Below are positions 1 through 64,000 of a stretch of 64,000 bases of DNA, in pieces. This DNA comes from Escherichia phage cardinal. Location of the stretch: the sequence record PQ567651.1, one strand, 5' to 3'. The translations under genes and the position numbers were made by a program. The notes under the pieces are model-generated. The model searched no databases. It was not told the origin of the DNA and saw nothing but the letters and a program-made list of their open reading frames with translations. Positions within the stretch are counted from its first letter, which is position 1, and each line of letters starts with the position of its first letter.

Positions 1-276
1 AGCACCTAATGCATTTTTAGACATACGATAAAATTTATTTACTGCTGCACTACGAGACATTTTAAAGAAGCTATCCCACATAGTTACAAGAGCATCAGTA
101 ACTGCTCGACGAATACCTAAAACAATTACACCACGTGCTTCACGATCTGCATAGTGTGCAAAGTTTTTATCATTACGAGGAGTTAAATTAGAGAAAATGA
201 GTTTTGTATTTTGGTTGTACATCTGCTTGTGACCAGGTTTATACCAATCAGTAGCAAAAGGTGCAAAAATATTCAT
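1..276 (-). CDS. NAMPT-family protein (NadV/Namat-like), N-terminal ~92 aa; gene continues past window start
   Basis: Minus-strand translation from ATG at ~276 gives MNIFAPFATDWYKPGHKQMY..., matching the NAMPT N-terminal TD(S/W)YK..H motif; RBS AAGGAGA upstream. Confidence 0.7.
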   Translation of the reverse strand, partial: MNIFAPFATDWYKPGHKQMYNQNTKLIFSNLTPRNDKNFAHYADREARGVIVLGIRRAVTDALVTMWDSFFKMSRSAAVNKFYRMSKNALGA

Positions 277-308
277 AGTTATGTCTCCTTGTTTGTTAGT
301 GTGGGAGT

Positions 309-337
309 ATCTTACTAAGCATACTCCCTATTGTCAA
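309..337 (-). promoter_or_regulatory. sigma70-like promoter (TTGACA-17-TAAGAT) overlapping hairpin gggagtat/atactccc
   Basis: Minus strand reads TTGACAATAGGGAGTATGCTTAGTAAGATACTCCC followed by AAGGAGA and ATG. Confidence 0.5.
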
Positions 338-347
338 CACTTATTAT

Positions 348-1241
348 TTAAAAATTCCACACGTATGGAGATACAATTTGTTGTTGCAAATCTGACTGAT
401 TCTTAACAAGAACACCGGAATCTTCTTGGATGTTATCTTCCCACACATTAAGAGAATGAATGCAGTCAAAGTGCTCACTTAACTCTTTAAGACCTTTAGA
501 AAAGATACCGTGTGTAACATATAACTCAATCTTACCTGCGTTACGAGCACGTAGCACTTTAGCCAATTCAATAAAAGTTCTACCGCCGTCACAGATATCA
601 TCTACGATCATCAGGTTACGCTTATTGAAATCCTGTACAGAAATGTCTGTACGAACAATAGCACCTGTTGCAGTATCTCTAACCTTCTCTGCACAGAACA
701 CATCTAAAGACATTTTCTTAGATAATTTAAATATTTTCTTAAGAGCACCACCATCAGGACTAACAAGAGCAAAATTCTCCATACGTAACTTCCACTTTAA
801 AGTTTCATAAGCAATCTCTTCTTGAGGTATTACACAGAGTCTGTCAAACACCGCTGGAGTAACATCACTATGTGGATCAGCAACGATAACACGTGAGAAA
901 TTTAATGAATTAATTATAGAAGCAAATGCTTTAACTCCGAATGCTTCACCAGGCTCACACACTCTGTCTTGTCGTGCATACGGTACATACAACATGAGCA
1001 AATCAACACAATATGGTTTATGATATAGCATATTGTCCAATGCATTCTTAGTCATAACCAAAGTCATCAAGTCTTTAGCAGATCTTACTTCTAAAGAGAG
1101 TAAGATTCTGTCTGTAGCATGATTGAAACCTGATAGATTCGTGTCTAGTTGAACATGTTGTTCTCCACCAGAGAATGTAAAGACTTTAACGTCTACATCA
1201 GTAACATAACAGTCAACACCATGTAGAATACTAACTTTCAT
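348..1241 (-). CDS. ribose-phosphate pyrophosphokinase (PRPP synthetase)-like protein; possibly Adps-like
   Basis: 297 aa; PRTase motif MIVDDICDGGRTF, SPDGG and THGIFS motifs typical of Prs. Confidence 0.75.
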   Translation of the reverse strand: MKVSILHGVDCYVTDVDVKVFTFSGGEQHVQLDTNLSGFNHATDRILLSLEVRSAKDLMTLVMTKNALDNMLYHKPYCVDLLMLYVPYARQDRVCEPGEAFGVKAFASIINSLNFSRVIVADPHSDVTPAVFDRLCVIPQEEIAYETLKWKLRMENFALVSPDGGALKKIFKLSKKMSLDVFCAEKVRDTATGAIVRTDISVQDFNKRNLMIVDDICDGGRTFIELAKVLRARNAGKIELYVTHGIFSKGLKELSEHFDCIHSLNVWEDNIQEDSGVLVKNQSDLQQQIVSPYVWNF

Positions 1242-1662
1242 TGTTTATCTCCTTAGTTGAGTTAGGACTTTATGTTCTCTACTCTACATACAGATAGATC
1301 TAAAGTCAATAGATATTTATTATTTAATTTATTATTTAATTAATAATAAAATTAATAAAGAATCTATTGTTAGTATAGAGTATGTATGTTAGTATTATAG
1401 ACATAACATAGTGCTATATGTAGACTACTCAGTTGTCTGTTAGATCATGTATCACAAGATTAGATAACACCCCCTCGCTGCGCTCGGCGTTTTTCGGGGG
1501 TTAGGGTAGCATACTTTTTTGCGTTTGTCAACACCTTTTTGGATTATTTTTAAGTACAACCTAAACCTCCTAAAAACGATTGTAACGAGTTTTACTGTGA
1601 GGTAAGGTGATTGCATATCTTAAAGGCTATTAGCTCGTTACAGAGCCGTACAGGAGGGAATA

Positions 1663-2031
1663 ATGAGGGTCACACGCTACGTTAGAAGTGAAACAATAGA
1701 TGGAAGCATAATGTATGCTTTCTACGATGATAAAACTTTTTGTTCTGCGTTCTATGAAGAAGACTTATCTACGGAATGGCAACAAATCATCTTCTTACTT
1801 GACATTTTGAAAAGAAGAGATAACTTTGAAGGTATTGAGTGGACAGTGGGAAGCAAAGTTATCATTCCAGGCTTAAGCAAACATGAGTTGCTTGACTTAG
1901 ATTGCAAACTTTGTAATTATCAATTCTCAAAACGTTTACCATTAGAAAGACAGTTAGGAGTTGAGATTCATGTTGACTTGGGCGATGGAGTATCCTATAC
2001 TCTCAACAAGCATAGTGCTGACGTTAATTAG
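1663..2031 (+). CDS. hypothetical protein
   Basis: track ORF, RBS AGGAGGG upstream; no recognisable motif. Confidence 0.55.
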   Translation: MRVTRYVRSETIDGSIMYAFYDDKTFCSAFYEEDLSTEWQQIIFLLDILKRRDNFEGIEWTVGSKVIIPGLSKHELLDLDCKLCNYQFSKRLPLERQLGVEIHVDLGDGVSYTLNKHSADVN

Positions 2032-2097
2032 TGGGATCACAAAGTGCGTCACGAGCATTTGCGATTGTTTAACACATTTTAAACAAAGGAAAAATAA

Positions 2098-2295
2098 ATG
2101 AATCAAACTATACAAACAAGCTATAGAGTAATTCTTGGTGAGTTCCATGTTGTTAAGTCAACATTGAATTATGAAGAAGCTAAAGAGAATTTCTTGCTTT
2201 GGGTTGAAGCATTCTCTGAAGTTGAAAAGGTAAGTTACAATTGTGTAACTTTGACTGCTGATCACGTACCTGTTTTGGAGTTTATTAAAAAATGA
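2098..2295 (+). CDS. hypothetical protein
   Basis: track ORF colinear with neighbours. Confidence 0.5.
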   Translation: MNQTIQTSYRVILGEFHVVKSTLNYEEAKENFLLWVEAFSEVEKVSYNCVTLTADHVPVLEFIKK

Positions 2296-2531
2296 AAAAA
2301 GAAATTTTAACTGATGTAACATATTCTTGTATTAGCAAAGGTGGTTTATATCGTGTAGTTGGCTTTCCTAAACCAGCGGGTGTATCTAAAGTATTTGATC
2401 CTGTTGTGATCTACGAAGATGTAAGGACTGGTCAACAGTATTGGCGATTCCAGCAAGATTTCTTACACCGTATGGAGGTTGTTGATGGCGAAAACACCGA
2501 AGAAGCGATCCGTAACAAAGCACGCATCTAA
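2292..2531 (+). CDS. hypothetical protein
   Basis: track ORF, start overlaps previous stop (ATGA). Confidence 0.5.
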   Translation: MKKEILTDVTYSCISKGGLYRVVGFPKPAGVSKVFDPVVIYEDVRTGQQYWRFQQDFLHRMEVVDGENTEEAIRNKARI

Positions 2532-2820
2532 AGATGGGGCGGCAAAGGCCGCTCCTAAGAAACAAAAATTTGACACAGAGGCTTTTGTCTTTGATACTCC
2601 AATAGAAAAGATAGAAGAAGCTCTTGCTAAATTTGAAGAACGTGAAGCAGATCCTATGGCAGATCCTTTCACAGAAGATGAATTGTATTGGTTTGGCTGG
2701 TGGGTTTTGAATCTACCAGAAGCTAAAAAACGAGGAATGAAATCAGTTCCTATTTGTGCAAAAGAGTCGGCTGTGTTAGGTTTATACGAGAAGCCTAAAA
2801 GAAGGAGCAAAAAGAAATGA
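2485..2820 (+). CDS. hypothetical lysine-rich protein
   Basis: ATG at 2485 preceded by GGAGG; track ORF 2479 uses TTG; basic N- and C-termini. Confidence 0.5.
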   Translation: MAKTPKKRSVTKHASKDGAAKAAPKKQKFDTEAFVFDTPIEKIEEALAKFEEREADPMADPFTEDELYWFGWWVLNLPEAKKRGMKSVPICAKESAVLGLYEKPKRRSKKK

Positions 2821-3095
2821 GAAAAACCTACCTGAAGTGTTTGTCTGTTGTGCAAAATGAATGGTATTCAGGTTTGCTGACAGCAGGTAAGAAATATGAA
2901 GTGCTCAATAAACCAGGGGCAAGGTTTTCATTAATTAAGAACGATGAAGGCACTGAAATGCTTATTTCAGTTGCAGATTCTGTGTATGGTACTTTTGAGT
3001 TTGTCTATGAACATGCACCAATTATTCTTGAATACAGCGGTACAAACAAACCTTACACAGCTTTAGATGTGATCAACAACAAAAGGAATAAATAA
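2817..3095 (+). CDS. hypothetical protein
   Basis: track ORF, colinear. Confidence 0.5.
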   Translation: MRKTYLKCLSVVQNEWYSGLLTAGKKYEVLNKPGARFSLIKNDEGTEMLISVADSVYGTFEFVYEHAPIILEYSGTNKPYTALDVINNKRNK

Positions 3096-3286
3096 TGTTC
3101 CTTATTTATTCAGGTAAAGCCAAATACATGCAAGGTGTAAAGCGTGTAGAAGTAGTAGATACTGTAACTATAGGAAAATCCTTTATTCTTTATCTGTTTT
3201 ATGTCAATGGAGAAAGATTTGCTGTTTCTAAGCAATTGGTAGATAAAGGTAAAACTTGGAAAGAAGAGAAACAGGAAGGGGGTTGA
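3095..3286 (+). CDS. hypothetical protein
   Basis: track ORF, colinear. Confidence 0.45.
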   Translation: MFLIYSGKAKYMQGVKRVEVVDTVTIGKSFILYLFYVNGERFAVSKQLVDKGKTWKEEKQEGG

Positions 3287-3288
3287 TA

Positions 3289-3630
3289 GTGGCTAAAATT
3301 CTTTGGTTAGACGATTTAAGAGATCCTAAAGATTATGGTTATGAGGATGCCATTTGGTTAAAATCTTTTGAGGATTGGTTATCTTTTGTTTCAGATGAAG
3401 ATAATTTCAATAATATCTCAGAGATACACTTCGATAATGATCTTGGAGAAGATCAAGAAGGATATCATGCGTTCTTAGACGTAGAATGTATGTTGTACGC
3501 GGGTGAATGGGATGCTCTTAAAACTATCTATGTTCATACATCAAATCCTTCTGCTGCTGGTAAATATATGTTAGCTAAGGAAAATTTTATTTCATCCTAT
3601 GGTATTGAAATTAAACGTGTTAACTATTAA
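3289..3630 (+). CDS. hypothetical protein
   Basis: GTG start after GGAAGGGGG RBS; track ORF starts at upstream TTG 3256. Confidence 0.5.
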   Translation: MAKILWLDDLRDPKDYGYEDAIWLKSFEDWLSFVSDEDNFNNISEIHFDNDLGEDQEGYHAFLDVECMLYAGEWDALKTIYVHTSNPSAAGKYMLAKENFISSYGIEIKRVNY

Positions 3631-3788
3631 GTAGGTATTATGCATTACTCAGTTTGGTCAGAGCAAGAAGAGGATGAAGGGCATTTTATCTATAAAGAGG
3701 AAGAAAACTGTAGCGATACGAGTAATGATCTTTTACTTCCTGATTACAGTTTTTTCGCTGATAGATTAAAAGAGTATGGGGAAAATTG

Positions 3789-4148
3789 ATGTGCGCTACT
3801 AATCAACATGATATTTGTTACCAACCTCTTACTTGGATTGGTGAGGATCACTATGCTCAACGTGTTATAGTCTGCGCTGCGAATAAGTATATTCTCAATA
3901 ATGGCGAAGAGTTAATTATTCCTTGTGTTAGGCATGCAAATCCTGTACTATCTGCACAACTTAATGTTTTAAAAGATGCAGGATTGATTGATAAACTGTT
4001 TTGCTTACCTGATAATCAAGGGTTTATTGATCAGTATTATAACTGGTGGAGTCGCAAAGATGCTTATATCATTGCAGATAACGCCAAACAAATTAACTAC
4101 GAAAGAAATGGTCACAACAGTGAACTATTCAGCGAGGGATTATACTAA
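3789..4148 (+). CDS. hypothetical protein
   Basis: track ORF; ATG at 3789. Confidence 0.5.
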   Translation: MCATNQHDICYQPLTWIGEDHYAQRVIVCAANKYILNNGEELIIPCVRHANPVLSAQLNVLKDAGLIDKLFCLPDNQGFIDQYYNWWSRKDAYIIADNAKQINYERNGHNSELFSEGLY

Positions 4149-4699
4149 TGTTTATTACAAGTGATTTGCATTTTATGCACAAACGTATCCGAGAGTTTGC
4201 TCCTGAATATCGCCCGTGGGAAGATATGGAGCATATGACAGAAGCACTGATCGAAGCATGGAATAAATGTGCCACAACACCAGGAGTAAAGATGTACCAT
4301 CTTGGGGACTTCTGTTTCGGGACTGAAGAAGATACCCGTAAGATTGCTTCCCGTCTCCAAGGGGATATTACTTACTGTGTTGGGAACCATGATTATAGTA
4401 AACACAGAAAAGTGCTTGCAGAGTATGGAGAAGTTGTGTATTATGACGAAGTGAAATATCAGAAGCTGTTCTTCGTCTTAAGCCATTACCCTATGGCTGC
4501 CTGGAATAAACAAGGGCATGGATCAATCATGCTACACGGACACTCTCACGGATCATTCCCTGATCATTTGTATGGGAAAATGTTGGATGTTGGTTGGGAT
4601 GCACACGGGAAAATCTTGCATTTTGACGAAATCATCTCTATTATGGATAAGCGTGATATTGTTGTTGTAGACCATCATAAGATAATCAAAGGAGATTAA
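4148..4699 (+). CDS. calcineurin-type metallophosphoesterase
   Basis: MPP motifs SDLHF, GDFCFG, GNHD, HGHSHG in order. Confidence 0.7.
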   Translation: MFITSDLHFMHKRIREFAPEYRPWEDMEHMTEALIEAWNKCATTPGVKMYHLGDFCFGTEEDTRKIASRLQGDITYCVGNHDYSKHRKVLAEYGEVVYYDEVKYQKLFFVLSHYPMAAWNKQGHGSIMLHGHSHGSFPDHLYGKMLDVGWDAHGKILHFDEIISIMDKRDIVVVDHHKIIKGD

Positions 4700-4700
4700 G

Positions 4701-5633
4701 GTGGCTAAGTTCAATTGTGATGACCTGATTGCAAAAGGTTTAGTGCATAAAAAAGAAGTTAAATCTGGAGAGTATGCTGGTCTTGCTGTGCTTAAATACA
4801 AAAACAATGTATTCTGGGATAATTTGTGGAACGTTGACAAACGACTTTTAGATTGTCGTGGGTTGGTTGTTGACTCAGAAGATAATGTTGTTATTTGGCC
4901 TTTTACTAAAATCTTTAATCGTTTTGAAAATGGTACAGATCTTCCAGCAGACGAAATTGTAGATGCTGTCCGTAAAGTAAACGGTTTTATGGCATCTGTA
5001 GGTGTGTACAAAGGGAAACTTGTTGTATCAACAACAGGGAGCCTAGAATCAGATTTCGCAATTATGGCAAAGAACCGTATTGTTTCCGAGTGTGACGACA
5101 TAGAGTATTTCATTAAGTGGACAGAGAGTGCAAAAGCAACTTTTCTTTTTGAAATCTGTGATCCTTCTGATCCACATATTGTCGAAGAAGAACCAGGCGC
5201 ATACTTAATTGGAGCAAGAATTCAAAATCTTGATGGAACAAGTTTCATGTTACCTGAAGGTGTTCTTGATGGGATTGCATCTATTACAAAGTTTAAACGT
5301 CCTGAAGTTTATCCGATGATTAAATTTTCAGATGTTGTTGAAATGTCTAAACATTGTAAACACGAAGGGTTTGTTGTTCGTGAAACAAACTATCCGTTTA
5401 ACTTACTCTTAAAGATTAAGTCACCATACTATCTTGCTAAGAAGTTCCTTATGCGTGGTGGCAATAAGAAGTGGGATATGATTTGGGACAACCCAAACAA
5501 TGCTAAACAAATTGTTGACGAAGAATATTATACTTTGTTAGAATGGCTTCGAAATAACTTTACGAAGGTTCAATGGGCTGCTCTAGATCCACAAGAGCGA
5601 CGTAAAGAAATAGAAAACTTCTTTGGAGGCTAA
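4701..5633 (+). CDS. RNA ligase, T4 Rnl1-like
   Basis: GTG start after AGGAGA; DCRGLVVD...FTKIFNRFENG and KVNG (motif I KxNG) and KIKSPYY resemble recalled T4 Rnl1 segments. Confidence 0.6.
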   Translation: MAKFNCDDLIAKGLVHKKEVKSGEYAGLAVLKYKNNVFWDNLWNVDKRLLDCRGLVVDSEDNVVIWPFTKIFNRFENGTDLPADEIVDAVRKVNGFMASVGVYKGKLVVSTTGSLESDFAIMAKNRIVSECDDIEYFIKWTESAKATFLFEICDPSDPHIVEEEPGAYLIGARIQNLDGTSFMLPEGVLDGIASITKFKRPEVYPMIKFSDVVEMSKHCKHEGFVVRETNYPFNLLLKIKSPYYLAKKFLMRGGNKKWDMIWDNPNNAKQIVDEEYYTLLEWLRNNFTKVQWAALDPQERRKEIENFFGG

Positions 5634-6038
5634 ATGAAACAACTTATCATTTTACGTGGTGTTTCAGGCGCAGGTAAATCTACAGTAGCAGAAATTATTT
5701 CTGAAGGTTATTGGCCTATCTGTGAGGCAGATCAATATCATTACACAGAAAACGGTGTTTACGATTGGAAGCCAGAAAATGTAGGTAAAGCACACTCATG
5801 GTGTCAGAGTATTGTTCGTGATGCTATGGCATCTAATATTAAAAAGATTATTGTCTCTAACACTTCAACCACAGAGAAAGAACTTAAACCTTATTTTACT
5901 ATTGCTGAAGAGTTTGGTTATCAAGTTATCTCTTTAGTTGTTGAAAATAGGCACGGTAACGACTCAATTCATGAGGTTCCACAACATATTCGTGATCAGC
6001 AAGAGAAACGTCTTCGCAGTTCACTTAAGCTACAATAA
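5634..6038 (+). CDS. polynucleotide kinase-like P-loop kinase (T4 Pnk kinase domain-like, no HAD phosphatase domain)
   Basis: N-terminus MKQLIILRGVSGAGKSTVA (Walker A) closely resembles T4 Pnk MKKIILTIGCPGSGKSTWA. Confidence 0.6.
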   Translation: MKQLIILRGVSGAGKSTVAEIISEGYWPICEADQYHYTENGVYDWKPENVGKAHSWCQSIVRDAMASNIKKIIVSNTSTTEKELKPYFTIAEEFGYQVISLVVENRHGNDSIHEVPQHIRDQQEKRLRSSLKLQ

Positions 6039-6047
6039 GGAGAGTGT

Positions 6048-6368
6048 ATGGAAATTTATTCTGGTGAAGGTAAGTATTTTACAGTAGTCGATAATGGTGA
6101 AATTATTATTTATCGCTACGGAAGTGAGTGGAGGAACGAGACAGGAGACGGCTATATCTTATCTTTGCTCAGTTTGATTAATGATCTTACGGAAGAACTT
6201 GAAGAAACAAAACGTTCGTATGATGATCAAGTAGATTCATTAGAAAACATTATTTCAGATCTAAACGAAGAAGTTTCTTGTTTGAATGAACAAGTTTCAG
6301 AATTAACACTGGAATGTGAAGATTTAGGTGATGTTATTGCAGATTTAAATGAACGTCTTAAGGATTAA
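6048..6368 (+). CDS. hypothetical acidic coiled-coil protein
   Basis: track ORF; heptad-like acidic C-terminus. Confidence 0.5.
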   Translation: MEIYSGEGKYFTVVDNGEIIIYRYGSEWRNETGDGYILSLLSLINDLTEELEETKRSYDDQVDSLENIISDLNEEVSCLNEQVSELTLECEDLGDVIADLNERLKD

Positions 6369-6371
6369 TAT

Positions 6372-6596
6372 ATGAGTACAGCTATCTATGTTAAAGGTGT
6401 AAGCGAAGATCAACAAATGTTATTCTCATTTGGTGAGAATACTGAAATGGAAGATATGTTTAATGATATCCTTGATGCCCTTTCTTCGGAAGGGTTCACA
6501 ATGATTACATACTTTATGGCAACATCTTCTGAATACGTTGATACAGATCTTGAAGACTTAATGGAAGAAATTCAAACTCTTGTGTATAATTGGTAA
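6372..6596 (+). CDS. hypothetical acidic protein
   Basis: track ORF, colinear. Confidence 0.5.
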   Translation: MSTAIYVKGVSEDQQMLFSFGENTEMEDMFNDILDALSSEGFTMITYFMATSSEYVDTDLEDLMEEIQTLVYNW

Positions 6597-6604
6597 GGGT
6601 AACT

Positions 6605-6793
6605 ATGACATTTATTGAAGAACTAACGAGAATTGCAAACGCACCTAACAGTAGCGAAGATCCTTACTTTATGGTGGATGATTACACTGGTGGTAATATT
6701 GATGATGCCTATGAACTAGGCAGACTACACGGTGAAATTGAAATGGCTAAATGGGTTCTTTCGCAACTGGAGGTTAAAGATGAAACAAACTAA
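6605..6793 (+). CDS. hypothetical protein
   Basis: ATG at 6605 within track ORF 6590..6793. Confidence 0.45.
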   Translation: MTFIEELTRIANAPNSSEDPYFMVDDYTGGNIDDAYELGRLHGEIEMAKWVLSQLEVKDETN

Positions 6794-7895
6794 TCCTACA
6801 TTATACGGCAAAACTTCTACAGGTAAAATTAAACAATGGTCAGTCTATACCGAAGGTAGTGTTGTAACTGTTGCTCATGGTCAATTAGGTGGAAAGATTA
6901 CTAGCAAATCTTATACAGCAGAACCTAAAAATATTGGTCGCTCAAATGAAACAACAGCAGAAGAACAAGCTGAAATAGAAGCTCTTGCCAAATGGACAAA
7001 GCAACTTAAGAGTGGGTATTATAAAACAAAAGAGGAAGCTGAAAATCATGTTCCTTCCACACCCATGAAATGTCAGGATTATAAAGATTATGCTGATCGT
7101 GTTTTGTTCCCAGGTTATGCACAATATAAATTGAATGGTCTACGTTCAATGATTAACATGCAAGGTGAATGTTTATCTAAAGCTGGGGAGGTATATAAAC
7201 TTCCACCTCACTGGGAAGAAATTCCAACCTTCATTAAAGAAGTAGTTGGTCATCCTCTTGACGGTGAAGTTTTTGCTGGTTTGGGTGTCCTTAGCCTTCA
7301 ACAAATTAATAGTGCGTGGAAAAAGCATAATGCTAACACACCACTTCTTAAATACTATGTATATGATGTTCCTGTGGCATCTGTACCATTTGAGAAGAGG
7401 GTTCAAGTTTTGGCTGCGCTAAAAGAAGTTGTTGAAGATAAAGGTTTAGATGAACTTATTTGTGTAGTACATACAGAGTACATTGAAAACCAAGAACAGT
7501 TTGATGCTTTCTATGCAAAAGCTCTACGTGAGAAAGCGGAAGGTGTGGTGTATCGTAACGCACAAGGTGTTTACGAGTTTGATAAACGTTCTTATGATGT
7601 TATTAAACGTAAACCACGACAGACGCTTGAAGTTAAAGTGGTAAGTGCAAAGCGTGATAAAAATGGTGACGGGGTATTGACAGGCGAGATGGAAAATGGT
7701 AAAGTAGTCGAATTCCTGATGCGTAAGGATTCAGATGAAACCATTAACTATCGTAAAGCAGAAAATGCCGAAATGTTAATTGGTAAATTTGTTGAGATTG
7801 AGTATGAAGAGTTTTCCGATGGTGGAATACCTACGAAACCAACAGGTGTCCGTTTACGTAAGATGATTCCAGGTACTTGGGAACCAGCAGAGTAA
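6780..7895 (+). CDS. ATP-dependent ligase-like nucleotidyltransferase (DNA or RNA ligase)
   Basis: ATG after GGAGG; candidate motif I YKLNGLR (KxNGxR); track ORF starts upstream at 6732. Confidence 0.5.
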   Translation: MKQTNPTLYGKTSTGKIKQWSVYTEGSVVTVAHGQLGGKITSKSYTAEPKNIGRSNETTAEEQAEIEALAKWTKQLKSGYYKTKEEAENHVPSTPMKCQDYKDYADRVLFPGYAQYKLNGLRSMINMQGECLSKAGEVYKLPPHWEEIPTFIKEVVGHPLDGEVFAGLGVLSLQQINSAWKKHNANTPLLKYYVYDVPVASVPFEKRVQVLAALKEVVEDKGLDELICVVHTEYIENQEQFDAFYAKALREKAEGVVYRNAQGVYEFDKRSYDVIKRKPRQTLEVKVVSAKRDKNGDGVLTGEMENGKVVEFLMRKDSDETINYRKAENAEMLIGKFVEIEYEEFSDGGIPTKPTGVRLRKMIPGTWEPAE

Positions 7896-7903
7896 GAGAT
7901 AAT

Positions 7904-8083
7904 ATGGTATTAGTAACAGTTCTTATGATGTTAATTGCTATTGCAATTATAATGTTAGCCTCGTTTCCAGTGGACAAATGGTACTGCAATTTTTGTAGAT
8001 TTGTTGTTTTCCTCTGTGCTGGGGTGTATATGGGCGAATCGGTAGTTCGCATTAGTGTTTTGTTAGAACAATATTTTAAATAA
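7904..8083 (+). CDS. hypothetical small membrane protein
   Basis: hydrophobic stretch VLVTVLMMLIAIAIIMLA; weak RBS. Confidence 0.35.
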   Translation: MVLVTVLMMLIAIAIIMLASFPVDKWYCNFCRFVVFLCAGVYMGESVVRISVLLEQYFK

Positions 8084-8092
8084 GGAGAAACA

Positions 8093-8815
8093 ATGATCGA
8101 GAATTTTTTCAAACAAGTAAAAGTGGACAATAGCTTCTTTATCAAAGCTGCCGATCAAATTGTTGCTTGGAATGCTAAGGCACGTGGTGGAGTAACCCCA
8201 GAATTTACTCAAGAGATGTTTGAAGCTCAACTTTCTTTTGTACGAGAAGAACTTAAAGAGTTTCAAGCAGCAGCACAGGAAAATGATCACGTTGAATTAC
8301 TTGATGCAGCAGCAGATATTTTTGTGGTAGCCTCCTACCTGGCATTTATGTTCTTTGGTAAAGAAGGTGTTGATAAAGCTCTGGAAATGCCGACAGGAGA
8401 TGTTCTGGCAGAAAACATTTACGATGTTATCATTGAATTTGATAAAATGGTAGAAAATGACTTGCAATTTGCCTTAATGTCTCTTACACTTACACGTATG
8501 GCACGAGATACTTTGGTGCGTTCTGTCTATAACGAGAAGAAGGTTATGCGTGAAGTGTTGAATAGCAATGAGTCCAAGTATCCTACCAAGAAGCAACTCC
8601 TGGCTATTTGGGAAACTAAGGATATTATTGAAGCTCTTGAAAAAGAGTGCGATGCTATCGAGATGCGAAGCAAAGATCGTGCAGAAGGTTCTTATACTGG
8701 GGTACATGCTGTATATAACGAAGTTCAAAAGGTGTACGTATTCTTTGATGACAAAGGTAAAATTATGAAACCATCTACCTTTGTTAAACCTAATATCGCA
8801 GCAATCATTGCTTAA
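8093..8815 (+). CDS. hypothetical protein, possibly MazG-like NTP pyrophosphohydrolase
   Basis: EELKEF...ELLDAAADIFVVASYLA resembles the MazG-type all-alpha NTP-PPase motif; weak. Confidence 0.4.
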   Translation: MIENFFKQVKVDNSFFIKAADQIVAWNAKARGGVTPEFTQEMFEAQLSFVREELKEFQAAAQENDHVELLDAAADIFVVASYLAFMFFGKEGVDKALEMPTGDVLAENIYDVIIEFDKMVENDLQFALMSLTLTRMARDTLVRSVYNEKKVMREVLNSNESKYPTKKQLLAIWETKDIIEALEKECDAIEMRSKDRAEGSYTGVHAVYNEVQKVYVFFDDKGKIMKPSTFVKPNIAAIIA

Positions 8816-8822
8816 GAAATAA

Positions 8823-8845
8823 AGCCCCTTCGGGGGCTTATTGGA
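8823..8845 (+). terminator. hairpin agcccc-ttcg-ggggct after gene end
   Basis: GC stem with UUCG loop right after stop; weak T-tract. Confidence 0.4.
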
Positions 8846-8851
8846 GGTATT

Positions 8852-9130
8852 ATGTTAACAGCAGAAGATATCTTTAAACACGGTTTGCGTCAGGTAATCA
8901 AATCCTTGAAGAATGCAGGTATTGAAGATATCACACAGGAAATTGTTGGTTTAGAAAAAGAAGGTAAGAGAACAGAGTTTAAGTTTTACACAGAAGAACA
9001 GTGGCTGAGTAATCCGCAAAACAAAGCTAATGAAGCTGTTAGTCTGTTTGGTAAATCTTATAAAGGATTTAAATATCCTGATCATATTGTCGAATATGAT
9101 GGTGTAAAATATTTTGTAGTTATTATTTGA
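8852..9130 (+). CDS. hypothetical protein
   Basis: track ORF, RBS GGAGG. Confidence 0.5.
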   Translation: MLTAEDIFKHGLRQVIKSLKNAGIEDITQEIVGLEKEGKRTEFKFYTEEQWLSNPQNKANEAVSLFGKSYKGFKYPDHIVEYDGVKYFVVII

Positions 9131-9140
9131 GGAGAAAACT

Positions 9141-10025
9141 ATGTTTGCTAAAAATTTCAAATCTTGCGTAACCCTGATTTCTGGTGATGGTCTGTCTATT
9201 TCCGCACTGAACACAGTAACAGACAAACCGCTGGATTTTGTTGTGGCACAGGGTCAACAAGCACATACCATTGGTCTTGTTCGTTTTGAAGATGATGGTT
9301 CCTATGTAAAAGTGTTCTCTGGTTTAGAGGTTATTAAAGTAGGGCAATCTGTTAAGAAAGTTAACAAGAAAAAAGTTAAACGCATTCTTAATGAAAAACT
9401 CCAAGAGATGGAACAAGAGTTTATTGCTGCAAATCCTACTAAAGAATTCTTCTTGGACAAAGAAAGTAAAAAAGCAATTGAGGCTGATATCGTGTTTTCT
9501 CTGCTCCCAGAAACAGAGGCAGATGATTTCTATAACTATGTTGTTGTAGACACTGAAAACAGTATTACCTACGTTCTTAATGGTTCTAAGAAAATTAGTG
9601 AAGATATTGCTGTATTTCTTCGTGAGGTGTTGGGTACTTTCCCAGTCCTGCCGTTTAGTGTACACGAAGAAGCCATTATTAAAGGTTTTGATACCATCTT
9701 AGAAGAACATGAGGCTGAACGACTGACCCTGGGTAATTATATTAAACTTGAAGATTCGGAAGGTGTGGTTGTATGGAGTAAAGAGTCCCTTTATGAATCT
9801 CGTGCAGTAGAACTTATGGAAGATGGTAAGCACGTCGTTGCCATTGGTCTGGAATATGACGGCTTCGTTAACTTTATTGTTGATAAAGAATTTAAGTTGA
9901 GTGGTATTAAATTCCCTAAATACTTTAATGATGAAGAAGGATCTTTTGAAGCATCTGTCCTTCTGTGCTTTAATGAAATCCGTGGTATTATGCAAGACCT
10001 TATCAAGTCAACTATTCAAAAATAA
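9141..10025 (+). CDS. RdgC-like recombination-associated protein
   Basis: FSLLPETE and LGTFPVLPF segments resemble RdgC conserved regions. Confidence 0.5.
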   Translation: MFAKNFKSCVTLISGDGLSISALNTVTDKPLDFVVAQGQQAHTIGLVRFEDDGSYVKVFSGLEVIKVGQSVKKVNKKKVKRILNEKLQEMEQEFIAANPTKEFFLDKESKKAIEADIVFSLLPETEADDFYNYVVVDTENSITYVLNGSKKISEDIAVFLREVLGTFPVLPFSVHEEAIIKGFDTILEEHEAERLTLGNYIKLEDSEGVVVWSKESLYESRAVELMEDGKHVVAIGLEYDGFVNFIVDKEFKLSGIKFPKYFNDEEGSFEASVLLCFNEIRGIMQDLIKSTIQK

Positions 10026-10099
10026 TACTTGACTTACTAATTTAATATGTGTTAATATGCCTACCTACTCAGTTAGGTGGGCTTTTAAGGAGACACACC

Positions 10100-10312
10100 A
10101 TGAAAAAACTTCTTGTCGGTTTACTTTTAGTAATCAGTTCTTATTCTTATGCTGGTCAAATAACTTTAATTAATTCTGGAGAACAAGTTTCTGGAAGTAC
10201 AAAATACTGTTTTTACTCTAACGGTATGTACGACAAGGTTATAGAGGTTTCTGCAAGTCGTCAGTGTCCCTACACACGAACATTCTCAACAGAGAGTTCA
10301 GATGATGAATAG
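10100..10312 (+). CDS. small secreted protein with signal peptide
   Basis: ATG after AAGGAGA; MKKLLVGLLLVISSYSYA signal-peptide-like N-terminus. Confidence 0.5.
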   Translation: MKKLLVGLLLVISSYSYAGQITLINSGEQVSGSTKYCFYSNGMYDKVIEVSASRQCPYTRTFSTESSDDE

Positions 10313-10404
10313 GAGGTAATATTAGCGGTTACATTTTAATCCAACCGGAAGACCTGCACAAATATGTTGACGAGAACACAATTCTTGCAATAGACTACGA
10401 TCAA

Positions 10405-11439
10405 GTGGCGTTCCAAGCGGCTTCAGCTTTAGAACAAAGAAAAATCCACGCTGTACACAAGGCTTCCGGTAATGTAAAAGAGTTTGAAACAAGAACAGAT
10501 TTTTGGGGTAAATCTTCAAAAAATATTGGAGGATGGTTAGGAGCACTTAACGCGCAACGCGAAGCTGCTGGTAAGAAGTTGTTCTCCAAGGAAGATTTTG
10601 AAATAAAAGATGTTCAAATAGTCCCAGAGAATATTTCTTTTACGTTTCAAGCTGCAAAGACAAAAATAACCCAGATGGTGGATCACCTAAAACTTCAAAA
10701 GTATTGCGGTGTCATCGGGGTAGGAAAAACCTTCCGGCATTCTTTCAAAATGCCAAAAGAATATAAATCAGAACGATCAGATTTAAGACCAATCCAATTA
10801 TCAGATACTAAAGATTATCTAGTTGAAAAACATAACGGTGACGTTGTTACTGGTATTGAGGCAGATGATGCTTTAGAAATCTATGGATATGCAGGGTATA
10901 AAGCCTACAAGGAAACTGGTAAGTTTTCTCATATTGTAGCATCTATCGACAAAGATAGCTTACACACACCAAGTTTACTCTTTAACTTTTATAAAGAGGA
11001 TGGTGTTTATAAAAATCCTTGTGTTATTCTGATTGATGAATCTATCGGTGATATCTGGATCGTAGAAAAAGGTAAGAAAAAAGAAGTTAAGGGTTGGGGT
11101 AGTTACTGGTTAGCTTATCAAATGCTAATGGGCGATAAGACAGATAGTATTCGACCTTACCAAGATTTCGATGTTAAGTTTGGAGATATTACTTGCTTTA
11201 ATCTTATTTCCAAATGTAAAACACAGGCTGAACTTTTTCAGACAGTTAAAGATCAGTATTATGAATGGTTCCCAGATGGCGTTAAATTTACTTCTTGGGA
11301 TGGTGAAGAAGTAGAAATGACAACTGATGAATGGATAGAGACAATTTTTCAGTTGGTATATATGAAACGTTGGGCGAATGATGAAACAACTTTTGAAAGT
11401 ATGCTACAAGCATATATTTCAGAGCAGGAGGAACATTGA
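10405..11439 (+). CDS. RNase H / 5'-3' flap exonuclease (T4 rnh-like); true start probably upstream near 10321
   Basis: GIEADDALEIYG and LMGDKTDSIRP (H3TH-like) motifs; in-frame upstream extension encodes ILAIDYDQVAF resembling T4 RNase H ICLIDFSQIAL. Confidence 0.65.
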   Translation: MAFQAASALEQRKIHAVHKASGNVKEFETRTDFWGKSSKNIGGWLGALNAQREAAGKKLFSKEDFEIKDVQIVPENISFTFQAAKTKITQMVDHLKLQKYCGVIGVGKTFRHSFKMPKEYKSERSDLRPIQLSDTKDYLVEKHNGDVVTGIEADDALEIYGYAGYKAYKETGKFSHIVASIDKDSLHTPSLLFNFYKEDGVYKNPCVILIDESIGDIWIVEKGKKKEVKGWGSYWLAYQMLMGDKTDSIRPYQDFDVKFGDITCFNLISKCKTQAELFQTVKDQYYEWFPDGVKFTSWDGEEVEMTTDEWIETIFQLVYMKRWANDETTFESMLQAYISEQEEH

Positions 11440-12398
11440 GTAAATTAACAGACGAACAGAAAGCCTTGATTGTATCTATGAAAGCACAAGGTTATTCTTC
11501 GCGTAAGATTGCACAAGAGGTGTTGGGAAGTTCTACTAAGAAGAGCACAGTAAATGATTACTTAGCTCGTGTAAATTCACCACATCGCGGTGCTCCGCAA
11601 GATAAAGGTGGGCCAGTAATTAAAATTATTGACGTAGAGACAGCACCGGAGATTGTGTATAGCTTCTCACGTTTCAAAGCCTTTATTGCACCTGAACAAG
11701 TTATTCGTCGAGGTTACTTGCTTTCCTATTCCTCTGCTGATTTAGAAACAGGGGAAGTAGAAGGTAAGAACCTTAGCAATTACCCTTTGTTTGACATAGA
11801 TCATACAGATGATTGGGAATTATGTCAAGATCTCTGGCACTTGCTTGATGATGCAGATATTGTGATCGCGCACAATGGTATTAAGTTTGATAAGGCTTAT
11901 ATTAACCAACGTTTTGCTTTTCACGGTATGGAGCCACCATCACATTACGTTGTAATTGATACACTCAAGGCAGCTAAGAAGCAGTTTGCACTACCTTCTA
12001 ATGCGATTAAAGAAATGTGTTTGTATTTTGATACAGAAAACTTTAAACTTGATAATGAAGGTTTTCCTTTGTGGAAAGCATGTTGTGAAGGAGATAGACA
12101 TGCCTTCTTCCGTATGCAAACATACAACGATGGTGATGTTGTTTCTCTTCGAGATCTTTACATCAAACTTCGTGCATGGATTCCACAACATCCTAACGTA
12201 TCTGCATTCTATGACGATGAAAAACTTCGTTGTCCTCGTTGCGGTAAAGAGCACCTTGAAGTTGTTCCTGGTAAGGTTTACACAACAGCGGTTAGTACAT
12301 TCCAAGTGCTAAGATGCACATCATGTAATAGCCTGTCTCGTGGACGTGTTAATTTGCGTAGCAAAGAGAAGCGTGTAAACACTGTTATTGGAATTTAA
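11436..12398 (+). CDS. DEDD-family 3'-5' exonuclease with N-terminal HTH and C-terminal Cys pairs
   Basis: TTG start after AGGAGG; IIDVETAPE (Exo I), IAHNGIKFD (Exo II), C-terminal CPRCG...CTSCN. Confidence 0.5.
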   Translation: MSKLTDEQKALIVSMKAQGYSSRKIAQEVLGSSTKKSTVNDYLARVNSPHRGAPQDKGGPVIKIIDVETAPEIVYSFSRFKAFIAPEQVIRRGYLLSYSSADLETGEVEGKNLSNYPLFDIDHTDDWELCQDLWHLLDDADIVIAHNGIKFDKAYINQRFAFHGMEPPSHYVVIDTLKAAKKQFALPSNAIKEMCLYFDTENFKLDNEGFPLWKACCEGDRHAFFRMQTYNDGDVVSLRDLYIKLRAWIPQHPNVSAFYDDEKLRCPRCGKEHLEVVPGKVYTTAVSTFQVLRCTSCNSLSRGRVNLRSKEKRVNTVIGI

Positions 12399-12403
12399 TA
12401 AAA

Positions 12404-12428
12404 AAGGGGCGAAAGCCCCTTTATTTTT
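12404..12428 (+). terminator. rho-independent terminator ggggc-gaaa-gcccc + T-tract
   Basis: aaaaaggggcgaaagcccctttattttt immediately after stop. Confidence 0.7.
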
Positions 12429-12437
12429 GGAGGATTT

Positions 12438-12839
12438 ATGACTACAGCACTGGATATTCAAATTGATGGTGATCACTACAAACGTATGCGTATGCAACCT
12501 TTGGAACTTGCATATCTAATTGGTGCAACTCCTTGTTTCACTAAGTTAGCTAAGTATGCTTGTCGAAACAAAGGTGATCGTGTGATCAACCTAAACAAAG
12601 CGATTCACGTTATTCATATTGAAAAAGAATTAAGTGATAAGTATTACAATATGTTGTATGAAGCCTACCCTAACTTAAAAAATCCTGTAAAAATTGAGTT
12701 AGCTAATCAGCTAATTGATTTATACACAGACGATGATCTTGTTCGTAAGGCTTTAAAAGCAATGTACAAAGGTAAGTATATTGAAGCAGCAGATGCTATT
12801 GAAACATTGAAGGAGAGTGTAGATGGCTTCTCACGGTAA
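12438..12839 (+). CDS. hypothetical protein
   Basis: track ORF, RBS GGAGG. Confidence 0.5.
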   Translation: MTTALDIQIDGDHYKRMRMQPLELAYLIGATPCFTKLAKYACRNKGDRVINLNKAIHVIHIEKELSDKYYNMLYEAYPNLKNPVKIELANQLIDLYTDDDLVRKALKAMYKGKYIEAADAIETLKESVDGFSR

Positions 12840-13017
12840 ACAATACGGAGAGGGTGAAGTATATAAAATATACAATAAACGTGGAGATAAACTCCTATAT
12901 ACAATCACAATCCCAGAAAACATGTGTAAAGCTGGTTTAGACCGTATGCTTTTCTTTAAATATAACATTCCACCAGGAGATTATGTAGCTAAAAAGGTGA
13001 GCACTATTGGAAAATAA
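12823..13017 (+). CDS. hypothetical protein
   Basis: track ORF, overlaps neighbours by a few codons. Confidence 0.45.
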   Translation: MASHGKQYGEGEVYKIYNKRGDKLLYTITIPENMCKAGLDRMLFFKYNIPPGDYVAKKVSTIGK

Positions 13018-13582
13018 AGAACCTAAAGTTATTTGGGGAGATGGAACACCTTGGAAAACTCAAGCAGCCTTTTATACATATTTAAGGGGTTGCTTAAGGA
13101 AAGCATGGGTGAGACACCCGAATAAAATAAAAAAGATCCAATCTGTACGATTTAAAGCGGATAGGTTGGATAAAGATGGAAATATAGTTTTAGATAAGAA
13201 AACAGGCAAACCGAAACAGGTTTGGAATTGTAAATGTGAATTGTGTGGACATACAGGAGGTATGAAAGACTTTCAAGTAGACCATATTAATGCAGCAGGT
13301 ACATTAACCTGTTATGAAGATATCCCAAGTTTTGTTTTACGCCTATTGTATGTAACAGAAGACGACCTGCGTGTAGTTTGTAAGCAGTGTAACGCTATCC
13401 TGGCTTATGCTGACAAGCACGATATGACATTCAGGGAAGCAAAAGCGGAGAAAGAAGCGATAGCTTTATGCCAATCTAAAAAGGATAAAAATTGGCTAAC
13501 GAAGCGCGGAATTTCACCAGAAAGTACAGTAAGTAAGCGAAGAAAACAAATAGTAAAAATTCTTCTTGACGAAGAGAAATAA
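13007..13582 (+). CDS. HNH endonuclease (homing-endonuclease-like)
   Basis: CKCELCG...DFQVDHINA...CKQCNA arrangement typical of HNH nucleases; TTG start. Confidence 0.5.
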   Translation: MENKEPKVIWGDGTPWKTQAAFYTYLRGCLRKAWVRHPNKIKKIQSVRFKADRLDKDGNIVLDKKTGKPKQVWNCKCELCGHTGGMKDFQVDHINAAGTLTCYEDIPSFVLRLLYVTEDDLRVVCKQCNAILAYADKHDMTFREAKAEKEAIALCQSKKDKNWLTKRGISPESTVSKRRKQIVKILLDEEK

Positions 13583-13627
13583 TAAAGTATTATCGCTCCC
13601 ACAAATGGGAGCGTTAGAGGAGAAAAT

Positions 13628-14191
13628 ATGGCTAAACTTTATTTCCGATATAGTCCGATGAACAGTGGTAAAAGCACACATTTGCTACAAACAGCTTGGA
13701 ACTATAAAGAAAGAAATATGAAAGTTCTTCTTTTAACTTCAGCTTTAGATACCAGATCTGGTTGTGCTATTGCTTCTAGGATAGGTATTAAAGAGGAAGC
13801 AAAACCAGTTAAAACAAAAGAAGATATGCTGGAAATTTATACACAACTTAAAGAAAATCCAGTAGATGCAGTATTTGTGGACGAATCACAATTCCTAACT
13901 AAAGATATGGTTGACATTCTTGGAGATGTGGTAGATAATTACGATATTCCTGTATTCTGTTATGGGCTTAAAACAGATTTTGCTACAGAATTGTTTGAAG
14001 GTTCTGAACGGTTATTAGCCATAGCAGATTCAATTACAGAATTGAAAAGCATTTGTAAATGTGGAAGAAAAGCTATTTTCAATGCTAGACTTATCGACTC
14101 TAAAGAACAGATTGTTATTGGAGGAGAAGACATTTACGAAACAATGTGTAGAAAATGTTATAACAGGAGAAATAATGCGTCTAGTATGTGA
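13628..14191 (+). CDS. tdk: thymidine kinase
   Basis: N-terminal YFRYSPMNSGKSTHLLQ P-loop and C-terminal CKCG...CRKCY zinc motif. Confidence 0.85.
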   Translation: MAKLYFRYSPMNSGKSTHLLQTAWNYKERNMKVLLLTSALDTRSGCAIASRIGIKEEAKPVKTKEDMLEIYTQLKENPVDAVFVDESQFLTKDMVDILGDVVDNYDIPVFCYGLKTDFATELFEGSERLLAIADSITELKSICKCGRKAIFNARLIDSKEQIVIGGEDIYETMCRKCYNRRNNASSM

Positions 14192-14765
14192 TTGGGATTT
14201 AGTAATAGCTCCTGCCGATGTAGAATGGTTGAGTTGGTTAAATGCGGTAAGTAGATCTAATATCAAATTTGATAAGACACATAAGACTGTGCATTATGAT
14301 ATTACGAAATATTTTCCTGATTTTAAAAAGCAATTTGGTGTAGATCCTTACTCTTTTTGGGATAACCAACATCTATATGATACTATGGGAGTAGTACCTA
14401 ATAGTACAGATGTTGTTCATCGTATAATTGCAAATGGAGCTAATATATCTATAGCAAGCCACACTAAAGGTGGACACCTTAGTTCTAAATATAGACACGT
14501 AACACGATCTTTAGATAAAGTGGACTTTAGTAGAACATCTGGTAATGGCTTTTTTGCAACAAAAGAAAAATACTTATTACCTTGCGACGTAACTATTGAC
14601 GATAGGGCTGAAAATCTTGTCCTATTTCCAGATGAAACGTTGAAAATATATTTCAACACTATTTACGAAGATCCATACTTGGAAGAGTTAAAGAAACTTC
14701 CTAATGTAATTATCACTGGTTTAGATAATCAGTGGGAAGAAATTGAAAGTATTTTACTACCTTAA
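14175..14765 (+). CDS. HAD-family 5'(3')-deoxyribonucleotidase-like protein
   Basis: ATG after GGAGAAATA; N-terminal VCDWDLVIA (DxD HAD motif I); track ORF starts upstream inside tdk. Confidence 0.5.
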   Translation: MRLVCDWDLVIAPADVEWLSWLNAVSRSNIKFDKTHKTVHYDITKYFPDFKKQFGVDPYSFWDNQHLYDTMGVVPNSTDVVHRIIANGANISIASHTKGGHLSSKYRHVTRSLDKVDFSRTSGNGFFATKEKYLLPCDVTIDDRAENLVLFPDETLKIYFNTIYEDPYLEELKKLPNVIITGLDNQWEEIESILLP

Positions 14766-14774
14766 GGAGAAATA

Positions 14775-15746
14775 ATGACAAACTCTATTTCAGCAAAAAT
14801 TATTGCACACTCTCAAACATCTGAAGGTAAGGATATTGTTACCTTTGAACTTGAATATCCTCGAATCATTCACTCTGAATTGATGACGCATCGTTTGTTT
14901 TCTCGTAATGCCGCATCAAGTCGAGCTATCCCTGTTAAAACTCTAATTGAAATGGTACGGCAATCTCCAGCACGTCCTTATCGTTTTGGTGCTAACCAAC
15001 CAGGTATGCAAGATAAAGGCACAGATCACGATGCCCTGATTGATGCAGGTTACACTGCAAAAGAATGGTGGGACTTGGCTGCACTAAGTGCTGCACGTTT
15101 TGCAGAAGAGTTTGCCCTTGCTGGTTATCATAAACAGGTTGCAAACCGCCTACTAGAACCATTCCAGCGTATGAAGACTGTAGTAACCACTACAGAGCTA
15201 GAAAACTTCTTGTGGTTGCGCGTAGATGCTGATGCAGATCCTACTATTGAGGCTCTTGCTAAAGAAATTAAAAAACTGTATGAATCTTCTGAACCATATC
15301 TTCTTTTCCCAGGGGAATGGCATACACCTTACGTTAATCGTGATCGAGATCCAGAAACTGGCATGATCCGTTATTTCTTGGGTGAAACCTTCTCCAACGA
15401 GAAAATGTTGACAGAAGAGGAAGCAAAAGCTATTTCAGCTTCTTGTTGCGCTCAGGTAAGTTATCGTAAATTGAATGATACTAAAGATAAAGCATTGGAC
15501 ATCTATTCTCGTTTGCTGTCTGGACAAAAGGTACATGCATCTCCGTTTGAACACCAGGCAACGCCAATGAAAGAAATGGATTTGTCAGGATTAAAACAAC
15601 AGAAAGGTGGTATTAATATTCCTCCGTTCCCTACTTCTTGGGAAGAAGGTATTACACACATGGATCGTAAACATCGTTTGTGGAGTGGAAACTTCTGTGG
15701 TTGGATTCAACATCGTCAACTTTTGACTAACCATACAAAATGGTGA
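14775..15746 (+). CDS. thyX: flavin-dependent thymidylate synthase ThyX
   Basis: ThyX signature ELMTHRLFSRNAASSRAIP (RHR...S...R). Confidence 0.85.
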   Translation: MTNSISAKIIAHSQTSEGKDIVTFELEYPRIIHSELMTHRLFSRNAASSRAIPVKTLIEMVRQSPARPYRFGANQPGMQDKGTDHDALIDAGYTAKEWWDLAALSAARFAEEFALAGYHKQVANRLLEPFQRMKTVVTTTELENFLWLRVDADADPTIEALAKEIKKLYESSEPYLLFPGEWHTPYVNRDRDPETGMIRYFLGETFSNEKMLTEEEAKAISASCCAQVSYRKLNDTKDKALDIYSRLLSGQKVHASPFEHQATPMKEMDLSGLKQQKGGINIPPFPTSWEEGITHMDRKHRLWSGNFCGWIQHRQLLTNHTKW

Positions 15747-15763
15747 TCAACTTAAAATTATAG

Positions 15764-15792
15764 TTGACTTTTAATTGAGATTCGTGTAGTAT
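15764..15792 (+). promoter_or_regulatory. sigma70-like promoter TTGACT-17-TAGTAT
   Basis: consensus-like -35/-10 with 17-nt spacer in intergenic gap, followed by hairpin ggagagc/gctctcc and RBS. Confidence 0.5.
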
Positions 15793-15843
15793 AGGCTAAC
15801 GTTAGGAGAGCTATGCTCTCCTTAAAAGAGAGAAGGAGAATTT

Positions 15844-16254
15844 ATGTCACTAATTAATACAACCATTTGGGCGACCGTAAGTATGTCTACCATTAAGGCT
15901 ACACCGATCTGGAAAGAAATGGCTAAAAAACACGGAGGAAAAATTCCTCACGAGTATCATAACACTACATTGCGAGCAGCATTAGTAATGCTTGGTATGT
16001 CTACCGATGGACATTATACAGTAGAACGTGGTGTTAATATTCGTAGTAACAACAATCGACGTGTGGTGTTTGCAAATACTACATTGTATACTTTCCCAGT
16101 TCGACAAGACTATAAATATAAGCGAATCTATCAAGGTGTAGATATTTTGCACTTTGGAGAAGAAGATTTTACAGGTTGGGGTAGCTCTCATATCAAAATG
16201 GAAGACTTCGGAAATGAACATGATCCATCACGAGATGATGATTCTGAATTCTAA
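15844..16254 (+). CDS. hypothetical protein
   Basis: track ORF, RBS AAGGAGA. Confidence 0.55.
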   Translation: MSLINTTIWATVSMSTIKATPIWKEMAKKHGGKIPHEYHNTTLRAALVMLGMSTDGHYTVERGVNIRSNNNRRVVFANTTLYTFPVRQDYKYKRIYQGVDILHFGEEDFTGWGSSHIKMEDFGNEHDPSRDDDSEF

Positions 16255-16266
16255 TTGAGAGGCCAA

Positions 16267-16515
16267 ATGACAGAAAGTAATAAATATGAAGGCTGTGAAA
16301 TTGAAGTCTATTTTGATGAAACATTAGGTTGCAATGTAACAGTTATTCTTGATACATCTAAAAGATTATCCCCAAAAAGACAAGAAGCAGACCGCAAAGC
16401 AAAGGCAAAAGGTTTTGAAGGTATAGATCATTTTGAAGGTTTTCTATACGCAAATGGCTTATATAATGAGATGCGTGGCGGTTATGATGTAGATGTTCTA
16501 AACATGCACAATTAA
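16267..16515 (+). CDS. hypothetical protein
   Basis: ATG at 16267 after GAGAGG. Confidence 0.5.
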   Translation: MTESNKYEGCEIEVYFDETLGCNVTVILDTSKRLSPKRQEADRKAKAKGFEGIDHFEGFLYANGLYNEMRGGYDVDVLNMHN

Positions 16516-16526
16516 TAGGAGAGGAA

Positions 16527-18791
16527 GTGACTCAGTATCTAAGCAAATCTATCCGTTATGTAACAAAAACAAACGGCAAGAAAGAAGAATTTAATCCAGA
16601 AAAACTTCGTAAATGGTCAGAGTTTGCTGCTGGTAAATTAAATTGGTCTGAAATTGAACTCGAAGCTGTTAAACGTTGTTACGACGGTGTGCCTACTCGT
16701 GATTTACATAAAGCTATGATAGCAGCATGTATTGATAAGAAAGATCAGGCATATAGTGATATGGCAGGTCGGTTACTTCTTGGTATGATTTATAAACAGG
16801 CTCATGGGGGATATCACAATATCCCCTCCCTCCTGGATTTCTACAATATGTCTGTAAGTAAAGGCTATTGGGGAAAAATGGATTATACAGAAGAAGAAAT
16901 TATTGAGATTGGTAAAATTGTCAATCATGATAAAAACCTAACTTATGGTTATTCCGTACTGCGCCAGATGGTTGATAAGTATCTTGTGAAAGATGCGATC
17001 AATGATGTGGTTTTTGAATCACCACAATTTTTATTCATTGGTGTAGCAATGAAGGTAATGGAAATTCAACCAAAAGATCGCAGAGTAGAAGACATTAAAC
17101 GTCTATATACCTACGTAAGTGATCTTAAGATTAATTTACCATCACCTTATTTAACAACGTTGCGTACTAAGATTAAAGGTAGTGCTTCTTGTTGTCTGTT
17201 TAGAGCAGATGATACAGCAGAATCTTTAGCAATTGCTAACTATCTTGCTCATGAATATACATTGAATAATGCAGGTATTGGTGTTAACCTCCAAACCCGT
17301 GCTACAGGACAAGGTGTTAAGAACAACCGTATCGTTCACGGTGGTCTTTTACCATATCTGAAATGGATGGAAACAAGTGTTGGAGCATCAAAACAAGCAA
17401 GCCGTGGTGGAAGTGCAACAGTAACGTTTACAATATTAGAACCTGATTTTGAAGATCTGGTACGTTTGAAAAACCCAACTACTGTTAGTGAAAAACGAGT
17501 AGATAAACTTGATTACTCTATTGTAGTAAACAATGCTTTCCTGCGCCGTGCAGCAAAAGGTAAAGATTGGATGCTAGTCAGTTATGACGAAGCACCAGAA
17601 CTCTATGAGGCGCTTTATAAAAGCGAGGAAGAGTTTGAAGAAGTATATGAAAAAGTTAGTCGCAAACGAATTAAGAAGAAGTTTGTAAAAGCACGAGATC
17701 TTCTGGCAGAAATTATTACACAAAGAGCAGAGACAGGACGTATTTATATGTTCTTTGCGGATAATGCTAATAAGCATACTCCGTTTAAGGATGTTATTTA
17801 TCAGTCCAACTTGTGCCAAGAAATTTTCTTACCTACGAAAGCATTTCACAGTATGACTGATCTTTTCACAGGTGAGAATACAGAAGACCAAGAATTGGCA
17901 TTATGCTTCCTGTCTTCTATTGTAGCTGGTCGTGTTACACCAGAAGAATATGAAGATGTTGCATATTATACCGTTCTAACTATTGATAATGTTATTGAAA
18001 CAATGCAGTATCCGTTTAAACATAACGAAATCACTGCTAAAGCACGTAGGTCTATCGGTGTAGGTATTACAAACCTGGCACATTATCTGGCAAGTAATTT
18101 TGTTACTTATTCAGATCCTTACGGCAAAAAACTAATTCACGAATTAGCAGAAAGACATTATTACTGGTTAGCAAGAGCTTCTCTTCGTTTGGCAAAAGAG
18201 AAAGGTAATGCAGAATGGATGCATAAAACCAAGTGGCCTGAAGGATGGTTGCCTATTGATACCTACGCTAAAGCTGTAGACGATATTGGCAATTTTAAAC
18301 TTAAAATGGATTGGGAAGGTTTACGACAAGATATCATTGCACAAGGTGGTATCCGAAATAGCGTATTAGCAGCTATTGCTCCAAATGAGTCCAGTAGTCT
18401 TGTAAGTAATACGACTAACTCTGTGTATCCTGTACGTGATACTATAGTTTATAAACAAAGCCAAAAGGGTAATGTTCTGTTTATTGTGCCAGACTACGAT
18501 AAACTAAAAGATATTTACCAATCGGCTTGGGATACACCAGATAAAGATATGGCTGAAGCATATGGACTGTTGACTAAATTCTTAGATCAAGGTGCATCAT
18601 GTGATAAGTGGATTGACTATTCTAAGATGGAAGGTGGTCGTTTATCCATTAAATCAGAAATGCAATATATTCTTCAGTTTGCAAAACTTGGTGGTAAATC
18701 TTTGTACTACCTAAATAGCAGAACAAAATCGGCATCCTCACTCGCTCAAGAAGATTCTGAAGACGAGGGGTGTAGCGCCTGTAAAATGTAA
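16527..18791 (+). CDS. nrdA: ribonucleoside-diphosphate reductase large subunit
   Basis: 754 aa; N-terminal ATP-cone-like region, C-terminal Cys pair CSACKM, overall class Ia NrdA organisation. Confidence 0.85.
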   Translation: MTQYLSKSIRYVTKTNGKKEEFNPEKLRKWSEFAAGKLNWSEIELEAVKRCYDGVPTRDLHKAMIAACIDKKDQAYSDMAGRLLLGMIYKQAHGGYHNIPSLLDFYNMSVSKGYWGKMDYTEEEIIEIGKIVNHDKNLTYGYSVLRQMVDKYLVKDAINDVVFESPQFLFIGVAMKVMEIQPKDRRVEDIKRLYTYVSDLKINLPSPYLTTLRTKIKGSASCCLFRADDTAESLAIANYLAHEYTLNNAGIGVNLQTRATGQGVKNNRIVHGGLLPYLKWMETSVGASKQASRGGSATVTFTILEPDFEDLVRLKNPTTVSEKRVDKLDYSIVVNNAFLRRAAKGKDWMLVSYDEAPELYEALYKSEEEFEEVYEKVSRKRIKKKFVKARDLLAEIITQRAETGRIYMFFADNANKHTPFKDVIYQSNLCQEIFLPTKAFHSMTDLFTGENTEDQELALCFLSSIVAGRVTPEEYEDVAYYTVLTIDNVIETMQYPFKHNEITAKARRSIGVGITNLAHYLASNFVTYSDPYGKKLIHELAERHYYWLARASLRLAKEKGNAEWMHKTKWPEGWLPIDTYAKAVDDIGNFKLKMDWEGLRQDIIAQGGIRNSVLAAIAPNESSSLVSNTTNSVYPVRDTIVYKQSQKGNVLFIVPDYDKLKDIYQSAWDTPDKDMAEAYGLLTKFLDQGASCDKWIDYSKMEGGRLSIKSEMQYILQFAKLGGKSLYYLNSRTKSASSLAQEDSEDEGCSACKM

Positions 18792-18798
18792 TGAAACT

Positions 18799-18822
18799 AG
18801 GGGGCTTTGTCCCCCTTTCTTA
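18799..18822 (+). terminator. hairpin aggggg-ctttgt-ccccct + T-rich tail
   Basis: located right after nrdA stop. Confidence 0.5.
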
Positions 18823-18831
18823 AGGAGGAAT

Positions 18832-19167
18832 ATGCCTACATTAGTTGTATTACCTGGAGCAACACCACAAAGACATTGGGGAAATTATACACTGGTAGAT
18901 AGTAAAGATTTTACATTCGATTGGTGTTGCCATTATATTGCAGGTTTTCAATTTTCCAGTGTTGAAATATGGGCTTCCAATGATCCAGAAGCTACCTGGT
19001 ATGCTTTAACCAGGGCAAGATATGATGGAGAGGTTACTGTACTACTCACAAAGAGTGTATGGAACGCATTAGAGAAGGCTTACATAGAGAATGGTATGGA
19101 GAGAAAACACATTGATACAATAAAAGCAATGTGTGATATTGTGGAGGATTTAAATGGCAGCGATTAA
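18832..19167 (+). CDS. hypothetical protein
   Basis: track ORF between nrdA and nrdB. Confidence 0.5.
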   Translation: MPTLVVLPGATPQRHWGNYTLVDSKDFTFDWCCHYIAGFQFSSVEIWASNDPEATWYALTRARYDGEVTVLLTKSVWNALEKAYIENGMERKHIDTIKAMCDIVEDLNGSD

Positions 19168-20239
19168 TTTATACAACGACACTTACAAAGAAGGTTTCTA
19201 CCCTGTATTTTTGGGAGAACAGTTAGGTATTTTTGATTCTATTAACGTAACATACCCAGAAATGCATCGTCTGTACAAACTACAAAAACAGCAAGATTGG
19301 GATGAAAACGAAGTAAACTTAGATCAGACACGAAAAGATTTCGTAGCTTGTTCTAAAAGCAACTATGATGTTATGATCAAAAACCTATCCTTCCAATGGG
19401 AAAATGATTCACTTGCTAAATCAATCATCACTTTGTTTGCACCATTTTTAAGCAACAACGAAGCATGTGCAATGATGATGAAGCAATCAGAAATGGAAGT
19501 TTTACACGCTTTGACATATTCTGAAATTATTCGTCAGTGTATCCCTAATCCAAATGAAGTTATCGATCAGATTATGGAGAACGAAAGAATCTTCCAGAGG
19601 ATGGGTATAGTTGAAGAGATAATGAGTGATCTGGCAGAGGCAGGGCATAAATATGCTCTAGGTCTGATTGAGAAGGATGATAACCTTCGTCTACTGATTC
19701 TGAAAGGAATGATTGCACTTATCGGTCTGGAAGGCATTCAATTCATATCATCTTTTGCTGCAACATTTGCCTTAGCAGAGCAGCAATTGTTTGTAGGTGC
19801 AGCTAAACTCATTCAAAAAATTATGTTGGATGAACTATTGCACGTTAAAATGGATTATGCTATTATTGATGCACTGCTGAAAGATCCTGTTTGGAGAAAA
19901 GTATACGAAGACAATATCGACGTTCTGACAGAAATTCTTGACACGGTAGTTGGACAAGAGGAAGATTGGTGTGACTATCTGTTTAGTGAAGGAAGGGTTA
20001 TCGTTGGTGGTAACGCAGAGTTGTTCAAACTTTGGGTTTACTTCAATGCCGCGCCTATCTATCGCAGACTGAAAATGAAACACAAATTCCGTGCACCGAA
20101 GAAAAGTCCACTGCCTTGGATGGATGTTTGGTTAAATCCAGATCAAATTCAAGCAGCAGCACAGGAGATCCAAATTACAGCTTACAAACTGAATTCAGCA
20201 AATAAAGATGTAAGTGATGACGAGGAGTTAGACTTCTAA
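19154..20239 (+). CDS. nrdB: ribonucleoside-diphosphate reductase small subunit
   Basis: 361 aa; position after nrdA and iron-ligand-like E/H-containing helices; C-terminal acidic tail DDEELDF. Confidence 0.8.
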   Translation: MAAINLYNDTYKEGFYPVFLGEQLGIFDSINVTYPEMHRLYKLQKQQDWDENEVNLDQTRKDFVACSKSNYDVMIKNLSFQWENDSLAKSIITLFAPFLSNNEACAMMMKQSEMEVLHALTYSEIIRQCIPNPNEVIDQIMENERIFQRMGIVEEIMSDLAEAGHKYALGLIEKDDNLRLLILKGMIALIGLEGIQFISSFAATFALAEQQLFVGAAKLIQKIMLDELLHVKMDYAIIDALLKDPVWRKVYEDNIDVLTEILDTVVGQEEDWCDYLFSEGRVIVGGNAELFKLWVYFNAAPIYRRLKMKHKFRAPKKSPLPWMDVWLNPDQIQAAAQEIQITAYKLNSANKDVSDDEELDF

Positions 20240-20457
20240 TGAAACTACTTTGTGTTGGATTAATTTCTGACTTCAAAGACGTTTTCGAAAAGGGAGCCTC
20301 TTATGAGGCTTCCGAATTACAGAATGGTTTCTGTGATGTTTACGGCAAACGTTTAAAAAAGAATGGTGATCATTGGCTAGGAGTTATGTCTTGCGGTCAT
20401 ATTATAGTTAATGGTGTAGCCAAGTTTGAAATTATCAAAGGAGAAAAAGATGATTGA
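20239..20457 (+). CDS. hypothetical protein
   Basis: track ORF. Confidence 0.45.
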   Translation: MKLLCVGLISDFKDVFEKGASYEASELQNGFCDVYGKRLKKNGDHWLGVMSCGHIIVNGVAKFEIIKGEKDD

Positions 20458-20632
20458 TTTTGTTGATGTAGATATTAATTCTGACTTAACAGAAGATGAA
20501 GGTGGTGCTTTTGTGTGTTCAGATGGAGAGAAATGTTTTACTCTGATGGTAGAAACTTATGATGGTATCACAGAAATTCTGTTAACAGAGAATGAGTTAA
20601 AACAGATGTTAGAAAAGATTGAGGAGCTTTAA
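20450..20632 (+). CDS. hypothetical protein
   Basis: ATG after GGAGAAAAAG within track ORF 20426..20632. Confidence 0.45.
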   Translation: MIDFVDVDINSDLTEDEGGAFVCSDGEKCFTLMVETYDGITEILLTENELKQMLEKIEEL

Positions 20633-20634
20633 TA

Positions 20635-20781
20635 ATGGACGATGTAAGTATTTGTCCTATCTGCGGCGGCACTGGGAATTTTATTGTTAGTATGGAACAA
20701 TTTATTCCTTGTTGGAATTGTAACGGTTTAGGTTTCGTTCATACGGAAGAAAAAGAAGAGGAGGAAGATAATGGGAACTAA
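20635..20781 (+). CDS. small Cys-pair (zinc-ribbon-like) protein
   Basis: 48 aa, CPICGG...CWNCNG; RBS GAGGAG; below track size cutoff. Confidence 0.35.
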   Translation: MDDVSICPICGGTGNFIVSMEQFIPCWNCNGLGFVHTEEKEEEEDNGN

Positions 20782-21097
20782 TATTGAATGGCGTATGTTA
20801 CAGGGTGCGCCTTTTAATAAATGGGAAGAGGCTGTAGGAGAAGATCCTAGAATTGAAGAAGAATTTGATGGAGATTTTAACTGGTTCTTACAAGAAGGTC
20901 TTGATTTAAGTCGTATCTCTCCTTTCTATGACGCTGATGAATCTTACTGCATATATGGCATTTATTTAGAAGGTGGCGAAGGAAGTATAGCTGTAGATCT
21001 TGAGCAACTAAATAAGAATGCAAAAGAAGCCTATGCACAACTTCTTGAAAAATATAACATTGAAACGGAAACTATTATTTCTCAACACGTTTGGTAA
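20771..21097 (+). CDS. hypothetical protein
   Basis: track ORF. Confidence 0.5.
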   Translation: MGTNIEWRMLQGAPFNKWEEAVGEDPRIEEEFDGDFNWFLQEGLDLSRISPFYDADESYCIYGIYLEGGEGSIAVDLEQLNKNAKEAYAQLLEKYNIETETIISQHVW

Positions 21098-21110
21098 GGA
21101 GGATAGTAGA

Positions 21111-21308
21111 ATGATGCTAGATCAACTGATCAATGCTCCTCGCGTAACAGTAAGTCCAAAAACATTTGCATCACTTTTAGAAGATGCTAGAGAGGTTTAT
21201 AACTTTACTGAAGAAGAGATTCCTGTTCCTGTTGAAAAAGGTTCCAGATGGTTGTTTTATGAAGGTATTATTTTTACTGAAGGGAATAATTGGAAGGAGA
21301 CTAAATGA
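21111..21308 (+). CDS. hypothetical protein
   Basis: ATG after AAGGAGG within track ORF 21018..21308. Confidence 0.45.
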   Translation: MMLDQLINAPRVTVSPKTFASLLEDAREVYNFTEEEIPVPVEKGSRWLFYEGIIFTEGNNWKETK

Positions 21309-22213
21309 AATACTTAGTAACAGGTGGTTTAGGCTTTATTGGAAGTGCGGTAGTTCGTTTCCTGGCTAAAAACACTAAGAATGATATTTACGTTATAGAT
21401 AAATGGAGTTACGCTTCAGACCCTAGAAATTTATCAGAAACACCTAATGTAAAGTTTTGTCGTGTTGACTTGACAAATGCTCAGTTAACTGCTAAGATTG
21501 TGGCAGATGTTAATCCAGATTATATAATGCATCTTGCAGCAGAAAGTCACGTAGATAACTCAATAGCATCACCGAGTGTTTTTATAAATTCAAATATTGT
21601 TGGAACATTTAATCTTCTAGAAGCTGTTCGTTTAATGGGAGATAAATCAAATCTTAAAATGTTTCATCATATTTCAACAGACTATGTTTTTGATGGGCAT
21701 GTTGCTGGCACAGAAGATAGTAAAACAAACCCCTTGAACACCTACGGTTACAGTAAACAATTAGGTGAAACTTTAGTACAAACAGTTTGTCCTACAGCAC
21801 TTATTATCAGAACAGCTTCTGTTTATAGTGAATTTGGACATAACTTTTTGAAAACTATGTTGGAACGCTACAACGGTGGTCAAAAAGAATTTAATGTAGT
21901 ATGTGATCATTTATCATGTCCTACTTATGCACCTGATCTTGCAGAAACAATTTTTAAACTTGTAAAAGATGGTGTAAATAGTAAAATTGTACACTATGCA
22001 GGTGCAGATTATATTTCTTGGTATGATTTTGCACGAAAGATATTTCTTGTTATAGATTTATCTGTTACAGTTAATCCTGTATCTGCTTCAACCTATAATT
22101 CCAAAGCAGTCAGACCAGCAACATCTTATTTAAGAACAGATCCTACTTTAAATCCGCGAAGTGTTGATAGCGGTATTGTAAGAGCTTTAACTATACTTTT
22201 AAACAAGGAGTGA
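21305..22213 (+). CDS. NAD(P)-dependent epimerase/reductase, RmlD (dTDP-4-dehydrorhamnose reductase)-like
   Basis: Rossmann VTGGLGFIGS and STDYVFDG motif characteristic of RmlD-type reductases. Confidence 0.5.
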   Translation: MKYLVTGGLGFIGSAVVRFLAKNTKNDIYVIDKWSYASDPRNLSETPNVKFCRVDLTNAQLTAKIVADVNPDYIMHLAAESHVDNSIASPSVFINSNIVGTFNLLEAVRLMGDKSNLKMFHHISTDYVFDGHVAGTEDSKTNPLNTYGYSKQLGETLVQTVCPTALIIRTASVYSEFGHNFLKTMLERYNGGQKEFNVVCDHLSCPTYAPDLAETIFKLVKDGVNSKIVHYAGADYISWYDFARKIFLVIDLSVTVNPVSASTYNSKAVRPATSYLRTDPTLNPRSVDSGIVRALTILLNKE

Positions 22214-22476
22214 AAATGAATTTTATTATCTACGGTAAACCAAATTGTCCTTTCTGCACTAACGCTAAGATTCTACTAGAACAGCGTGAACAGGATTTTA
22301 AATACCTTACCTTAGATGAAGACTATTCTTTAGATCAGATTCAGAATCTGGTTTTAGAGAAAACAGGTGTTCTACCACGCACATTTCCTCAGATTTTTGT
22401 GGAAGATGGTGAACAGCTAACCCACGTAGGAGGTTTTTCTGAACTACGTGAATTCATGGCTCAGATTGCGGAGTAA
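22210..22476 (+). CDS. glutaredoxin / NrdH-like redoxin
   Basis: 88 aa with CPFC active site and thioredoxin-fold length. Confidence 0.75.
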   Translation: MKMNFIIYGKPNCPFCTNAKILLEQREQDFKYLTLDEDYSLDQIQNLVLEKTGVLPRTFPQIFVEDGEQLTHVGGFSELREFMAQIAE

Positions 22477-22480
22477 CAAT

Positions 22481-22624
22481 ATGAAAGGTAAACAGAAACG
22501 TAAAATCTTTTCTCGTGCTTTGGCAACAGAGCTTAAGTCCCAAACTAAAAAGACGAAGCCTAAACGTGAAATGTCTCCTGAACACCTACTGTTTCAAGAG
22601 TTAGATCATGGGGAGGGCGACTGA
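22481..22624 (+). CDS. small basic protein
   Basis: 47 aa ORF with RBS GGAG; below track cutoff. Confidence 0.3.
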   Translation: MKGKQKRKIFSRALATELKSQTKKTKPKREMSPEHLLFQELDHGEGD

Positions 22625-22636
22625 TATAAGGAAAAC

Positions 22637-23137
22637 ATGGCTAAAGTAGTTGATGTGTTTGATATGTTACGTTTTGATGAAGGACTAAAGCTAACTGTGT
22701 ATCCTGATACCGAAGGGTATTGGACAGTTGGTATTGGACACCTTCTGACAAAACTCAAAGATAAAGCAGAAGCTATACGTATTCTTGATAACTTAGTAGG
22801 TAGAAAAACCAATGGGGTTATTACTGAAGCGGAAGCTAGAAGAATCTTTGAGAGTGACGTAAAGAAAGCGATACAACAAATCCATTCAAGTGCCATATTA
22901 TCTCCTATTTACGATAAAGTAAGTCCTAATCGTAAAATGGCTATTATTAATATGGTATTTCAAATGGGATTGAAAGGTGCAGAATCTTTCAAAAATAGCT
23001 TGACTTTAGTGAGTAATTCATATTATACTCAAGCCTCTATAAATTTACGTAAAAGTAAATGGTATCGCCAAACACCTAATCGCGCAGAGCGTGTAATTCA
23101 GGTACTTAAAACTGGAACATTAGACGCTTATAACTAA
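22637..23137 (+). CDS. T4-type lysozyme (GH24 endolysin)
   Basis: MLRFDEGLKLTVYPDTEGYWTVGIGHLLTK and WYRQTPNRAERVI closely match T4 lysozyme. Confidence 0.85.
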   Translation: MAKVVDVFDMLRFDEGLKLTVYPDTEGYWTVGIGHLLTKLKDKAEAIRILDNLVGRKTNGVITEAEARRIFESDVKKAIQQIHSSAILSPIYDKVSPNRKMAIINMVFQMGLKGAESFKNSLTLVSNSYYTQASINLRKSKWYRQTPNRAERVIQVLKTGTLDAYN

Positions 23138-23140
23138 ACA

Positions 23141-23162
23141 AAGGGGCGAAAGCCCCTTTTAT
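23141..23162 (+). terminator. rho-independent terminator ggggc-gaaa-gcccc + TTTT
   Basis: same hairpin sequence as at 12404 and 34425. Confidence 0.7.
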
Positions 23163-23175
23163 AAGGAGTGCAAAC

Positions 23176-23928
23176 ATGGGAAATAAAACCGCAAAGGCTC
23201 GTCGTCAATCAGCAGCCAATGATGACAAACGTGCCAGTCGTTATGCGGCTAAAGCAGTAGGAAATGATGATTACCGTCTTGATGAATTTACCCCTGTTGG
23301 GAATCAAGAAGCTATTGTAAGAAGCATGGTTTGGAATGATTTAACCATTGTTAATGCCCCAGCAGGAACAGGAAAAACGACAACAGCACTATGGAAAGCA
23401 TTGCAAATGCTTAAAGCTGGTGATTTCAGAAAGTTGATTTTCCTTAAAAACCCGACAGAAGTAGGTGATGATCAAATTGGTTTCTTATCTGGAGATAAGA
23501 CTGATAAACTAGCAGCACATTACGAATCAACTAAAAGAATTTTCCAACAGTTTATGACTGCAAATAAATTGGAAAACGATATTGCAAGTGGCAAAATTGA
23601 ACTTAATATTCCAAACTATGCACTAGGTGCTACGTGGGATAACAGCATTATTCTTATTGATGAAGTTCAACTTATGTCACCAAATACAGTAAAACTTCTC
23701 CTTGAGCGAGCAGGTCTTAATACACGTATTGTCATTATGGGTGATGTTAATCAAACATATGCAATTAAACGAAGAGCTAATGGGTTAGGTGATTTGTTAG
23801 ATCGTGTTGTTCCTATTAACGAAGAAGGAGAAAGGGAAGCTATTGTAGATTTTATTGGTTATGTTGAAATGACAACTGCTGATAACCAACGTTCCCGTTT
23901 GTCTCAGTTCATCACGGAAGTATATTAA
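23176..23928 (+). CDS. phoH: PhoH-like ATPase
   Basis: Walker A NAPAGTGKTTTAL and PhoH-like overall organisation. Confidence 0.8.
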   Translation: MGNKTAKARRQSAANDDKRASRYAAKAVGNDDYRLDEFTPVGNQEAIVRSMVWNDLTIVNAPAGTGKTTTALWKALQMLKAGDFRKLIFLKNPTEVGDDQIGFLSGDKTDKLAAHYESTKRIFQQFMTANKLENDIASGKIELNIPNYALGATWDNSIILIDEVQLMSPNTVKLLLERAGLNTRIVIMGDVNQTYAIKRRANGLGDLLDRVVPINEEGEREAIVDFIGYVEMTTADNQRSRLSQFITEVY

Positions 23929-23964
23929 TAATTACAAGGCAAGGATGCCTGTTATGGAGGTTAA

Positions 23965-24456
23965 ATGACGCTAATTGAGATTGATCGCAATGGTATTGAT
24001 GAATGCTATCAAGCTGGCTTAGTTAAGCCGAATGAGTTTAGACAGATTTATATTGACAAGATTGAAAAAGAAATATCTCTTCGTTTAGAGAACATGACAA
24101 CTTTGCAAAAAGTTCAGATGTTTTTTAGTTGGTTGAAAGGAGAGGATTGGCTAACTAAATATTACCAGGAATTATCTGATAGTCAAGAAGGCTTGTTTGA
24201 GTGTATAATAAATGTAGCTGGGTCTAATTCAGAGTTACTCCTGATTGATGAAGAAGATTCTAAACTTCTTTTTCTTAGCAGTATTTTTCACAAGAAATCT
24301 ATGTTAGTAAGAAATTGCAGTGATTTACTAAATCATCCACTAACAAGAACTAATAAAATTCTTGTGGATAAAGAAACACTAAGAGCTATTGATTACCTCC
24401 GTAAATATGTAAGCGGTGGTAAAGCAGTCCTTAAAACACTACAGGAGGAAGTATAA
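23965..24456 (+). CDS. hypothetical protein
   Basis: track ORF. Confidence 0.5.
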   Translation: MTLIEIDRNGIDECYQAGLVKPNEFRQIYIDKIEKEISLRLENMTTLQKVQMFFSWLKGEDWLTKYYQELSDSQEGLFECIINVAGSNSELLLIDEEDSKLLFLSSIFHKKSMLVRNCSDLLNHPLTRTNKILVDKETLRAIDYLRKYVSGGKAVLKTLQEEV

Positions 24457-25109
24457 TGACAACAATTATTGCAACACGTAACAAAATTTTGTCTGACGGT
24501 AAGGTAACAGTAGGTAGTCGTGTAGACACTTTAAACTTCAAGAAAGTGCGTAAAATTGGGGACTACCTTGTTGGTGGTGCAGGACGTCTGTCTTCTATCC
24601 TGACTTTCTTTTCTTGGTTTGAACAAAACTTACAATGCCAGGCAGCACAAGAGACAATCCCAGGTTTGGTGATCCAGTCAGATCCCGATAAAGAAGATGA
24701 AGAGTTTGTGGCATTGGTTGTTCATCCAGATGGTAAAATTTATATGCACGAGGGTAATAATCCAACGCGAGCATATCCTTTAACTGAAGATTATTATGCT
24801 GTTGGTAGTGGGGCAGATTTTGCTTTAGCAGCTTTAGATGCAGGGGCAACTCCAGAAGAAGCGATGGAAGTTGCAAAACTGCGAGATGCTTTTTCCGGCG
24901 GTGAAACTTTTATCGAAGAGATCGAAGAACAACTGGAGTTAACAGCGGAAGATATTCTGAACTTCAGCAAGGAGCAACTAATTAGTATGCTGTTGACTGG
25001 TGATCCTGATAGCGATGAAGCTGAAAGTATTTTAGCAGAAATGAAAGAATCACAAGAAAAAGTATTGACAGTCTCTGAAAAACTTGATAAAGTGTCCTCT
25101 GATAATTAA
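24456..25109 (+). CDS. HslV-like Ntn-hydrolase peptidase with acidic C-terminal extension
   Basis: MTTIIATR (Thr right after Met) and YAVGSGADFALAA resemble HslV TTIV.. and AIGSGG motifs. Confidence 0.5.
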   Translation: MTTIIATRNKILSDGKVTVGSRVDTLNFKKVRKIGDYLVGGAGRLSSILTFFSWFEQNLQCQAAQETIPGLVIQSDPDKEDEEFVALVVHPDGKIYMHEGNNPTRAYPLTEDYYAVGSGADFALAALDAGATPEEAMEVAKLRDAFSGGETFIEEIEEQLELTAEDILNFSKEQLISMLLTGDPDSDEAESILAEMKESQEKVLTVSEKLDKVSSDN

Positions 25110-25117
25110 TCTAGTAT

Positions 25118-25140
25118 AAACCCCCTCAAGGGGGTTATTA
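25118..25140 (+). terminator. hairpin accccct-caa-gggggt
   Basis: GC hairpin after stop; weak T-tract. Confidence 0.4.
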
Positions 25141-25149
25141 GGAGGAGAT

Positions 25150-25578
25150 ATGTTACCAGTACCTGTAACCTTTGTAGAAAAAGCCTACTACTCTTTAGAA
25201 CAAAACTGTAAAAGAGCTAAAAATTTTATTGAAAGTTTAGCAGAACAGCGTTACACTGTATCTAAAAAGGGATGGTTCAGAACTTCACAATATTCAGTCA
25301 ACCCTTTCGGAGAAGTTCGTGTGTTGTACGGCAACACAGAAAATATCTTAGAAAGAATGTTAGAACTAGATAGGATCTCCTCCTGTGATTATCAACTGTT
25401 GAAATTTTACGATTTGTCAGAAAACTTTAAAAACTTTCTTGACGATTTATGTAAACGAAAAACAGAAGAAGATACAATACCAGTATCTATGGAAGAATTA
25501 ACGTTCTTAAGAGATATTATGGTTTTTGAAGAAGACCCTGAAATCACAAAAGAGGAGATTTTAAGTAGTGGCAAATAA
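25150..25578 (+). CDS. hypothetical protein
   Basis: track ORF, RBS AGGAGGAG. Confidence 0.5.
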   Translation: MLPVPVTFVEKAYYSLEQNCKRAKNFIESLAEQRYTVSKKGWFRTSQYSVNPFGEVRVLYGNTENILERMLELDRISSCDYQLLKFYDLSENFKNFLDDLCKRKTEEDTIPVSMEELTFLRDIMVFEEDPEITKEEILSSGK

Positions 25579-26077
25579 GTATGATCGTCCACCAACTGAT
25601 TACTATCCTACTCCACAAAAATGTATAAATGCATTATTTAGTGTAATAGATTTTAATAACCTTAAAGAAGAAGGTTTTATTTTTGCAGAACCGTGTAAAG
25701 GCGCTGCTGCTGCAATTTATCAACATTTTCCAGAAGGATCAGAATATTGTGAGTTAGAAGAAGGGAAAGATTATTTTAACCACGAATGGCATACTAAGCC
25801 GGATATTATAATCACAAATCCCCCATTCAAACTTGCACTTGAGTTCTTGCAAAAGAGCTTAAAAGAAGCAGACGTTTGCATATACTTGTTGCGTCTTGGG
25901 TTCCTAGAGTCTATTAAACGAAGGGAATTCCATAAACAGAATCCACCAACAAATTTGATTGTTCTTTCTGAACGACCATCTTTTGTTGCAGGTGGTACTG
26001 ATAAGACAGCATATGCTTGGTACGTCTACGACCCAAAAAACAGGCTGGGTTTAACTCAACCTTTCTATTTTGTTTAA
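25568..26077 (+). CDS. small DNA N6-adenine methyltransferase-like protein (NPPF motif)
   Basis: EPCKGAAA (SAM-binding-like) and IITNPPF (motif IV). Confidence 0.45.
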   Translation: MANKYDRPPTDYYPTPQKCINALFSVIDFNNLKEEGFIFAEPCKGAAAAIYQHFPEGSEYCELEEGKDYFNHEWHTKPDIIITNPPFKLALEFLQKSLKEADVCIYLLRLGFLESIKRREFHKQNPPTNLIVLSERPSFVAGGTDKTAYAWYVYDPKNRLGLTQPFYFV

Positions 26078-26090
26078 GAGGAGCATTTTT

Positions 26091-26321
26091 ATGACCGAGA
26101 AATTTATTGTTACTATGGAACTCACCTTTGATGAAGAAGATTTTGATCTTCATGTATCAACTAAAGCAGATAACATTCACACAACACAGAGTGTTGCAAT
26201 CGCTATGTTCTTTAAACAAGCTATTGCAAAACAAGCTGAAGTATGTGCTGGTTTAGCTGTAGAGTATGCAGAAGTTGTCAAGGTTCTTGAAAGTGCTCGT
26301 AACGGCGATTGGGATGAATAG
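26091..26321 (+). CDS. hypothetical acidic protein; ends at TAG followed by in-frame open extension
   Basis: ATG after GGAGCA; TAG stop at 26319..26321. Confidence 0.5.
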   Translation: MTEKFIVTMELTFDEEDFDLHVSTKADNIHTTQSVAIAMFFKQAIAKQAEVCAGLAVEYAEVVKVLESARNGDWDE

Positions 26322-26528
26322 TGGCATACAATTACTATCTGGTATATTTTTAACGAAACTAAGAAAAAAGACACAGGAACTAATGTTTATGCGGAATCCG
26401 AAGAACACGCAAAAGCTATTGGTTCAGTGCTTCTTTCTAGAATAGCAGGTGAAGAAATTCCTGTAGAGGCTATCTTTGCAGAAGTTGACCCTAGTATTCA
26501 AGAGGATGGTATTACCACTACTTAACTG

Positions 26529-26557
26529 TTGACTTTAACATTAAGGTAGTGCATACT
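26529..26557 (+). promoter_or_regulatory. sigma70-like promoter TTGACT-17-CATACT upstream of recombinase gene
   Basis: -35/-10-like hexamers followed by AGGAGGG RBS. Confidence 0.4.
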
Positions 26558-26582
26558 TCCTGTAACAGAACAGGAGGGTATT

Positions 26583-27245
26583 ATGAAGTTTGTACTATAT
26601 CATCGACTTTCTAAGAAGAAACAACAAGGCAACCAGTATGGTATAGAATCACAGGAAGCAGATATTCAACGCTTCCTGGATTCACAAGAAAATTATACTA
26701 TTGTAGGTAGCTTTGCAGAGTTTTATTCGGGTAAAGGCGATTGGAAGCAACGTAGAGAGCTTGTAAAAGCTGTTAATCTTTGCAAAGAAACAGGTGCTAC
26801 ACTTGTTGTTGCTAAGGTTGACCGTCTTGGACGTAACACAGCTTCTGTTGCAACCTTGTTAGAGATGATCAATGTACGAATAGCAACTATGCCCTCCGCT
26901 GAAAATATGATAATAAATATTTTAGCAGTTCTGGCAGAAGAAGAGGCTCGTGCAATATCTGATCGTGTTAAGAAGAGCCTTAAGGTAGCAAAAGCGAAGG
27001 GAACGCTTCTTGGTGCAGCAAACCCTAAATACAAAAGAACAGATTATAAGAAAACGGAAGAAGCAAAACGCTCAAGAGAGTTTGCGCTTTCTTTAAAAGA
27101 TTCTTTAGTTGCATACAGAGCTTGTAAAACGCCATATATGACGATTGCAAAGCATCTGAATGAATCAGGAAAGAGAACTATTCGTGGGAGTTTGTTCGAT
27201 GCCAAAGCGGTACAACGTCTTTGTGCAAAATTGAATATTAAATAA
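26583..27245 (+). CDS. serine recombinase (resolvase/invertase family)
   Basis: YHRLS (catalytic Ser context), VAKVDRLGRN, EEEARAISDRVKKSL motifs. Confidence 0.75.
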   Translation: MKFVLYHRLSKKKQQGNQYGIESQEADIQRFLDSQENYTIVGSFAEFYSGKGDWKQRRELVKAVNLCKETGATLVVAKVDRLGRNTASVATLLEMINVRIATMPSAENMIINILAVLAEEEARAISDRVKKSLKVAKAKGTLLGAANPKYKRTDYKKTEEAKRSREFALSLKDSLVAYRACKTPYMTIAKHLNESGKRTIRGSLFDAKAVQRLCAKLNIK

Positions 27246-27254
27246 GGAGGAAAC

Positions 27255-27458
27255 ATGGCAGTTCAATCTTTTGAGGAGACTGTTAAAAAACAATTCCTAT
27301 CGAAGCGAGCGATGGTTGAATTTTTGCATTTTCTCGAAGTAGATAGGGTACTTATTGAGACTACACCAGATGGTAACTGGCAAGTCTCGTATATTGCCAC
27401 CAGGCATATCGTAGACAGTACGAAAGAAGAAAGTTCGGAAGTTACGGTTGCTAGTTAA
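27255..27458 (+). CDS. hypothetical protein
   Basis: track ORF, RBS AAGGAGG. Confidence 0.5.
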   Translation: MAVQSFEETVKKQFLSKRAMVEFLHFLEVDRVLIETTPDGNWQVSYIATRHIVDSTKEESSEVTVAS

Positions 27459-27469
27459 AGGAGTTAAGT

Positions 27470-28042
27470 ATGCGTTTAGCTTTTAACGGGAAGATAAGCA
27501 CAGCAAACATATTATCAGCCATAGGATTATTAGGTAAAAAATTCACACCTTTCAGTTTACCTGTTTGTGTAGATTTTGATCATGTATTTGATATTAATAA
27601 TCCTTCACGTTGTATCGCCAGAAGTAATATTGATAACCCAAGTGAAAATCTGTTTTATATTACTAAACCATCCCAGGCAATTTTGAATCAATGGGAAGCA
27701 GGTCTGATTAAACCAGGTAAATATTTTGCATTACTACCTTGTAAATCATTGGCTATAGAGGACAGTCTAAACTATGCAAACAATCTTGTTGTTACAGCAT
27801 TCATTGTCTCAGAAAAAGAAGAAACTGCGGCACTTGCAAACACTGTTAAATCTTTGTATGATGCTTTGGGTGTTACTTACACTACCTTCGTTTGTGAAGA
27901 TATTCCACATTGCGTTGAATTCGTGGTGAATGGTGTAACTGTATGTCGTGTAGAAACAACTCAAGACGAAGACGTTTTTATTACTGTAGCCGATGTAATA
28001 TCTGAACCTGTGTTTAGTTATGCAGTTTCATTAACACATTAA
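27470..28042 (+). CDS. hypothetical protein
   Basis: track ORF. Confidence 0.5.
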   Translation: MRLAFNGKISTANILSAIGLLGKKFTPFSLPVCVDFDHVFDINNPSRCIARSNIDNPSENLFYITKPSQAILNQWEAGLIKPGKYFALLPCKSLAIEDSLNYANNLVVTAFIVSEKEETAALANTVKSLYDALGVTYTTFVCEDIPHCVEFVVNGVTVCRVETTQDEDVFITVADVISEPVFSYAVSLTH

Positions 28043-28052
28043 GGAGAAGGGG

Positions 28053-28379
28053 ATGAAAATAACGACAGAACAGGCTTTAATAGACAAAGGAAGGGAAATC
28101 TTAGAAAGTCATTTGGAGGATATTCAAAGGACTCCAGGGTATCTCGGCTGGCGTATACAAGAAGCCGTCGATTTTCTACCCCGTAAAAATAAAGAGATTG
28201 AAGTAAGATCTCTATTCCTCCTTGTTAAAGTAGATGGTGACGCTATATACAAAGATGTAGCGTCTCACATTGAACAAATAGAAGAAAAAGCCTACAAAGA
28301 ATTTGCAGATCTTGTTGTAGAACATAATATAGAAGGTAAAGTTAATATCTTTATACTTATGGATTTTGAGGAGAGTTGA
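28053..28379 (+). CDS. hypothetical protein
   Basis: track ORF, RBS AAGGAGAAGGGG. Confidence 0.5.
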   Translation: MKITTEQALIDKGREILESHLEDIQRTPGYLGWRIQEAVDFLPRKNKEIEVRSLFLLVKVDGDAIYKDVASHIEQIEEKAYKEFADLVVEHNIEGKVNIFILMDFEES

Positions 28380-29121
28380 TGCTAGTATATCAAGAAATTA
28401 GTGTAAAAGATGATCAAGACCTGTTTATTATTGGTGATTTACATGGTTGCTTTGATTGTACCAGAAAGGTGTTAATACTTTAGGTATCCGAGATCAAGAT
28501 GTTGTTGTATCTTTAGGAGATCTTACAGATCGCGGCAAGCAGAATTTTCGTTGTGTTGTTGAATTCACCAGAAAGCTAAATCGTTATGGTATTCGTGGAA
28601 ACCATGAAGATATGATGATTAAAGGGTTGCTAGAAGGTGATAGACGATATTACGAATGTTGGTTTCAGAACGGAGGCCATACAGTTCTAGACGAGTGTGG
28701 AGAAGAGGGTGCAACTGCTCTTGCTTCGATGCTAGAAGATTTACCTGTTGTACTTGTTGTCAATTATCGTAATATGAAACTAGGCTTTATTCACGGTGGG
28801 TATCCTTCAGTTTTGGAACATTTGCCAATAACAGAAGTTTTGCCATTTTGTTTGAATATGAATAAAGAGCAAGTTTCTCGATTCACAGAATCTTTAATGT
28901 GGGATCGTGATATGATAGATTGCGCACTTGAAGGGATTCTTCTTCCTAGAGTTTCAGGAGTAGATTATGTATTTCACGGGCATTCTTATGTTCCTAAACC
29001 TGTGATTAGCAGTAATAGGGTATATATGGACACAGGATCTTGCTTCAATGGTAATTTAACCTTTGCATATTTTGATGATTCAAATACGTTACAATTTTAT
29101 TCTACTTTAGAGGAGGACTAA
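28379..29121 (+). pseudogene. lambda-type Ser/Thr protein phosphatase (PPP family) interrupted by apparent 1-nt frameshift near 28465..28483
   Basis: GDLHGC in frame of ATG 28379, then GDLTDRG, GNHE, HGG, GH in the track frame 28456..29121. Confidence 0.6.
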
Positions 29122-29441
29122 TGTATAAAATCACAATTAAAGAAACAGTAGGAGAACTTACGAAAGAAACTACTATTGAGACGGAAGATGTTGAGTTAGT
29201 CAAAGAGCTTTTATTTCCAAAACCAGAAATAAAAGATAATGATGAACAGTTGGATGAAGATAATGAGACAGCAAGGGATAAATGGAAGAAACAACTAGCG
29301 GAGATTTGGAAAAAGCCTGAAGTAACTCCTCCATTTGATCCTCGTAGACCTTATAATCCTTGGGAAATTGGAAGCCCTTGGTTTACGTACCCTATTACTC
29401 CAATTGTTAATCCAATTGTTACTCCCAATATTACTTGTTAA
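29121..29441 (+). CDS. hypothetical protein
   Basis: track ORF. Confidence 0.5.
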   Translation: MYKITIKETVGELTKETTIETEDVELVKELLFPKPEIKDNDEQLDEDNETARDKWKKQLAEIWKKPEVTPPFDPRRPYNPWEIGSPWFTYPITPIVNPIVTPNITC

Positions 29442-29451
29442 GGAGAAAACC

Positions 29452-30030
29452 ATGAGCGATTTATTCTACACAGGTGTTGGTAGCAGAGATATTACAGACG
29501 AAGAATGGGATACTATGGTATCTGTTGCAAAATGGCTATCTACATGGTTCATTTTGCGATCTGGTAAAGCAGAAGGTGCAGATTCCGCATTTGAATGCGG
29601 GGTATATGATAGTGGGAACAATACAAAGAAAGAAATATACATCCCTTGGCTCTCGTTTAAAGGTAATGAAATAGAGGGAGAGGTTATTGTTCTTGACAGA
29701 CCAGATAGTGTAAACTATGCTCTAACCTTGCAATATGCAAAAGAATTGCATCCAGCTTGGGACAGATTATCTCAAGGTGCTAAAAAATTACATCAAAGAA
29801 ATATCCACCAAGTTCTTGGAAGAGACCTTGAGAATCCAAAACCATCTTGTTTTCTTTTAGCTTGTGCAAATACAGATAAAAATGGAGATCCTTTAGGTGG
29901 TACAAGAACAGCTTGGATGTTGGCTAAAAAGTTTAATGTCCCTTGTTTTAATATTCGAGGTAAAAGTAAAAAACAAATTTTCGAATTTATTAAGCCTATT
30001 TTAGAGGAGAATGGTCTTGTCCAGAAATAA
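29452..30030 (+). CDS. SLOG/DprA-like Rossmann-fold protein
   Basis: ATG after AAGGAGA; YTGVGSRDIT and SGKAEGADSAFECG resemble DprA/YpsA-type motifs. Confidence 0.4.
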   Translation: MSDLFYTGVGSRDITDEEWDTMVSVAKWLSTWFILRSGKAEGADSAFECGVYDSGNNTKKEIYIPWLSFKGNEIEGEVIVLDRPDSVNYALTLQYAKELHPAWDRLSQGAKKLHQRNIHQVLGRDLENPKPSCFLLACANTDKNGDPLGGTRTAWMLAKKFNVPCFNIRGKSKKQIFEFIKPILEENGLVQK

Positions 30031-30535
30031 TATAAGCGTCATTAAAGATAGTTTTATTGATGTAACAAACGATATTGTACCTACAATACAATATATAGTT
30101 GAGGCACAAGGTTTAAACTTTATACGTGATAAAGTTAAGATTGTTTTTCATAACACTCCAGGTTTTGTAACAGTAGGTTCAACAAAAACGCCGTGCTCTA
30201 CAGATCTGATTACTTTAGACAAAAACTTAACACAAGAAGAAGTAGAAATTCTTAACCTCTATTGGCTAGGTTTTAAAAGATATGAGGATACAGCTTTATC
30301 CCGAATGTCAACTATTTTAGCTAACATTCTGGTTCGGAAAATTTCTAAACTATGGGATGAAGAAAACCCAGATGAAATAGTTTTACACTTTGCTAAACCG
30401 GAAGACGGGGCATATGATATAGACACATCTGAAATGGCTTATGGGTTTATTATTTCTGGTAATGTATTACAGATGGAATCTTTATTGTATGTTGAGACAG
30501 TAAAACACAATAACAATTACGAGGAGGTTGTATGA
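30011..30535 (+). CDS. hypothetical protein
   Basis: track ORF. Confidence 0.5.
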   Translation: MVLSRNNISVIKDSFIDVTNDIVPTIQYIVEAQGLNFIRDKVKIVFHNTPGFVTVGSTKTPCSTDLITLDKNLTQEEVEILNLYWLGFKRYEDTALSRMSTILANILVRKISKLWDEENPDEIVLHFAKPEDGAYDIDTSEMAYGFIISGNVLQMESLLYVETVKHNNNYEEVV

Positions 30536-30789
30536 AAGGTTTAGAGTTTAACTTTGTAGATGCGTGGGAAGGATGGGATGAACTAGGAGTAGGGGATTTA
30601 TGTTTTTATGATGTTACCTTGAAGGAAGAATACAAACATCTAGCTCCTAGTGAAGATTGCGATGTGATTCTAACTATCCTATTAAGTCAGTCTATAGTGC
30701 AATTTGATTTTCTAAAAGGTAGTGAGTGTATTGAAAGTAAAGCATTCCGTTTAGAAGTTTCTCTTGGTGAAGAAGTTCCTGTAGAATAA
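30532..30789 (+). CDS. hypothetical protein
   Basis: track ORF. Confidence 0.5.
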   Translation: MKGLEFNFVDAWEGWDELGVGDLCFYDVTLKEEYKHLAPSEDCDVILTILLSQSIVQFDFLKGSECIESKAFRLEVSLGEEVPVE

Positions 30790-30792
30790 TAT

Positions 30793-30817
30793 AAACCCGC
30801 TTCGGCGGGTTTTTTGT
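30793..30817 (+). terminator. rho-independent terminator cccgc-ttcg-gcggg + TTTTTT
   Basis: strong hairpin and T-tract after stop. Confidence 0.75.
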
Positions 30818-30845
30818 TGACAACACCAGTTTTTTCGAATAAACT
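30817..30845 (+). promoter_or_regulatory. sigma70-like promoter TTGACA-17-TAAACT
   Basis: directly after terminator, upstream of 30872 gene. Confidence 0.45.
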
Positions 30846-30871
30846 ACAGAAAAACAGAAGAGGAGTTTAGC

Positions 30872-31282
30872 ATGTATTATAGTGATTATTTTGTAAACCC
30901 AACAAAAGAACAACTTCAATCAGCAGTGGATAAGATGCAGATTGTAGTTAAAGAATGTGAAAAAATAAGAAAACAACTACAAGAAGAGACTGTTGTTGTT
31001 AATAAATGGTTTGGTCTTAGGAAGAAAGTTGTTAGTAAACACAATATCATCCTTGAAAAAGCAAAAACGACAGGAACTAGTTACGCCTTACAAGCCTTGT
31101 TACTAAATTACATTGATATAGAACAACATTCTCTTCTGCACTGTTGGCTTAACAGTCCTGGTATTGAGGATCTCTTGTTCTGGTTATCGTGTGAATCTGT
31201 ACTTTTAAATGAGAATGAGGCTTACCGTTTAAACTTCTGCCTCAAGGCAGAATTACCAGCTAGTGTTAAGGAGAAGAAGTAA
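30872..31282 (+). CDS. hypothetical protein
   Basis: track ORF, RBS GAGGAG. Confidence 0.5.
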   Translation: MYYSDYFVNPTKEQLQSAVDKMQIVVKECEKIRKQLQEETVVVNKWFGLRKKVVSKHNIILEKAKTTGTSYALQALLLNYIDIEQHSLLHCWLNSPGIEDLLFWLSCESVLLNENEAYRLNFCLKAELPASVKEKK

Positions 31283-31284
31283 TA

Positions 31285-32274
31285 ATGAAAGTTTTAAGTC
31301 TTTTTGATGGTATGTCAGGAGGAATGCTTGCGCTAAAAAGTGCAGGTATTGAAGTAGATACATATTATGCTTCAGAATTAGACAAATTCGCCATAGCTGA
31401 AAGCCAAGCAAATTTTCCAGATATTATTCAGTTAGGTGATGTTACAAAATGGAGAGAATGGGATATCCCGTGGGGAGAAATTGATCTTTTGTTAGGTGGT
31501 AGTCCGTGTCAAGGCTTCTCTTCTTCTGGTAAGGGTTTGAACTTTCAAGATCCGCGATCTAAGCTATTCTTCGAATATGTTGAGATTCTTGAACATATTA
31601 AAAAGTTTAACCCTAATGTTAAGTTCATGCTTGAAAACGTTAAGATGAAAGTGGAGTGGGAAAACGTGATCACAAGTTACTTAGGTGTTGATCCCGTATT
31701 CATTAACTCCGCAGATTTCACGGCACAGAATAGACAACGTTTATACTGGTGCAACTGGGAAATAAAGCCTTGGGATATTACCAATGCAGTGCTGCAAGAT
31801 ATCATTGAAGATGATAGTATTGTAGACAGAGATAAGGCTTATTGCATAGATGCAAATTATGCCAAAGGTGGTAATATAGAACAGTATTTTGAAAAGAGTC
31901 GCAGACAACTGGTTTTTTATCCGGCAGCAATATATGGGCGTAGAATTAATGAAAATGGCAAACGTAGTACATCTAAAACTGATCGTTTGGTACATTGTTT
32001 GGAAGTTCAGGACAGTGAAAAAACTCGTTGCCTCACGACTGTGCCTAAAGACGTACTATTAGCTTACATTCCACCTGGAAGATATCTAGATGCCTTTGAA
32101 AAATTAAGTGAAGGCGTACATTATAGAAAGTTAACGGTTAAAGAGTGTTGCCGCTTGCAAGGTGTGCCAGATGACTACTTTAAAGTGAGTAGTAACACAC
32201 AAGCATATAAGATGTTAGGTAACGGTTGGACTATACCTGTCATTGCACATATTCTTAAATGTATGGAGGAATAG
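31285..32274 (+). CDS. DNA (cytosine-5)-methyltransferase
   Basis: SLFDGMSGG (motif I), GGSPCQGFS (PCQ motif IV), ENV, CCRLQGVPDDY, GNGWTIPVI. Confidence 0.8.
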   Translation: MKVLSLFDGMSGGMLALKSAGIEVDTYYASELDKFAIAESQANFPDIIQLGDVTKWREWDIPWGEIDLLLGGSPCQGFSSSGKGLNFQDPRSKLFFEYVEILEHIKKFNPNVKFMLENVKMKVEWENVITSYLGVDPVFINSADFTAQNRQRLYWCNWEIKPWDITNAVLQDIIEDDSIVDRDKAYCIDANYAKGGNIEQYFEKSRRQLVFYPAAIYGRRINENGKRSTSKTDRLVHCLEVQDSEKTRCLTTVPKDVLLAYIPPGRYLDAFEKLSEGVHYRKLTVKECCRLQGVPDDYFKVSSNTQAYKMLGNGWTIPVIAHILKCMEE

Positions 32275-32397
32275 TGGAAACATTGTGGAAAGGCTGGAAG
32301 ACTGCTCTGATAGCTTTTATAATTCCATTAACTTTTCTTGGTTGGTGTTTTTGGGAATTTATCTTTTGGTTAATTTCCCATATACATTGGGGGTAAT

Positions 32398-33006
32398 ATG
32401 ACTCAAAAAGTTGCATATCAAGTAGATCGTGAAGATGGTGAAGGTAGTGTTGTAGTTTTTGATACACATGGTCTTGCAGCAAGACGCAAAGGCGCTTGTC
32501 TACTGGACATTGGTGGTGAAGATGAATACTGCACTGTACGTAGAGTAAAAGAATTTGATCAATATGCTGAAAAAGGTTTTGTACCCGTGAAAGCACTATT
32601 AGAAGCTGGATGGTGGATACCTAGTGCACATGATTATGATATTTTGGAAGATACAGATGAATTCAACAGTGAAGATTTTGTTTTTTCTCTGGATGAAAAA
32701 TGCGTTTGGAAAAACTGGGATGAAATGGAACGCCATGCTTATTTTATAAACGAAGCATTAGATCGTAAAACTTGGTTTGAAAATACAGTTAAAGCAGCGT
32801 ATCCTCAATTTACTTTTATACAGTTTTGGGGTGGCCCACATCATATTACTCATACAGCATATTTCGAGTTCCCAGGTTCACGTTATAAAGGTACTGTTTA
32901 TTGGGATTGGGACGAGGACAAAGAACCTTCTGCTCAAGACTTCCGTTGCTATGTTTGTCAAGGTGATCAAGAAGCCCTTGACAAGTACCTTAAAAGTCTG
33001 GTATAA
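32398..33006 (+). CDS. hypothetical protein
   Basis: track ORF. Confidence 0.5.
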   Translation: MTQKVAYQVDREDGEGSVVVFDTHGLAARRKGACLLDIGGEDEYCTVRRVKEFDQYAEKGFVPVKALLEAGWWIPSAHDYDILEDTDEFNSEDFVFSLDEKCVWKNWDEMERHAYFINEALDRKTWFENTVKAAYPQFTFIQFWGGPHHITHTAYFEFPGSRYKGTVYWDWDEDKEPSAQDFRCYVCQGDQEALDKYLKSLV

Positions 33007-33023
33007 TCCGTAAAACTTAACCA

Positions 33024-33050
33024 AAGCCCCCCAAGCAGGGGCTTTATTTG
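33024..33050 (+). terminator. hairpin agcccc-ccaagca-ggggct + T-rich tail
   Basis: after stop of 32398..33006. Confidence 0.55.
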
Positions 33051-33062
33051 TCTGGAGGATAT

Positions 33063-33617
33063 ATGGGTTTTGATGATATGTTATTATATGAGGAGGCTTG
33101 TGTGAAAGAAGCTATGGCTTTACCAGTTTTATCTATTGATATTACAACAGTAGACACTTTTTCAGATTGTGAAACGTGTGGATCGTATTCAAGTATTGTA
33201 CATGTGGTCTGTGGGGATTTAGGCACTTACGAAGATGGAGATTATGCAAGTTGTTTAGGTGATAATCAAGATGGTGAAGTGGCAAATGTTGCAAACTGGA
33301 TTGCTTCTAAGTTAAAAGAAAGAAATCGTCCGTTCCCTAATCTTCTTACACCAGAAGCTATGCTTAAAGCTGAACAAGAGATGTATGATTATGGTTATAA
33401 AGTAGATTATGACTATAATGATCCTAATTATAAAAAATTGAGTGACAAGTATTGGGAACTAGCTAACGCTTATGATAAATACTACTCTACAGAAAACATT
33501 GTTAAATTGTTTTTAGATTTTGGAGTAGAAATTAATTGGGATTTCGAAGAGGAAGAGCGTTACGACGCATCTTCTTGGGATGATGATTACGAAGAGGATA
33601 TTGAATGCGAAGAGTAA
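33063..33617 (+). CDS. hypothetical acidic protein
   Basis: ATG after GGAGG within track ORF 33048..33617. Confidence 0.5.
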   Translation: MGFDDMLLYEEACVKEAMALPVLSIDITTVDTFSDCETCGSYSSIVHVVCGDLGTYEDGDYASCLGDNQDGEVANVANWIASKLKERNRPFPNLLTPEAMLKAEQEMYDYGYKVDYDYNDPNYKKLSDKYWELANAYDKYYSTENIVKLFLDFGVEINWDFEEEERYDASSWDDDYEEDIECEE

Positions 33618-34417
33618 TTTTTGTTAGTGGCGCAGGACTATCTGTGGATAGCGGTATCCCAGCTTTTAGAACAGATACTTCTTCAGGGGAGGCGTTATGG
33701 TCTTCTTATGATCTTTCTGAGGTTTGTGACATTTTCAACTTCCGTGACGGTTATCAGCAAGAACAAGGTGTTCTTGATGCTATGGGTGGTTTAGATGCGG
33801 AAGGATATAACCTCTACCGTAAAACTCACGACTTTTACAATAAACGTCGCGTGGAATTAGAGAAAGTTGACCCGAATCCAGCACATCTTCAGATTGGAGA
33901 ATGGTTCAAAAAATATGGCCCAGAACGAATTATTAACATTACTACTAACGTGGATGACCTCCTTGAACGAGCAGGAGTAGATAGGGAAGAAGTGCTACAT
34001 GTGCACGGTTTTCTTCCTGAAATTACTTTTCAAAGAAAAGCCGGACAACCTACAATTGTAAAAGATGTTGGTTATCAAGCCATAGATGTAGATGACTACC
34101 ATTATGTAAAACCTAATGTAATTTTCTTTGGGGAAGCTGCTCCACTTTACACGGATATGTATTATATTTTTGATACACTGACGGCTCAAGATTTGGTTGT
34201 AGTAGTAGGATGTTCAAACCAAGTTATCAATTTTAATTGGGAATTATTCCCTGCACTTAATATGGGTACAAAAATGATCGTTGTTAACCCAGGAATTAAT
34301 TACGAAGAAACTCTTCTTTACGAAGATAGAGGAGTCTTTGTTTATCGAGAAAAGGCCGCAGATGCTTTTAGCAATCCTGCTTTCATAAAAATGATAGAAG
34401 ATCATTTGACTAAATAA
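33605..34417 (+). CDS. Sir2-family (sirtuin-like) NAD-dependent protein
   Basis: VSGAGLSVDSGIPAFR, TTNVDDL, HG, PNVIFFGE, VVGCS match sirtuin motifs. Confidence 0.7.
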   Translation: MRRVIFVSGAGLSVDSGIPAFRTDTSSGEALWSSYDLSEVCDIFNFRDGYQQEQGVLDAMGGLDAEGYNLYRKTHDFYNKRRVELEKVDPNPAHLQIGEWFKKYGPERIINITTNVDDLLERAGVDREEVLHVHGFLPEITFQRKAGQPTIVKDVGYQAIDVDDYHYVKPNVIFFGEAAPLYTDMYYIFDTLTAQDLVVVVGCSNQVINFNWELFPALNMGTKMIVVNPGINYEETLLYEDRGVFVYREKAADAFSNPAFIKMIEDHLTK

Positions 34418-34424
34418 CTTAACC

Positions 34425-34448
34425 AAGGGGCGAAAGCCCCTTTTCTTA
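34425..34448 (+). terminator. rho-independent terminator ggggc-gaaa-gcccc + TTTT
   Basis: third copy of the same terminator hairpin. Confidence 0.7.
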
Positions 34449-34460
34449 TAGGAGAATATT

Positions 34461-34718
34461 ATGACCACAGAACAAATCGTTAAAGACCATTTTATGATGC
34501 ACTACGTTTATTACTTCAATAATAATCAACAGAAAGGTGAGGGATTTTGTTATCTATCCGCACAACAAGGTTTTGGTATCCGTCAAGCAGATATTAACGG
34601 AGCAGTGGCTGGAATTACAAAAGGCTTGGTTGCAAACCTTAAAGACAATGTTGTTGTTGTCCCAACGTGCATCTCTTACCTCTCAACCTGCCCTGAAGAA
34701 GATTTTATGCATTCCTAA
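34461..34718 (+). CDS. hypothetical protein
   Basis: track ORF, last gene of plus block. Confidence 0.5.
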   Translation: MTTEQIVKDHFMMHYVYYFNNNQQKGEGFCYLSAQQGFGIRQADINGAVAGITKGLVANLKDNVVVVPTCISYLSTCPEEDFMHS

Positions 34719-34783
34719 AACCTCCTGTAACGAATTCTAACGCACTTTTTATTTTAGTAATACGTTTCCCTATCCAATGCAAA

Positions 34784-34820
34784 CAAAAGCCCCTAGAATC
34801 GCTTCTAGGGGCTTTATTTT
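34784..34820. terminator. bidirectional terminator at convergence of plus and minus blocks
   Basis: aaaagcccctagaatcgcttctaggggctttatttt: 9-bp stem flanked by A-tract and T-tract. Confidence 0.65.
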
Positions 34821-34893
34821 AGTCTTCTGTAAAATATCCTATGACAACAATGATAAAGATGATTAACACTACGATACTCTCTAGTAAAGTCAT

Positions 34894-35115
34894 CTATAAA
34901 TCTCGTTCATATAGTTCAATTATCAATTCATCCTCTGCTGTTATCGTACCAATTTGCCAAGTGTGAAGATAAACCTCTGTGTAAGAGTGTATCTTACTAT
35001 CTAACAAGCACAACCACGTATTGTTGCTTACCTTTTCTTGAATATGAACCTTAACCACGAAAGGGTGAGGGTTATCTACTAAGAAACCAATACTACCTTC
35101 TACAACTACAGACAT
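34894..35115 (-). CDS. hypothetical protein
   Basis: track ORF. Confidence 0.5.
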   Translation of the reverse strand: MSVVVEGSIGFLVDNPHPFVVKVHIQEKVSNNTWLCLLDSKIHSYTEVYLHTWQIGTITAEDELIIELYERDL

Positions 35116-35176
35116 AATACCTCCTATTATTTATGCTAAGAAAATACTTATAACAAATAAAGAACACACATACAAG

Positions 35177-35198
35177 AAAACCCGCCGAAGCGGGTTTA
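35177..35198 (-). terminator. hairpin cccgc-cgaag-gcggg flanked by A/T tracts
   Basis: identical core to hairpins at 30795 (reverse orientation) and 60976. Confidence 0.5.
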
Positions 35199-35202
35199 TG
35201 TG

Positions 35203-35526
35203 TTATACAATGTGTTTTGTTTTAACGTGCGAAGATTTAAAAATCTTATTATGTAATGAAATACGATTATCACGGAACACATAATAGTTAACAACATCTG
35301 GTTTATCAACACAGAGTGTAGCCACAACTTTCATAGGTATAGATACATTCTCACGAAGAGTAACACTACCTTTCAAACGTTCAGATGAAATGTGAATCAA
35401 ACCTTCTTTTTCATCAATGATAACTTCTTTAACATTTTTGAAATTATAACAAGAGTTGTCAACATAAGATACCCTTGCTTTTGTTTGCTTCTGTTTAGGA
35501 CGAGAACCAGTGTTTATTTTTTGCAT
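35203..35526 (-). CDS. hypothetical protein
   Basis: track ORF. Confidence 0.5.
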   Translation of the reverse strand: MQKINTGSRPKQKQTKARVSYVDNSCYNFKNVKEVIIDEKEGLIHISSERLKGSVTLRENVSIPMKVVATLCVDKPDVVNYYVFRDNRISLHNKIFKSSHVKTKHIV

Positions 35527-35534
35527 AGTTTTCC

Positions 35535-35822
35535 TTATTTGCTTTCACGAGCAAAATAATAATTTTCATATTCATTACGTGTAACGATTTCTGGATGATC
35601 AGGTTCACCGTAACTAAGTTTAATTTCAGGATACACTTTGGTGTTGAATAGACACGTAACACCTCTCATATAATATCCTGTAGGACTTAAAACAACATCA
35701 TCTTCACTTACACTTGAGAATTTTATTTCACCATTAGTATCTTTGACGACAATAAGAGCATGTTCAGGCCAATCAAGATTCTCTTCTTTCAGTTTTTCAT
35801 AAACTTCTTGCACTAGTTCCAT
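35535..35822 (-). CDS. hypothetical protein
   Basis: track ORF. Confidence 0.5.
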   Translation of the reverse strand: MELVQEVYEKLKEENLDWPEHALIVVKDTNGEIKFSSVSEDDVVLSPTGYYMRGVTCLFNTKVYPEIKLSYGEPDHPEIVTRNEYENYYFARESK

Positions 35823-35829
35823 ATTGCCT

Positions 35830-36005
35830 CCTCAGATTACAAATTTTTCTTCTTCTGGTTTCTCGTAGTTGGGAGAATAAACGTGGGATGGATTAAAACC
35901 TTTAAAGCTACCCCGCCCTTTTCGTGGACAATTGAATGTTTTAGCTTTGTGATCACCAAAAGATTTACCACAATGTACACATTTATAATTGGTATCTTTG
36001 AACAT
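35830..36005 (-). CDS. small Cys-rich protein (CxxC...C)
   Basis: 57 aa MFKDTNYKCVHCGKSFGDHK... with RBS GGAGAG; preferred over overlapping track ORF 35837..36034. Confidence 0.35.
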
Positions 36006-36160
36006 TTTACTCTCCTTTGAAAGATAGGCTGCACAGCAGTACAGCCTTTTAAAAATTAGTGTTTAAATTTTTCGATTACTTCGTCAACTTTAGCGATGAT
36101 AACATCTTGGTACTTGTGACCAAAATAACCAACAACAACACCAACAATAAACGTCATCAT

Positions 36161-36760
36161 TTACTTCTCCTTTTTAACTATAATTGCTTCTTCATTCAGG
36201 GTAAACAGCAAGGAAGATGTATCACCAACACACCTTGCACCTGGAATGAGTTCTAAAATCTTAGAGGATATAGCAATAGTATCTTCATCCAGTACATATT
36301 CTCCAGGTAACAATCTTAATGTTATTGGAAAATCTACGGATGCCAAACCAGAGAACATCCCATCATTAAGAAGAACAACTTCTAAACCGTTGCCTTCTTG
36401 TTGTGCATTATGCACTTTTTCAGGTAAGAAGTCAATACATTGATTTAAAATTTCCACATTTAATTCTACGCCAGTCCGAGCTTTATAAACTCTAGCCAAA
36501 TCTATGATCCGAGGATCAATACTGGCGTAAGGAGATTCTAGGTGTTTTGGGTCAATAGGAGCAACGCGCAATTTACCATCGAGAGATATCCACGTTACAA
36601 TCCACATTTCACCAACCCCAGGTTGATCTCGCTCAGTAAGGAATTCTACTAATGCTCCAGGGTTAGGCATTATGTAATCTTGTGTGATCAACATGTTCTT
36701 TACTCGCAAAAGCATTCCTGGCTTTAGTAAGCCCCTCTCACCACTCCAATATTCTTTCAT
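36161..36760 (-). CDS. hypothetical protein
   Basis: track ORF, start moved to ATG with AGGAG RBS. Confidence 0.5.
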   Translation of the reverse strand: MKEYWSGERGLLKPGMLLRVKNMLITQDYIMPNPGALVEFLTERDQPGVGEMWIVTWISLDGKLRVAPIDPKHLESPYASIDPRIIDLARVYKARTGVELNVEILNQCIDFLPEKVHNAQQEGNGLEVVLLNDGMFSGLASVDFPITLRLLPGEYVLDEDTIAISSKILELIPGARCVGDTSSLLFTLNEEAIIVKKEK

Positions 36761-36773
36761 TTTTACTCCTGAT

Positions 36774-37046
36774 TTAATGTCGTAGTTCACTAAACTTACA
36801 AACAAAGTGAACGTTAAGAAAAGTTAGTTTTCGATCTGGTGTAAACTCTGTTACTGTTTTATACACCTGTGCAATACCGAACCTGTTGATAGCAGGTACT
36901 GACAATTGGCTTATACATTTCATAGCTGACAGTTTTGCCTCTTCTTCAGATGCAAAATAAGTAAAGATACCTTCTTCGTCAACTATAATTTCTTGTGTAA
37001 CACAATCTACAAAACAAAAGAAAACATTAGGTAATTTTTCCGACAT
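36774..37046 (-). CDS. hypothetical protein
   Basis: track ORF. Confidence 0.5.
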   Translation of the reverse strand: MSEKLPNVFFCFVDCVTQEIIVDEEGIFTYFASEEEAKLSAMKCISQLSVPAINRFGIAQVYKTVTEFTPDRKLTFLNVHFVCKFSELRH

Positions 37047-37047
37047 A

Positions 37048-37260
37048 TTAGTTGTTCCTGTACTTAGAGAACAAAGTATTGACTAACCAGTCAGCAAACA
37101 GTAATCCAAGTGTACCAATACCGTAACCGATAAGCATAATGTAAGGCACTGCCTTATTTTCATTACCTGTCATTACTTCAGGAAAAATCAAAAACACAAT
37201 ACCGTTACCAACGATAATCCAGAACATAAGAAACACAAACATACGAAGCAACATTGTCAT
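37048..37260 (-). CDS. hypothetical membrane protein
   Basis: two hydrophobic segments. Confidence 0.5.
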   Translation of the reverse strand: MTMLLRMFVFLMFWIIVGNGIVFLIFPEVMTGNENKAVPYIMLIGYGIGTLGLLFADWLVNTLFSKYRNN

Positions 37261-37261
37261 A

Positions 37262-37444
37262 TTATTCTTCCTCCTTCACTTCTTCAACTTTACGAAGCAT
37301 ACGTTTATCAAATGTAGCTTTCTGTAGTTGTTCATTAACATCAAACCACACCACTTCGCAAGTATCGTAGGTAGATACCATTACAGTCATTAACATTTCT
37401 TCACTGGCAAGACGTACAATATCACCTGTTTTAATATTTACCAT
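37262..37444 (-). CDS. hypothetical protein
   Basis: track ORF. Confidence 0.45.
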   Translation of the reverse strand: MVNIKTGDIVRLASEEMLMTVMVSTYDTCEVVWFDVNEQLQKATFDKRMLRKVEEVKEEE

Positions 37445-37848
37445 AACTCCTCCAGAAGTTTACCAAGTTTAGTTTTAAATTCATTATCCCACGCTATACG
37501 AACTATGTCAAGATCACCTTGTGCATTACGTTTTGTATCTAAGTAGTAACCACCATGCTCATAGCGGTGTTTTATATGCTCGATCAGACGTTCTTTACCA
37601 CTCTTAGATAAATAATCATCAAATTCCCCATTGAAAAGGTCTAAGATTGTTTGTCTATTATCTCCTAATTGAGTGATTCTAAAGCTAATCAAACATCCCT
37701 GTAAACCTATATCTGTTTGTTTAAGAGAAAACTCATGACCAAAGCCGCCTGTAACTATAACAAGCGGTTTTCCTGTGATAGAGCTTTTAATAACATCTTG
37801 CTTAGGTTCTGCCAAAGATGTTAGAAACTCTTTTAACCATTTGAACAT
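37438..37848 (-). CDS. hypothetical protein
   Basis: track ORF. Confidence 0.5.
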   Translation of the reverse strand: MFKWLKEFLTSLAEPKQDVIKSSITGKPLVIVTGGFGHEFSLKQTDIGLQGCLISFRITQLGDNRQTILDLFNGEFDDYLSKSGKERLIEHIKHRYEHGGYYLDTKRNAQGDLDIVRIAWDNEFKTKLGKLLEELW

Positions 37849-38008
37849 AAACTCTCCTGTGTGGCGTGGCTTTGCCTAAGCGCCGAAGGCGCGGATCAAA
37901 TATAAGCTGAATTTATTACGCCCAGGTAGCCAGGGCGCATAAATATCAGAAATTTACCATCGAATAACTATTCGAGTAAAATTTTCATCGTAATGAGATG
38001 TTTCTGTA

Positions 38009-38203
38009 TCAATAAAAGTTGAAAAAACCTTCAGCATCCAAGCTAACTTTTGCGAAAGTTGGATAAAGCGTGTATATAGCAACTTCTCTGTCTCCATCTT
38101 TAGCTGCTCTCTCAATATACGCGTAGATATTTTGTAAACTCTCCTTTGCTTTGTTAAGTTCTGCGTTTTCTGCCAGTTCTCTCATTTTATCTGCTACAGT
38201 CAT
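38009..38203 (-). CDS. hypothetical protein
   Basis: track ORF. Confidence 0.45.
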   Translation of the reverse strand: MTVADKMRELAENAELNKAKESLQNIYAYIERAAKDGDREVAIYTLYPTFAKVSLDAEGFFNFY

Positions 38204-38472
38204 TTGTCAGTATCCTTTTCAATAAATCCTGTGGTTTTACAAGGCACACATTCATACATCTGTCCAACATCTGCAACTACCCAACCCATTCCATTGCAAT
38301 AAGGACAGATTGTTTTGTTCTCTTTAGCATACACAGCCAGAAGTCTTTCTTCTAGCTTGTTGTAATCAGCAAGAAGAACATAGTCTCCTTCTGGATCTGG
38401 TACAATATCACATTGACCAGCAGCACCTTGGCTGTACACCTCTAAATCATATCGTGTAACCATTATTCCCAC
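38200..38472 (-). CDS. hypothetical protein with two Cys pairs
   Basis: CPYCNG...CVPCK. Confidence 0.5.
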   Translation of the reverse strand: MGIMVTRYDLEVYSQGAAGQCDIVPDPEGDYVLLADYNKLEERLLAVYAKENKTICPYCNGMGWVVADVGQMYECVPCKTTGFIEKDTDK

Positions 38473-38681
38473 TCCGCAATCAGTTTTGGATTTTCTGCAC
38501 GAGAATAGAATGTTGTAATGTCACCGTAAGTGTACTCTTGTTCCGACAGTTTTACAAGAGAGATCATTTCACGATCTGGAGTACCAGGAATCCAATCAAA
38601 TACGGCAACGCCACGTGGTGTTACATAGAAACCAGATGTATTACCCGTAAACTTATCTTTTCCTTTATATAATTTGTACAC
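38463..38681 (-). CDS. hypothetical protein
   Basis: track ORF. Confidence 0.5.
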   Translation of the reverse strand: MYKLYKGKDKFTGNTSGFYVTPRGVAVFDWIPGTPDREMISLVKLSEQEYTYGDITTFYSRAENPKLIAEWE

Positions 38682-38888
38682 TTTCTACTCCTCATAGATA
38701 GAATCTATTAAAAACCTGCTATCAATCGGTATAAACAGTTTTACTTTTCGTAAAAAACATGCTACCCTAATCTTATATACCGAGCGATAGCGAGGTAGAG
38801 AATATTCCATGTTATACATGGAAAGAGTATATGTAATGTTACTAACTCTATAACTAACTATATACTCTTTATACCTTACTTACTACTC

Positions 38889-39152
38889 TTATTGAAGTTC
38901 AAAGATATCCCCATCTCCATCATATCCATACTCTAACTCTCCTGTATCATATAATACAATAAAGTCTGTATCATCTTCAATAAAAGATTTAGCATAATCT
39001 ACTAACTCTTCATTATCTTCATACCCTTCCAGGTACTCAATACGACCATTGATACATTTAGCTGCAACAACTCCTGGGCCATTGCTTGGAGTCCACTCAC
39101 TGTATACTCGCATACCTAATTCTTTAATCATTGTTTGTCTCCTCATAATCAA
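38889..39152 (-). CDS. hypothetical protein
   Basis: track ORF. Confidence 0.5.
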   Translation of the reverse strand: MIMRRQTMIKELGMRVYSEWTPSNGPGVVAAKCINGRIEYLEGYEDNEELVDYAKSFIEDDTDFIVLYDTGELEYGYDGDGDIFELQ

Positions 39153-39348
39153 TGTAGTTGTAACACTTATTCTTTAAGAAATCTTCTGCTTGTTTCTTGT
39201 GTTTTAGAATGATGCACTTCTCTTTATTCTGTTCTACATCATTATGTAGATTGTATAAGTTAGATGCACCATACAGAATACCAATTAACAAAAGCAAAAA
39301 GATTGCTGTTGATAACAAAAATTGTTGCAACTTGTTTACAGACTTCAT
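39124..39348 (-). CDS. small membrane-anchored protein (paralog of 44134..44343)
   Basis: N-terminal TM helix; C-terminal KCIILKHKKQAEDFLKNKCYNYIDYEE. Confidence 0.5.
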   Translation of the reverse strand: MKSVNKLQQFLLSTAIFLLLLIGILYGASNLYNLHNDVEQNKEKCIILKHKKQAEDFLKNKCYNYIDYEETNND

Positions 39349-39402
39349 AAACCCTCCTTATCGTTAGTACACATTGATACTAACAAGAAGTTAAGATCGT
39401 GT

Positions 39403-39575
39403 CAACATCTTTGTGTTAATTTTATCCACTGTTCACATTCTTCTTTTGTGTCGTACTCTACAGGCTTTCCTGTATCATTTCCACAACCATCTCCGAACGT
39501 AGCCCACCAGGAGAATAGAAAACAAGTTTCTCTTACTCTCCACTTATTGGCATAAGGTACAACATAATAACTCAT
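39403..39575 (-). CDS. small hypothetical protein
   Basis: 57 aa ORF below track cutoff; fills gap on coding strand. Confidence 0.3.
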
Positions 39576-39823
39576 AAGATTGTGATCCTTAGTTCATTTT
39601 CTAAGGTATGTCTCACACATTCTTTGAAATTGTTATCAATATAAACAACACGTACTCCATGAGGTGTTTCTTTACATTCAAACACATTATATACAGTGTC
39701 AGATAAGACATGTTGTACGTTTACTTGTCCAATACCATCTTTAACCACAACCATCACTTTCAGTAAACTTGTATGGTTTTTAACTTCATCTTCTACGTAT
39801 GCTACAACATCTTTGATATTCAT
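39572..39823 (-). CDS. hypothetical protein
   Basis: track ORF. Confidence 0.5.
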   Translation of the reverse strand: MNIKDVVAYVEDEVKNHTSLLKVMVVVKDGIGQVNVQHVLSDTVYNVFECKETPHGVRVVYIDNNFKECVRHTLENELRITIL

Positions 39824-40119
39824 TGTTTCTCCTGTTTAAGTACGATATAAGATTGACGAGATTTCCATCGTCCTATCTTAACAAGGCAAATAATGCCTCT
39901 CTTTAACAGATATTTCATATCTTCGTCATAAGCTGTTTGCAATTGCCACTTACTGTTAACAGGAAGAGAACCATGTACCCTTAAATGAGCTAACAGATAC
40001 TTTCTTCGCTCCTTCCCATAAGGCAGATATTGCCATTCTTTCTTTGATACAGGTTCATGTACTTTACGATGCCAGTAAGTAAGGTGTCTTCTTTTATGTA
40101 AACCCCTATTCCTTACCAT
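39820..40119 (-). CDS. hypothetical basic protein
   Basis: track ORF. Confidence 0.5.
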   Translation of the reverse strand: MVRNRGLHKRRHLTYWHRKVHEPVSKKEWQYLPYGKERRKYLLAHLRVHGSLPVNSKWQLQTAYDEDMKYLLKRGIICLVKIGRWKSRQSYIVLKQEKQ

Positions 40120-40358
40120 TATACCTCTACCTCCGTTACCCCAGGATCTCTAGTCCAGGTGTAGTAGAGCATACCATCTTCTTTCAGTGCAATGCGATCA
40201 CTTTCGTCTCGAAGATATAGGTCACATACTACGCGCAGTTGCGGATCTGATCCGAGTAGTTCTGAAACAATAAGGTCATCACCGCTCATACGAGCAACAA
40301 TCACTGCATATTGACCAGTATCTGCATCAAAAATTGGTTGTCCGATGTTTAATTGCAT
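40119..40358 (-). CDS. hypothetical protein
   Basis: track ORF. Confidence 0.5.
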   Translation of the reverse strand: MQLNIGQPIFDADTGQYAVIVARMSGDDLIVSELLGSDPQLRVVCDLYLRDESDRIALKEDGMLYYTWTRDPGVTEVEV

Positions 40359-40543
40359 TGTGTTGTCTCCTTATTCAGTACGTTGTTTTGTGCTGCGCAC
40401 CAGCACTCATAAAAACCTTGGGTTAATGGCATAGTGTAGTTTCCAGAAGGATCTCTTTCGAGATCCCCATCTGCATAACAACCACTACCTAAGAACCATT
40501 TTTCAAAATCGGATAAATCATCCCAATCTACACTATTTTTCAT
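40349..40543 (-). CDS. hypothetical protein
   Basis: internal ATG of track ORF 40349..40630, avoids overlap. Confidence 0.4.
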   Translation of the reverse strand: MKNSVDWDDLSDFEKWFLGSGCYADGDLERDPSGNYTMPLTQGFYECWCAAQNNVLNKETTQCN

Positions 40544-40544
40544 A

Positions 40545-41003
40545 TTATACTGTCTTATATCCGACAATAGCAACCTGATTCGTAGGCTTCCAACGACCAA
40601 TAATCTCACCAGAAATCTCTGTGCTACCATTTATGTATTGGTAATGGGTATCATCATGATTAACCCATGCCATAACGTCAAGAGTAGGGGTTTTGACGTG
40701 TACCAGTAGTGTAGCCCATTCTGGGGCTTCTTTAATATCCACAGAATCTTGCCAATCTTCTTCGATGTGCCAAGTAGGTTCGCCATCAACATCTGTAACG
40801 AAGAAACGAGCTTTCATACGTTTAAAGAACATTGGTGTATACCCATGATCGCACTCTGGGATAAAATCATCCATCGTTTCGTCATAGGTGAAATATTGTC
40901 CATCTTTATAATGAAAAGATGCACAAAACAGTTCATTACGAGCAGGAACATGCCATACAGCTACAAAACTACGACCATGTGGATAATGTTTAACCTCTTT
41001 CAT
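40545..41003 (-). CDS. hypothetical protein
   Basis: track ORF. Confidence 0.5.
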   Translation of the reverse strand: MKEVKHYPHGRSFVAVWHVPARNELFCASFHYKDGQYFTYDETMDDFIPECDHGYTPMFFKRMKARFFVTDVDGEPTWHIEEDWQDSVDIKEAPEWATLLVHVKTPTLDVMAWVNHDDTHYQYINGSTEISGEIIGRWKPTNQVAIVGYKTV

Positions 41004-41018
41004 AGTTTTCTCCTTATT

Positions 41019-41363
41019 TTATTCAAAAGAATCAATTCGATTTTGTTCTATGTCAATTGCAGCTTCTAAGATAAGTTTTAATGCTTCAAATTGCAAGTCT
41101 TCCTCTAAAGAGAAGACATATAAAACAACGGATTCCAAGTAAGACAGCACTCCAAGACTAAGCGTTGCAATCTCTACTCCTGCATCGGAGAAACCTGTTT
41201 GCAAAACTTCTTTGAAGAAACGTTGTTTATCAACAATAGCAGATAAGATAAGCGTTTTACGCTCGTCTGCTGATCGTACTGTGCAGTATATGTTGCTAAA
41301 AGAATCTAGCCACATTTTGATCATACCTTGTCGGTACATAAGGATTTCAATATCAGCCAACAT
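41019..41363 (-). CDS. hypothetical protein
   Basis: ATG with GGAGAG RBS within track ORF 41019..41462. Confidence 0.45.
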   Translation of the reverse strand: MLADIEILMYRQGMIKMWLDSFSNIYCTVRSADERKTLILSAIVDKQRFFKEVLQTGFSDAGVEIATLSLGVLSYLESVVLYVFSLEEDLQFEALKLILEAAIDIEQNRIDSFE

Positions 41364-41364
41364 A

Positions 41365-41532
41365 TTATCTCTCCTCTGGAGAAAGATTTGCATTAATTTG
41401 ATAGTAAAAATCAAAATCCTTGTGTTGATCGCACCATTCTTGAGCTTCTTTAAATGACGCAAATTGCATAGTGAATGTTGCCATCCACGTGTTCATACTT
41501 TTATTGAACTTGTCGATAAAAAATGTTTGCAT
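41365..41532 (-). CDS. hypothetical protein
   Basis: ATG with GGGAGG RBS within track ORF. Confidence 0.45.
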   Translation of the reverse strand: MQTFFIDKFNKSMNTWMATFTMQFASFKEAQEWCDQHKDFDFYYQINANLSPEER

Positions 41533-41750
41533 TATTCCTCCCATTTTATCCAAAGGCAGTATTCTGGAACATAAACCTCCTTCCCTTTGTTATTTACAAA
41601 GGTGTACTCCACAAATTCTGCTTTATATGTTTTGTTATATTCCTGTGCTGCTGGCACAGGACATTTTGTAATGCGCGTTTCAGTCCAACGGCGGTGTATA
41701 ACCGCCTTGTTCTTTGGATCAAACGGATGTATAAAGTGTGTTTTACTCAT
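41532..41750 (-). CDS. hypothetical protein
   Basis: track ORF, internal ATG. Confidence 0.45.
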   Translation of the reverse strand: MSKTHFIHPFDPKNKAVIHRRWTETRITKCPVPAAQEYNKTYKAEFVEYTFVNNKGKEVYVPEYCLWIKWEE

Positions 41751-42147
41751 GCGCCATTTCCACAAGATTTTTAATCATAGTTTCTCGACAGAGATTCCAC
41801 ATGTCCGAAGCAACCATAGCAGCATATTCATCGGGGTTGGATTCTGGTAAAATCTCTTTAACTGCTTCTGGTGTCGGGTTGCACATAGCAGGTAGTGCTT
41901 TAAGTGCATCTTCAATAGAGAGCTTTTTACCTTCACTGTAAATAACTTCGTAAGCATAGTCATTTACATCTTCTGGAATATCTTGATCCAGGTAACGCAC
42001 AGTAGAGTTATGCATTTTGTTCATAGCTTCACTAACACCAGCGCCACAAAGCTGTGCAACTTCTTTAGAGATACAGTCACAAATAACAACTTCGTAAGGC
42101 TTTCCACCATAATACTGCGCATTATATTTGATTTTAACAGACCACAT
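41743..42147 (-). CDS. hypothetical protein
   Basis: track ORF. Confidence 0.5.
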   Translation of the reverse strand: MWSVKIKYNAQYYGGKPYEVVICDCISKEVAQLCGAGVSEAMNKMHNSTVRYLDQDIPEDVNDYAYEVIYSEGKKLSIEDALKALPAMCNPTPEAVKEILPESNPDEYAAMVASDMWNLCRETMIKNLVEMAHE

Positions 42148-42157
42148 ATTACTCTCC

Positions 42158-42844
42158 TTATTTAACGTGTTTTAGCAATTCAATGTTGGCAGAATAGTTT
42201 TCACCACAATTAGTAACGCTCAACAGTGACCATTTACAAGAGAATACACCTTTTAGATGATCTGGAACACACATCAGCGGAACATAAACTGTTTCTGAAT
42301 CTTGTGTTTGCTCTGTTTTGTTAACATTGCAACAAAATGGCAATACATCATCATGAATCATTTTACATTCACTCAAATTATCTAACATATGTGAAACTTG
42401 TTCTGAAGTTTCAAACATTTGTGCTTCACAAGCCAGCGCACCAACCACTTGATAAGCCTCTCCACACAAATCTTCTAGTTCTAAAATACGTTCAGACATA
42501 GCTTCGATGATTGCTGATCGTGCTTTCACCTTAGTTTCTGCTTCTTTAATTTTCTTCTCAAGTTCTGTAATGTACTTCAGTAGTGCACTAACAACATCTG
42601 GAGTATTTTCTTGATCATCTTGGGAAATTTTTACCAAAGAAGAAGCTGCTTTGCAGCGCACTTTAGGCTCTACGTAGCCAAAAGTCATATTTTCCGAAGA
42701 AGATTGTTGTGAAAACCAGTGTTTGTTCGAAGAAAACACAGGTTCATCTTCAAACCAGAACACATCTCCAGTGATATCACGAGCCATGAAATTTGCATTG
42801 TCTGGAACTTCGTAACGATGCCCTTCAAACATAATCTCTTTCAT
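42158..42844 (-). CDS. hypothetical protein
   Basis: track ORF. Confidence 0.5.
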   Translation of the reverse strand: MKEIMFEGHRYEVPDNANFMARDITGDVFWFEDEPVFSSNKHWFSQQSSSENMTFGYVEPKVRCKAASSLVKISQDDQENTPDVVSALLKYITELEKKIKEAETKVKARSAIIEAMSERILELEDLCGEAYQVVGALACEAQMFETSEQVSHMLDNLSECKMIHDDVLPFCCNVNKTEQTQDSETVYVPLMCVPDHLKGVFSCKWSLLSVTNCGENYSANIELLKHVK

Positions 42845-43254
42845 TACACATCCTCCATTTGGAACATCTTCTTGTGGTTAGAATAGATCTGTTTGAAAAT
42901 CTTGTCAAGGCGTTCATATGATTCTTTATGCTCTTGTTTCCATCCATGATTTCGGATTTTATCTGCCAGGTCATAAGCCTCGCATAAAACTTTGGCAAAG
43001 TTGGTATTATCTATAGCACAAGCCTCAAAACCTTGAACTAAACCCTCTACATCATACCACGTATAGTCAGAGTCACTAGGAGTCTTTCCTGCATCGGCTA
43101 AACGTTGCCTCACCCATTCGATACGTTTTTCATTTAAATGGCACTTACCTTCTCTACACTCTTGTTCTAATTCTTCTTTAGATTCGTTGAATGGGTGAAG
43201 GACAGGAAGTTCTGCTTTTTGCAATTGCTCCAGGTATTCACCTACAATGCGCAT
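42844..43254 (-). CDS. hypothetical protein
   Basis: track ORF. Confidence 0.5.
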   Translation of the reverse strand: MRIVGEYLEQLQKAELPVLHPFNESKEELEQECREGKCHLNEKRIEWVRQRLADAGKTPSDSDYTWYDVEGLVQGFEACAIDNTNFAKVLCEAYDLADKIRNHGWKQEHKESYERLDKIFKQIYSNHKKMFQMEDV

Positions 43255-43258
43255 AGCT

Positions 43259-43426
43259 TCACTGTGTACACTTTCTGCCTGTGTGCCAATAACGGAAGAT
43301 ACTTTCTGTTAAACAGATGTTTTTACTAAACATCGCATTGTCTTTAACATTCGATCTATTAACCCAGTCTAAGTAATATACATAAAACTGCAATAATTCA
43401 TAACTGCTTGGTATAACTTTACTCAT
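43259..43426 (-). CDS. small hypothetical protein
   Basis: 55 aa ORF with AAGGAGA RBS, below track cutoff. Confidence 0.35.
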   Translation of the reverse strand: MSKVIPSSYELLQFYVYYLDWVNRSNVKDNAMFSKNICLTESIFRYWHTGRKCTQ

Positions 43427-43435
43427 AACCTCTCC

Positions 43436-43603
43436 TTAATTGTGCAAAATGTTATCGATCAGTATGACTAATAGTACGAGGATAGAAGGGAGTAGGAATA
43501 GAAATCTTAACATTATGTGATGCGTGTGAGAAGCGGCTTTAGCGCCAGCCGCCAATAAGCCTACTAATCCTACAATAAAGAGCAGTTGTTCAGGGACACC
43601 CAT
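43436..43603 (-). CDS. small hydrophobic membrane protein
   Basis: 55 aa ORF, start overlaps upstream stop (TAATATG). Confidence 0.3.
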   Translation of the reverse strand: MGVPEQLLFIVGLVGLLAAGAKAASHTHHIMLRFLFLLPSILVLLVILIDNILHN

Positions 43604-43607
43604 ATTA

Positions 43608-43829
43608 TGGAACACTTGGATACTCCGTAAGTTCGGCTAATAGTTGGATATGTGGACACGTGAATTGTTGTCCTGGATAGCGTGAGCTAATATCATCCAG
43701 TAAAGCAATCACAGCATTGTGCAATGCTTCGTAATCTTCATAATACACCATCTCTCCATTAGGATCTTCAACAATATCACAGTGGCAAGCGTGAGCAGTA
43801 CACGCATCCCATTCCAGACGTTTTACCAT
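43608..43829 (-). CDS. hypothetical protein
   Basis: track ORF. Confidence 0.5.
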
Positions 43830-43875
43830 AAACCCTCCTATTTATATATCAAGAAACACAAAAGAATAACATCTA

Positions 43876-44124
43876 TCACCAAACCGTTACTACTCCGGTA
43901 CGTAGCGTCTCTTCATGTCCCCAAATATCCGCTTCAATTGTAATTACAACCCACTCCGTGCTCCACTGAATACCAGTGATCTCTGTGAGATGTGCAGCTT
44001 CACGTTGTAGTGAGGCTGTGTCTGTAAGAGACGCACGTAAAGCATCCAATTCTTGTTCAATTTTGGTACGTTCTTCTTCGGTAATCGGTGTACCAACACG
44101 ATCAAAGGTAAAAATATCTAACAT
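43876..44124 (-). CDS. hypothetical protein
   Basis: track ORF. Confidence 0.5.
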   Translation of the reverse strand: MLDIFTFDRVGTPITEEERTKIEQELDALRASLTDTASLQREAAHLTEITGIQWSTEWVVITIEADIWGHEETLRTGVVTVW

Positions 44125-44133
44125 ACTTCCCTC

Positions 44134-44343
44134 CTAATTATAATTCACATAGCGCCCACAATCCTGTTCAAGAAATTTTTCAGCATCCCTTTGGTGCTTT
44201 AACACGATGCACTGTTCTTTTTTAGCTTCACTTTCACGAGCTTCTCTTGCCATATACTCACCTAAACGAATGATACTAGAGAATAACACGTATGCAAGAA
44301 TAAGACAAACAGTGATTGCACAGAAAGTTTTAAACTTAACCAT
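44134..44343 (-). CDS. small membrane-anchored protein (paralog of 39124..39348)
   Basis: ATG after GGAGG; TM helix; EQCIVLKHQRDAEKFLEQDCGRYVNY. Confidence 0.5.
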   Translation of the reverse strand: MVKFKTFCAITVCLILAYVLFSSIIRLGEYMAREARESEAKKEQCIVLKHQRDAEKFLEQDCGRYVNYN

Positions 44344-44686
44344 TGTATTCCTCCATATCACGAATACGATCAATCACCCATTGTACACGTTCTTTATTAA
44401 GGTGTGCAATGCCTAGTTCTGTTTCCGTAAAGTAGTGCGAGAAATCCGTATTAAACGGATGTAAATGGTTCAAACCCGCTTTCTTAAATTGTTCCTTCAT
44501 TTCCTCTCGTACAGAGGATTGGAGCTTTGATACATTCTCAACATCTTTTATCCAAGCAATATTGTACAAGAAGTCTACAAGACACGTGCAAAGACCATAA
44601 TGCTTTTTGCTAAAGTTTGTATCTTCTTGTTCTAACCACCACTCATAAAATTGTAGCAAATAGGAGCTGCTTTTCATGTTACACAC
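44336..44686 (-). CDS. hypothetical protein
   Basis: track ORF. Confidence 0.5.
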   Translation of the reverse strand: MCNMKSSSYLLQFYEWWLEQEDTNFSKKHYGLCTCLVDFLYNIAWIKDVENVSKLQSSVREEMKEQFKKAGLNHLHPFNTDFSHYFTETELGIAHLNKERVQWVIDRIRDMEEYNG

Positions 44687-44699
44687 TTTATTATTCTCC

Positions 44700-44999
44700 T
44701 TAATACCAGTCTACGATCACTGAATCTACAAAGCCCTCTTTGGTGTTTAAAGCATACACCTTACTAAGCCCATGCTCTCGTAGTGCTTCCATAGCAAGAT
44801 CAATCAAATCAACTTGTCGTTTCTTTGCTTGTTCATTTTTTGGATAGTCATCCAAACCGAAAACAGACGGTTTAAATGCTTTGGAGTATTTGCCAGTTTT
44901 AGCCTGATCATAACAGTCCTGAATAATTTCCTCAATAGGAAACCATAAACCTTCTCCACTTTGCTTTGCAATACAGCGCAGTTTTTCTGTAATAGTCAT
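44700..44999 (-). CDS. hypothetical protein
   Basis: track ORF. Confidence 0.5.
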   Translation of the reverse strand: MTITEKLRCIAKQSGEGLWFPIEEIIQDCYDQAKTGKYSKAFKPSVFGLDDYPKNEQAKKRQVDLIDLAMEALREHGLSKVYALNTKEGFVDSVIVDWY

Positions 45000-45208
45000 T
45001 CTTCCTCTCCTTTCAATTTACACTCAAAGATACCATTCTTAATGTTATCTGTCAAATAAAGGCTATCTTCTATCTCTTCTTTTGTATACACATAAGCCTC
45101 CTTTTCCACGTCTGTCAGACCTTGCATCGGAGCTAGTAGCCACCAGCCCCGCCAGTCAAACATAGGAGACTTATCAGATACACGAAGAATGTATCTGTCA
45201 TTACACAT
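44996..45208 (-). CDS. hypothetical protein
   Basis: track ORF. Confidence 0.45.
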   Translation of the reverse strand: MCNDRYILRVSDKSPMFDWRGWWLLAPMQGLTDVEKEAYVYTKEEIEDSLYLTDNIKNGIFECKLKGEEE

Positions 45209-45211
45209 ATA

Positions 45212-45664
45212 TTATACGATGTTCACACTAATATCTGCAACACCAACAAGAGAATAGACTTCAACTACACTTTGTGTACGATCCAGCTTGTAACGTTTCG
45301 CCTCTTTTTCAACTTCCTCACGGGAGATGGTTTCCATGATCGGAACTCCATCCACTACAAGCAGGTATTTCTCTTCGTGTTTACTTTTTGGTGCTTCCTC
45401 TAAGACTTCTACAAAATACTCAAACTCACTTTTTGCAAGCAACGTGTAACACTGAAGAAAGTCTCCTTCATTTTGAGCGATAATTTCTTGTTCTCCTGCT
45501 AAGGATTGCAAAGCAGTGACACCATACCAATCATCCACATCTAATACACGAAAATAAGAATCACCTAAAAAAGAAGCAATCCTGCTATTGCACTCAGACA
45601 CGTTAGCAAACTTACGGATATAAGATGGGTTTTTAAAACGATACACTTTACCAATTTCAAACAT
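45212..45664 (-). CDS. hypothetical protein
   Basis: track ORF. Confidence 0.5.
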   Translation of the reverse strand: MFEIGKVYRFKNPSYIRKFANVSECNSRIASFLGDSYFRVLDVDDWYGVTALQSLAGEQEIIAQNEGDFLQCYTLLAKSEFEYFVEVLEEAPKSKHEEKYLLVVDGVPIMETISREEVEKEAKRYKLDRTQSVVEVYSLVGVADISVNIV

Positions 45665-45674
45665 TACACAAATC

Positions 45675-45852
45675 CTTATTGTTCAAGAGTAAAAGGAATG
45701 ATTTCACCATAGCTGTATTGCATGGCATTCACTTCTGCTTCTGCACGTTGTGCTAGTTCTAATGTTGCACAGATTTTGTAAGGTACAGTGCTGCATTGGC
45801 TCCAGCCTGGGGTATTCTTTGTTACTAAGTACACAGTAGTCTCTTTATCCAT
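45675..45852 (-). CDS. small hypothetical protein
   Basis: 59 aa ORF with GAGGAAAAG RBS. Confidence 0.35.
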
Positions 45853-45866
45853 CTTCTTTTCCTCTT

Positions 45867-46082
45867 TTAAACAGTATATTCGTGTGGAAGGAAAACATAG
45901 TCTTCTCCTTCAACAACATCAACTACTTCCCACTTCCAGCCAGGTACTTGGCTCATTGTCTTGAATGACACATAAGCAACTCCGCTGTAAGCGATATCGG
46001 CATCTAACATAAGAGGGAAAGCAACGTGTGTCAATCCCAGATAACCACAATTATTTTCAATACACACCTGAATGCTTTTCAT
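45867..46082 (-). CDS. hypothetical protein
   Basis: internal ATG of track ORF 45867..46127 just after upstream stop. Confidence 0.45.
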   Translation of the reverse strand: MKSIQVCIENNCGYLGLTHVAFPLMLDADIAYSGVAYVSFKTMSQVPGWKWEVVDVVEGEDYVFLPHEYTV

Positions 46083-46083
46083 G

Positions 46084-46542
46084 TTATGCTCCATTAAAGA
46101 CGGGGCGTGTAGCATTACGTTCATCATTCACTGTAATAAGGTTTTTCATAACCATAACACCCTGAATATAGCCTAACCAACGATGGCGTTTGGTTTCAGA
46201 CATACCATTACACCCATCCTGAATTTCATTCAACATCCACAGTAAGTGGGAAGCACCTGTTTCACTGGTATCTGGATCTTCTACAGAACTAAGAATCGTT
46301 TCATAGCGTTCACAAATTTCTGGGTAGAATTCATAATCCTGTTGTACATCTCGCATTTCTCGAATGAAGTGACGAGCAATAGGCTTCCCACGAAAATATT
46401 CATTGATGAAATCAATAACACACATCTCACTGCCTGTCACCACGGAAGGCGTTCCTATGTTAAATTGAACACTCACACCGCATTCTTTTACAAGATTATG
46501 TACACGCTCAGTGTTAGCAAGATACAAAGATACAGTTTTCAT
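46084..46542 (-). CDS. hypothetical protein
   Basis: track ORF, first gene of minus block. Confidence 0.5.
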   Translation of the reverse strand: MKTVSLYLANTERVHNLVKECGVSVQFNIGTPSVVTGSEMCVIDFINEYFRGKPIARHFIREMRDVQQDYEFYPEICERYETILSSVEDPDTSETGASHLLWMLNEIQDGCNGMSETKRHRWLGYIQGVMVMKNLITVNDERNATRPVFNGA

Positions 46543-47000
46543 TTACACCTCTCATTAGTAGTTTGTTATGCGCGATATTGCATATTTTATGGAACACAGT
46601 GTACAGACATTTCTATTCAATGCAAGCATTATTTGCATCTTATAAATTTACGTCTCATGCCACACATCATACAGCGTCTTTTCATCTATTACAAGAACAG
46701 CAACCTAGGAACATCATTAATGGAGGGATTAGTATAGGGATTAGTATAGGATTTCCCTATCAATTATTCTATATATACCTAATATTTTTAACACACCCCT
46801 TTGTACATAATATAGACAAATAAATATCTATGCCACAAAAATTTTCTGGTATACCCGATTTATTTCGACACACCCCCTTTTCATAAGCGTAAAGTCAATA
46901 ATATCAATAACTTGCCGCAAAATACTGCTCGCTTGCGAGAGGTGCTTAACGCGATTTTCAGCGCCCCCCCGATTTCTGCCGACCGTCCCCCTCAAATATC

Positions 47001-47037
47001 AATGAGAATAATTATCATTTGCATTATCATTCAATGA
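47001..47037. promoter_or_regulatory. Fur-box-like AT palindrome cluster
   Basis: aatgagaataattatcatttgcattatcattcaatga. Confidence 0.35.
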
Positions 47038-47198
47038 CTTATAAGACTTTTGATTATTTTCTGAGCAAGAAAGGTACTACTCACAACAAAACAGATAAAT
47101 TCTAAGTAAATCAATGGCTTGGCAAGTCTAAACATCTATATACACCTTGCCAAATGAAATGATCTGGCGTGAAATAGTGCCACCCGTGGAAGATAGCT

Positions 47199-47219
47199 GA
47201 TAATGATTATCATTTGCAT
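47199..47219. promoter_or_regulatory. Fur-box-like palindrome
   Basis: gataatgattatcatttgcat vs Fur box GATAATGATAATCATTATC. Confidence 0.4.
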
Positions 47220-47451
47220 ACTTTCTGTACTATAAAACCGACTAAAAATCAAGATAATTCTGATTTATTGCGCTTTTAAGAGAGTAGGCTCAACAAATAA
47301 CAACAAATGAGGTATGTTATAGGGGCAATAGTATGAAAAATCATCTATTCAGATGTAAATAATTTTGCGCAATAGTGGTAATATTTTTCTTGACAAGAAA
47401 GATTTCTTTGTGTGCACATAGCGCCCCTGGAGGGTGGCGCATTATGATCAT

Positions 47452-47505
47452 CAGTGTCATTATTCATTTCAGTGTCATTATTCATTTCAGTGTCATTATT
47501 CACCA
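47452..47505. repeat. 3 tandem copies of 18-bp unit cagtgtcattattcattt
   Basis: perfect copies 1-2, third diverges at end. Confidence 0.8.
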
Positions 47506-48120
47506 TGTTTATTATTGCATAGCTTATTATATGGAGCTTATATTATAGCCAATGTTCTAAACATTAGCTAATAATAACGCACCGCAACAATGTAAGGGAT
47601 ACAATATACCATGTATATTGTTGCGCTTGCAATTGTTGCAAGCTACATAAGCACAAATAATAACTATCGGTGATGGTTATTATGTGGGGTGTGTAGTTGC
47701 GTTATTATTAGCCGCCTATGTGTCCGGCATAGGCTGCTAATGATACGCTTGCGAATTATATTTCTTGTTATAGTTATTGTATGGAATGATTACTACATGA
47801 AATGGTTACTGTATGAAATGATTATCTAAGTAATAGATAGGAAGGTAAAGATTAGATCATAAATAGATAGGATGTGAATTATTTAGTAATGTTACTAACA
47901 ATTTAATAGTTACTTTGTGCAACAATTCGATAGATTATAATTGTAGTTTTAAGGGTTAGATAGATTATATTTAGCTTAGTAATGATTTATATTAGTTATT
48001 ATTGTTTAATACAATGTTATCAATGAGATAGTAACAGTAAGTTATAAATAAAGGTGAGATAATTAGTTTTAATTTAGTTAGATAACTTATTATTTTATAG
48101 GTTAGATGGTCTTAAGTTAA

Positions 48121-48196
48121 GAATGATTCTCATTATTGCATTATGCAATTTATTGCATAAATAATCAGCTATAAATAAGAATGATTATCATTTAAG
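48121..48196. promoter_or_regulatory. Fur-box-like palindromes
   Basis: gaatgattctcattattgcattatgcaat...aagaatgattatcatttaag. Confidence 0.35.
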
Positions 48197-48406
48197 AGGA
48201 AAGACAAGAAAAAGGCTGTTTTTGCCAGGTAATTACATGAAGAAATTAAAAATAAGCGGTCTAAAACACGTTGTAAGCGCCTTATGATCTTCATGGTATG
48301 GTTGTTCATCTGCTCCTTGATTAGCTCGATACCGCGATCTATTCACTTTTTTCGGTGAACGTTTTTGATAGGTAAAAGCTATCATCTTTATTTAGGTAAA
48401 AAGAAA

Positions 48407-48423
48407 GGGCGCAATAAGCGCCC
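48407..48423 (-). terminator. terminator hairpin gggcgc-aataa-gcgccc at end of minus block
   Basis: minus strand reads hairpin then TTTCTTTTT; same hairpin (opposite orientation) at 52283. Confidence 0.6.
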
Positions 48424-48439
48424 TTGTTTGAAATGTTAT

Positions 48440-48811
48440 TTACTGATAAGCTGGATCGTTTGTTATATCAATCCAATGAGATAAATTAATTTTATTTTTT
48501 GCTTTCATTTTCTCGATCAAACGTTCGGCTAATGTTTCTGAACGAATATAAACATGCTCGCTAAAATCTTGCCCCGTTTCTTCGTCGATCATTTCTCTAT
48601 ATTCAACCTTGCCGATAAACGCATAAGTTTTACCCGTGTACCAGTTATGTAAATGGATCTCGCATTTATAATCATCGCTATACCCTTCGGTTGTTCTAAC
48701 TTCAACCAAGTCACCTTTAAACACTGATAAGCACCACATAGGATCACGATCTACAGCGCCGTTAAAATCTTTACCGTTTACAGTAGCCGCCAGGTTGATG
48801 ATATTGCTCAT
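48440..48811 (-). CDS. hypothetical protein
   Basis: track ORF. Confidence 0.5.
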   Translation of the reverse strand: MSNIINLAATVNGKDFNGAVDRDPMWCLSVFKGDLVEVRTTEGYSDDYKCEIHLHNWYTGKTYAFIGKVEYREMIDEETGQDFSEHVYIRSETLAERLIEKMKAKNKINLSHWIDITNDPAYQ

Positions 48812-48886
48812 GGTGATTCCTCGTTTACCGTTTAAAATGATTTGCCCTACACGATAACTATAAGTTAACAGAGGCTATAAAGCAAG

Positions 48887-49117
48887 TTATTTTTCAAAAA
48901 ATTTTTCTACTGTGATATTCTTCCCAGTGGGATTAGCTACTTTCAAAATTTTATCATGTACTGGACGCCCAAAAGAATAAGATCCGTATACAGTAAACCA
49001 ATAATCACCGTCAGGCTGTACTATCACCGCTGCATAGGGTACGCCTTTTTCGTTATTGCTGACAGAATAGATCACATTGCCGTTAATAGCTTCAGCGCGT
49101 TTAATTTGTTCGATCAT
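48887..49117 (-). CDS. hypothetical protein
   Basis: track ORF. Confidence 0.5.
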   Translation of the reverse strand: MIEQIKRAEAINGNVIYSVSNNEKGVPYAAVIVQPDGDYWFTVYGSYSFGRPVHDKILKVANPTGKNITVEKFFEK

Positions 49118-49136
49118 GATATGATTCCTATATTGA

Positions 49137-49196
49137 GCGGGAAACCACTTCCCGCCTTACGTGATACATCTTAGTATAAGGGCGATCCGGTGTCAA
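49137..49196 (-). promoter_or_regulatory. promoter + stem-loop cassette (PeSL-like)
   Basis: minus: TTGACA-17-TAAGAT-GTATCAC..GGCGGGAAGTGGTTTCCCGC. Confidence 0.55.
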
Positions 49197-49324
49197 TAGG
49201 TAGAATTGTAAAGATTTGATAGTTTATTTCTTTGATGTTTTGTTATTTGATAGGTGGAAGCTATCAATATATAATAAGATCGTCCGGTGATTATCTTCCC
49301 CTGCTCCCAGGTGCCGCCCGTTCA

Positions 49325-49365
49325 ATAAGCATAACAAAAAACAGGACAAAAACAAGCCCTGTTTT
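49325..49365 (-). terminator. rho-independent terminator after 49373..49576
   Basis: minus: ACAGG-loop-CCTGT followed by TTTTTTGTT. Confidence 0.5.
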
Positions 49366-49372
49366 GTAAAGA

Positions 49373-49576
49373 TTAGATGATCTGCATATCCTCCACGATA
49401 ATTTCTAATTTCCAAACAAGATGATCTAAGCTCCCTGATAAAAATGATTCCGATACATAACCGCCATCTGACACCGTAGCAAGGATCTCGCCATTTGCTT
49501 GCTCTTTGATTTGAACATCCAGGCGGTTAGCCTTTGCTTTATTCAGGACGGCGATCAGGCGGTTAGCTGTAGTCAT
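49373..49576 (-). CDS. hypothetical protein
   Basis: track ORF. Confidence 0.5.
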   Translation of the reverse strand: MTTANRLIAVLNKAKANRLDVQIKEQANGEILATVSDGGYVSESFLSGSLDHLVWKLEIIVEDMQII

Positions 49577-49598
49577 GGTGTTTTCCTTCCAGTTGTGA

Positions 49599-49654
49599 GC
49601 GGCACTATTGCCGCCCTACGAAATACATTCTACCCGATTTATAATTGTTGTCAA
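49599..49654 (-). promoter_or_regulatory. promoter + stem-loop cassette (PeSL-like)
   Basis: minus: TTGACA-16-TAGAAT...GGCGGCAATAGTGCCGC. Confidence 0.5.
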
Positions 49655-49655
49655 A

Positions 49656-49925
49656 CTATTTTTTCAAGCTCGACCAGTCAAAACACGGGGCGATCTCGTT
49701 AAAACTTGTACCATGTAAAGCACATAATTTTTTAGCAATAGCCGCCGTAACCTGGCGTTGTACGCGCGGATCTGCTACTGATTGGAGAAAATAGGCGGTT
49801 TTATATGTGATCATGCTTTCGCCTGTTTCCTTGTTAACGTGGTGCACGGTTTTAGCCTTATCATCTTTTACCAGGGTGTAACCGGATTCGATGGCCTTGA
49901 TTGCAACGTCCAAAGATATTTTCAT
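49656..49925 (-). CDS. hypothetical protein
   Basis: track ORF. Confidence 0.5.
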   Translation of the reverse strand: MKISLDVAIKAIESGYTLVKDDKAKTVHHVNKETGESMITYKTAYFLQSVADPRVQRQVTAAIAKKLCALHGTSFNEIAPCFDWSSLKK

Positions 49926-49945
49926 GATTTACCTCTTTATTGACG

Positions 49946-49965
49946 GCGGGGAATACTCCCCCGCC
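49946..49965 (-). promoter_or_regulatory. leader stem-loop ggcgggg/ccccgcc
   Basis: GC hairpin of cassette family upstream of 49656..49925; no clear -35. Confidence 0.4.
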
Positions 49966-49972
49966 TTATTAA

Positions 49973-50143
49973 TTACTCTTCATCGTCGCCGTTATAGTAT
50001 TCAATGCCGTTTTCATCGGTTACAGTAATGTTAACGCCACCGATAGCAACACGATCACGGGCAAACGTCATGGCTTCATTTAAATCTTCAGACCAAAAAA
50101 TATTGTGACCTTTGCGCGATACATAAAACATAGTTGGGATCAT
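49973..50143 (-). CDS. small hypothetical protein
   Basis: 57 aa ORF filling gap between cassettes. Confidence 0.35.
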   Translation of the reverse strand: MIPTMFYVSRKGHNIFWSEDLNEAMTFARDRVAIGGVNITVTDENGIEYYNGDDEE

Positions 50144-50165
50144 GATTTGTTTCTCTTCTGTTGTG

Positions 50166-50226
50166 AGCGGGAAACCATTTCCCGCCCTATGTGATAAACT
50201 TTACTACGTTGTTTGCCTAGTGTCAA
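50166..50226 (-). promoter_or_regulatory. promoter + stem-loop cassette (PeSL-like)
   Basis: plus: gcgggaaaccatttcccgccctatgtgata...tgtcaa. Confidence 0.5.
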
Positions 50227-50227
50227 A

Positions 50228-50512
50228 TTATTTTTTAATGTTTTGCCCTACAAAATTGATCACTTCCTTAAGCTGTTTCTCAGTCATGATCGTGCCTGGT
50301 AATTCTTCTTTGATTTCTTCCGGTAGATAGATATTACCGCGCCAGGTTAATAAACAACCGTTTTGATCTTCGCAGATAGAATAAGAGAAGATCCACTCAT
50401 TATCATTCTCAAGCTCCCAAAAGCACAAAAAATCTTCTTTCCCTAAATTTTCAACGGTTAAACATAATCCGCGACGTGCTGCATAGTTGGAAAGTGCTTT
50501 TGTGATCTTCAT
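50228..50512 (-). CDS. hypothetical protein
   Basis: track ORF. Confidence 0.5.
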   Translation of the reverse strand: MKITKALSNYAARRGLCLTVENLGKEDFLCFWELENDNEWIFSYSICEDQNGCLLTWRGNIYLPEEIKEELPGTIMTEKQLKEVINFVGQNIKK

Positions 50513-50531
50513 AGCTTATCTCTTCTGTTAA

Positions 50532-50594
50532 GGCGGGGAAACCATTTCCCCGCTCTATGAGATACAATATACTATCTGTTAGGTGTGCTGTCAA
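50532..50594 (-). promoter_or_regulatory. promoter + stem-loop cassette (PeSL-like)
   Basis: plus: ggcggggaaaccatttccccgc...tgtcaa. Confidence 0.5.
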
Positions 50595-50918
50595 TCAATA
50601 ATCTTTAAGATTTTCTACATTTACAAAAGTGCGTTTATTTTCTAAGTTTTCGCCGTACCATTGCCCCATGTTGATTTCTGCGGTGCGCAACCAGGACATG
50701 CCGCGCTCTATCTTTTTACTTGCAATCTCGATCCGGCTTTTGCATAGTGCTTTCGCTTGCAATGTAAAAACACTATTGCCCTGTAATGCTTCCAGGTCAT
50801 CATGTGCAAGGCGATACTCTTTAAAGCCTGATTCTATCATTTCAATAGCATCAAGTAAACGCGCGCGATGATAGAAAAAATCAGAGTTATCCAAATAAAC
50901 ACCGATCACAGATTTCAT
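50595..50918 (-). CDS. hypothetical protein
   Basis: track ORF, internal ATG start. Confidence 0.45.
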   Translation of the reverse strand: MKSVIGVYLDNSDFFYHRARLLDAIEMIESGFKEYRLAHDDLEALQGNSVFTLQAKALCKSRIEIASKKIERGMSWLRTAEINMGQWYGENLENKRTFVNVENLKDY

Positions 50919-51247
50919 AATTTTACCCTTTTGTTTGCGGCCTTTGCCGTTTTCAAGATATAGTTTAAAGCATAACAAAAAATTGTCAAGCCTTTAAAGC
51001 GTACAACTATAAAACCTATTAAAACACAATGTATAACAACATGGCTATAGTAGCAATACAACATAAAGCCATGCTTGTTTTCCTTCCTTCCTCGTATGCT
51101 GGATTTATTACGCTATATTGTACGGGAATAATTTTCATGCTGTTTCCTTAATGTCTTAAAACGTGGTTTACAATAGAAACAAGCATACAGAAGAAAAAAG
51201 ATCCTGTCAATAAGATACCGAAAAATAAATGTAAATAGGGCATGGTT

Positions 51248-51550
51248 TTACTCCTTAAAAAAATCATTGACAATTAAACTGATAACGCCCAGCACCAGAT
51301 CACCAGGTAGTGCCGCGCTTTCGTTGTTGCTTGTTTGCACTTCCTCACTAGTACCAGCACGATAGATTGCATGGTAAGCAATAGTATAATAACCTTTCGT
51401 TATTTCTTTAAGATTAATGATTAGCACGTTATTTGTTTCATCTTGAAACAATTTAGCGGTGATAGTATTGTTTTCTTTTACACTATCGACTTTTATTGAT
51501 GGATCATTTACACCAGAAAAAAGAAAAAACGTTTTAGCTATGCCGTTCAT
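51248..51550 (-). CDS. hypothetical protein
   Basis: track ORF. Confidence 0.5.
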   Translation of the reverse strand: MNGIAKTFFLFSGVNDPSIKVDSVKENNTITAKLFQDETNNVLIINLKEITKGYYTIAYHAIYRAGTSEEVQTSNNESAALPGDLVLGVISLIVNDFFKE

Positions 51551-51597
51551 GTAGTTCTCCTTTGTTGTGTGTATCTTATAACGTGCTTTCTATGTTG

Positions 51598-51999
51598 TCA
51601 ATCTTTTATCTCGGTGCATTTTGCCAGGGTATACGTTGCAAGTGCTGACACTAGTTTTTCATTGCTACGATCTGCGGCTGTACTGTGTACTTTTTGAATA
51701 CTTTTTAACCACGGCGTAAAATTTTGAGTAGTCAGCACACTGGTAATAATTTCACATGGCACATCTTCATTTAAGCCGTTAACAATAGATTTATCTATTT
51801 TTGCCGTTAGTTGTGTAACAGCACCATAAGCGATCATGTGTGAATCCTCCATGATTTCATCGGGGATCGCATTATTAATAAGCATGACGTTTTCCATTGC
51901 ATCAACGGCGCTTAATTCTGCTACTGTGGAGGATATCGCCGCGCTAGATGTTCCAACCATGCCAAAAGAGATTAAACCAGCGATCAATAATTTTTTCAT
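51598..51999 (-). CDS. secreted protein with signal peptide
   Basis: MKKLLIAGLISFGMVGTSSAA signal-peptide-like. Confidence 0.5.
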   Translation of the reverse strand: MKKLLIAGLISFGMVGTSSAAISSTVAELSAVDAMENVMLINNAIPDEIMEDSHMIAYGAVTQLTAKIDKSIVNGLNEDVPCEIITSVLTTQNFTPWLKSIQKVHSTAADRSNEKLVSALATYTLAKCTEIKD

Positions 52000-52007
52000 T
52001 TCTTGCC

Positions 52008-52190
52008 TCATATATGTTTTATTGAGATTATATTGTCACTATATACAACGTTTTTCAACGTGTCAATAAAAATCTTATTGCCTTCAATCCCCAGGATCAC
52101 GCCGCTAGTTATGAAGCCATATTGATCACGATATCGGGCGCATAACCTTTGCCCCTGGGCTAGTGCCTTGCTTATTTCGTCTAATTTCAT
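52008..52190 (-). CDS. hypothetical protein
   Basis: track ORF. Confidence 0.45.
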   Translation of the reverse strand: MKLDEISKALAQGQRLCARYRDQYGFITSGVILGIEGNKIFIDTLKNVVYSDNIISIKHI

Positions 52191-52282
52191 TTTTAAAGCT
52201 CCTGTAAAGCCGTCTAACGTTGATTTATAGGCTTATCCTGGCGTTACCATTGCCTATGGGTAACAAGCCTCTATATAAGCTA

Positions 52283-52310
52283 AAAGGGCGCTTATTGCGC
52301 CCTTTTTTGT
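52283..52310. terminator. bidirectional terminator hairpin gggcgc-ttatt-gcgccc
   Basis: aaaagggcgcttattgcgcccttttttg. Confidence 0.55.
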
Positions 52311-52447
52311 TATTCGTTCCAGTATCTTTTTGTGCTGCGATCTCTTTTTGTTTTGTTCCGCTTGTCGCCTTTTTTGGTGATCTCTTCGTTCCAATTTTTA
52401 CGCGCCTTGCTGCGGTTGAATTTTTCGATCTGCTGTGATGCGTTCAT
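52310..52447 (-). CDS. small basic protein
   Basis: 45 aa ORF with AAGAGGAAG RBS. Confidence 0.3.
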   Translation of the reverse strand: MNASQQIEKFNRSKARKNWNEEITKKGDKRNKTKRDRSTKRYWNE

Positions 52448-52462
52448 GTTTCTTCCTCTTAA

Positions 52463-52822
52463 TTACGCCACGTTATGCTGTTTTGCCAGGATTACGATCA
52501 TGCTTGCAATATATAACCAATAATTTTCCCGCTCACGGGTAACGGTTGTTTCTTTGCTTGTTTCTTTTATGTACTTCCATTCAATTAACAAGTGATCGAT
52601 CTCGTTATAATCAAAAGCAATATTGATTTCTGACGGTAAACCTTGTAACCAGGAGGCTATCGCCTTGATCATGTTGTGATTGTAACGTTTTTGATTATCG
52701 GGATACCAGTATTCAGATGTAAAACGGCGCATCAGTTCGGTGATCTTTTCTTTTTCTGTTGTAGTACCCTCAAAAGAAATAGCCGACACAATGTAAGTTT
52801 TAATTGCTTTTACTGATTTCAT
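52463..52822 (-). CDS. hypothetical protein
   Basis: track ORF. Confidence 0.5.
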   Translation of the reverse strand: MKSVKAIKTYIVSAISFEGTTTEKEKITELMRRFTSEYWYPDNQKRYNHNMIKAIASWLQGLPSEINIAFDYNEIDHLLIEWKYIKETSKETTVTRERENYWLYIASMIVILAKQHNVA

Positions 52823-52842
52823 AATCTTATCTCTTTATTGTT

Positions 52843-52901
52843 GGCGGGAAACCATTCCCCGCCGTTGTTGTTACTTTACTTATAAATGATGCTACTGTCA
52901 A
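52843..52901 (-). promoter_or_regulatory. promoter + stem-loop cassette (PeSL-like)
   Basis: plus: ggcgggaaaccattccccgcc...tgtcaa. Confidence 0.5.
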
Positions 52902-52908
52902 ACGGATA

Positions 52909-53079
52909 TTATTTGTTTTTTAACGTTAATGTTCCCAGCTTATCAGCGTGACGCAGACCAGGAAAGATCCATTTTCCTGATTCATCTTTTACCGGGGCTT
53001 TAAGCGTAGCGCCCAGGTTGGCGGCATTAACTTTACGTGCAACGTTGCGAGCGGCTTCACGGGTAGCGAAAGTGATCAT
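52909..53079 (-). CDS. small hypothetical protein
   Basis: 56 aa ORF with GAAGAGGAAA RBS. Confidence 0.35.
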   Translation of the reverse strand: MITFATREAARNVARKVNAANLGATLKAPVKDESGKWIFPGLRHADKLGTLTLKNK

Positions 53080-53103
53080 GATGTTTTCCTCTTCTCTTTG
53101 TTA

Positions 53104-53188
53104 GGCGGTGGGCTATTCCACCGCCTTGATGAATACAGTTTACTTTATTTTTGCAGTATTGCAAGCGGTTTTATGAAATAAATGTCAA
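53104..53188 (-). promoter_or_regulatory. stem-loop + TTGACA element (cassette variant)
   Basis: plus: ggcggtgggctattccaccgcc...tgtcaa. Confidence 0.4.
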
Positions 53189-53386
53189 AGTAAAATCATA
53201 ATCTTTTGACAGTTTATATTGCACCTTGTTACCGTATATGTCACCTTTACGTAAAGATCCGCGAATACCTATTACATCCTTTACATCTTTAAGATTTTTC
53301 ACGCCTGTAATGTCTTTATTGAAATGATCGTGATCAGAAAATAAAACCTGCTTTGCATTTTTTAACAGTGTGCGGATATTAGCCAT
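53171..53386 (-). CDS. hypothetical protein
   Basis: track ORF. Confidence 0.5.
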   Translation of the reverse strand: MANIRTLLKNAKQVLFSDHDHFNKDITGVKNLKDVKDVIGIRGSLRKGDIYGNKVQYKLSKDYDFTLTFIS

Positions 53387-53407
53387 TTGATAATCTCTCT
53401 TACTAGG

Positions 53408-53464
53408 GGCGGCACTATTGCCGCCCTATGCATTACATTTTACTGATTTTAGTTATCTTGTCAA
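53408..53464 (-). promoter_or_regulatory. promoter + stem-loop cassette (PeSL-like)
   Basis: plus: ggcggcactattgccgcc...tgtcaa. Confidence 0.5.
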
Positions 53465-53472
53465 TATTATTT

Positions 53473-53700
53473 TTAGTTTAATTGATCCAGGCACAACAAG
53501 CGATCAACATTCAGATCGGTTAGGCTAATCGTTGGCACCTGGTAGGATTCGATGTACTCAACGCTCGACCATTGCCCGAAGTTAGCGACCGCCCAGCTAT
53601 TCAAGGAAGAGTGAAGATCATCCCCTTTCTTCTCGGTGATAACTGCTACTACCTGGGAGCTTCCAACCGTACCGGATACGCGAACAATAACGATAGCCAT
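53473..53700 (-). CDS. hypothetical protein
   Basis: track ORF. Confidence 0.5.
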   Translation of the reverse strand: MAIVIVRVSGTVGSSQVVAVITEKKGDDLHSSLNSWAVANFGQWSSVEYIESYQVPTISLTDLNVDRLLCLDQLN

Positions 53701-53722
53701 AATGATAACCTTTCTTTGATTT

Positions 53723-53782
53723 GGCGGGAAACCATTTCCCGCCCTATGTGATATATCTTACACTAATTTAAAACGTTGTCAA
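53723..53782 (-). promoter_or_regulatory. promoter + stem-loop cassette (PeSL-like)
   Basis: plus: ggcgggaaaccatttcccgccctatgtgatatatctta...tgtcaa. Confidence 0.55.
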
Positions 53783-53877
53783 ATTATTTTCTATTTCTTC
53801 CGTAATAGCCCAATTTATGATCTAAGCTAAAACGTTTTGTGAGATAGGTCGAACGATGTTTCATTTTTATGTCTCCT

Positions 53878-54117
53878 TTACATTCCAACCATAGCGGCAC
53901 GGATCGCGGTTTTACTGAACTTGAATCCGTCTGGCGTTTTATCTTGATCCATACTTTCAAGAAATAACATCATATCCCGCGCTGCGTCATTCTTATTGGT
54001 GTTAGCTGCGATAAATTCACGCGCAAGATTATAAAAACCTTCATCGTTGTTGATCCAAAGGCTTACATTCCAATGAGTTTTGTTTTTGTGACCTAAGAAC
54101 ATTTTAGATTTAGCCAT
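53878..54117 (-). CDS. hypothetical protein
   Basis: track ORF. Confidence 0.5.
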   Translation of the reverse strand: MAKSKMFLGHKNKTHWNVSLWINNDEGFYNLAREFIAANTNKNDAARDMMLFLESMDQDKTPDGFKFSKTAIRAAMVGM

Positions 54118-54141
54118 GATGTTAATCTCTTTTTCAGTGAG

Positions 54142-54199
54142 GCGGGAACTATTCCCGCTCTCGATATAAGTATTATATGCTTTTTATTCGTGCTGTCAA
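54142..54199 (-). promoter_or_regulatory. promoter + stem-loop cassette (PeSL-like)
   Basis: plus: gcgggaactattcccgc...tgtcaa. Confidence 0.5.
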
Positions 54200-54205
54200 T
54201 GCTTT

Positions 54206-54571
54206 TTATAAATCTTTTTTACGTTTAACATCGCTTGCATGACTGTATACAGCGATCCCATTATCACGGCAAAAACGGGAAAGATACGCGCCGCGTGAAA
54301 ACTCTTTGCCCTCCAGGTTGATAACCTTGCTAAACTCTTCCAGGGCGACGGTATCAAAATGATCCCCATAACCATATTGAAACGGAACGTTAACGACTTC
54401 AATCAGTTTACCGCCGATCTCAACGTCAACCATCAAAGAGAAATAAGTATTACCATAAGACTTTTGAAACCAGCGACGGGCGCTAATATGTACCGCTTCA
54501 ATGCTGGATAGTTCAATTTTAGCAGTGTTAGCCAGGGTAGCATAAGCAGAAACATTGATATTTTTAGCCAT
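54206..54571 (-). CDS. hypothetical protein
   Basis: track ORF; preferred over overlapping 54196..54402. Confidence 0.5.
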   Translation of the reverse strand: MAKNINVSAYATLANTAKIELSSIEAVHISARRWFQKSYGNTYFSLMVDVEIGGKLIEVVNVPFQYGYGDHFDTVALEEFSKVINLEGKEFSRGAYLSRFCRDNGIAVYSHASDVKRKKDL

Positions 54572-54666
54572 AGTCTTTAATCTCTTTTGATTAGTTAGGA
54601 GTATTCCCGATAAAAGTTATTATGCTTGTACTATCGTTCGTTGTCAATAGCACAAGACTAAAACTT

Positions 54667-54848
54667 TTAACGATAATCATCATAGGCTTTATTGACCTGG
54701 CGAATATAGCATTCAAAAGCTAGATCAATAGATTTATATTCACGGATATAATCACCATAGGAAACCACATACATTTCTATAGCTTCCTCATATGCCAGGA
54801 TGATAGAATCTAAACCTACGATCTCAGTCTTTGCAATAATAGCCATGC
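54667..54848 (-). CDS. small hypothetical protein
   Basis: 59 aa ORF with TAAGGAA RBS. Confidence 0.35.
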
Positions 54849-54932
54849 TTTTATTCCTTAGTAATGTTTCAATCTATATAAGCATTATAGCTTACTGATT
54901 TCAGGTGTCAAGTGATTTTTTATTTCACCTTA

Positions 54933-54989
54933 TGGGGCGTTGCCCCGCTTTATGTGGTACATATTACGGGGCTTGTTCGCATATGTCAA
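54933..54989 (-). promoter_or_regulatory. stem-loop + TTGACA element (cassette variant)
   Basis: plus: ggggcgttgccccgc...tgtcaa. Confidence 0.4.
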
Positions 54990-54992
54990 GCC

Positions 54993-55547
54993 TTACACAA
55001 GACAATTTTCATAATTTTTTAGGGCTTGTCTTTTTTCCTCTTCCGTCGGCATGTATGGCTGGATCTCTTCCTCTTCCAGGGTAGGCATGATTTCTTCCTC
55101 TTCCTCCTGGTCGTCCTGGTCTTCCTCTTGCGCTACTGCAACAAGTTTATTGATCTTCTCCTGGGCTTTAATCAATTTTGCATCTAGCACCATTTTAGCG
55201 GTGTTGTATACCGTCCATGCCATGCGTTTTTCTTCGTATGCTTTATCTAGTGCGGCTAATTTAGCGGGATACTCTTCCAACACCTTAAAAGCCGGATCAA
55301 TGCTGTATAAGGGATTATTTTTAGCGTCATCGCTTGGATCTGCGGCGCTTGCAATGTCAGCGTTGCCATTCGCCAGCCATCCAGGGCGAACGGATCGCGC
55401 CTTTGTGTTGCCGTTGCTCTTTGCCGCTCGATTTCCTATCTGCTCCCCGCTATACCCTACCATGTGATCGATCATGTCATCTGGTATTATGCGCGGATCA
55501 TTAGCGTCATGCTTTACCCAGGACTGGATCACATATTCACGCCCCAT
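54993..55547 (-). CDS. hypothetical protein with acidic C-terminus
   Basis: track ORF. Confidence 0.5.
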   Translation of the reverse strand: MGREYVIQSWVKHDANDPRIIPDDMIDHMVGYSGEQIGNRAAKSNGNTKARSVRPGWLANGNADIASAADPSDDAKNNPLYSIDPAFKVLEEYPAKLAALDKAYEEKRMAWTVYNTAKMVLDAKLIKAQEKINKLVAVAQEEDQDDQEEEEEIMPTLEEEEIQPYMPTEEEKRQALKNYENCLV

Positions 55548-55809
55548 GTTCGTTCGCCTCTTCTGTTAGTAGTTTACATACCTTAAACATGCTTGCCGCG
55601 TCTTTTGACGGTAGCCAGCCTATGCGATACACTCCAGGATCTGGATTCGTTATATCTGTTAATTGAGCGTTACGATGATTAAAAATAGTGTAACCGCCGC
55701 CAGCACGGGGATAAACATTATCTTTAAACCTGATAGCGTATCTCGCCAGGTTGAACGTTGTAGCATGTTCAAAAGCGATCACATTATCAAAAACTTTTAG
55801 AAAAAACAA
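55537..55809 (-). CDS. hypothetical protein
   Basis: track ORF. Confidence 0.5.
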   Translation of the reverse strand: MFFLKVFDNVIAFEHATTFNLARYAIRFKDNVYPRAGGGYTIFNHRNAQLTDITNPDPGVYRIGWLPSKDAASMFKVCKLLTEEANEHGA

Positions 55810-55810
55810 G

Positions 55811-55957
55811 ATTATCCTCCCCAGCGTTTAAAGCCCGTTGCACGGTTATTTTTTAACTCTCGTTTTAGTCTCTTGCAACGGTTTACAAGTGCAAACCGTG
55901 CCGGAGTGGTAACAGTAGCGCCGTTTTTGGTGTGAATACTCATTACATATTGTTTCA
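55811..55957 (-). CDS. small basic protein
   Basis: 48 aa ORF with AGGA RBS. Confidence 0.3.
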
Positions 55958-55976
55958 TAAAGTTTTATCCTATGTA

Positions 55977-56030
55977 AGCGGGAACTATTCCCGCTTTAAG
56001 ATAGCTTATCAGGTTTTAGTGCAATGTCAA
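55977..56030 (-). promoter_or_regulatory. promoter + stem-loop cassette (PeSL-like)
   Basis: plus: gcgggaactattcccgctttaagatagc...tgtcaa. Confidence 0.5.
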
Positions 56031-56036
56031 CCGTTT

Positions 56037-56399
56037 TTATTCGTAAATTTTACCGCTTTCTACCCATACCATAACGCGGCGCATATTATCCCATGCATCT
56101 TGTCGCAGATTTAAGGCATGCAATTCTTCGGTTGTGCTCATACCTGGTACGGGCTTGCTATATGTTACAAAGAGATCGCCAGCATATTCATAAGCCAGGG
56201 TAAGATCACATTGAATCATCTTTTTAAGCATAGCATTAAGCATCATATTAGCGGCATGTTGATCACGTTTTAGCGGTAGCGTTGCGATCTGTGAGCGATA
56301 GCTTTCGATCCGTGCATCCACTGCATCACGTGGAAGATTTTTCACGTCGTCGCGGAAAGATACCAGGTTTAACATGATAGTATTGATTTGCTTGCTCAT
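56037..56399 (-). CDS. hypothetical protein
   Basis: track ORF. Confidence 0.5.
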   Translation of the reverse strand: MSKQINTIMLNLVSFRDDVKNLPRDAVDARIESYRSQIATLPLKRDQHAANMMLNAMLKKMIQCDLTLAYEYAGDLFVTYSKPVPGMSTTEELHALNLRQDAWDNMRRVMVWVESGKIYE

Positions 56400-56424
56400 T
56401 GTGTTACCCTTTCTTTGATGGCCT

Positions 56425-56484
56425 GGCGGGAAACCATTTCCCGCCCTATGTGATACATCTTATCAGATTAAAAAACGTTGTCAA
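56425..56484 (-). promoter_or_regulatory. promoter + stem-loop cassette (PeSL-like), best consensus copy
   Basis: minus: TTGACA-16-TAAGAT-GTATCACATAG-GGCGGGAAATGGTTTCCCGCC, about 25 nt before ATG. Confidence 0.6.
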
Positions 56485-56503
56485 GAATATTTTTTAGATA
56501 ATT

Positions 56504-56785
56504 TTAACTATATGATCCACATTGTTCGCAGTAGTGATCATCGTCGCCATCAGCTACCTGGCTGATAAAGTGATCTACTTTTGCTTTTAGGTTATTATAA
56601 TTGTTTTCTACTTCCTTTAATCGCTCCTGATAGTAGCCCAGGGCTTTAATATACGCCGCCTCTTCTGTTTTTTCACGCATGGCTAAATTCATGCCGCGCG
56701 TATCATCATACAGCCAAAAGCCATCGGTACATTCACTCATTGAAAGGGTAGGGCTTAACTCTTTATGATTAATTACCTTGCTCAT
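56504..56785 (-). CDS. hypothetical protein
   Basis: track ORF, internal ATG start; C-terminal CEQCG. Confidence 0.45.
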   Translation of the reverse strand: MSKVINHKELSPTLSMSECTDGFWLYDDTRGMNLAMREKTEEAAYIKALGYYQERLKEVENNYNNLKAKVDHFISQVADGDDDHYCEQCGSYS

Positions 56786-56796
56786 AGTGTGCGCCT

Positions 56797-56901
56797 TATA
56801 GAATGATTGAAACAACAATTGCTACAGTGATCCACACTGGAACGGCTAACAAAATAGCGTTAATCGTTCCAACCGTCAAGCTGTTTTCTTTCTTGATCAT
56901 C
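56797..56901 (-). CDS. small membrane peptide
   Basis: 34 aa hydrophobic ORF with AAAAGG RBS. Confidence 0.3.
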
Positions 56902-57169
56902 GTTATCAACCTTTTATAAGTAATGTTATTGTGACGGTGGATTGTGGAGATCCTCACCTTTGCCCGTCCTGCATTGCGCCCTCCTTTTGTTTATTGTCGT
57001 TGTGCCTCGCCCCCCTCGACAAGATGAATAATACGCTACCAGGTGAGGAACGTCAACCCCTTTTTTAATCTTTTTTTCATTTCTTTTTTTTGCTTGCTAT
57101 CTATAAAGGAAAGGGCTATTATCTTTCTACCACGCCAACCAGGGCGCACATCAAAGAAAGGGCGATACC

Positions 57170-57436
57170 ATGACAAATACTACTTTACACCTCATGCACT
57201 CATTAGGCTGGCAAGGCGGCACGGTGCACCAGGTAGCAAGCGCAACGGGCTTAAAGGTTGAAACCGTTCTCAACCTGGGCGATCATAAGGTGGAAGAAAT
57301 AGATCATTTTGATACGTTCGCAAATGGTTATCTATGGGCTTGCAGTGGCGGCGGGGAAAGCAAGATCCCACCAGGGGCGCGGGGTGATATATATTTTTGG
57401 TTAGGTGTCCTATCCTGGCAAGAAAACAAAAAATAA
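57170..57436 (+). CDS. hypothetical protein
   Basis: track ORF. Confidence 0.5.
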   Translation: MTNTTLHLMHSLGWQGGTVHQVASATGLKVETVLNLGDHKVEEIDHFDTFANGYLWACSGGGESKIPPGARGDIYFWLGVLSWQENKK

Positions 57437-57438
57437 TA

Positions 57439-57467
57439 TTGACAAGCCCAGGGATCGGGCTTATACT
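57439..57467 (+). promoter_or_regulatory. sigma70-like promoter TTGACA-17-TATACT with palindromic spacer
   Basis: TTGACAagcccagggatcgggctTATACT. Confidence 0.5.
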
Positions 57468-57586
57468 GTTTTACATACAGAAGAGGAAGCGCCACCCCCA
57501 CGGCGTAAAGGCGGGGCTAACATACCAGGGCACTACTGGTTGGAAGGTTGATCGCTGGTACAACGTATTTACAAAGGAGGTTAGCA

Positions 57587-58180
57587 ATGAAAAAAGTTTT
57601 TGGAGTAGGCATTAACGATAGTGCAAAGCCGATCAAAGGTTGTCGATTCTATGCAACATGGCGCAACATGTTACAACGTTGTTATAGTGAATCATATCAG
57701 GACAAAAGGCCATCTTATAAAGGTTGTAGTGTTTGTGATGAATGGTTGACGTTTAGCACTTTTCGTGCTTGGATGGAACAGCAGGATCACCAGGGAAAAC
57801 AATTAGATAAAGATATAATAACACCGGGTAATAAACTCTATTGTCCTGATCGTTGCGTATTTGTAACGCAAGAAATGAATAGTTTGTTAACAGTTACAAA
57901 GAGTAACAAAGGGGATCATCCTTTGGGTGTTTCATTTTTGAATCATAAACCATTGCCGCGCCCTTATTTAGCAACAATACGTTATAATAACGTAGTGGAA
58001 AGATTAGGGTACTATGTAGATCCTTTATCCGCTCATTTGGCCTGGAATAGGCGCAAACGTGAAATAATCATAGAGATTATTAGTAATGAAACGGATTCAA
58101 GGATCGCCGCTGGCTTGGCTTTACGTGTTGACGCTCTCGATCTGGCTTATGAAAATAAAGCGGAAATAACTTGCTTATGA
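57587..58180 (+). CDS. putative homing-endonuclease-like DNA-binding protein
   Basis: ATG after AAGGAGG; N-terminal FYATWRNMLQRCYSESY...GCSVCDEW motif and AP2-like GVSF...RLGYY segment. Confidence 0.4.
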   Translation: MKKVFGVGINDSAKPIKGCRFYATWRNMLQRCYSESYQDKRPSYKGCSVCDEWLTFSTFRAWMEQQDHQGKQLDKDIITPGNKLYCPDRCVFVTQEMNSLLTVTKSNKGDHPLGVSFLNHKPLPRPYLATIRYNNVVERLGYYVDPLSAHLAWNRRKREIIIEIISNETDSRIAAGLALRVDALDLAYENKAEITCL

Positions 58181-58183
58181 CGC

Positions 58184-58212
58184 TTGACAAGCGCCCGACA
58201 AGGGCGCATAAT
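58184..58212 (+). promoter_or_regulatory. TTGACA + palindrome + CATAAT element at start of non-coding region
   Basis: cTTGACAagcgcccgacaagggcgCATAATc. Confidence 0.4.
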
Positions 58213-58436
58213 CTCTTACATAGACAGGAACGCCTACCAATGGCGCTAAACTTGGTGATGATAGCCGCAGGGCATCGACAGCTATAATCGCCGGTAGCTC
58301 GTCTAAAATAAATTTGTAAAGAAATGTAAAGATAAAAATAATCGCTTGCTTTTGTTGTTGGTTATGCTATTCTTATTGTATGGCGAGGGGACACGGGAGC
58401 GCGAGACAAACACCGCCCCTGCGCGTTATTTTCTAA

Positions 58437-58546
58437 ATGAGAAAATTCTCATTTGCTAATGATTCTCATTCTCTTACTGAGAATGATTATCACTTACATA
58501 ATTAAATGATAATGATTCTCATTTACAAATGAGAATGATTATCATA
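58437..58546. promoter_or_regulatory. cluster of Fur-box-like palindromes
   Basis: repeated aatgattctcatt / gagaatgattatcat units. Confidence 0.4.
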
Positions 58547-58569
58547 CGCATACCTATAAAAACACGAAA

Positions 58570-58766
58570 TTGAACTTTTCATTTTTGATTTTTCTACGGA
58601 AAAAGGCAAAAAAACTTTAAATAAACTGGGGAATTTTTAAAAAATTGAAGTTTTCATTTTCAAAATCTGGATAGAAATACGTACAAAAACTTTAAATAAT
58701 TTTGACCAAACTTGAACTTTTCATTTTCAAAATTTGTACCCAAAAATCTGTAAAAACTTTAAATAA
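58570..58766. repeat. 3 direct repeats of ~55-bp unit TTGAACttttcattttcaaaat...aaaaactttaaataa
   Basis: three similar units at about 70-bp period. Confidence 0.7.
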
Positions 58767-59082
58767 TTTTGTACTTTTTATAAAAATGATTTTACTGTTC
58801 TGTTATAAGTAGTAGTTAAGAGATAGTATGCCTTTTAAAGATCAGATACCATAGTCAAACAAACAAATTAAATACTTTATTAACAGAGTACAGAATAATA
58901 TTTACTCTGGATATATTATTCAGAGGGTGGATTTCCGTACATGAAACCCACACCCCTTTTTATAAAAATAAAAATTTTCAAAATATCAGTAAATATCAGA
59001 TTGTGCTTTTAGATAAACAGCAAGGTCTGTATGCCATTTTCCTAAAAGATTTTGTCCTTTCCAACAGTCCTTATTTTCCACA

Positions 59083-59538
59083 TCACGATCCCACATTCCC
59101 ATTTTTGATACCATAAATAGAATCATAAGGGCTTGCCTCTACGAACTCCTTATCTGCGTAAGCGATAAGTTTATTTTTGAGATCTTCATTTTGTGTGTAT
59201 TTAAGATACAAACCACGTTTGACAATCTTCTCCCGTAAAGAAGTCCAGGTATCTTCATCATAATCTTTAACTAATCTGCCTAGACGTTTATAATATGCTT
59301 GTTCTTTTTCTCCTGTATATCTTAGATCTCCGGTTAAAATAGAAGATGCAATATTGTAATCATAAAACAAACATGCTTTTCTCCACATCATATATTGTTC
59401 CACACAAGTAAATTCGACAGAACTTGTGATAGAATTATTATACTTGGGAGCTAAAGGTTCAATAAAAGATGATAGATACCAGTTGCTAAATTCATCTTTT
59501 GCCGAGAAAAAGAACACATACTTGTCAGTAATCCGCAT
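59083..59538 (-). CDS. NADAR (YbiA-like, DUF1768) domain protein; C-terminus apparently frameshifted
   Basis: FTCVEQYMMWRKACLF, RLGRLVKDYDEDTW, EFVEASPYDSIYGI match NADAR; conserved C-terminal WKGQNLLG lies in +1 frame. Confidence 0.6.
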   Translation of the reverse strand: MRITDKYVFFFSAKDEFSNWYLSSFIEPLAPKYNNSITSSVEFTCVEQYMMWRKACLFYDYNIASSILTGDLRYTGEKEQAYYKRLGRLVKDYDEDTWTSLREKIVKRGLYLKYTQNEDLKNKLIAYADKEFVEASPYDSIYGIKNGNVGS

Positions 59539-60936
59539 TTACACCTCCTTATTGTATACTAATTTGCCACCATATTGTGTAACAATTTTTTGAAGATTTT
59601 CCAAATCAGAAACACTTACTGTTTCTGTATGACCATCTTTCAACTCTCTTGCCGTTAAAATACCAGTTTTTAATTTTTTCTTTATAGCTCTTTCAGCAGC
59701 CTTACATTGTTTCACTGTGCTAAAATCATATAAACAAATACGCTCCATAGGAAACATATTACAGCTATTTTGACGTTTTAATCGACTATCACTATTTTTA
59801 GCTATACCAAACTTAAGAGCAACTATAATATTATCATCCTTAACAATATTAATATATAACTGCTGCTGACTATGACCAGCACACATAGGACAACCTCGAC
59901 CGTGGCTTAATAAGGCATTAGCCCTCCCTGTCTGTTCCCCATGCACAAGACAAAGATATTTAAACTTACCGTGACTTCTAGACGGTTTACCGATCCAACC
60001 TACCCAGACATACCCTTTCCCTTCTACTTCCTTTTTTACCCTGTAGGTAATCTGATTTTCTGTATAGTGATAACTAGTTGCACAGCGGCAAGGGATACTT
60101 CCTTGTTTTAGGGGCCACCCTTTAGAGTAAAATTTACCATCGCAAACACCTGCTTGAACATATTCATCATGGGAGCAAACAGGACACTCAACCATCCATA
60201 CTGCATCACGCTTGTTACGTTTCCCTGTATTGGTGAAGATAGTGCCTTCCTTAAATTTCCCTGTAGAAAAGAAATCTGCAATATGTTGATCGTCGGACAT
60301 TGTTAGTGCCTTCCTTGTATTCTCATACCTACATAAAGGACAACCATAACCACGTTTAAAATTGTTAATACTTGTAGTATCCCATTTATAACCACAGTGA
60401 CACAACAAATCAAGTTTTGTTTTATGTCCTTTCCATTTTCCAACGTACCCTAACACCTGATACCCCTTCTTCTGTGCTATCTCTTCCAAGATCGGTAATT
60501 CTGTTTCCCATGCTAACGGTTTATTACTTGCACATGCCGGACAACCACGTCCATTCCTAAAATCAATAATGTTTGTGGTGTTCCACTCTCCATGTTTAGG
60601 GCAAATTATGCGAATTTTTGTTCGCACACCTCGCCACTCCTCGGCAAGACCTATAAAAGTAAACCCTCTTTCTTTAGCAATATCAACAAGGGAGATACAT
60701 TCCTTTTCTTCTGTTACTTTTCTATGACCATTGCAATCGGAGCAACATTTACCGCCTTTAGTTTTAAATACATTGATTATGGTACTTTCCCACTCTCCAT
60801 GATCAGAGCAAGATAGCTTAAGCCTAGTCCTGCTACCTTTCCATTCACCAACATAACCCAAGATTTGAATATTGTGATTTTTAGCAAGGGGTATTAATTC
60901 TTCTTTATATTGTTCCCATGATTTTAGTGCTACCAT
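59539..60936 (-). CDS. protein with five N-terminal Cys-rich (zinc-ribbon-like) repeats and C-terminal T5orf172/GIY-YIG-like domain
   Basis: repeats of LGYVGEWKG..TKL.L.C..HGEW.TT.IN.F..G.GCP.C; C-terminal LYINIV...FGIAKNSDSRLKRQ. Confidence 0.5.
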   Translation of the reverse strand: MVALKSWEQYKEELIPLAKNHNIQILGYVGEWKGSRTRLKLSCSDHGEWESTIINVFKTKGGKCCSDCNGHRKVTEEKECISLVDIAKERGFTFIGLAEEWRGVRTKIRIICPKHGEWNTTNIIDFRNGRGCPACASNKPLAWETELPILEEIAQKKGYQVLGYVGKWKGHKTKLDLLCHCGYKWDTTSINNFKRGYGCPLCRYENTRKALTMSDDQHIADFFSTGKFKEGTIFTNTGKRNKRDAVWMVECPVCSHDEYVQAGVCDGKFYSKGWPLKQGSIPCRCATSYHYTENQITYRVKKEVEGKGYVWVGWIGKPSRSHGKFKYLCLVHGEQTGRANALLSHGRGCPMCAGHSQQQLYINIVKDDNIIVALKFGIAKNSDSRLKRQNSCNMFPMERICLYDFSTVKQCKAAERAIKKKLKTGILTARELKDGHTETVSVSDLENLQKIVTQYGGKLVYNKEV

Positions 60937-60973
60937 CTACTACTCCTTTTATTAAATCTGGCATCAATACAAG

Positions 60974-61000
60974 AAAACCCGCCGAAGCGGGTTTTTATTT
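60974..61000. terminator. terminator hairpin cccgc-cgaag-gcggg with A/T flanks
   Basis: caagaaaacccgccgaagcgggtttttattt; identical core at 35177. Confidence 0.6.
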
Positions 61001-61010
61001 GCTGGCTTAC

Positions 61011-62045
61011 TTAAAACACACTTGCCAAAGTTGCACCATTGGTGATAGTTGGTTCCAGAACAATACGGAAAGAATCTTCTGGATCATCACTAAACACAAC
61101 GATTTTACCGCCTGTAATAAGGTCTGCTTTCATTTTTGTCGCATTCAATGGAATTCGAGCATCTCCTTCATCATCAAAAACCACGTAAGAGCTATTAGCA
61201 AGGGCTTCTTTAGAGTCTGCATCACTTGGAGATGACAAGTACACGTCTAGTGTGCACGAACCACCTAAAAAGATTGCAGGTGTGAAGTTATGCCAACTAG
61301 ATACCCAGCTAACTTTCTGAAGTTTTCCATTAATAACAACGCTGCTGATATCCCATTTATTACCACCACCTAAAGAAACACCCATCATAGAGATGCATTC
61401 TTTAAAGGATAAATCAGGGTAGAAATTAAGTTCTTCTACTATACCTTGGATCACATCAAAGGACAACTCTAAACTTACATCCCAAAGTCTTTGGAAATTA
61501 TCAAAGTGTGCTTTGTTATCCAGGTTTTTATCTAAATAGTCAATCATAGTTTCTAGTGAGATTTTATCATAATTAAAATTATAAAACACACGACTAGGAC
61601 GATTTAAAAAGAATTCAGAGATAAAACCACTGTTTTTAGTCAGAATAAACAGTTTATTACCACTGCCAGTACCATCTAACAAAGTGAGAAGTGCTTCTTG
61701 ATCTTGTTTCTTCTCATACACTTTATCAAACTCGTCAAAAATAATCACTGCTTTGTCGGTGATCTTGCTAATAAGTTCAATGAAATTAGCATCGCTGTAG
61801 GCTTGAGTAACCATAATAGTTGGAATACCTTCTTCTACAAGGTCACGACTAATGAGTTTGGCTAACATAGTTTTACCACTGCCCTTAGTTCCTGTCAGGA
61901 GCAAACCTGTATTTTTACCTTGTGCACTCCGGCGATGGAATGTACGAATAACGTGATTTGCTCGTTTTTCTGTTTCACCATACAGAACATCCGGTACACC
62001 TGTTAGATTACCACGGCTTAAAAAAATAATTGCCAAGGGGATCAC
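61011..62045 (-). CDS. AAA+/P-loop ATPase; N-terminus may extend to ATG near 62140 through a frameshift at an A7/T7 run
   Basis: Walker A GTKGSGKTML, Walker B VIIFDEFD; GTG start lacks RBS while upstream ATG has AAGGGG RBS in +1 frame. Confidence 0.6.
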   Translation of the reverse strand: MIPLAIIFLSRGNLTGVPDVLYGETEKRANHVIRTFHRRSAQGKNTGLLLTGTKGSGKTMLAKLISRDLVEEGIPTIMVTQAYSDANFIELISKITDKAVIIFDEFDKVYEKKQDQEALLTLLDGTGSGNKLFILTKNSGFISEFFLNRPSRVFYNFNYDKISLETMIDYLDKNLDNKAHFDNFQRLWDVSLELSFDVIQGIVEELNFYPDLSFKECISMMGVSLGGGNKWDISSVVINGKLQKVSWVSSWHNFTPAIFLGGSCTLDVYLSSPSDADSKEALANSSYVVFDDEGDARIPLNATKMKADLITGGKIVVFSDDPEDSFRIVLEPTITNGATLASVF

Positions 62046-62151
62046 GACTAACAGTATAGAATCCAGGTGGAAGATAGTTAGATTCCACGCCCATATCTTT
62101 ATTTACACTTACAATATCACCATAAATCGTGTATTTCATTTTAAACCCCTT

Positions 62152-62589
62152 TTATTTTTGTTGAGATGAACGAATTAAATCAGCAGCAAATTCAATCAGA
62201 TACACTTTTGGTGCAATAATGATTTTTAGCCAATCAAAATTCGAAAAGAAAATAACAAATCCTAAAAAGAAAAAGAAAGCACAGACAACAAGACCAACAA
62301 TAGGTAAAGCAGATACTTCACCATAGCGATCTCGTGACCACAGGCATTCTTTATCTTTAATTGCTTTTACGAGGTTCCGTACAGCAATAAAAGTAATAAA
62401 CATAAAGCAAATACTAAAAAGTTGCCATAAACCTGCGGATACTGCTTTCCACAATAACAATTGATGGATTACTTCTGGAATTTGTTGTTTTCCAAACTCC
62501 ACAACATCACTCATTGTTTGAATAGTGACGTTAACCATGTTCAGAAGTACATCCGTTGCTTTATCTGCGATTGCGTTTGTTTTACTCAT
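62152..62589 (-). CDS. hypothetical membrane protein
   Basis: two or three hydrophobic helices. Confidence 0.5.
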   Translation of the reverse strand: MSKTNAIADKATDVLLNMVNVTIQTMSDVVEFGKQQIPEVIHQLLLWKAVSAGLWQLFSICFMFITFIAVRNLVKAIKDKECLWSRDRYGEVSALPIVGLVVCAFFFFLGFVIFFSNFDWLKIIIAPKVYLIEFAADLIRSSQQK

Positions 62590-62603
62590 TCTTTATTCCT
62601 CAC

Positions 62604-62778
62604 TTACCTTTTAAGGAAACCAATCATAATGAAGAACCACATCCAGGCAGGAGAGATAATAAAGCCAAAGAAACCGCAAATAACCGCTTTCTTAATCTCT
62701 TCCAGACAACCCACCAGGAAAAGACCGAGTGAGACTACAATCCAGATAGCCATAAATACTGTAACAAAGAAACTCATA
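62604..62778 (-). CDS. small membrane protein
   Basis: 58 aa hydrophobic ORF with GGGAGAAAGG RBS. Confidence 0.35.
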
Positions 62779-62797
62779 CCTTTCTCCCGTCTGTATT

Positions 62798-63049
62798 TTA
62801 AAATTCAACCACCACTTTATCGAGGTGCTCTGCTTCAACTTGATCTAATGTTAACACCTCAACTAAACCCTTGTCAATACCTAATTTAATAACATCAACA
62901 TATTGTCCAAACAGATCCTGAATAGATATCTTGTGTTCGACAACAACCACTACTTCATTCCCTTTTGTGAATTCTCTCCATACACGTCCACATTTGAAAA
63001 TAAAGTCTGCTTCATCTGCTGTTATCATTTTAGGTTTGATACTTAACAT
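62798..63049 (-). CDS. hypothetical protein
   Basis: track ORF. Confidence 0.5.
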   Translation of the reverse strand: MLSIKPKMITADEADFIFKCGRVWREFTKGNEVVVVVEHKISIQDLFGQYVDVIKLGIDKGLVEVLTLDQVEAEHLDKVVVEF

Positions 63050-63600
63050 TATAAAACTCCGTATTCCGGCTCAAAATCATATTTTTCACAAATCATGTCC
63101 CAGCGTTCGTTGCCGAAGCTGCGACCACAAATTGCATCGTAAGCATAATGCTCTGCTAACCATTTTACAACAGTGTCTACATCGTTATCAAGTGGTAATC
63201 TGAATTCTTTGCCATATCGCATACGAAGAACAAATTCATCCCCTTCTTCAAACAAGTGCATATGGCTTTTTGCATAAGAAGCCAAGTTGAAAAAAGATAC
63301 CTCTTCCCAGCATTCTTTTTCCACTGCAATCCCGTGATCAACAACTAAAGCACCGATAACGCGATACATAATAGGGCTAAACAGTGCGCTTGAGCTAGGC
63401 TGCTCTTCAACTACAGACCAACCTGTTCCCTGCCAAATTTCATTTTTGAACCATTGTTGCATGTCATTCCCTTTTTCATCTACAAGGGATCGGTTACGCA
63501 TTTCAAACCATTCTCCTTCGCAAAAGTATTTATGTTTAACACGTTTGCCTTTTAACATTGCTTCTTTGGCTTCTATCCAAGTCAGATCGGTGTTTTGCAT
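63049..63600 (-). CDS. DUF2829-like (Tad2-fold-like) N-terminal domain fused to unknown C-terminal domain
   Basis: ATG after GGAGATAAACGA; TWIEAKEAMLKGKRVKH...EIWQGTGWSVVEE resembles DUF2829 consensus. Confidence 0.4.
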   Translation of the reverse strand: MQNTDLTWIEAKEAMLKGKRVKHKYFCEGEWFEMRNRSLVDEKGNDMQQWFKNEIWQGTGWSVVEEQPSSSALFSPIMYRVIGALVVDHGIAVEKECWEEVSFFNLASYAKSHMHLFEEGDEFVLRMRYGKEFRLPLDNDVDTVVKWLAEHYAYDAICGRSFGNERWDMICEKYDFEPEYGVL

Positions 63601-63719
63601 TCGTTTATCTCCTCTCATTTGTGTATGCATTAAGATTAGCACAATAAAACAGTATGTCAATACTTGATCTGAAATTAATTTCTGGTATTCTGTGTGTATC
63701 GTAACAAAAGAGGTTAGAT

Positions 63720-64000
63720 ATGAACATCACACTAGCAACTAAGAATATTACAGAAACTTTTGATGGTTTTGGCATTATTATTGCTGTTCATGGGCATAAC
63801 GAAAAATGGTTAGCCTCTTTTGAAGAGGACAAAGAACGCAATGTACGTTTGAATGCACCAATCAAAGTTTTACACCAGGTAGGTGAGAATAAGAAACAAT
63901 GGAGATCATACAAAGAGTGGAACATTACGAACGAGTTAATACACAAACTTGACAAAGTGATAAACATGTTCGACAATGCACCAAGCAGTGCAAAACGTGT
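63720..64000 (+). CDS. hypothetical protein, 5' part; continues past window end
   Basis: ATG after AAGAGG, open to window end; absent from track because no stop in window. Confidence 0.4.
   Translation, partial: MNITLATKNITETFDGFGIIIAVHGHNEKWLASFEEDKERNVRLNAPIKVLHQVGENKKQWRSYKEWNITNELIHKLDKVINMFDNAPSSAKR

What the first reader, a model, noticed from the sequence alone, without database searches (positions are those of the whole stretch)
1..1241. Adjacent PRPP-synthetase-like and NAMPT-family genes: candidate phage NAD+ salvage or reconstitution pair
A Prs-like gene (PRTase motif VDDICDGGRTF) sits directly upstream of a NAMPT-family gene (TDWYKPGH motif) on the minus strand, with a promoter between them. 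Phage Prs-like plus NAMPT-like pairs have been linked to NAD+ synthesis from nicotinamide or ADP-ribose, which would counter NAD+-depleting host immunity. The window also carries Sir2, NADAR and DUF2829-like genes, so NAD+/ADP-ribose warfare is a recurring theme.
Basis: partly seen in the sequence, partly recalled or inferred. Interest (0 to 1): 0.7.

Follow-up and report, generated by a model that had tools for sequence, protein, structure and literature searches.

The report
Known phage NAD+ rebuilding gene pair
The two neighbouring genes are the already described phage pathway NARP1 (Adps plus Namat), which rebuilds NAD+ from ADP-ribose and nicotinamide after bacterial defences destroy it. 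The same proteins from this phage group are already listed in the paper that discovered the pathway, so the finding is correct but ordinary.

Summary
The window comes from a phi92-like E. coli myophage (Justusliebigvirus), 99% identical to phages AV123 and EmilieFrey/Bas61. On the minus strand, a 297-aa PRPP-synthetase-like gene (348..1241) lies 71 nt upstream of a Nampt-family gene that starts at 276 and runs off the window.

Sequence tests place both genes in the Adps/Namat type rather than canonical Prs/NadV.
- The first protein scores 278 bits on an Adps profile and 67 bits on a Prs profile.
- It fails every NCBIfam Prs equivalog cut-off, as the validated Adps controls do.
- It has the Bas63-type donor loop DDICDGGRTF.
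- The full-length second protein, read from 99%-identical relatives, has the Namat adenine-clamp signature GSYTYQFNTRD.
- Its best solved-structure matches (9w5x/9w5w) carry the SPbetaL1 Namat residue numbering: 398 bits, against 167 bits for mammalian Nampt.

The supplementary tables of Osterman et al. (2024) already list the phi92, EmilieFrey and PaulScherrer proteins as an Adps homologue with Namat nearby and as an "Adps-associated" Namat. The window's Adps differs from the phi92 entry by one residue.

I found no biochemical or genetic test of this lineage. One clamp loop deviates slightly from the published pattern.

The parts
348..1241 (-). adps: ADP-ribose pyrophosphokinase homologue with a PRPS-like fold, 297 aa, stop TAA at 350..348
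   Evidence: ORF and sequence. PHROG 619 E 5e-91. Adps-HMM 278 bits against Prs-HMM 67 bits. Donor (PP) loop DDICDGGRTFIE is identical to the Felixounavirus/Bas63-type Adps. One residue different from phi92 FR775895_00103 in Osterman Table S1.
1..276 (-). namat: first 92 codons of the nicotinamide ADP-ribose transferase gene (Nampt family), cut by the window edge. The full gene is 577 codons in EmilieFrey.
   Evidence: Translation. PHROG 448 E 4.5e-17. The 92 aa are identical to the phi92 and EmilieFrey proteins. Full-length orthologue at L001:2543-4276(-).
309..337 (-). sigma-70-like promoter motif TTGACA-17-TAAGAT in the adps-namat spacer
   Evidence: 10 of 12 positions. The motif class is enriched in the window, 21 against 1.6 expected. 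Identical in EmilieFrey and AV123. Function not shown.
303..328 (-). inverted repeat GGGAGTAT...ATACTCCC overlapping the spacer and -10 element of that promoter
   Evidence: Read directly from the sequence. The RNA fold is -15.9 kcal/mol with z = -1.72 against shuffles, which is not significant.
1281..1309 (-). sigma-70-like promoter motif TTGACT-17-TAGAGT upstream of adps
   Evidence: 9 of 12 positions. It lies in the 420-nt AT-rich divergent intergenic region 1242..1662.

Best explanation
The two genes are the basic two-gene NARP1 pathway (NAD+ reconstitution pathway 1) of a phi92-like coliphage.

Inferred mechanism, taken from characterised homologues:
1. Host defences such as SIR2-HerA, Thoeris, DSR1/2 or SEFIR cleave NAD+ into ADP-ribose and nicotinamide.
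2. The PRPS-like enzyme Adps (348..1241) transfers the beta-gamma pyrophosphate of ATP to the distal ribose of ADP-ribose. This gives ADPR-pyrophosphate plus AMP.
3. The Nampt-like enzyme Namat (gene start at 276) joins ADPR-PP to nicotinamide. This regenerates NAD+ directly, without NMN and without host NadR/PncC.

Both genes carry host-type promoter motifs, which fits early expression.

Shown here: gene presence, family placement, conservation of catalytic and specificity residues, and prior cataloguing of the same proteins. Inferred: the enzyme activities, and the counter-defence role in this phage.
For: Adps side:
- 36-39% identity to ICP1 Adps, whose activity and structure are published in PMC13586617 (tblastn E 2e-41).
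- 34-36% identity to the Felixounavirus Adps, the Bas63 type that was validated by deletion and metabolomics.
- Only about 24-26% identity to E. coli Prs.
- An HMM of 15 phage Adps-clade sequences, built without the query, gives 278 bits. A Prs HMM gives 67 bits.
- All NCBIfam Prs equivalog and subfamily models are far below cut-off, for example 99.6 against 297 bits. The ICP1 and Felixounavirus Adps behave the same way, while E. coli Prs passes at 532.6 bits.
- The catalytic and acceptor residues R90, H124, D163, K186, D214, D215 and D218 are kept.
- The donor loop is DDICDGGRTF with the Phe cap. Prs has DDMIDTGGTL at this position.

Namat side:
- The window fragment keeps D10 and Y12, which correspond to D13' and Y15' of the nicotinamide site.
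- The full-length orthologue keeps F191, R194, D217, H246, R330 and D332.
- The best PDB hits are 9w5x/9w5w, which carry the SPbetaL1 Namat residue numbering (398 bits). Mammalian Nampt scores 167 bits. 9ke8, at 338 bits, lacks the aromatic residues (GAQTYQRNTRD).

Literature: Osterman et al. Table S1 lists phi92, EmilieFrey and PaulScherrer with 'Namat within 10 genes = Yes'. Table S2 lists their Namat as 'Adps-associated' rather than 'Nmnat-associated'.
Against: - I found no biochemical or genetic test of the phi92-group proteins in the searched literature.
- The variable clamp loop (SCL) deviates from the published pattern. Its third residue is Lys, as in the Bas63 type, but the fourth is Asn rather than an aromatic residue. 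The loop is also about 6 residues longer than in SPbetaL1.
- F92 of ICP1 Adps, an adenine contact, is Cys here. That position varies across Adps homologues.
- Namat enzymes keep PRPP-to-NMN activity in vitro, so some canonical activity cannot be excluded.
- My NJ tree resolves the inner branching of the Adps clade poorly, with bootstraps of 0.07-0.26.
- Most of the Namat gene lies outside the window and was read from relatives.
Confidence: 0.85

Rival explanations
1. A canonical salvage pair. A true PRPP synthetase makes PRPP from ribose-5-phosphate, and a NadV/Nampt enzyme makes NMN from PRPP and nicotinamide. NAD+ is then completed by host NadR/PncC or an unseen phage NMN adenylyltransferase, as in NARP2.
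For: GenBank records annotate the genes this way. Pfam, TIGR01251 (118.8 bits, just above the 113-bit cut-off) and NF006629 (461.8 bits against a 405-bit cut-off) match the PRPS and Nampt superfamilies. Namat enzymes keep PRPP-dependent NMN synthesis in vitro.
Against: - The protein fails all specific Prs models, whereas E. coli Prs passes.
- Its PP loop is the Adps type, not the ribose-5-phosphate-binding DTGGT type.
- The conserved C-terminal Prs motif LAEAIRRISNEES is absent.
- The Namat adenine-clamp signature is present.
- The discovery paper classes the phi92 Namat as Adps-associated rather than Nmnat-associated.
- In Bas63, the same gene type worked in a pncC nadR deletion host.
Confidence: 0.07
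2. The chemistry is NARP1, but the main role is metabolic housekeeping rather than counter-defence. The pair would keep NAD+ high for phage metabolism, or recycle ADP-ribose released by the phage's own NAD+-consuming Sir2-family enzyme.
For: The same window encodes a Sir2-family protein and a NADAR protein. It also encodes NAD(P)-dependent dTDP-sugar enzymes. AntiDefenseFinder reports many NARP1 homologues in non-mobile bacterial DNA, which suggests housekeeping roles.
Against: In Bas63 and other phages, NARP1 products appear only when a defence system depletes NAD+, and deletion sensitises the phage to those systems. Nothing links the phage Sir2 to the pair physically, as it lies 32 kb away.
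Confidence: 0.06
3. The pair is decaying or inactive in this lineage.
For: Only the slight deviation of the clamp loop and the Cys at the ICP1 F92 position.
Against: Both ORFs are intact. All catalytic residues are kept. The locus is conserved at 98-99% identity in 54 of 56 matching phage records.
Confidence: 0.02

Closest known systems
NARP1 of Escherichia phage JohannRWettstein (Bas63) and other Felixounavirus phages (Osterman et al. 2024)
   Same: Same gene order, adps then namat. The donor loop DDICDGGRTFIE is identical. Both have the long Namat form (577 aa here, 593 aa in the Felixounavirus representative adrianh, the only one read here) with insertions after the DSGDP strand, the same SCH signature, and Lys at the third position of the SCL loop.
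   Different: Identity is only 34-36% for Adps and 44% for Namat. The spacer is 71 nt with its own promoter-like motif, against 46 nt. The fourth SCL residue is Asn instead of Trp. The main insertion is shorter, about 55 aa against about 95 aa.
Vibrio phage ICP1 Adps (structures and kinetics, PMC13586617)
   Same: 36-39% identity. F18, R87, H121, D161, K185, D212, D213, I214, C215, D216 and F221 are all conserved, as F23, R90, H124, D163, K186, D214-D218 and F223. Both lack the C-terminal sequence motif of the Prs filament module.
   Different: The PP loop reads GGRT here instead of GAAS. F92 is Cys and F223 is Glu, as in the Bas63 type. The window protein has a C-terminal tail that extends about 15 residues beyond the end of ICP1 Adps in the alignment (297 against 280 aa).
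Bacillus phage SPbetaL1 Namat (PMC12774641). PDB 9w5x/9w5w appear to be its structures, judged from the matching residue numbering D13, Y15 and R40; the PDB table labels them only 'Nicotinamide phosphoribosyltransferase'.
   Same: Best solved-structure match at 398 bits. The catalytic core and the SCH motif are conserved: GSFTYQYNTRD there, GSYTYQFNTRD here.
   Different: SPbetaL1 uses Arg40 of a short SCL loop to stack on adenine. Here the loop is longer and has Lys at that position. Two insertions (about residues 255-283 and 343-399) are absent from SPbetaL1.
Canonical ribose-phosphate pyrophosphokinase (Prs, EC 2.7.6.1)
   Same: Same two-domain PRPS fold family. Shared residues include F, R, H and D, the DD motif and the flexible-loop lysine region.
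   Different: About 24-26% identity. The protein is below every specific Prs model cut-off. Its PP loop differs, and the C-terminal regulatory and filament motif is missing.
Nampt/NadV of NARP2 phages and cells
   Same: Same fold and the same catalytic His, Arg and Asp core.
   Different: Nampt lacks aromatic residues at SCH positions 3 and 7. Mouse Nampt reads GSGGALLQKLTRD in the same alignment, and 9ke8 reads GAQTYQRNTRD. NARP2 Nampt genes are Nmnat-associated, whereas this one is Adps-associated.
Extended NARP1-AP (Adps, Macro-domain phosphatase Adpp, Namat; bioRxiv 10.64898/2026.01.28.702374)
   Same: Same two core enzymes.
   Different: No Macro-domain gene sits in or next to the operon. 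The divergent upstream ORF has no Pfam hit, and the downstream ORFs in EmilieFrey are 37-88 aa. This version is therefore predicted to be blocked by aRES, which produces ADPR-1''-phosphate.

Membership tests
Adps (NARP1 step 1) | PRPS-like catalytic core with conserved acceptor and catalytic residues (ICP1 R87, H121, D161, K185, D212, D213, D216) | tested here: met
   The aligned residues are R90, H124, D163, K186, D214, D215 and D218. Feature list taken from PMC13586617.
Adps (NARP1 step 1) | Remodelled PP loop / ATP-donor site conserved among Adps homologues and different from Prs | tested here: met
   The loop DDICDGGRTF(IE) is identical to the Felixounavirus Adps and close to ICP1's DDICDGAASF. 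Phe is present at the ICP1 F221 position in all 16 Adps-clade sequences (the window protein plus 15 homologues) and is Leu in all 11 Prs sequences. Prs reads DDMIDTGGTL.
Adps (NARP1 step 1) | Belongs to the phage Adps clade rather than to cellular Prs | tested here: met
   Adps-HMM 278 bits against Prs-HMM 67 bits. PHROG 619 gives 305.7 bits. NCBIfam Prs equivalogs are all far below cut-off, as for the ICP1 and Felixounavirus controls. The nearest neighbours by distance are Gram-negative phage Adps proteins. Caveat: my Prs set was Gammaproteobacteria only, and the inner tree nodes are weakly supported.
Adps (NARP1 step 1) | Namat gene in the immediate vicinity (97% of the clade) | tested here: met
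   The Nampt-family gene starts 71 nt downstream on the same strand. Osterman Table S1 gives 'Yes' for phi92.
Adps (NARP1 step 1) | Loss of the C-terminal alpha11-alpha12 filament/regulatory module of Prs | tested here: inconclusive
   The conserved Prs motif LAEAIRRISNEES is absent, and only about 16 unrelated residues follow the last strand. No structure was predicted, so absence of the helices is inferred from sequence only.
Adps (NARP1 step 1) | Converts ADPR + ATP to ADPR-PP + AMP | not testable with these tools
   Needs enzyme assays.
Namat (NARP1 step 2) | Nampt-like catalytic core (SPbetaL1 D13', Y15', F189, R192, D215, catalytic His, R306, D308) | tested here: met
   D10 and Y12 lie inside the window. 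F191, R194, D217, H246, R330 and D332 are present in the EmilieFrey orthologue, whose first 92 aa are identical to the window's.
Namat (NARP1 step 2) | [quoted passage not shown] | tested here: met
   GSYTYQFNTRD at residues 460-470 of the full-length orthologue: Y462, F466, Phi = T, Q, N. This part of the gene lies outside the window and was read from 99%-identical phages.
Namat (NARP1 step 2) | SCL loop that supplies an adenine-stacking residue (third residue Arg; or third residue Lys/Tyr with the fourth residue stacking) | tested here: inconclusive
   The loop lies inside the window: TPR-NDKNFAHYADREARG. The third residue is K37, as in the Bas63 type. The fourth is N38, where Bas63-type has W and PJN02 has Y. 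F39 follows. The loop is about 6 residues longer than in SPbetaL1. A ligand-bound model would be needed.
Namat (NARP1 step 2) | Adps-associated genomic context | tested here: met
   Osterman Table S2 gives 'Adps-associated' for phi92, EmilieFrey and PaulScherrer.
Canonical Prs (ribose-phosphate diphosphokinase) | Reaches the curated score of a Prs equivalog/subfamily model and carries the ribose-5-phosphate-binding loop DxxDTGGT | tested here: not met
   NF002320 gives 99.6 bits against a 297-bit cut-off, NF002095 gives 98 against 296, and the others are lower. Only the broad TIGR01251 model just passes (118.8 against 113). The loop is DDICDGGRT.
NARP2 (Nampt + Nmnat) | Nampt-clade enzyme lacking the adenine clamp, with a phage NMN adenylyltransferase partner | tested here: not met
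   The clamp signature is present, and the gene is classed as Adps-associated rather than Nmnat-associated. I did not search the whole phage genome for an Nmnat gene myself.
NARP1-AP (with Adpp phosphatase) | Macro-domain ADPR-1''-phosphatase gene inside the NARP1 operon | tested here: not met
   No gene lies between adps and namat. The only flanking ORF scanned, the divergent upstream one, has no Pfam family. The ORFs downstream of namat in EmilieFrey were not scanned and are only 37-88 aa, too short for a Macro domain. Macro is not among the Pfam families listed for the window, although that list shows only 25 of 41.

The most novel reading that the evidence does not exclude
The phi92-type Namat has an atypical, longer selectivity-clamp loop (NDKNFAHYADREARG, with no aromatic residue at the fourth position). 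It also has two surface insertions and its own promoter-like site separate from adps. It might therefore differ from characterised Namat enzymes in donor preference or regulation. For example, it could make more use of PRPP or another ADPR derivative, or be expressed independently of Adps.
Probability: 0.08. Interest if true: 0.3.

Novelty: already known. Interest (0 to 1): 0.12.

Why it matters
NARP1 lets phages escape the many bacterial defences that work by destroying NAD+. Knowing that a phage carries it helps predict host range and helps in choosing therapeutic phages, and phi92-like phages are noted for broad host range.

For this window the value is mainly corrective. Public records still label these genes as PRPP synthetase and nicotinate/nicotinamide phosphoribosyltransferase, and NCBIfam NF006629 names Namat proteins 'nicotinate phosphoribosyltransferase' above its cut-off.

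The pair here is the basic two-gene version without the Adpp phosphatase. It is therefore predicted to fail against aRES-type defences. Nothing here opens a new question.

Tried and rejected
- The PDB sequence search with the Adps homologue found only canonical Prs chains. The ICP1 Adps structures are not in the held copy, so residue comparison was done by alignment to the ICP1 gene fetched from GenBank.
- A first Biopython NJ bootstrap timed out. A lighter NJ run worked, but it gave weak inner-node support and some saturated distances, so I rely on the profile scores instead.
- The genome-contig scan for Prs returned only Gammaproteobacteria at 80% identity or more, so the Prs outgroup is narrow.
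- The inter-gene hairpin is not more stable than shuffled sequence (z = -1.72), so it was dropped as a feature of note.
- Rfam found nothing in the window.
- The search for the claimed DUF2829 gene gave one regex-picked candidate without Pfam support.
- NADAR could not be located by regex or by tblastn with E. coli YbiA. It was then found by Pfam.
- The literature search for experiments on Bas60/Bas61 NARP1 found none.
- I deliberately did not run the large homologue searches, structure prediction or fold search. The identity of the system was already settled by cheaper evidence.

Full report
**What is there**

The window matches phi92-like E. coli myophages of the genus Justusliebigvirus (subfamily Stephanstirmvirinae). 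Bases 1-3000 are 99.3% identical to phage AV123 and 99.2% to EmilieFrey (BASEL phage Bas61). 54 of 56 matching phage records cover the stretch at 95-99% identity.

On the minus strand, an ORF of 297 codons runs from 1241 to 348. A 71-nt spacer follows. A second gene then starts at ATG 276..274 and runs off the window after 92 codons. Both have AAGGAG ribosome-binding sites.

The first protein matches PHROG 619 'ribose-phosphate pyrophosphokinase' (E 5e-91) and Pfam Pribosyltran/Pribosyl_synth. The fragment matches PHROG 448 'nicotinamide phosphoribosyl transferase' (E 4.5e-17).

**The rest of the second gene**

In EmilieFrey the orthologous gene is 577 codons (L001:2543-4276, minus strand). 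Its first 92 residues are identical to the window's. A few small ORFs and a tRNA cluster lie downstream.

**Canonical Prs/NadV or Adps/Namat?**

This was the open question in the finding. Two structural papers give sequence rules.

For Adps (Vibrio phage ICP1; PMC13586617), ADP-ribose sits on the conserved PRPS acceptor surface (R87, H121, D161, D212, D213, D216). K185 is essential. The PP loop and neighbouring hairpin are remodelled into an ATP-donor site capped by Phe221. The C-terminal alpha11-alpha12 module and the allosteric sites of Prs are lost.

I aligned 27 sequences: the window protein, 15 phage Adps-clade proteins (ICP1, a Felixounavirus representative of the Bas63 type, and others taken from the discovery paper's Table S1) and 11 gammaproteobacterial Prs.
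- The window protein keeps R90, H124, D163, K186, D214, D215 and D218.
- Its loop DDICDGGRTFIE is identical to the Felixounavirus one. Prs reads DDMIDTGGTLCK.
- The Phe cap is present in every Adps-clade sequence and is Leu in every Prs.
- A profile of the Adps set built without the query scores it at 278 bits. The Prs profile gives 67 bits.
- Against NCBIfam, it only just passes the broad TIGR01251 model (118.8 against 113 bits). It falls far below every specific Prs model (for example 99.6 against 297). The ICP1 and Felixounavirus Adps controls behave the same way, while E. coli Prs passes at 532.6 bits.
- The conserved Prs C-terminal motif LAEAIRRISNEES is absent. A short unrelated tail remains, and I did not model it.

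For Namat (Bacillus phage SPbetaL1; PMC12774641), the catalytic core is shared with Nampt. Specificity for ADPR-PP comes from a clamp made of two elements. [quoted passage not shown] The other is a variable loop (SCL) that supplies a further stacking residue.
- The full-length phi92-group protein reads GSYTYQFNTRD at 460-470, a complete match.
- It keeps F191, R194, D217, H246, R330 and D332.
- Its best solved-structure matches are 9w5x/9w5w, which carry the SPbetaL1 residue numbering D13, Y15 and R40 (398 bits).
- Mammalian Nampt scores 167 bits and reads GSGGALLQKLTRD at that site.
- An intermediate hit, 9ke8 (338 bits), reads GAQTYQRNTRD and so lacks both aromatic residues.
- The SCL loop lies inside the window (TPR-NDKNFAHYADREARG). 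Its third residue is Lys, as in the Bas63 type. The fourth is Asn rather than Trp or Tyr, and the loop is longer than in SPbetaL1. This is the only feature that does not fit neatly, and I mark it inconclusive.

**Already catalogued**

The supplementary tables of Osterman et al. (bioRxiv 10.1101/2024.02.11.579819, the NARP1 discovery paper) already list the gene products of phi92, EmilieFrey and PaulScherrer.
- Table S2 gives FR775895_00104 as 'Adps-associated'. The alternative class is 'Nmnat-associated', meaning NARP2.
- The window's Adps differs from the listed phi92 sequence at one residue (D10G). The 92-aa Namat fragment is identical.

**How it most likely works**

By homology, Adps pyrophosphorylates ADP-ribose using ATP. 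Namat then joins ADPR-PP to nicotinamide to give NAD+. This restores the pool that SIR2-HerA, Thoeris, DSR1/2, SEFIR and similar defences destroy, and it does not depend on host NadR/PncC.

The gene identities and residue conservation are shown here. The activities and the counter-defence phenotype in this phage are inferred. I found no paper that tests Bas60/Bas61 or phi92 for this.

There is no Macro-domain phosphatase (Adpp) in or beside the operon. This is therefore the basic two-gene version. It is expected to be ineffective against aRES, which converts NAD+ to ADPR-1''-phosphate.

**Regulation**

The spacer holds TTGACA-17-TAAGAT (337..309), and a weaker TTGACT-17-TAGAGT lies upstream of adps (1309..1281). 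Locally the number of such sites is no more than chance. Across the window, TTGACA-N17-TANNNT occurs 21 times against 1.6 expected, mostly on the coding strand of the early-looking gene blocks. A host-type promoter in front of each gene is therefore plausible but unproven. An inverted repeat overlapping the spacer promoter is not more stable than shuffled sequence.

**Context claims**

A Sir2-family ORF (33605..34417 +) and a NADAR ORF (59083..59538 -) are confirmed. A DUF2829-like gene is not.

**Verdict**

It describes a known system in a phage group where it has already been catalogued. Novelty: already known. Interest is low. The small residual novelty lies in the atypical clamp loop and the possibly separate promoter for namat.

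Noticed in passing
window 33605..34417 (+): A Sir2-family ORF of 270 aa (PF02146, E 3.7e-20) is encoded by the phage itself. It overlaps the end of a 184-aa ORF of unknown function (33063..33617; PHROG 9509, unknown function). Why a phage that rebuilds NAD+ also carries a potential NAD+-consuming enzyme is unexplained.
   Followed up: partly
window 59083..59538 (-): A NADAR-domain ORF of 151 aa (PF08719, E 9.2e-30). It lies directly downstream of a 465-aa endonuclease-like ORF (59539..60936; PHROG 681/559, HNH) and a 285-aa ATPase-like ORF (61011..61868; PHROG 2376). From my own knowledge, NADAR enzymes remove ADP-ribose from guanine bases, so this could counter DarT-type toxins. I did not test that.
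   Followed up: partly
This 193-aa ORF has an N-terminus that looks like one (TWIEAKEAMLKGKRVKHKYFCEGEWFEM). It has no Pfam hit at E <= 0.01 and matches only PHROGs of unknown function (11295, 22208, 3474).
   Followed up: partly
whole window, e.g. 49168..49196, 51573..51601, 21470..21498: Host-type promoter motifs TTGACA-N17-TANNNT occur 21 times against 1.6 expected from shuffles. Several have the same TAAGAT -10 element as the one in front of namat. They are concentrated in the small-ORF blocks at 39-55 kb on the minus strand.
   Followed up: partly
window 1242..1662: A 420-nt AT-rich non-coding gap lies between the divergently transcribed adps and the plus-strand gene block. It contains short TATTTAT/ATTTATTATTTA tandem repeats (1314..1341) and a G+C-rich terminator-like hairpin with a T-run on the plus strand (1476..1489). 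The hairpin sits upstream of, not after, the plus-strand genes. There is no Rfam match.
   Followed up: partly
L001:2543-4276 (EmilieFrey Namat; outside the window): The phi92-type Namat is 577 aa, against 491 aa for the PDB chain 9w5x that matches SPbetaL1 numbering. It has two insertions (about residues 255-283 and 343-399) that are shared in position with the Felixounavirus protein but differ in length and sequence. A similar insertion sequence appears in the Shigella phage Ag3 entry of Osterman Table S1. Their role is unknown.
   Followed up: partly
window 4148..6038 (+): A calcineurin-like phosphoesterase (4148..4699; Metallophos_2, weak at E 3.3e-4) is followed by genes annotated in EmilieFrey as RNA ligase and polynucleotide kinase. 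This looks like an RNA-repair module about 3 kb from the NARP1 pair. From my own knowledge, such modules counter tRNA-cleaving defences in T4.
   Followed up: no
database records: Annotation pitfalls. GenBank records call these genes Prs and nicotinate/nicotinamide phosphoribosyltransferase, or even 'nadR'. NCBIfam NF006629 names Namat proteins 'nicotinate phosphoribosyltransferase' above its cut-off. Separately, four records labelled 'Campylobacter phage' (e.g. MG065656) carry this E. coli-phage locus at about 98% identity, which suggests mislabelled hosts or contamination.
   Followed up: no
L002:4910-6229 (Vibrio phage ICP1 isolate 2018_Mat_001): The annotated ICP1 Namat CDS (439 aa, 'hypothetical protein') starts at a position equivalent to about residue 52 of the other Namat proteins. 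It therefore lacks the D/Y nicotinamide-site residues and the SCL loop. This is probably a mis-called start or a frameshift in that record.
   Followed up: no
literature: The AntiDefenseFinder paper reports the anti-TIR gene Atd1 in Justusliebigvirus phages. I did not look for it in this window.
   Followed up: no

What the first reader, a model, noticed from the sequence alone, without database searches (positions are those of the whole stretch)
4148..6038. Three-gene RNA-repair cassette with a split Pnkp
A metallophosphoesterase, an Rnl1-like RNA ligase and a Pnk-like kinase lacking the HAD phosphatase domain are adjacent and co-oriented. In T4, Pnkp (kinase plus HAD phosphatase) and Rnl1 repair tRNAs cut by host anticodon nucleases. 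Here the end-healing phosphatase appears to be replaced by a separate calcineurin-type enzyme.
Basis: partly seen in the sequence, partly recalled or inferred. Interest (0 to 1): 0.6.

Follow-up and report, generated by a model that had tools for sequence, protein, structure and literature searches.

The report
Phage three-gene RNA repair cassette
Three adjacent genes in an E. coli phage encode a metal-dependent phosphoesterase, a T4-type RNA ligase and a small RNA kinase that most likely mend host-cut tRNAs; this gene set is real and widely conserved, but it is already annotated and predicted in the literature and has never been tested biochemically.

Summary
Window 4148-6038 holds three abutting, co-oriented genes: a binuclear metallophosphoesterase (MPE, 183 aa), an Rnl1/Trl1-type RNA ligase (310 aa) and a 134-aa Pnk-like kinase with no HAD domain. 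All three keep their catalytic residues. Structure or profile searches place them next to aq_1665/YfcE, T4 Rnl1/fungal Trl1-LIG and T4 Pnk respectively.

The window is a Justusliebigvirus (phi92-like E. coli myovirus). Among 51 divergent ligase clusters from viral contigs, 38 have both the kinase and the MPE within 1.5 kb, in two gene orders. Kinase::Rnl1 and MPE::Rnl2 fusions exist, and cyanobacteria fuse kinase, MPE and Rnl1 in one protein. A heal-and-seal RNA repair module is therefore well supported.

Caveats:
- The MPE belongs to a different clade from the one MPE shown to heal RNA ends (CthPnkp/lambda phosphatase).
- A sister MPE clade occurs without any ligase.
- Close relatives keep the MPE and cREC genes but lack the ligase and kinase.
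- The ligase C-terminal module is short and unclassified.
- A cREC gene sits just upstream.

Nearly identical phages already carry the same annotation, and Iyer et al. 2022 described this neighbourhood type. Interest is moderate to low, but the system is easy to test.

The parts
4148..4699 (+). Binuclear metallophosphoesterase (183 aa) and proposed 3'-end healing enzyme. Metal-binding and catalytic residues D6, H8, D54, N80, H81, H113, H132 and H134 are invariant in the family.
4701..5633 (+). Rnl1/Trl1-type ATP-dependent RNA ligase (310 aa). Motif I is K92-V-N-G95. R53, K70, F72, E151, E222, G223, K238 and K240 are invariant. The C-terminal helical module is short (about 242-307).
5634..6038 (+). 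Stand-alone Pnk-like P-loop kinase (134 aa). It has P-loop G9-x4-G14-K15-S-T, invariant D33 (aligned with T4 Pnk Asp35) and R106 in the lid. It has no phosphatase domain.
   Evidence: (invariant columns). (profile against PDB: top hit T4 Pnk 2.2e-9, then Pnkp1, Mucorales RNA kinase and CthPnk). (fusions to Rnl1-type ligases).
3289..3630 (+). cREC protein (cyclic-phosphate-processing receiver-like domain). It is a probable accessory part and a predicted metal-independent 2',3'-cyclic phosphodiesterase. The ORF could also start at TTG 3256.
   Evidence: PF20274, 3e-14; PHROG 1479; start codon and RBS. cREC lies within 8 kb of the ligase in 9 of 51 clusters. The function is predicted, not tested (PMC7824862, PMC9503650).
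3640..4148 (+). Two small ORFs of unknown function lie between cREC and the MPE: 3640-3789 (49 aa, PHROG 18323) and 3789-4148 (119 aa, PHROG 839). They are translationally coupled to the cassette and are confined to close relatives. Whether they belong to the module is uncertain.
   Evidence: no PDB relative; homologues only in Justusliebigvirus-like loci plus two weak hits.

Best explanation
The three genes form a phage 'heal-and-seal' RNA repair module. [quoted passage not shown]

Proposed steps:
1. The MPE opens the cyclic phosphate and removes the resulting phosphate to give a 3'-OH. The upstream cREC protein may help with or replace the ring-opening step.
2. The 134-aa kinase phosphorylates the 5'-OH.
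3. The ligase adenylylates itself on Lys92, transfers AMP to the 5'-phosphate and seals the break.

Shown here: the folds, intact active-site residues, and conserved genomic linkage and fusions.

Inferred: the substrates, the order of steps, the division of labour between MPE and cREC, and the biological target.
For: Ligase:
- The AF2 model has pLDDT 91.
- The family profile finds T4 Rnl1 at 4.9e-9.
- K92 aligns with the T4 adenylylation lysine K99. Equivalents of R54, K75, F77, G102, E159, E227, G228, K240 and K242 are invariant.

Kinase:
- The profile's best PDB hits are T4 Pnk (2.2e-9), Pnkp1, a fungal RNA 5'-OH kinase, CthPnk and mammalian PNKP.
- The P-loop and the Asp aligned with the T4 Pnk general base are invariant.

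MPE:
- All six metallophosphoesterase motifs are invariant.
- The model has pLDDT 95.

Linkage:
- 38 of 51 divergent ligase clusters have kinase and MPE within 1.5 kb. The orders are MPE-RNL-KIN in 21 and KIN-RNL-MPE in 15.
- Ligase-linked MPEs form their own clade, which contains the window's protein.

Fusions:
- Kinase::Rnl1 fusions occur in viral contigs and Cardiobacteriaceae, the latter with this MPE family directly downstream.
- An MPE::Rnl2-type ligase fusion (L090) recurs at 79% identity in independent assemblies (P0242).
- Rnl2-MPE-Rnl1-kinase strings occur in L028 and L160.
- The nearest cellular homologues of the ligase are about 710-aa cyanobacterial kinase-Metallophos-Rnl1 polypeptides.

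Precedent:
- CthPnkp and lambda phosphatase are MPEs with RNA 2',3'-cyclic phosphodiesterase and phosphatase activity (PMC2190708).
- T4 Pnkp plus Rnl1 repair PrrC-cut tRNA (established knowledge; PMC6379707 conclusions).
Against: - No enzyme of this cassette has been assayed, and I found no report of one.
- Only 25 of 80 MPE-anchored viral loci have an Rnl1-type ligase within 8 kb.
- Close relatives L087-L089 keep cREC and the MPE but lack the ligase and kinase.
- The window holds a second MPE, a true lambda-phosphatase homologue, at 28456-29121. It could be the RNA-end phosphatase instead.
- T4 Rnl1 Lys119 is replaced by an invariant Thr112.
- The tRNA-specificity C-domain of T4 Rnl1 is not recognisably present. 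Only 266 of 310 residues align, and the C-terminal module is about 65 aa against about 120.
- The T4 Pnk Arg38 equivalent is not conserved (alignment).
Confidence: 0.68

Rival explanations
1. The ligase and kinase repair RNA, but the cassette MPE is not the RNA 3'-end phosphatase. Instead it hydrolyses a small molecule, such as a cyclic nucleotide immune signal, a 2',3'-cNMP or an ADP-ribose phosphate. On this reading it is one of the anti-defence genes clustered here, and 3' healing is done by cREC, by the lambda-phosphatase homologue at 28456-29121 or by a host enzyme.
For: - The nearest structures with known activity are small-molecule or diester phosphodiesterases: YfcE, MJ0936 and LpxH.
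- A large sister clade of this MPE family occurs with no ligase nearby.
- L087-L089 retain cREC and the MPE without the ligase and kinase.
- The cassette lies beside NARP1-like NAD+ reconstitution genes. An Adps-like gene lies within 8 kb of the ligase in 19 of 51 clusters.
- Iyer et al. 2022 allow that the calcineurin-like enzyme processes ADPr>P (PMC9503650, section 3.7.3).
Against: - The MPE is fused in frame to an Rnl2-type RNA ligase in two independent lineages.
- It sits next to the ligase in 42 of 51 clusters, in two different orders.
- Ligase-linked MPEs form a separate clade from the unlinked ones.
- The only NARP1-associated phosphatase found so far is a Macro-domain protein, not an MPE (bioRxiv 10.64898/2026.01.28.702374).
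Confidence: 0.17
2. The pathway is fungal/plant-like rather than T4-like. cREC or the MPE opens the cyclic phosphate to 3'-OH/2'-PO4. The ligase seals the break and leaves a 2'-phosphate at the junction. The phage Sir2 protein (33605-34417) then removes that phosphate using NAD+, which is regenerated by the neighbouring NARP1-like genes.
For: - cREC is adjacent.
- A Sir2 gene lies between the kinase and the DNA ligase in Phapecoctavirus-like relatives L007-L016 and is present in this window.
- Iyer et al. 2022 proposed exactly this role for the sirtuin (PMC9503650, section 3.7.3).
Against: - Sir2 lies within 8 kb in only 7 of 51 ligase clusters and cREC in only 9, whereas the MPE does in 47. 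The conserved core therefore needs neither.
- In this window Sir2 is 27 kb away, among unrelated genes.
- No sirtuin has been shown to act as a 2'-phosphotransferase.
- The Trl1 2'-PO4 site (Arg334/Arg337 in its C-domain, PMC6379707) has no demonstrated counterpart here.
Confidence: 0.1
3. The kinase and MPE heal DNA ends rather than RNA ends. They would convert 5'-OH and 3'-phosphate nicks made by host nucleases into substrates for the ATP-dependent DNA ligase encoded 0.7 kb downstream. The Rnl1-like protein might act mainly in tail-fibre attachment, like T4 gp63.
For: - An ATP-dependent DNA ligase (6780-7895) lies in the same gene string. One lies within 8 kb in 45 of 82 ligase-anchored loci.
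- T4 Pnkp also acts on DNA, and T4 gp63 has a second role in tail-fibre attachment (established knowledge; PHROG 562 label).
Against: - All fusions join the kinase and the MPE to RNA-ligase-type domains (PF09511, PF09414), never to the DNA ligase.
- The DNA ligase's position is variable and often several kb away.
- The genes lie among early and nucleotide-metabolism genes, not morphogenesis genes.
Confidence: 0.05

Closest known systems
T4 Pnkp (PseT) plus T4 RNA ligase 1 (gp63/RnlA), the tRNA repair pathway against the PrrC anticodon nuclease
   Same: - It is phage-encoded.
- The kinase aligns end to end with the T4 Pnk kinase domain.
- It follows the same heal-and-seal logic.
   Different: - The kinase is a separate 134-aa protein with no HAD/DxDxT phosphatase.
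- The presumed phosphatase is an unrelated binuclear metalloenzyme.
- The ligase is 64 aa shorter, with a reduced C-terminal module and Thr in place of T4 Lys119.
- The three genes abut here, whereas pseT and rnlA lie 1.4 kb apart in T4, with four genes (pseT.1, pseT.2, pseT.3 and alc) between them.
Bacterial Pnkp (Clostridium thermocellum Pnkp/Hen1), a kinase-metallophosphoesterase-ligase RNA repair enzyme
   Same: It has the same three chemistries. A binuclear MPE does the 2',3'-cyclic phosphodiesterase and phosphatase steps (PMC2190708), and the kinase is of the Pnk clade.
   Different: - Here there are three polypeptides rather than one.
- No Hen1 partner was looked for.
Sirtuin-centred RNA repair neighbourhood of phages rV5 and Mydo (Iyer, Burroughs, Anand, de Souza and Aravind 2022, PMC9503650, section 3.7.3)
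   Same: It has the same gene set: a T4-like tRNA ligase, cREC, a nucleotide kinase, a MazG-like pyrophosphatase (8093-8815) and a calcineurin-like phosphoesterase. It occurs in the same group of roughly 145-kb enterobacterial myoviruses. Loci L007-L016 show the described arrangement.
   Different: - In this window the Sir2 gene is not in the neighbourhood. It lies 27 kb away at 33605-34417.
- cREC is upstream of the MPE rather than between the ligase and the kinase.
- In my sample the MPE is the most constant partner, not an occasional one.
Cyanobacterial (Leptolyngbyaceae) kinase-Metallophos-Rnl1 single-chain proteins of about 710 aa
   Same: They are the nearest cellular homologues of the window's ligase domain (31-35% identity). 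They have the same three activities in the same order as bacterial Pnkp.
   Different: Their MPE domain is of the Pnkp/PrpE/lambda-phosphatase type (TIGR04075 partial match at 181 bits). It is not the family found in the phage cassette. All three activities are fused in one chain.
Aquifex aeolicus aq_1665 (PDB 1xm7), with YfcE and MJ0936, the minimal metallophosphoesterases
   Different: aq_1665 has no known function. YfcE and MJ0936 are known only as phosphodiesterases on artificial substrates. None has been linked to RNA repair.

Membership tests
Rnl1-type RNA ligase (T4 RNA ligase 1) | Covalent nucleotidyltransferase motifs I (KxxG), III, IV and V | tested here: met
   K92-V-N-G95, E151, E222-G223 and K238/K240 are invariant in 36 homologues. 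They align with T4 K99, E159, E227-G228 and K240/K242.
Rnl1-type RNA ligase (T4 RNA ligase 1) | [quoted passage not shown] | tested here: met
Rnl1-type RNA ligase (T4 RNA ligase 1) | A family-specific C-terminal domain. RNA ligase families are defined by their appended domains, and the T4 C-domain gives tRNA specificity (PMC6379707). | tested here: inconclusive
Rnl1-type RNA ligase (T4 RNA ligase 1) | A lysine equivalent to T4 Lys119. I recall it as essential from Wang, Ho and Shuman 2003; I did not check this here. | tested here: not met
   The aligned position is Thr112, which is invariant in the family (S110-T111-T112-G113).
T4-type bifunctional Pnkp | An N-terminal P-loop 5'-OH polynucleotide kinase domain with a catalytic Asp | tested here: met
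   G9...G14-K15-S-T and D33 are invariant. The protein aligns end to end with T4 Pnk residues 1-145, and the profile E-value is 2.2e-9. The T4 Arg38 equivalent is not conserved.
T4-type bifunctional Pnkp | A C-terminal DxDxT (HAD) 3'-phosphatase domain | tested here: not met
   The protein ends at residue 134. No match to the T4 PseT phosphatase half was found in any frame of the window.
Bacterial Pnkp (CthPnkp type) | Kinase, binuclear metallophosphoesterase and ligase modules in one polypeptide | tested here: not met
   The three modules are present but as three separate ORFs. Single-chain versions exist only in cyanobacterial relatives.
Bacterial Pnkp (CthPnkp type) | A phosphatase module of the lambda-phosphatase clade and a ligase module of the Rnl4 clade | tested here: not met
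Bacterial Pnkp (CthPnkp type) | A Hen1 methyltransferase partner | not tested
   I made no search for Hen1 in the window.
Binuclear metallophosphoesterase (calcineurin-like) superfamily | Motifs DxH, GD, GNH(D/E), H, GH and GHxH, with the alpha/beta sandwich fold | tested here: met
Sirtuin-centred phage RNA repair neighbourhood (Iyer et al. 2022) | A T4-like tRNA ligase with cREC, a nucleotide kinase and MazG, with or without a calcineurin-like phosphoesterase | tested here: met
   cREC is at 3289-3630, the MPE, ligase and kinase at 4148-6038, and a MazG/PRA-PH-like gene at 8093-8815.
Sirtuin-centred phage RNA repair neighbourhood (Iyer et al. 2022) | A Sir2 gene within the same neighbourhood | tested here: not met
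   Sir2 (PF02146, 3.7e-20) is at 33605-34417, 27 kb away. It is adjacent in relatives L007-L016.
RNA repair function (any family) | Demonstrated 2',3'-cyclic phosphodiesterase/3'-phosphatase, 5'-OH kinase and RNA sealing activities | not testable with these tools
   This needs biochemistry. I found no published assay of these proteins.

The most novel reading that the evidence does not exclude
The cassette runs a fungal-type repair pathway rather than the T4-type one. In this reading cREC or the MPE leaves a 2'-phosphate, the short Rnl1/Trl1-like ligase seals 3'-OH/2'-PO4 ends, and the phage sirtuin removes the junction 2'-phosphate with NAD+ supplied by the adjacent NARP1-like genes. That would make a sirtuin a functional analogue of Tpt1/KptA and tie phage RNA repair to NAD+ reconstitution.
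Probability: 0.1. Interest if true: 0.75.

Novelty: new member of a known kind. Interest (0 to 1): 0.35.

Why it matters
tRNA-cutting defences (PrrC, RloC, PARIS, some retrons, Cas13 and HEPN toxins) are common, but T4 Pnkp/Rnl1 is still essentially the only phage repair pathway that has been studied experimentally.

This cassette is a second, widespread solution. Homologues are present in 131 records of the phage collection, mostly E. coli, Salmonella and Klebsiella phages of about 145 kb. These include members of the BASEL collection and therapy candidates.

It uses a phosphoesterase family with no known function, whose closest solved structure is the uncharacterised aq_1665. Confirming its activity would give that family a function. 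It would also help explain host-range differences between relatives that carry the ligase and kinase and relatives that lack them. The three small enzymes could also be useful for RNA end manipulation.

Tried and rejected
- Single-sequence PDB searches with the ligase found nothing relevant, and those with the kinase were ambiguous. Family profiles were needed.
- NCBIfam gave no useful name for any of the three proteins.
- The promoter and terminator scan found no more sites than in shuffled sequence and did not define an operon.
- No tRNA genes lie in the window. A direct link to the phage tRNA cluster, which lies just outside the window in relatives, could not be examined.
- My first kinase HMM was contaminated by kinase::ligase fusions and hit every ligase. 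I rebuilt it from stand-alone kinases.
- I considered that the MPE might be the 'phage phosphatase' that feeds NARP1. The paper shows that enzyme is a Macro-domain protein, so I rejected this as a direct identification.
- I considered that the MPE::Rnl2 fusion might be an assembly artefact. A 79%-identical 525-aa homologue from other assemblies argues against that.
- The 'anti-restriction nuclease' label on the PHROG 839 ORF has no support from Pfam, NCBIfam or PDB.
- Burroughs and Aravind 2016, probably the primary description of such systems, is not held in the library.
Full report
**What the window is.** The region is 97-99% identical to Justusliebigvirus phages (Stephanstirmvirinae; phi92-like, about 146-kb E. 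coli myoviruses). The best match is vB_EcoM_ZYD at 99.4%. In BASEL phage Bas62 (JohannJBalmer) the three genes are already annotated 'putative phosphoesterase', 'RNA ligase' and 'polynucleotide kinase'. Other records use equivalent names.

**The observation.** They are co-oriented, 1 and 0 nt apart, and each has a Shine-Dalgarno-like sequence. They belong to a tightly packed + strand string running from 1663 to 7895. Adjacency in this genome alone is therefore weak evidence.

**The ligase (310 aa).**
- It matches Pfam RNA_lig_T4_1 at 2.7e-14.
- A profile of 36 homologues finds T4 Rnl1 as the only strong PDB hit, at 4.9e-9.
- The AlphaFold model is confident (pLDDT 91.1).
- K92 in K-V-N-G aligns with the T4 adenylylation lysine K99.
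- R53, K70, F72, G95, E151, E222, G223, K238 and K240 are invariant and match residues that contact ATP or are essential in T4 Rnl1 (PMC6379707).

The ligase departs from T4 Rnl1 in two ways. T4 Lys119 is an invariant Thr here. The C-terminal module is about 65 aa instead of about 120 and is not clearly aligned to either the T4 Rnl1 or the Trl1 C-domain. Shuman's classification defines RNA ligase families by these appended domains (PMC6379707). The protein is therefore safely 'Rnl1/Trl1-type', but its exact family is unresolved.

**The kinase (134 aa).**
- It contains only a P-loop kinase domain.
- A profile of 49 homologues hits T4 Pnk best (2.2e-9, end to end). Next come Capnocytophaga Pnkp1, a Mucorales RNA 5'-OH kinase, CthPnk and mammalian PNKP.
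- The P-loop and D33 are invariant. D33 aligns with T4 Asp35.
- There is no HAD domain, and none was detected anywhere in the window.

**The phosphoesterase (183 aa).**
- All metallophosphoesterase motifs are invariant in 49 homologues: D6-x-H8, G53-D54, G79-N80-H81, H113, G131-H132 and H134.
- The model has pLDDT 94.9.
- It therefore works, at most, like the CthPnkp phosphatase. It is not a member of that clade.
- The window also encodes a genuine lambda-phosphatase/NinI homologue at 28456-29121 (6.6e-23 to 1g5b).

**Conservation of linkage.** I anchored on the ligase and fetched 80 viral loci with 40-97% identity. I scored their neighbours with HMMs built from the window's proteins.
- After collapsing to 51 ligase clusters (80% identity or less), the kinase is fused or within 1.5 kb in 43.
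- The MPE is within 1.5 kb in 42 and within 8 kb in 47.
- Both are within 1.5 kb in 38.
- The main orders are MPE-ligase-kinase (21 clusters) and kinase-ligase-MPE (15 clusters).
- cREC (9 clusters), Sir2 (7) and Adps-like (19) are much less constant.

The reverse test looked worse at first. Only 25 of 80 MPE-anchored loci have an Rnl1-type ligase nearby. A neighbour-joining tree explains this. It splits the family into a clade that is almost always ligase-linked and contains the window's protein, and a clade that is almost never linked. The nearest-neighbour label agrees in 113 of 123 cases. The tree is rough, and half of the sequences came from the ligase-anchored search.

The exceptions matter. 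L087-L089 carry MPEs 59-90% identical to the window's and keep cREC, the DNA ligase and MazG, but they have no ligase or kinase.

**Fusions.**
- Kinase::Rnl1 fusions of about 420-430 aa occur in one viral group, and fusions of about 490 aa occur in Cardiobacteriaceae. In the latter the same MPE family follows immediately.
- In L090 an MPE 54% identical to the window's is fused to a PF09414 (Rnl2-type) ligase domain, followed by an Rnl1-type ligase and a kinase.
- A 79%-identical 525-aa homologue from other assemblies shows that this fusion is real.
- L028 and L160 have Rnl2-MPE-Rnl1 strings.
- The nearest cellular homologues of the ligase are about 710-aa Leptolyngbyaceae proteins. Their domain order is AAA_33 kinase, Metallophos, RNA_lig_T4_1. 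Their kinase and MPE parts resemble bacterial Pnkp.
- Two unrelated MPE clades have thus been recruited next to Rnl1-type ligases. That is what one expects if the role is 3'-end healing.

**Context.**
- Upstream of the MPE lie a cREC gene (PF20274, 3e-14) and two small unknown ORFs.
- Downstream lie an ATP-dependent DNA ligase and a MazG-like pyrophosphatase.
- On the other strand at 348-1241 is a PRPP-synthetase-like gene. In relatives it sits next to a NAMPT-like gene. This is the gene pair now known as NARP1, Adps plus Namat.
- Iyer et al. 2022 described this neighbourhood type in rV5 and Mydo. [quoted passage not shown] They proposed that the sirtuin removes 2'-phosphates (PMC9503650).
- Loci L007-L016 show that arrangement, with Sir2 between the kinase and the DNA ligase.
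- In this window Sir2 lies 27 kb away at 33605-34417.

**Mechanism.** The best-supported reading is a T4/CthPnkp-like heal-and-seal pathway. The MPE, possibly with cREC, heals the 3' end, the kinase heals the 5' end, and the ligase seals (confidence about 0.68).

Rival readings:
- The MPE acts on small molecules, and cREC or the lambda-phosphatase homologue heals the RNA (0.17).
- A Trl1-like 2'-phosphate route finished by Sir2 (0.10).
- DNA-end healing or tail-fibre attachment (0.05).

No experimental work on these proteins was found.

**Verdict.** It is already annotated in GenBank and predicted in the literature. It is a further member of the known heal-and-seal RNA repair kind. Its distinctive details are an aq_1665-type MPE, a minimal kinase and a short Rnl1/Trl1-like ligase. 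All three are untested and easy to test.

Noticed in passing
window 348-1241 (- strand); L001 1553-3286: A PRPP-synthetase-like gene lies here, and in relatives an adjacent NAMPT-like gene just beyond the window edge. The pair looks like the phage NAD+ reconstitution pathway NARP1 (Adps plus Namat). An Adps-like gene lies within 8 kb of the RNA ligase in 19 of 51 ligase clusters.
   Followed up: partly
window 33605-34417 (+): A Sir2-family protein (PF02146, 3.7e-20; PHROG 2162). Its homologue sits between the kinase and the DNA ligase in Phapecoctavirus-like relatives (L007-L016). Here it lies 27 kb from the cassette, at the end of the + strand gene block.
   Followed up: partly
window 28456-29121 (+): A second metallophosphoesterase, a clear lambda-phosphatase/NinI homologue (1g5b, 6.6e-23; PHROG 246). 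Lambda phosphatase has RNA 2',3'-cyclic phosphodiesterase activity in vitro (PMC2190708), so this protein is an alternative candidate for RNA end healing.
   Followed up: partly
window 3789-4148 (+) and 3640-3789 (+): Two small ORFs (PHROG 839 and PHROG 18323) are translationally coupled to the MPE gene. Some GenBank records call the first an 'anti-restriction nuclease', but Pfam, NCBIfam and PDB searches give nothing. Homologues are almost confined to close relatives.
   Followed up: partly
L087, L088 and L089 (MPE at 8001-8546, 618-1172 and 8001-8558): These close relatives carry MPEs 90%, 74% and 59% identical to the window's. They keep the DNA ligase and MazG (L087 and L089 also cREC) but have no RNA ligase or kinase gene between the MPE and the DNA ligase. 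They are natural 'deletion' variants.
   Followed up: partly
L090 8001-9575; protein P0242: A 524-aa protein fuses this MPE family to an Rnl2-type (PF09414) RNA ligase domain, followed by an Rnl1-type ligase and a kinase. The fusion recurs at 79% identity in independent assemblies.
   Followed up: yes
L168-L199, for example L186 6768-8906 (Leptolyngbya sp. PCC 7375): Cyanobacterial proteins of about 710 aa have the domain order kinase, Metallophos, Rnl1-type ligase. They resemble bacterial Pnkp in the first two domains (TIGR04075 at 181 bits, far below its cutoff of 750) but carry an Rnl1-type rather than an Rnl4-type ligase. I did not look for Hen1 or examine other neighbours.
   Followed up: partly
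L021-L043, for example L030 6735-7205: In 12 viral loci a roughly 156-aa protein lies near the cassette, in L030 directly upstream of the MPE gene. By eye it has an HD-domain signature (H...HD...D, RelA/SpoT-hydrolase-like). I did not check it against Pfam.
   Followed up: no
window 31285-32274 and 26583-27245 (+): The window encodes a C5 cytosine DNA methyltransferase (PF00145, 1.8e-43) and a serine-recombinase/resolvase-domain protein (PF00239, 8.4e-22).
   Followed up: no
window about 34000-34500: Coding strand and GC skew switch sign together here. Skew is positive up to about 34 kb and negative after. ORFs are on the + strand before this point and on the - strand after it.
   Followed up: no
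window 6048-6368 (+): A 106-aa predicted coiled-coil protein (PHROG 18076, 'hol-like chemotaxis') lies directly after the kinase. One GenBank record labels it 'putative DNA polymerase I', which looks like a mis-annotation.
   Followed up: no

Follow-up and report, generated by a model that had tools for sequence, protein, structure and literature searches.

The gene at positions 6780-7895 of the window almost certainly encodes the ATP-dependent DNA ligase of Escherichia phage cardinal, a protein of three domains (aa 1-95, 96-280 and 281-371). The window is a stretch of 64,000 nucleotides (64 kb) from sequence record PQ567651.1, out of a genome of about 148 kb, and all positions given here refer to it. 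Based on the letters of the sequence, an earlier note had described a ligase-type covalent nucleotidyltransferase with an unusual motif I, and had held that it could not be decided from sequence whether this was a DNA ligase or an Rnl2-type RNA ligase. [quoted passage not shown] The gene is already known and named, since its orthologues in phages phi92 and rV5 (gp88) already carry this annotation, and its function is ordinary.

Gene boundaries, domains and catalytic motifs

The open reading frame begins with ATG at 6780 and ends with TAA at 7893-7895, and its translation yields the 371-aa protein with YKLNGLR (residues 116-122) that the earlier note had read from it; KLNGLR corresponds to residues 117-122. 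An alternative GTG start at 6732 in the same frame would give a protein of 387 aa. Because of the phi92 annotation and the ribosome-binding site, ATG 6780 is favoured as the start. The features of the gene and of its surroundings are collected in the table.

Table. Positions in the window of the ligase gene, its domains and motifs, and of neighbouring genes (counts refer to 121 aligned homologues)
Feature	Position	Strand	Remarks
Metallophosphoesterase	4148-4699	+	phrog_547; abuts the Rnl1-like gene
Rnl1-like RNA ligase	4701-5633	+	Pfam RNA_lig_T4_1, 54 bits (threshold 28.3); phrog_562, T4 Rnl1/gp63 family
134-aa P-loop kinase	5634-6038	+	AAA_33; weak polynucleotide-kinase PHROG match; abuts the Rnl1-like gene
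Ribosome-binding site GGAGG	6769..6773	+	6 nt 5' of the ATG; same site annotated for phi92 gene 091
ATP-dependent DNA ligase gene	6780..7895	+	371 aa and TAA stop; orthologue of phi92 gp091; 97-98.5% nucleotide identity to Justusliebigvirus genomes
N-terminal DNA-binding domain, predicted WGR fold of ASFV-ligase type (aa 1-95)	6780..7064	+	
Nucleotidyltransferase (adenylation) domain (aa 96-280)	7065..7619	+	PF01068; aligns with ASFV, Lig E and Chlorella virus ligases
Motif I KLNGLR, K117 predicted AMP acceptor	7128..7145	+	K117, G120 and R122 in 121/121
Motif III LDGEVF (D161, E163)	7257..7274	+	both residues in 121/121
S172-L173-Q174	7293..7301	+	L173 and Q174 in 121/121, S172 in 120/121; aligns with ASFV residues 209-212
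Motif IIIa YYVYD	7353..7367	+	Y195 in 121/121, D196 in 119/121
Motif IV EGVVYRN	7539..7559	+	E254 and G255 in 121/121
Motif V VIKRK (K276, K278)	7599..7613	+	both residues in 121/121
OB-fold domain (aa 281-371)	7620..7892	+	all-beta in the model; aligns with OB domains of ASFV and Chlorella virus ligases
Motif VI region PTKPTGVRLR (K353, R360)	7830..7859	+	K353 in 121/121; R360 in 120/121, gap in the remaining one
MazG-like pyrophosphohydrolase	8093-8815	+	
RdgC	9141-10025	+	
DNA polymerase exonuclease subunit	11436-12398	+	phi92 annotation
ThyX-like	14775-15746	+	
NrdA/NrdB	16527-20239	+	

Comparison with family profiles placed the protein among the ATP-dependent DNA ligases. The Pfam family DNA_ligase_A_M (PF01068) matched aa 96-278 with 43.9 bits (threshold 26.2) over profile positions 2-204 of 204, and phrog_114, 'ATP-dependent DNA ligase', matched the protein at 4.8e-75. 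For aa 327-360 a weak match to Pfam DNA_ligase_OB_2 was detected (15 bits, below the threshold of 28). The best NCBIfam match was the Lig E-type profile PRK09125 'DNA ligase' (1.1e-18), with 67 bits against a cut-off of 200. As all NCBIfam scores were far below the curated cut-offs, the protein is an equivalog of no curated bacterial ligase.

Motif conservation was read from alignments of 36 and of 121 sequences. Beyond the KxNG match of motif I, motifs III, IV and V were located and, in addition, motifs IIIa and VI, with key residues that are invariant in the 121 homologues; the motifs match those of the Chlorella virus, Lig E and ASFV ligases residue for residue. Motif III aligns with LDGELY of the ASFV ligase and with the DGE triplet of the Chlorella virus ligase, and motif IIIa with FYVFD and YYWFD, respectively. 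The counterparts of motif IV are EGAIVRN (ASFV) and EGVMIRK (Chlorella virus), those of motif V are LAKLK and LLKMK. Motif VI, which lies within the C-terminal domain, aligns with IPLQARAVGFR of the ASFV ligase and PRFPVFIGIR of the Chlorella virus ligase. By the chemistry of this family, Lys117 of motif I would attack the alpha-phosphate of ATP and form ligase-AMP, the AMP would then move to the 5'-phosphate at the nick, and attack by the 3'-OH would seal it.

In motif I, KLNGLR aligns with KIDGIR of the Chlorella virus ligase, in which Lys27 is the catalytic residue, and with KRNGVR of the ASFV ligase. At position 119, Asn is found in 109 of the 121 family members and Asp in the other 12. 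Judged from this alignment KxNG is the norm of the family, neither an anomaly nor a defect. Since the ASFV ligase, in which Asn153 belongs to four unusual residues at the nick site, is an active ATP-dependent ligase (PMC6344480), an enzyme with Asn here can carry out the full ligase chemistry. The change from Asp to Asn could also be taken as the mark of an impaired or repurposed ligase homologue, as most DNA ligases strongly conserve the Asp of motif I, and in human LIG1 a salt bridge links Asp570 to Arg871 (PMC6344480). This is very improbable, however, given that Asn is the majority state while all other catalytic residues are invariant, that multiple mutants of the ASFV ligase including N153D have an activity much below that of the wild type (PMC6344480), and that the divergence of the gene from phi92 indicates purifying selection. 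An intact DNA ligase therefore is the preferred reading of the Asn-type motif. Residue 119 (nt 7134-7136) moreover covaries with residue 352 (nt 7833-7835), the equivalent of ASFV Leu402 and human LIG1 Arg871: among the 121 homologues the pairs N-T (106), D-L (9), N-Q (3), D-Q (2) and D-T (1) occur. The covariation fits a contact of the two residues at the nick but may be due purely to shared ancestry.

Distinction from other nucleotidyltransferases

To the fold, the AlphaFold2 model (36-sequence alignment; mean pLDDT 93, pTM 0.80) assigns a beta-rich C-terminal domain, which superposes on the OB domains of known ligases. When the model was compared to the PDB with Foldseek, the three complexes of the ASFV ligase with DNA in closed form came out on top; they were matched over all three domains, with E about 1e-25, TMq 0.78-0.79 and some 21% identity. 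Lig E and the T4, Chlorella virus, Prochlorococcus, archaeal, LigD and human ligases followed. All of the best 50 matches were DNA ligases, with neither an RNA ligase nor a capping enzyme among them. The best sequence match in the PDB was again the ASFV ligase (E=1e-7 with the single sequence, 1.7e-23 with the family profile).

The surroundings of the gene could be taken to speak for an RNA ligase, of Rnl2 type or another, acting in RNA repair together with the neighbouring Rnl1, kinase and phosphoesterase genes. An Rnl1-like gene, which the earlier note had placed about 1 kb upstream, was identified by Pfam RNA_lig_T4_1 and ends 1.15 kb upstream of the ligase gene, with a phosphoesterase gene on one side and a P-loop kinase gene on the other. 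The departure of motif I from KxDG points the same way, as some RNA ligases also deviate from KxDG there; T4 Rnl2, a covalent lysine nucleotidyltransferase as well, has a non-Asp residue in motif I like the protein described here. Yet no RNA-ligase family of Pfam matched at E<=0.1 whereas DNA_ligase_A_M scored above its threshold, the protein ends in an OB fold that carries motif VI and is absent from Rnl2, and three small unrelated genes lie between the ligase and the RNA-repair genes. T4 Rnl2 has a C-terminal domain of its own in place of the OB domain and was not among the best 50 structural matches. Together with the fact that these matches comprise DNA ligases exclusively, this rejects Rnl2 and other RNA ligases as candidates, and leaves a role as RNA ligase with a very small probability.

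A further arrangement of the same domains is found in the guanylyltransferases of mRNA capping, which share the architecture of a nucleotidyltransferase followed by an OB domain as well as the Kx(D/N)G motif. An enzyme of this type is extremely improbable here: no capping-enzyme family of Pfam matched, the best 50 structural matches hold none, and bacterial mRNAs are, to our knowledge, not capped. An NAD-dependent LigA was also rejected, as the protein has 371 aa compared to about 650 aa and as an adenylation domain of the ATP type was all that was detected in it, with none of the LigA modules (domain Ia, Zn finger, HhH, BRCT); LigA structures did not occur among the top Foldseek matches. A full-length enzyme of the LigA type is absent from the 64-kb window, the sole ORF of more than 500 aa being NrdA.

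The suggestion of the earlier note that this phage may encode two ligases holds within the window, with one RNA ligase (Rnl1-like) and one DNA ligase. When the DNA ligase was compared by phmmer with all ORFs of 80 aa or more in the window (161, counted from stop to stop), only the ligase itself was recovered, so that a second DNA-ligase paralogue was not found there, and a search of the window with a motif I regular expression gave no further credible match. Motif I of the Rnl1-like protein is KVNGFM (4974-4991) and likewise carries Asn. The Rnl1-like gene, the phosphoesterase gene and the kinase gene together supply, on separate genes, all three activities that the healing and sealing of broken RNA requires, and the trio looks like a split Pnkp-plus-Rnl1 cassette for the repair of RNA (tRNA). 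In phi92 the orthologue of the Rnl1-like gene, gp096, is labelled merely hypothetical. Sequence searches of the PDB with the three proteins returned nothing useful except 1xm7, a metallophosphoesterase of unknown function, for the phosphoesterase.

Relatives and genomic setting

The source is a phi92-like Escherichia phage (Justusliebigvirus), and megablast of the ligase gene against a phage collection gave best matches at 96-98.5% nucleotide identity. This search returned 120 records, and in 118 of these the match extends over 80% or more of the gene. Over 11 kb, phi92 is collinear with positions 1780-12895 of the window (97.9% identity), and its orthologue of the ligase gene, gp091, has identical boundaries, ribosome-binding site, length (371 aa) and neighbours. 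The two genes share 97% nucleotide identity and differ by 35 nucleotide changes, of which 25 are at third positions and 0 in motifs. Counted by codons, 22 differences are synonymous and 9 non-synonymous, and none of the 9 changed amino acids (out of 371) is within the motifs. Such a pattern of divergence indicates that the gene is under purifying selection.

The label 'ATP-dependent DNA ligase' is carried by phi92 gene 091 and by the orthologues of most relatives. Orthologues with this annotation are present in Justusliebigvirus, Phapecoctavirus and rV5-like phages, for example as rV5 gp88 and PVP-SE1 gp110, and rV5 gp88 was described as the DNA ligase of its phage, carrying the PRK09125 domain (PMC3606486). 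A search of a homologue database returned 328 sequences; the best 120 of the 328 are 45-97% identical to the protein, many of them located on contigs of phage size. For a scan of genomes the gene can be removed as a candidate, since it is a standard ligase of replication and repair that is annotated in dozens of near-identical genomes.

The ligase gene is located in a long co-directional block of the early region with genes of replication, recombination and nucleotide metabolism. During infection the enzyme would probably join Okazaki fragments and seal nicks that stem from recombination and repair. A scan of positions 3500-10500 for promoters and terminators gave counts no different from those in shuffled sequence.

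Several further observations were made in the window. Between the gene of a small signal-peptide protein and that of the polymerase exonuclease subunit, a 344-aa ORF (10405-11439, + strand) corresponds to phi92 gp085, annotated with 'no RBS identified', and has no Pfam match at E<=0.001. Within the nucleotide-metabolism block, positions 21305-22213 (+) encode a sugar-nucleotide enzyme of 302 aa which strongly matches RmlD (dTDP-4-dehydrorhamnose reductase, 1.6e-54) and NAD-dependent epimerase/dehydratase families. A C-5 cytosine DNA methyltransferase of 329 aa (31285-32274, +; Pfam DNA_methylase 1.8e-43) presumably serves anti-restriction or self-modification. On the opposite strand, a protein of 465 aa (59539-60936, -) contains five CapR-homology repeats and a C-terminal T5orf172 domain. 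GC skew is positive from 2 to 34 kb and negative beyond, with the flip near 34 kb, and up to about 34 kb the ORFs of 280 aa or more lie on the + strand, beyond it on the - strand. As both switch there, this suggests that about 34 kb is the boundary between convergent transcription modules.

The N-terminal domain and comparison with known ligases

Neither WGR (PF05406) nor any other Pfam family matched aa 1-95 of the phage ligase, and when the WGR profile was applied to 28 homologues, weak matches were obtained in 3 (best E=0.011). With a profile of aa 1-95, the best match in the PDB was the N-terminal domain of the ASFV ligase (E=0.0018), residues 38-75 being aligned with ASFV residues 74-111. 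Second came protein 2ra8 of Bacteroides fragilis (E=0.0047), whose matched segment is a true Pfam WGR domain (67 bits). A conserved stretch of the phage domain, K50-N51-x-G53-x-x-N56-x-T58-T59-x-x-x-Q63-A64, coincides with the beta7-alpha3 loop and helix alpha3 of the ASFV ligase. The loop and helix residues KN-G--N-TT---QA are shared between the two, and ASFV Gln98, which contacts a DNA phosphate, corresponds to Gln63. The phage domain tested as homologous to the N-terminal domain (residues 1-120) of the ASFV ligase. From the profile matches to the ASFV ligase and 2ra8 and from the shared conserved stretch it therefore follows that aa 1-95 is a predicted divergent DNA-binding module with WGR fold, of the ASFV type.

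The N-terminal fold of the ASFV ligase was called 'completely novel' when it was described (PMC6344480). According to a review of 2020 it was still unique and the ASFV ligase a singleton; the same review noted that there are bacterial ligases in which a WGR domain is annotated (PMC7470946). A bacterial or phage origin of the ASFV ligase had already been proposed in 2009 (PMC2806865). In the searchable literature no paper was found that relates this N-terminal domain either to WGR domains or to ligases of phages; the link may have been noted elsewhere. The assignment of a WGR fold, and the occurrence of 'unique' features of the ASFV ligase throughout a large phage family, may thus be mildly new. 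We consider the chances somewhat better than even that the N-terminal fold and the residues Asn153 and Leu211 of the ASFV ligase are ancestral traits of a large clade of phage ligases (phrog_114, rV5/phi92-like and others), that the domain is a divergent WGR domain, and that the ASFV ligase derives from a WGR-ligase of the phage type. If so, phage enzymes would offer tractable models for how the ASFV ligase clamps DNA and perhaps for why its fidelity is low. The sharing of the domain and of two of the four nick-site residues refines the evolutionary picture of the ASFV ligase and provides tractable homologues for biochemistry.

Among the known systems, Lig E (PDB 4D05, 6GDR, 8U6X) and the Chlorella virus ligase (2Q2T) resemble the phage enzyme in the catalytic core, which can be aligned over its full length, all six motifs included (family profile E 5e-18 and 1.5e-15, respectively; Foldseek E about 1e-17 to 1e-19). 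Both are without an N-terminal DNA-binding domain and have KxDG in motif I, whereas the phage ligase has the domain and KxNG. Since two-domain ligases reach a TMq of only 0.58-0.60 to the model, the additional similarity to the ASFV ligase comes from the N-terminal domain.

Compared with the WGR domains of bacterial WGR-NT-OB_2 ligases and of PARP1-3, the phage domain is too divergent to be matched by Pfam WGR. With an additional loop (K50-T59) ahead of its long helix it stands, together with the ASFV ligase, apart from both of these. PARP1-3 use the WGR fold to sense DNA breaks.

The closest likeness is to the ASFV ligase (NP419L; PDB 6IMJ/6IMK/6IML/6IMN), with which the phage ligase has the order of an N-terminal alpha/beta DNA-binding domain, a nucleotidyltransferase domain and an OB domain in common. 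As in the ASFV ligase-DNA structures, the three domains of the phage ligase would together encircle the nicked duplex. At the nick site, Asn153 and Leu211 of the ASFV ligase, the latter of which acts at the nick (PMC6344480), are matched by Asn119 and Leu173, whereas Leu402-Gln403 are replaced by Thr352-Lys353. The N-terminal domain of the phage ligase is shorter, with 95 aa compared to 120 in the ASFV ligase. The ASFV ligase is an error-prone base-excision-repair enzyme of a eukaryotic virus, and the likeness of the phage ligase to it is one of sequence and predicted model.
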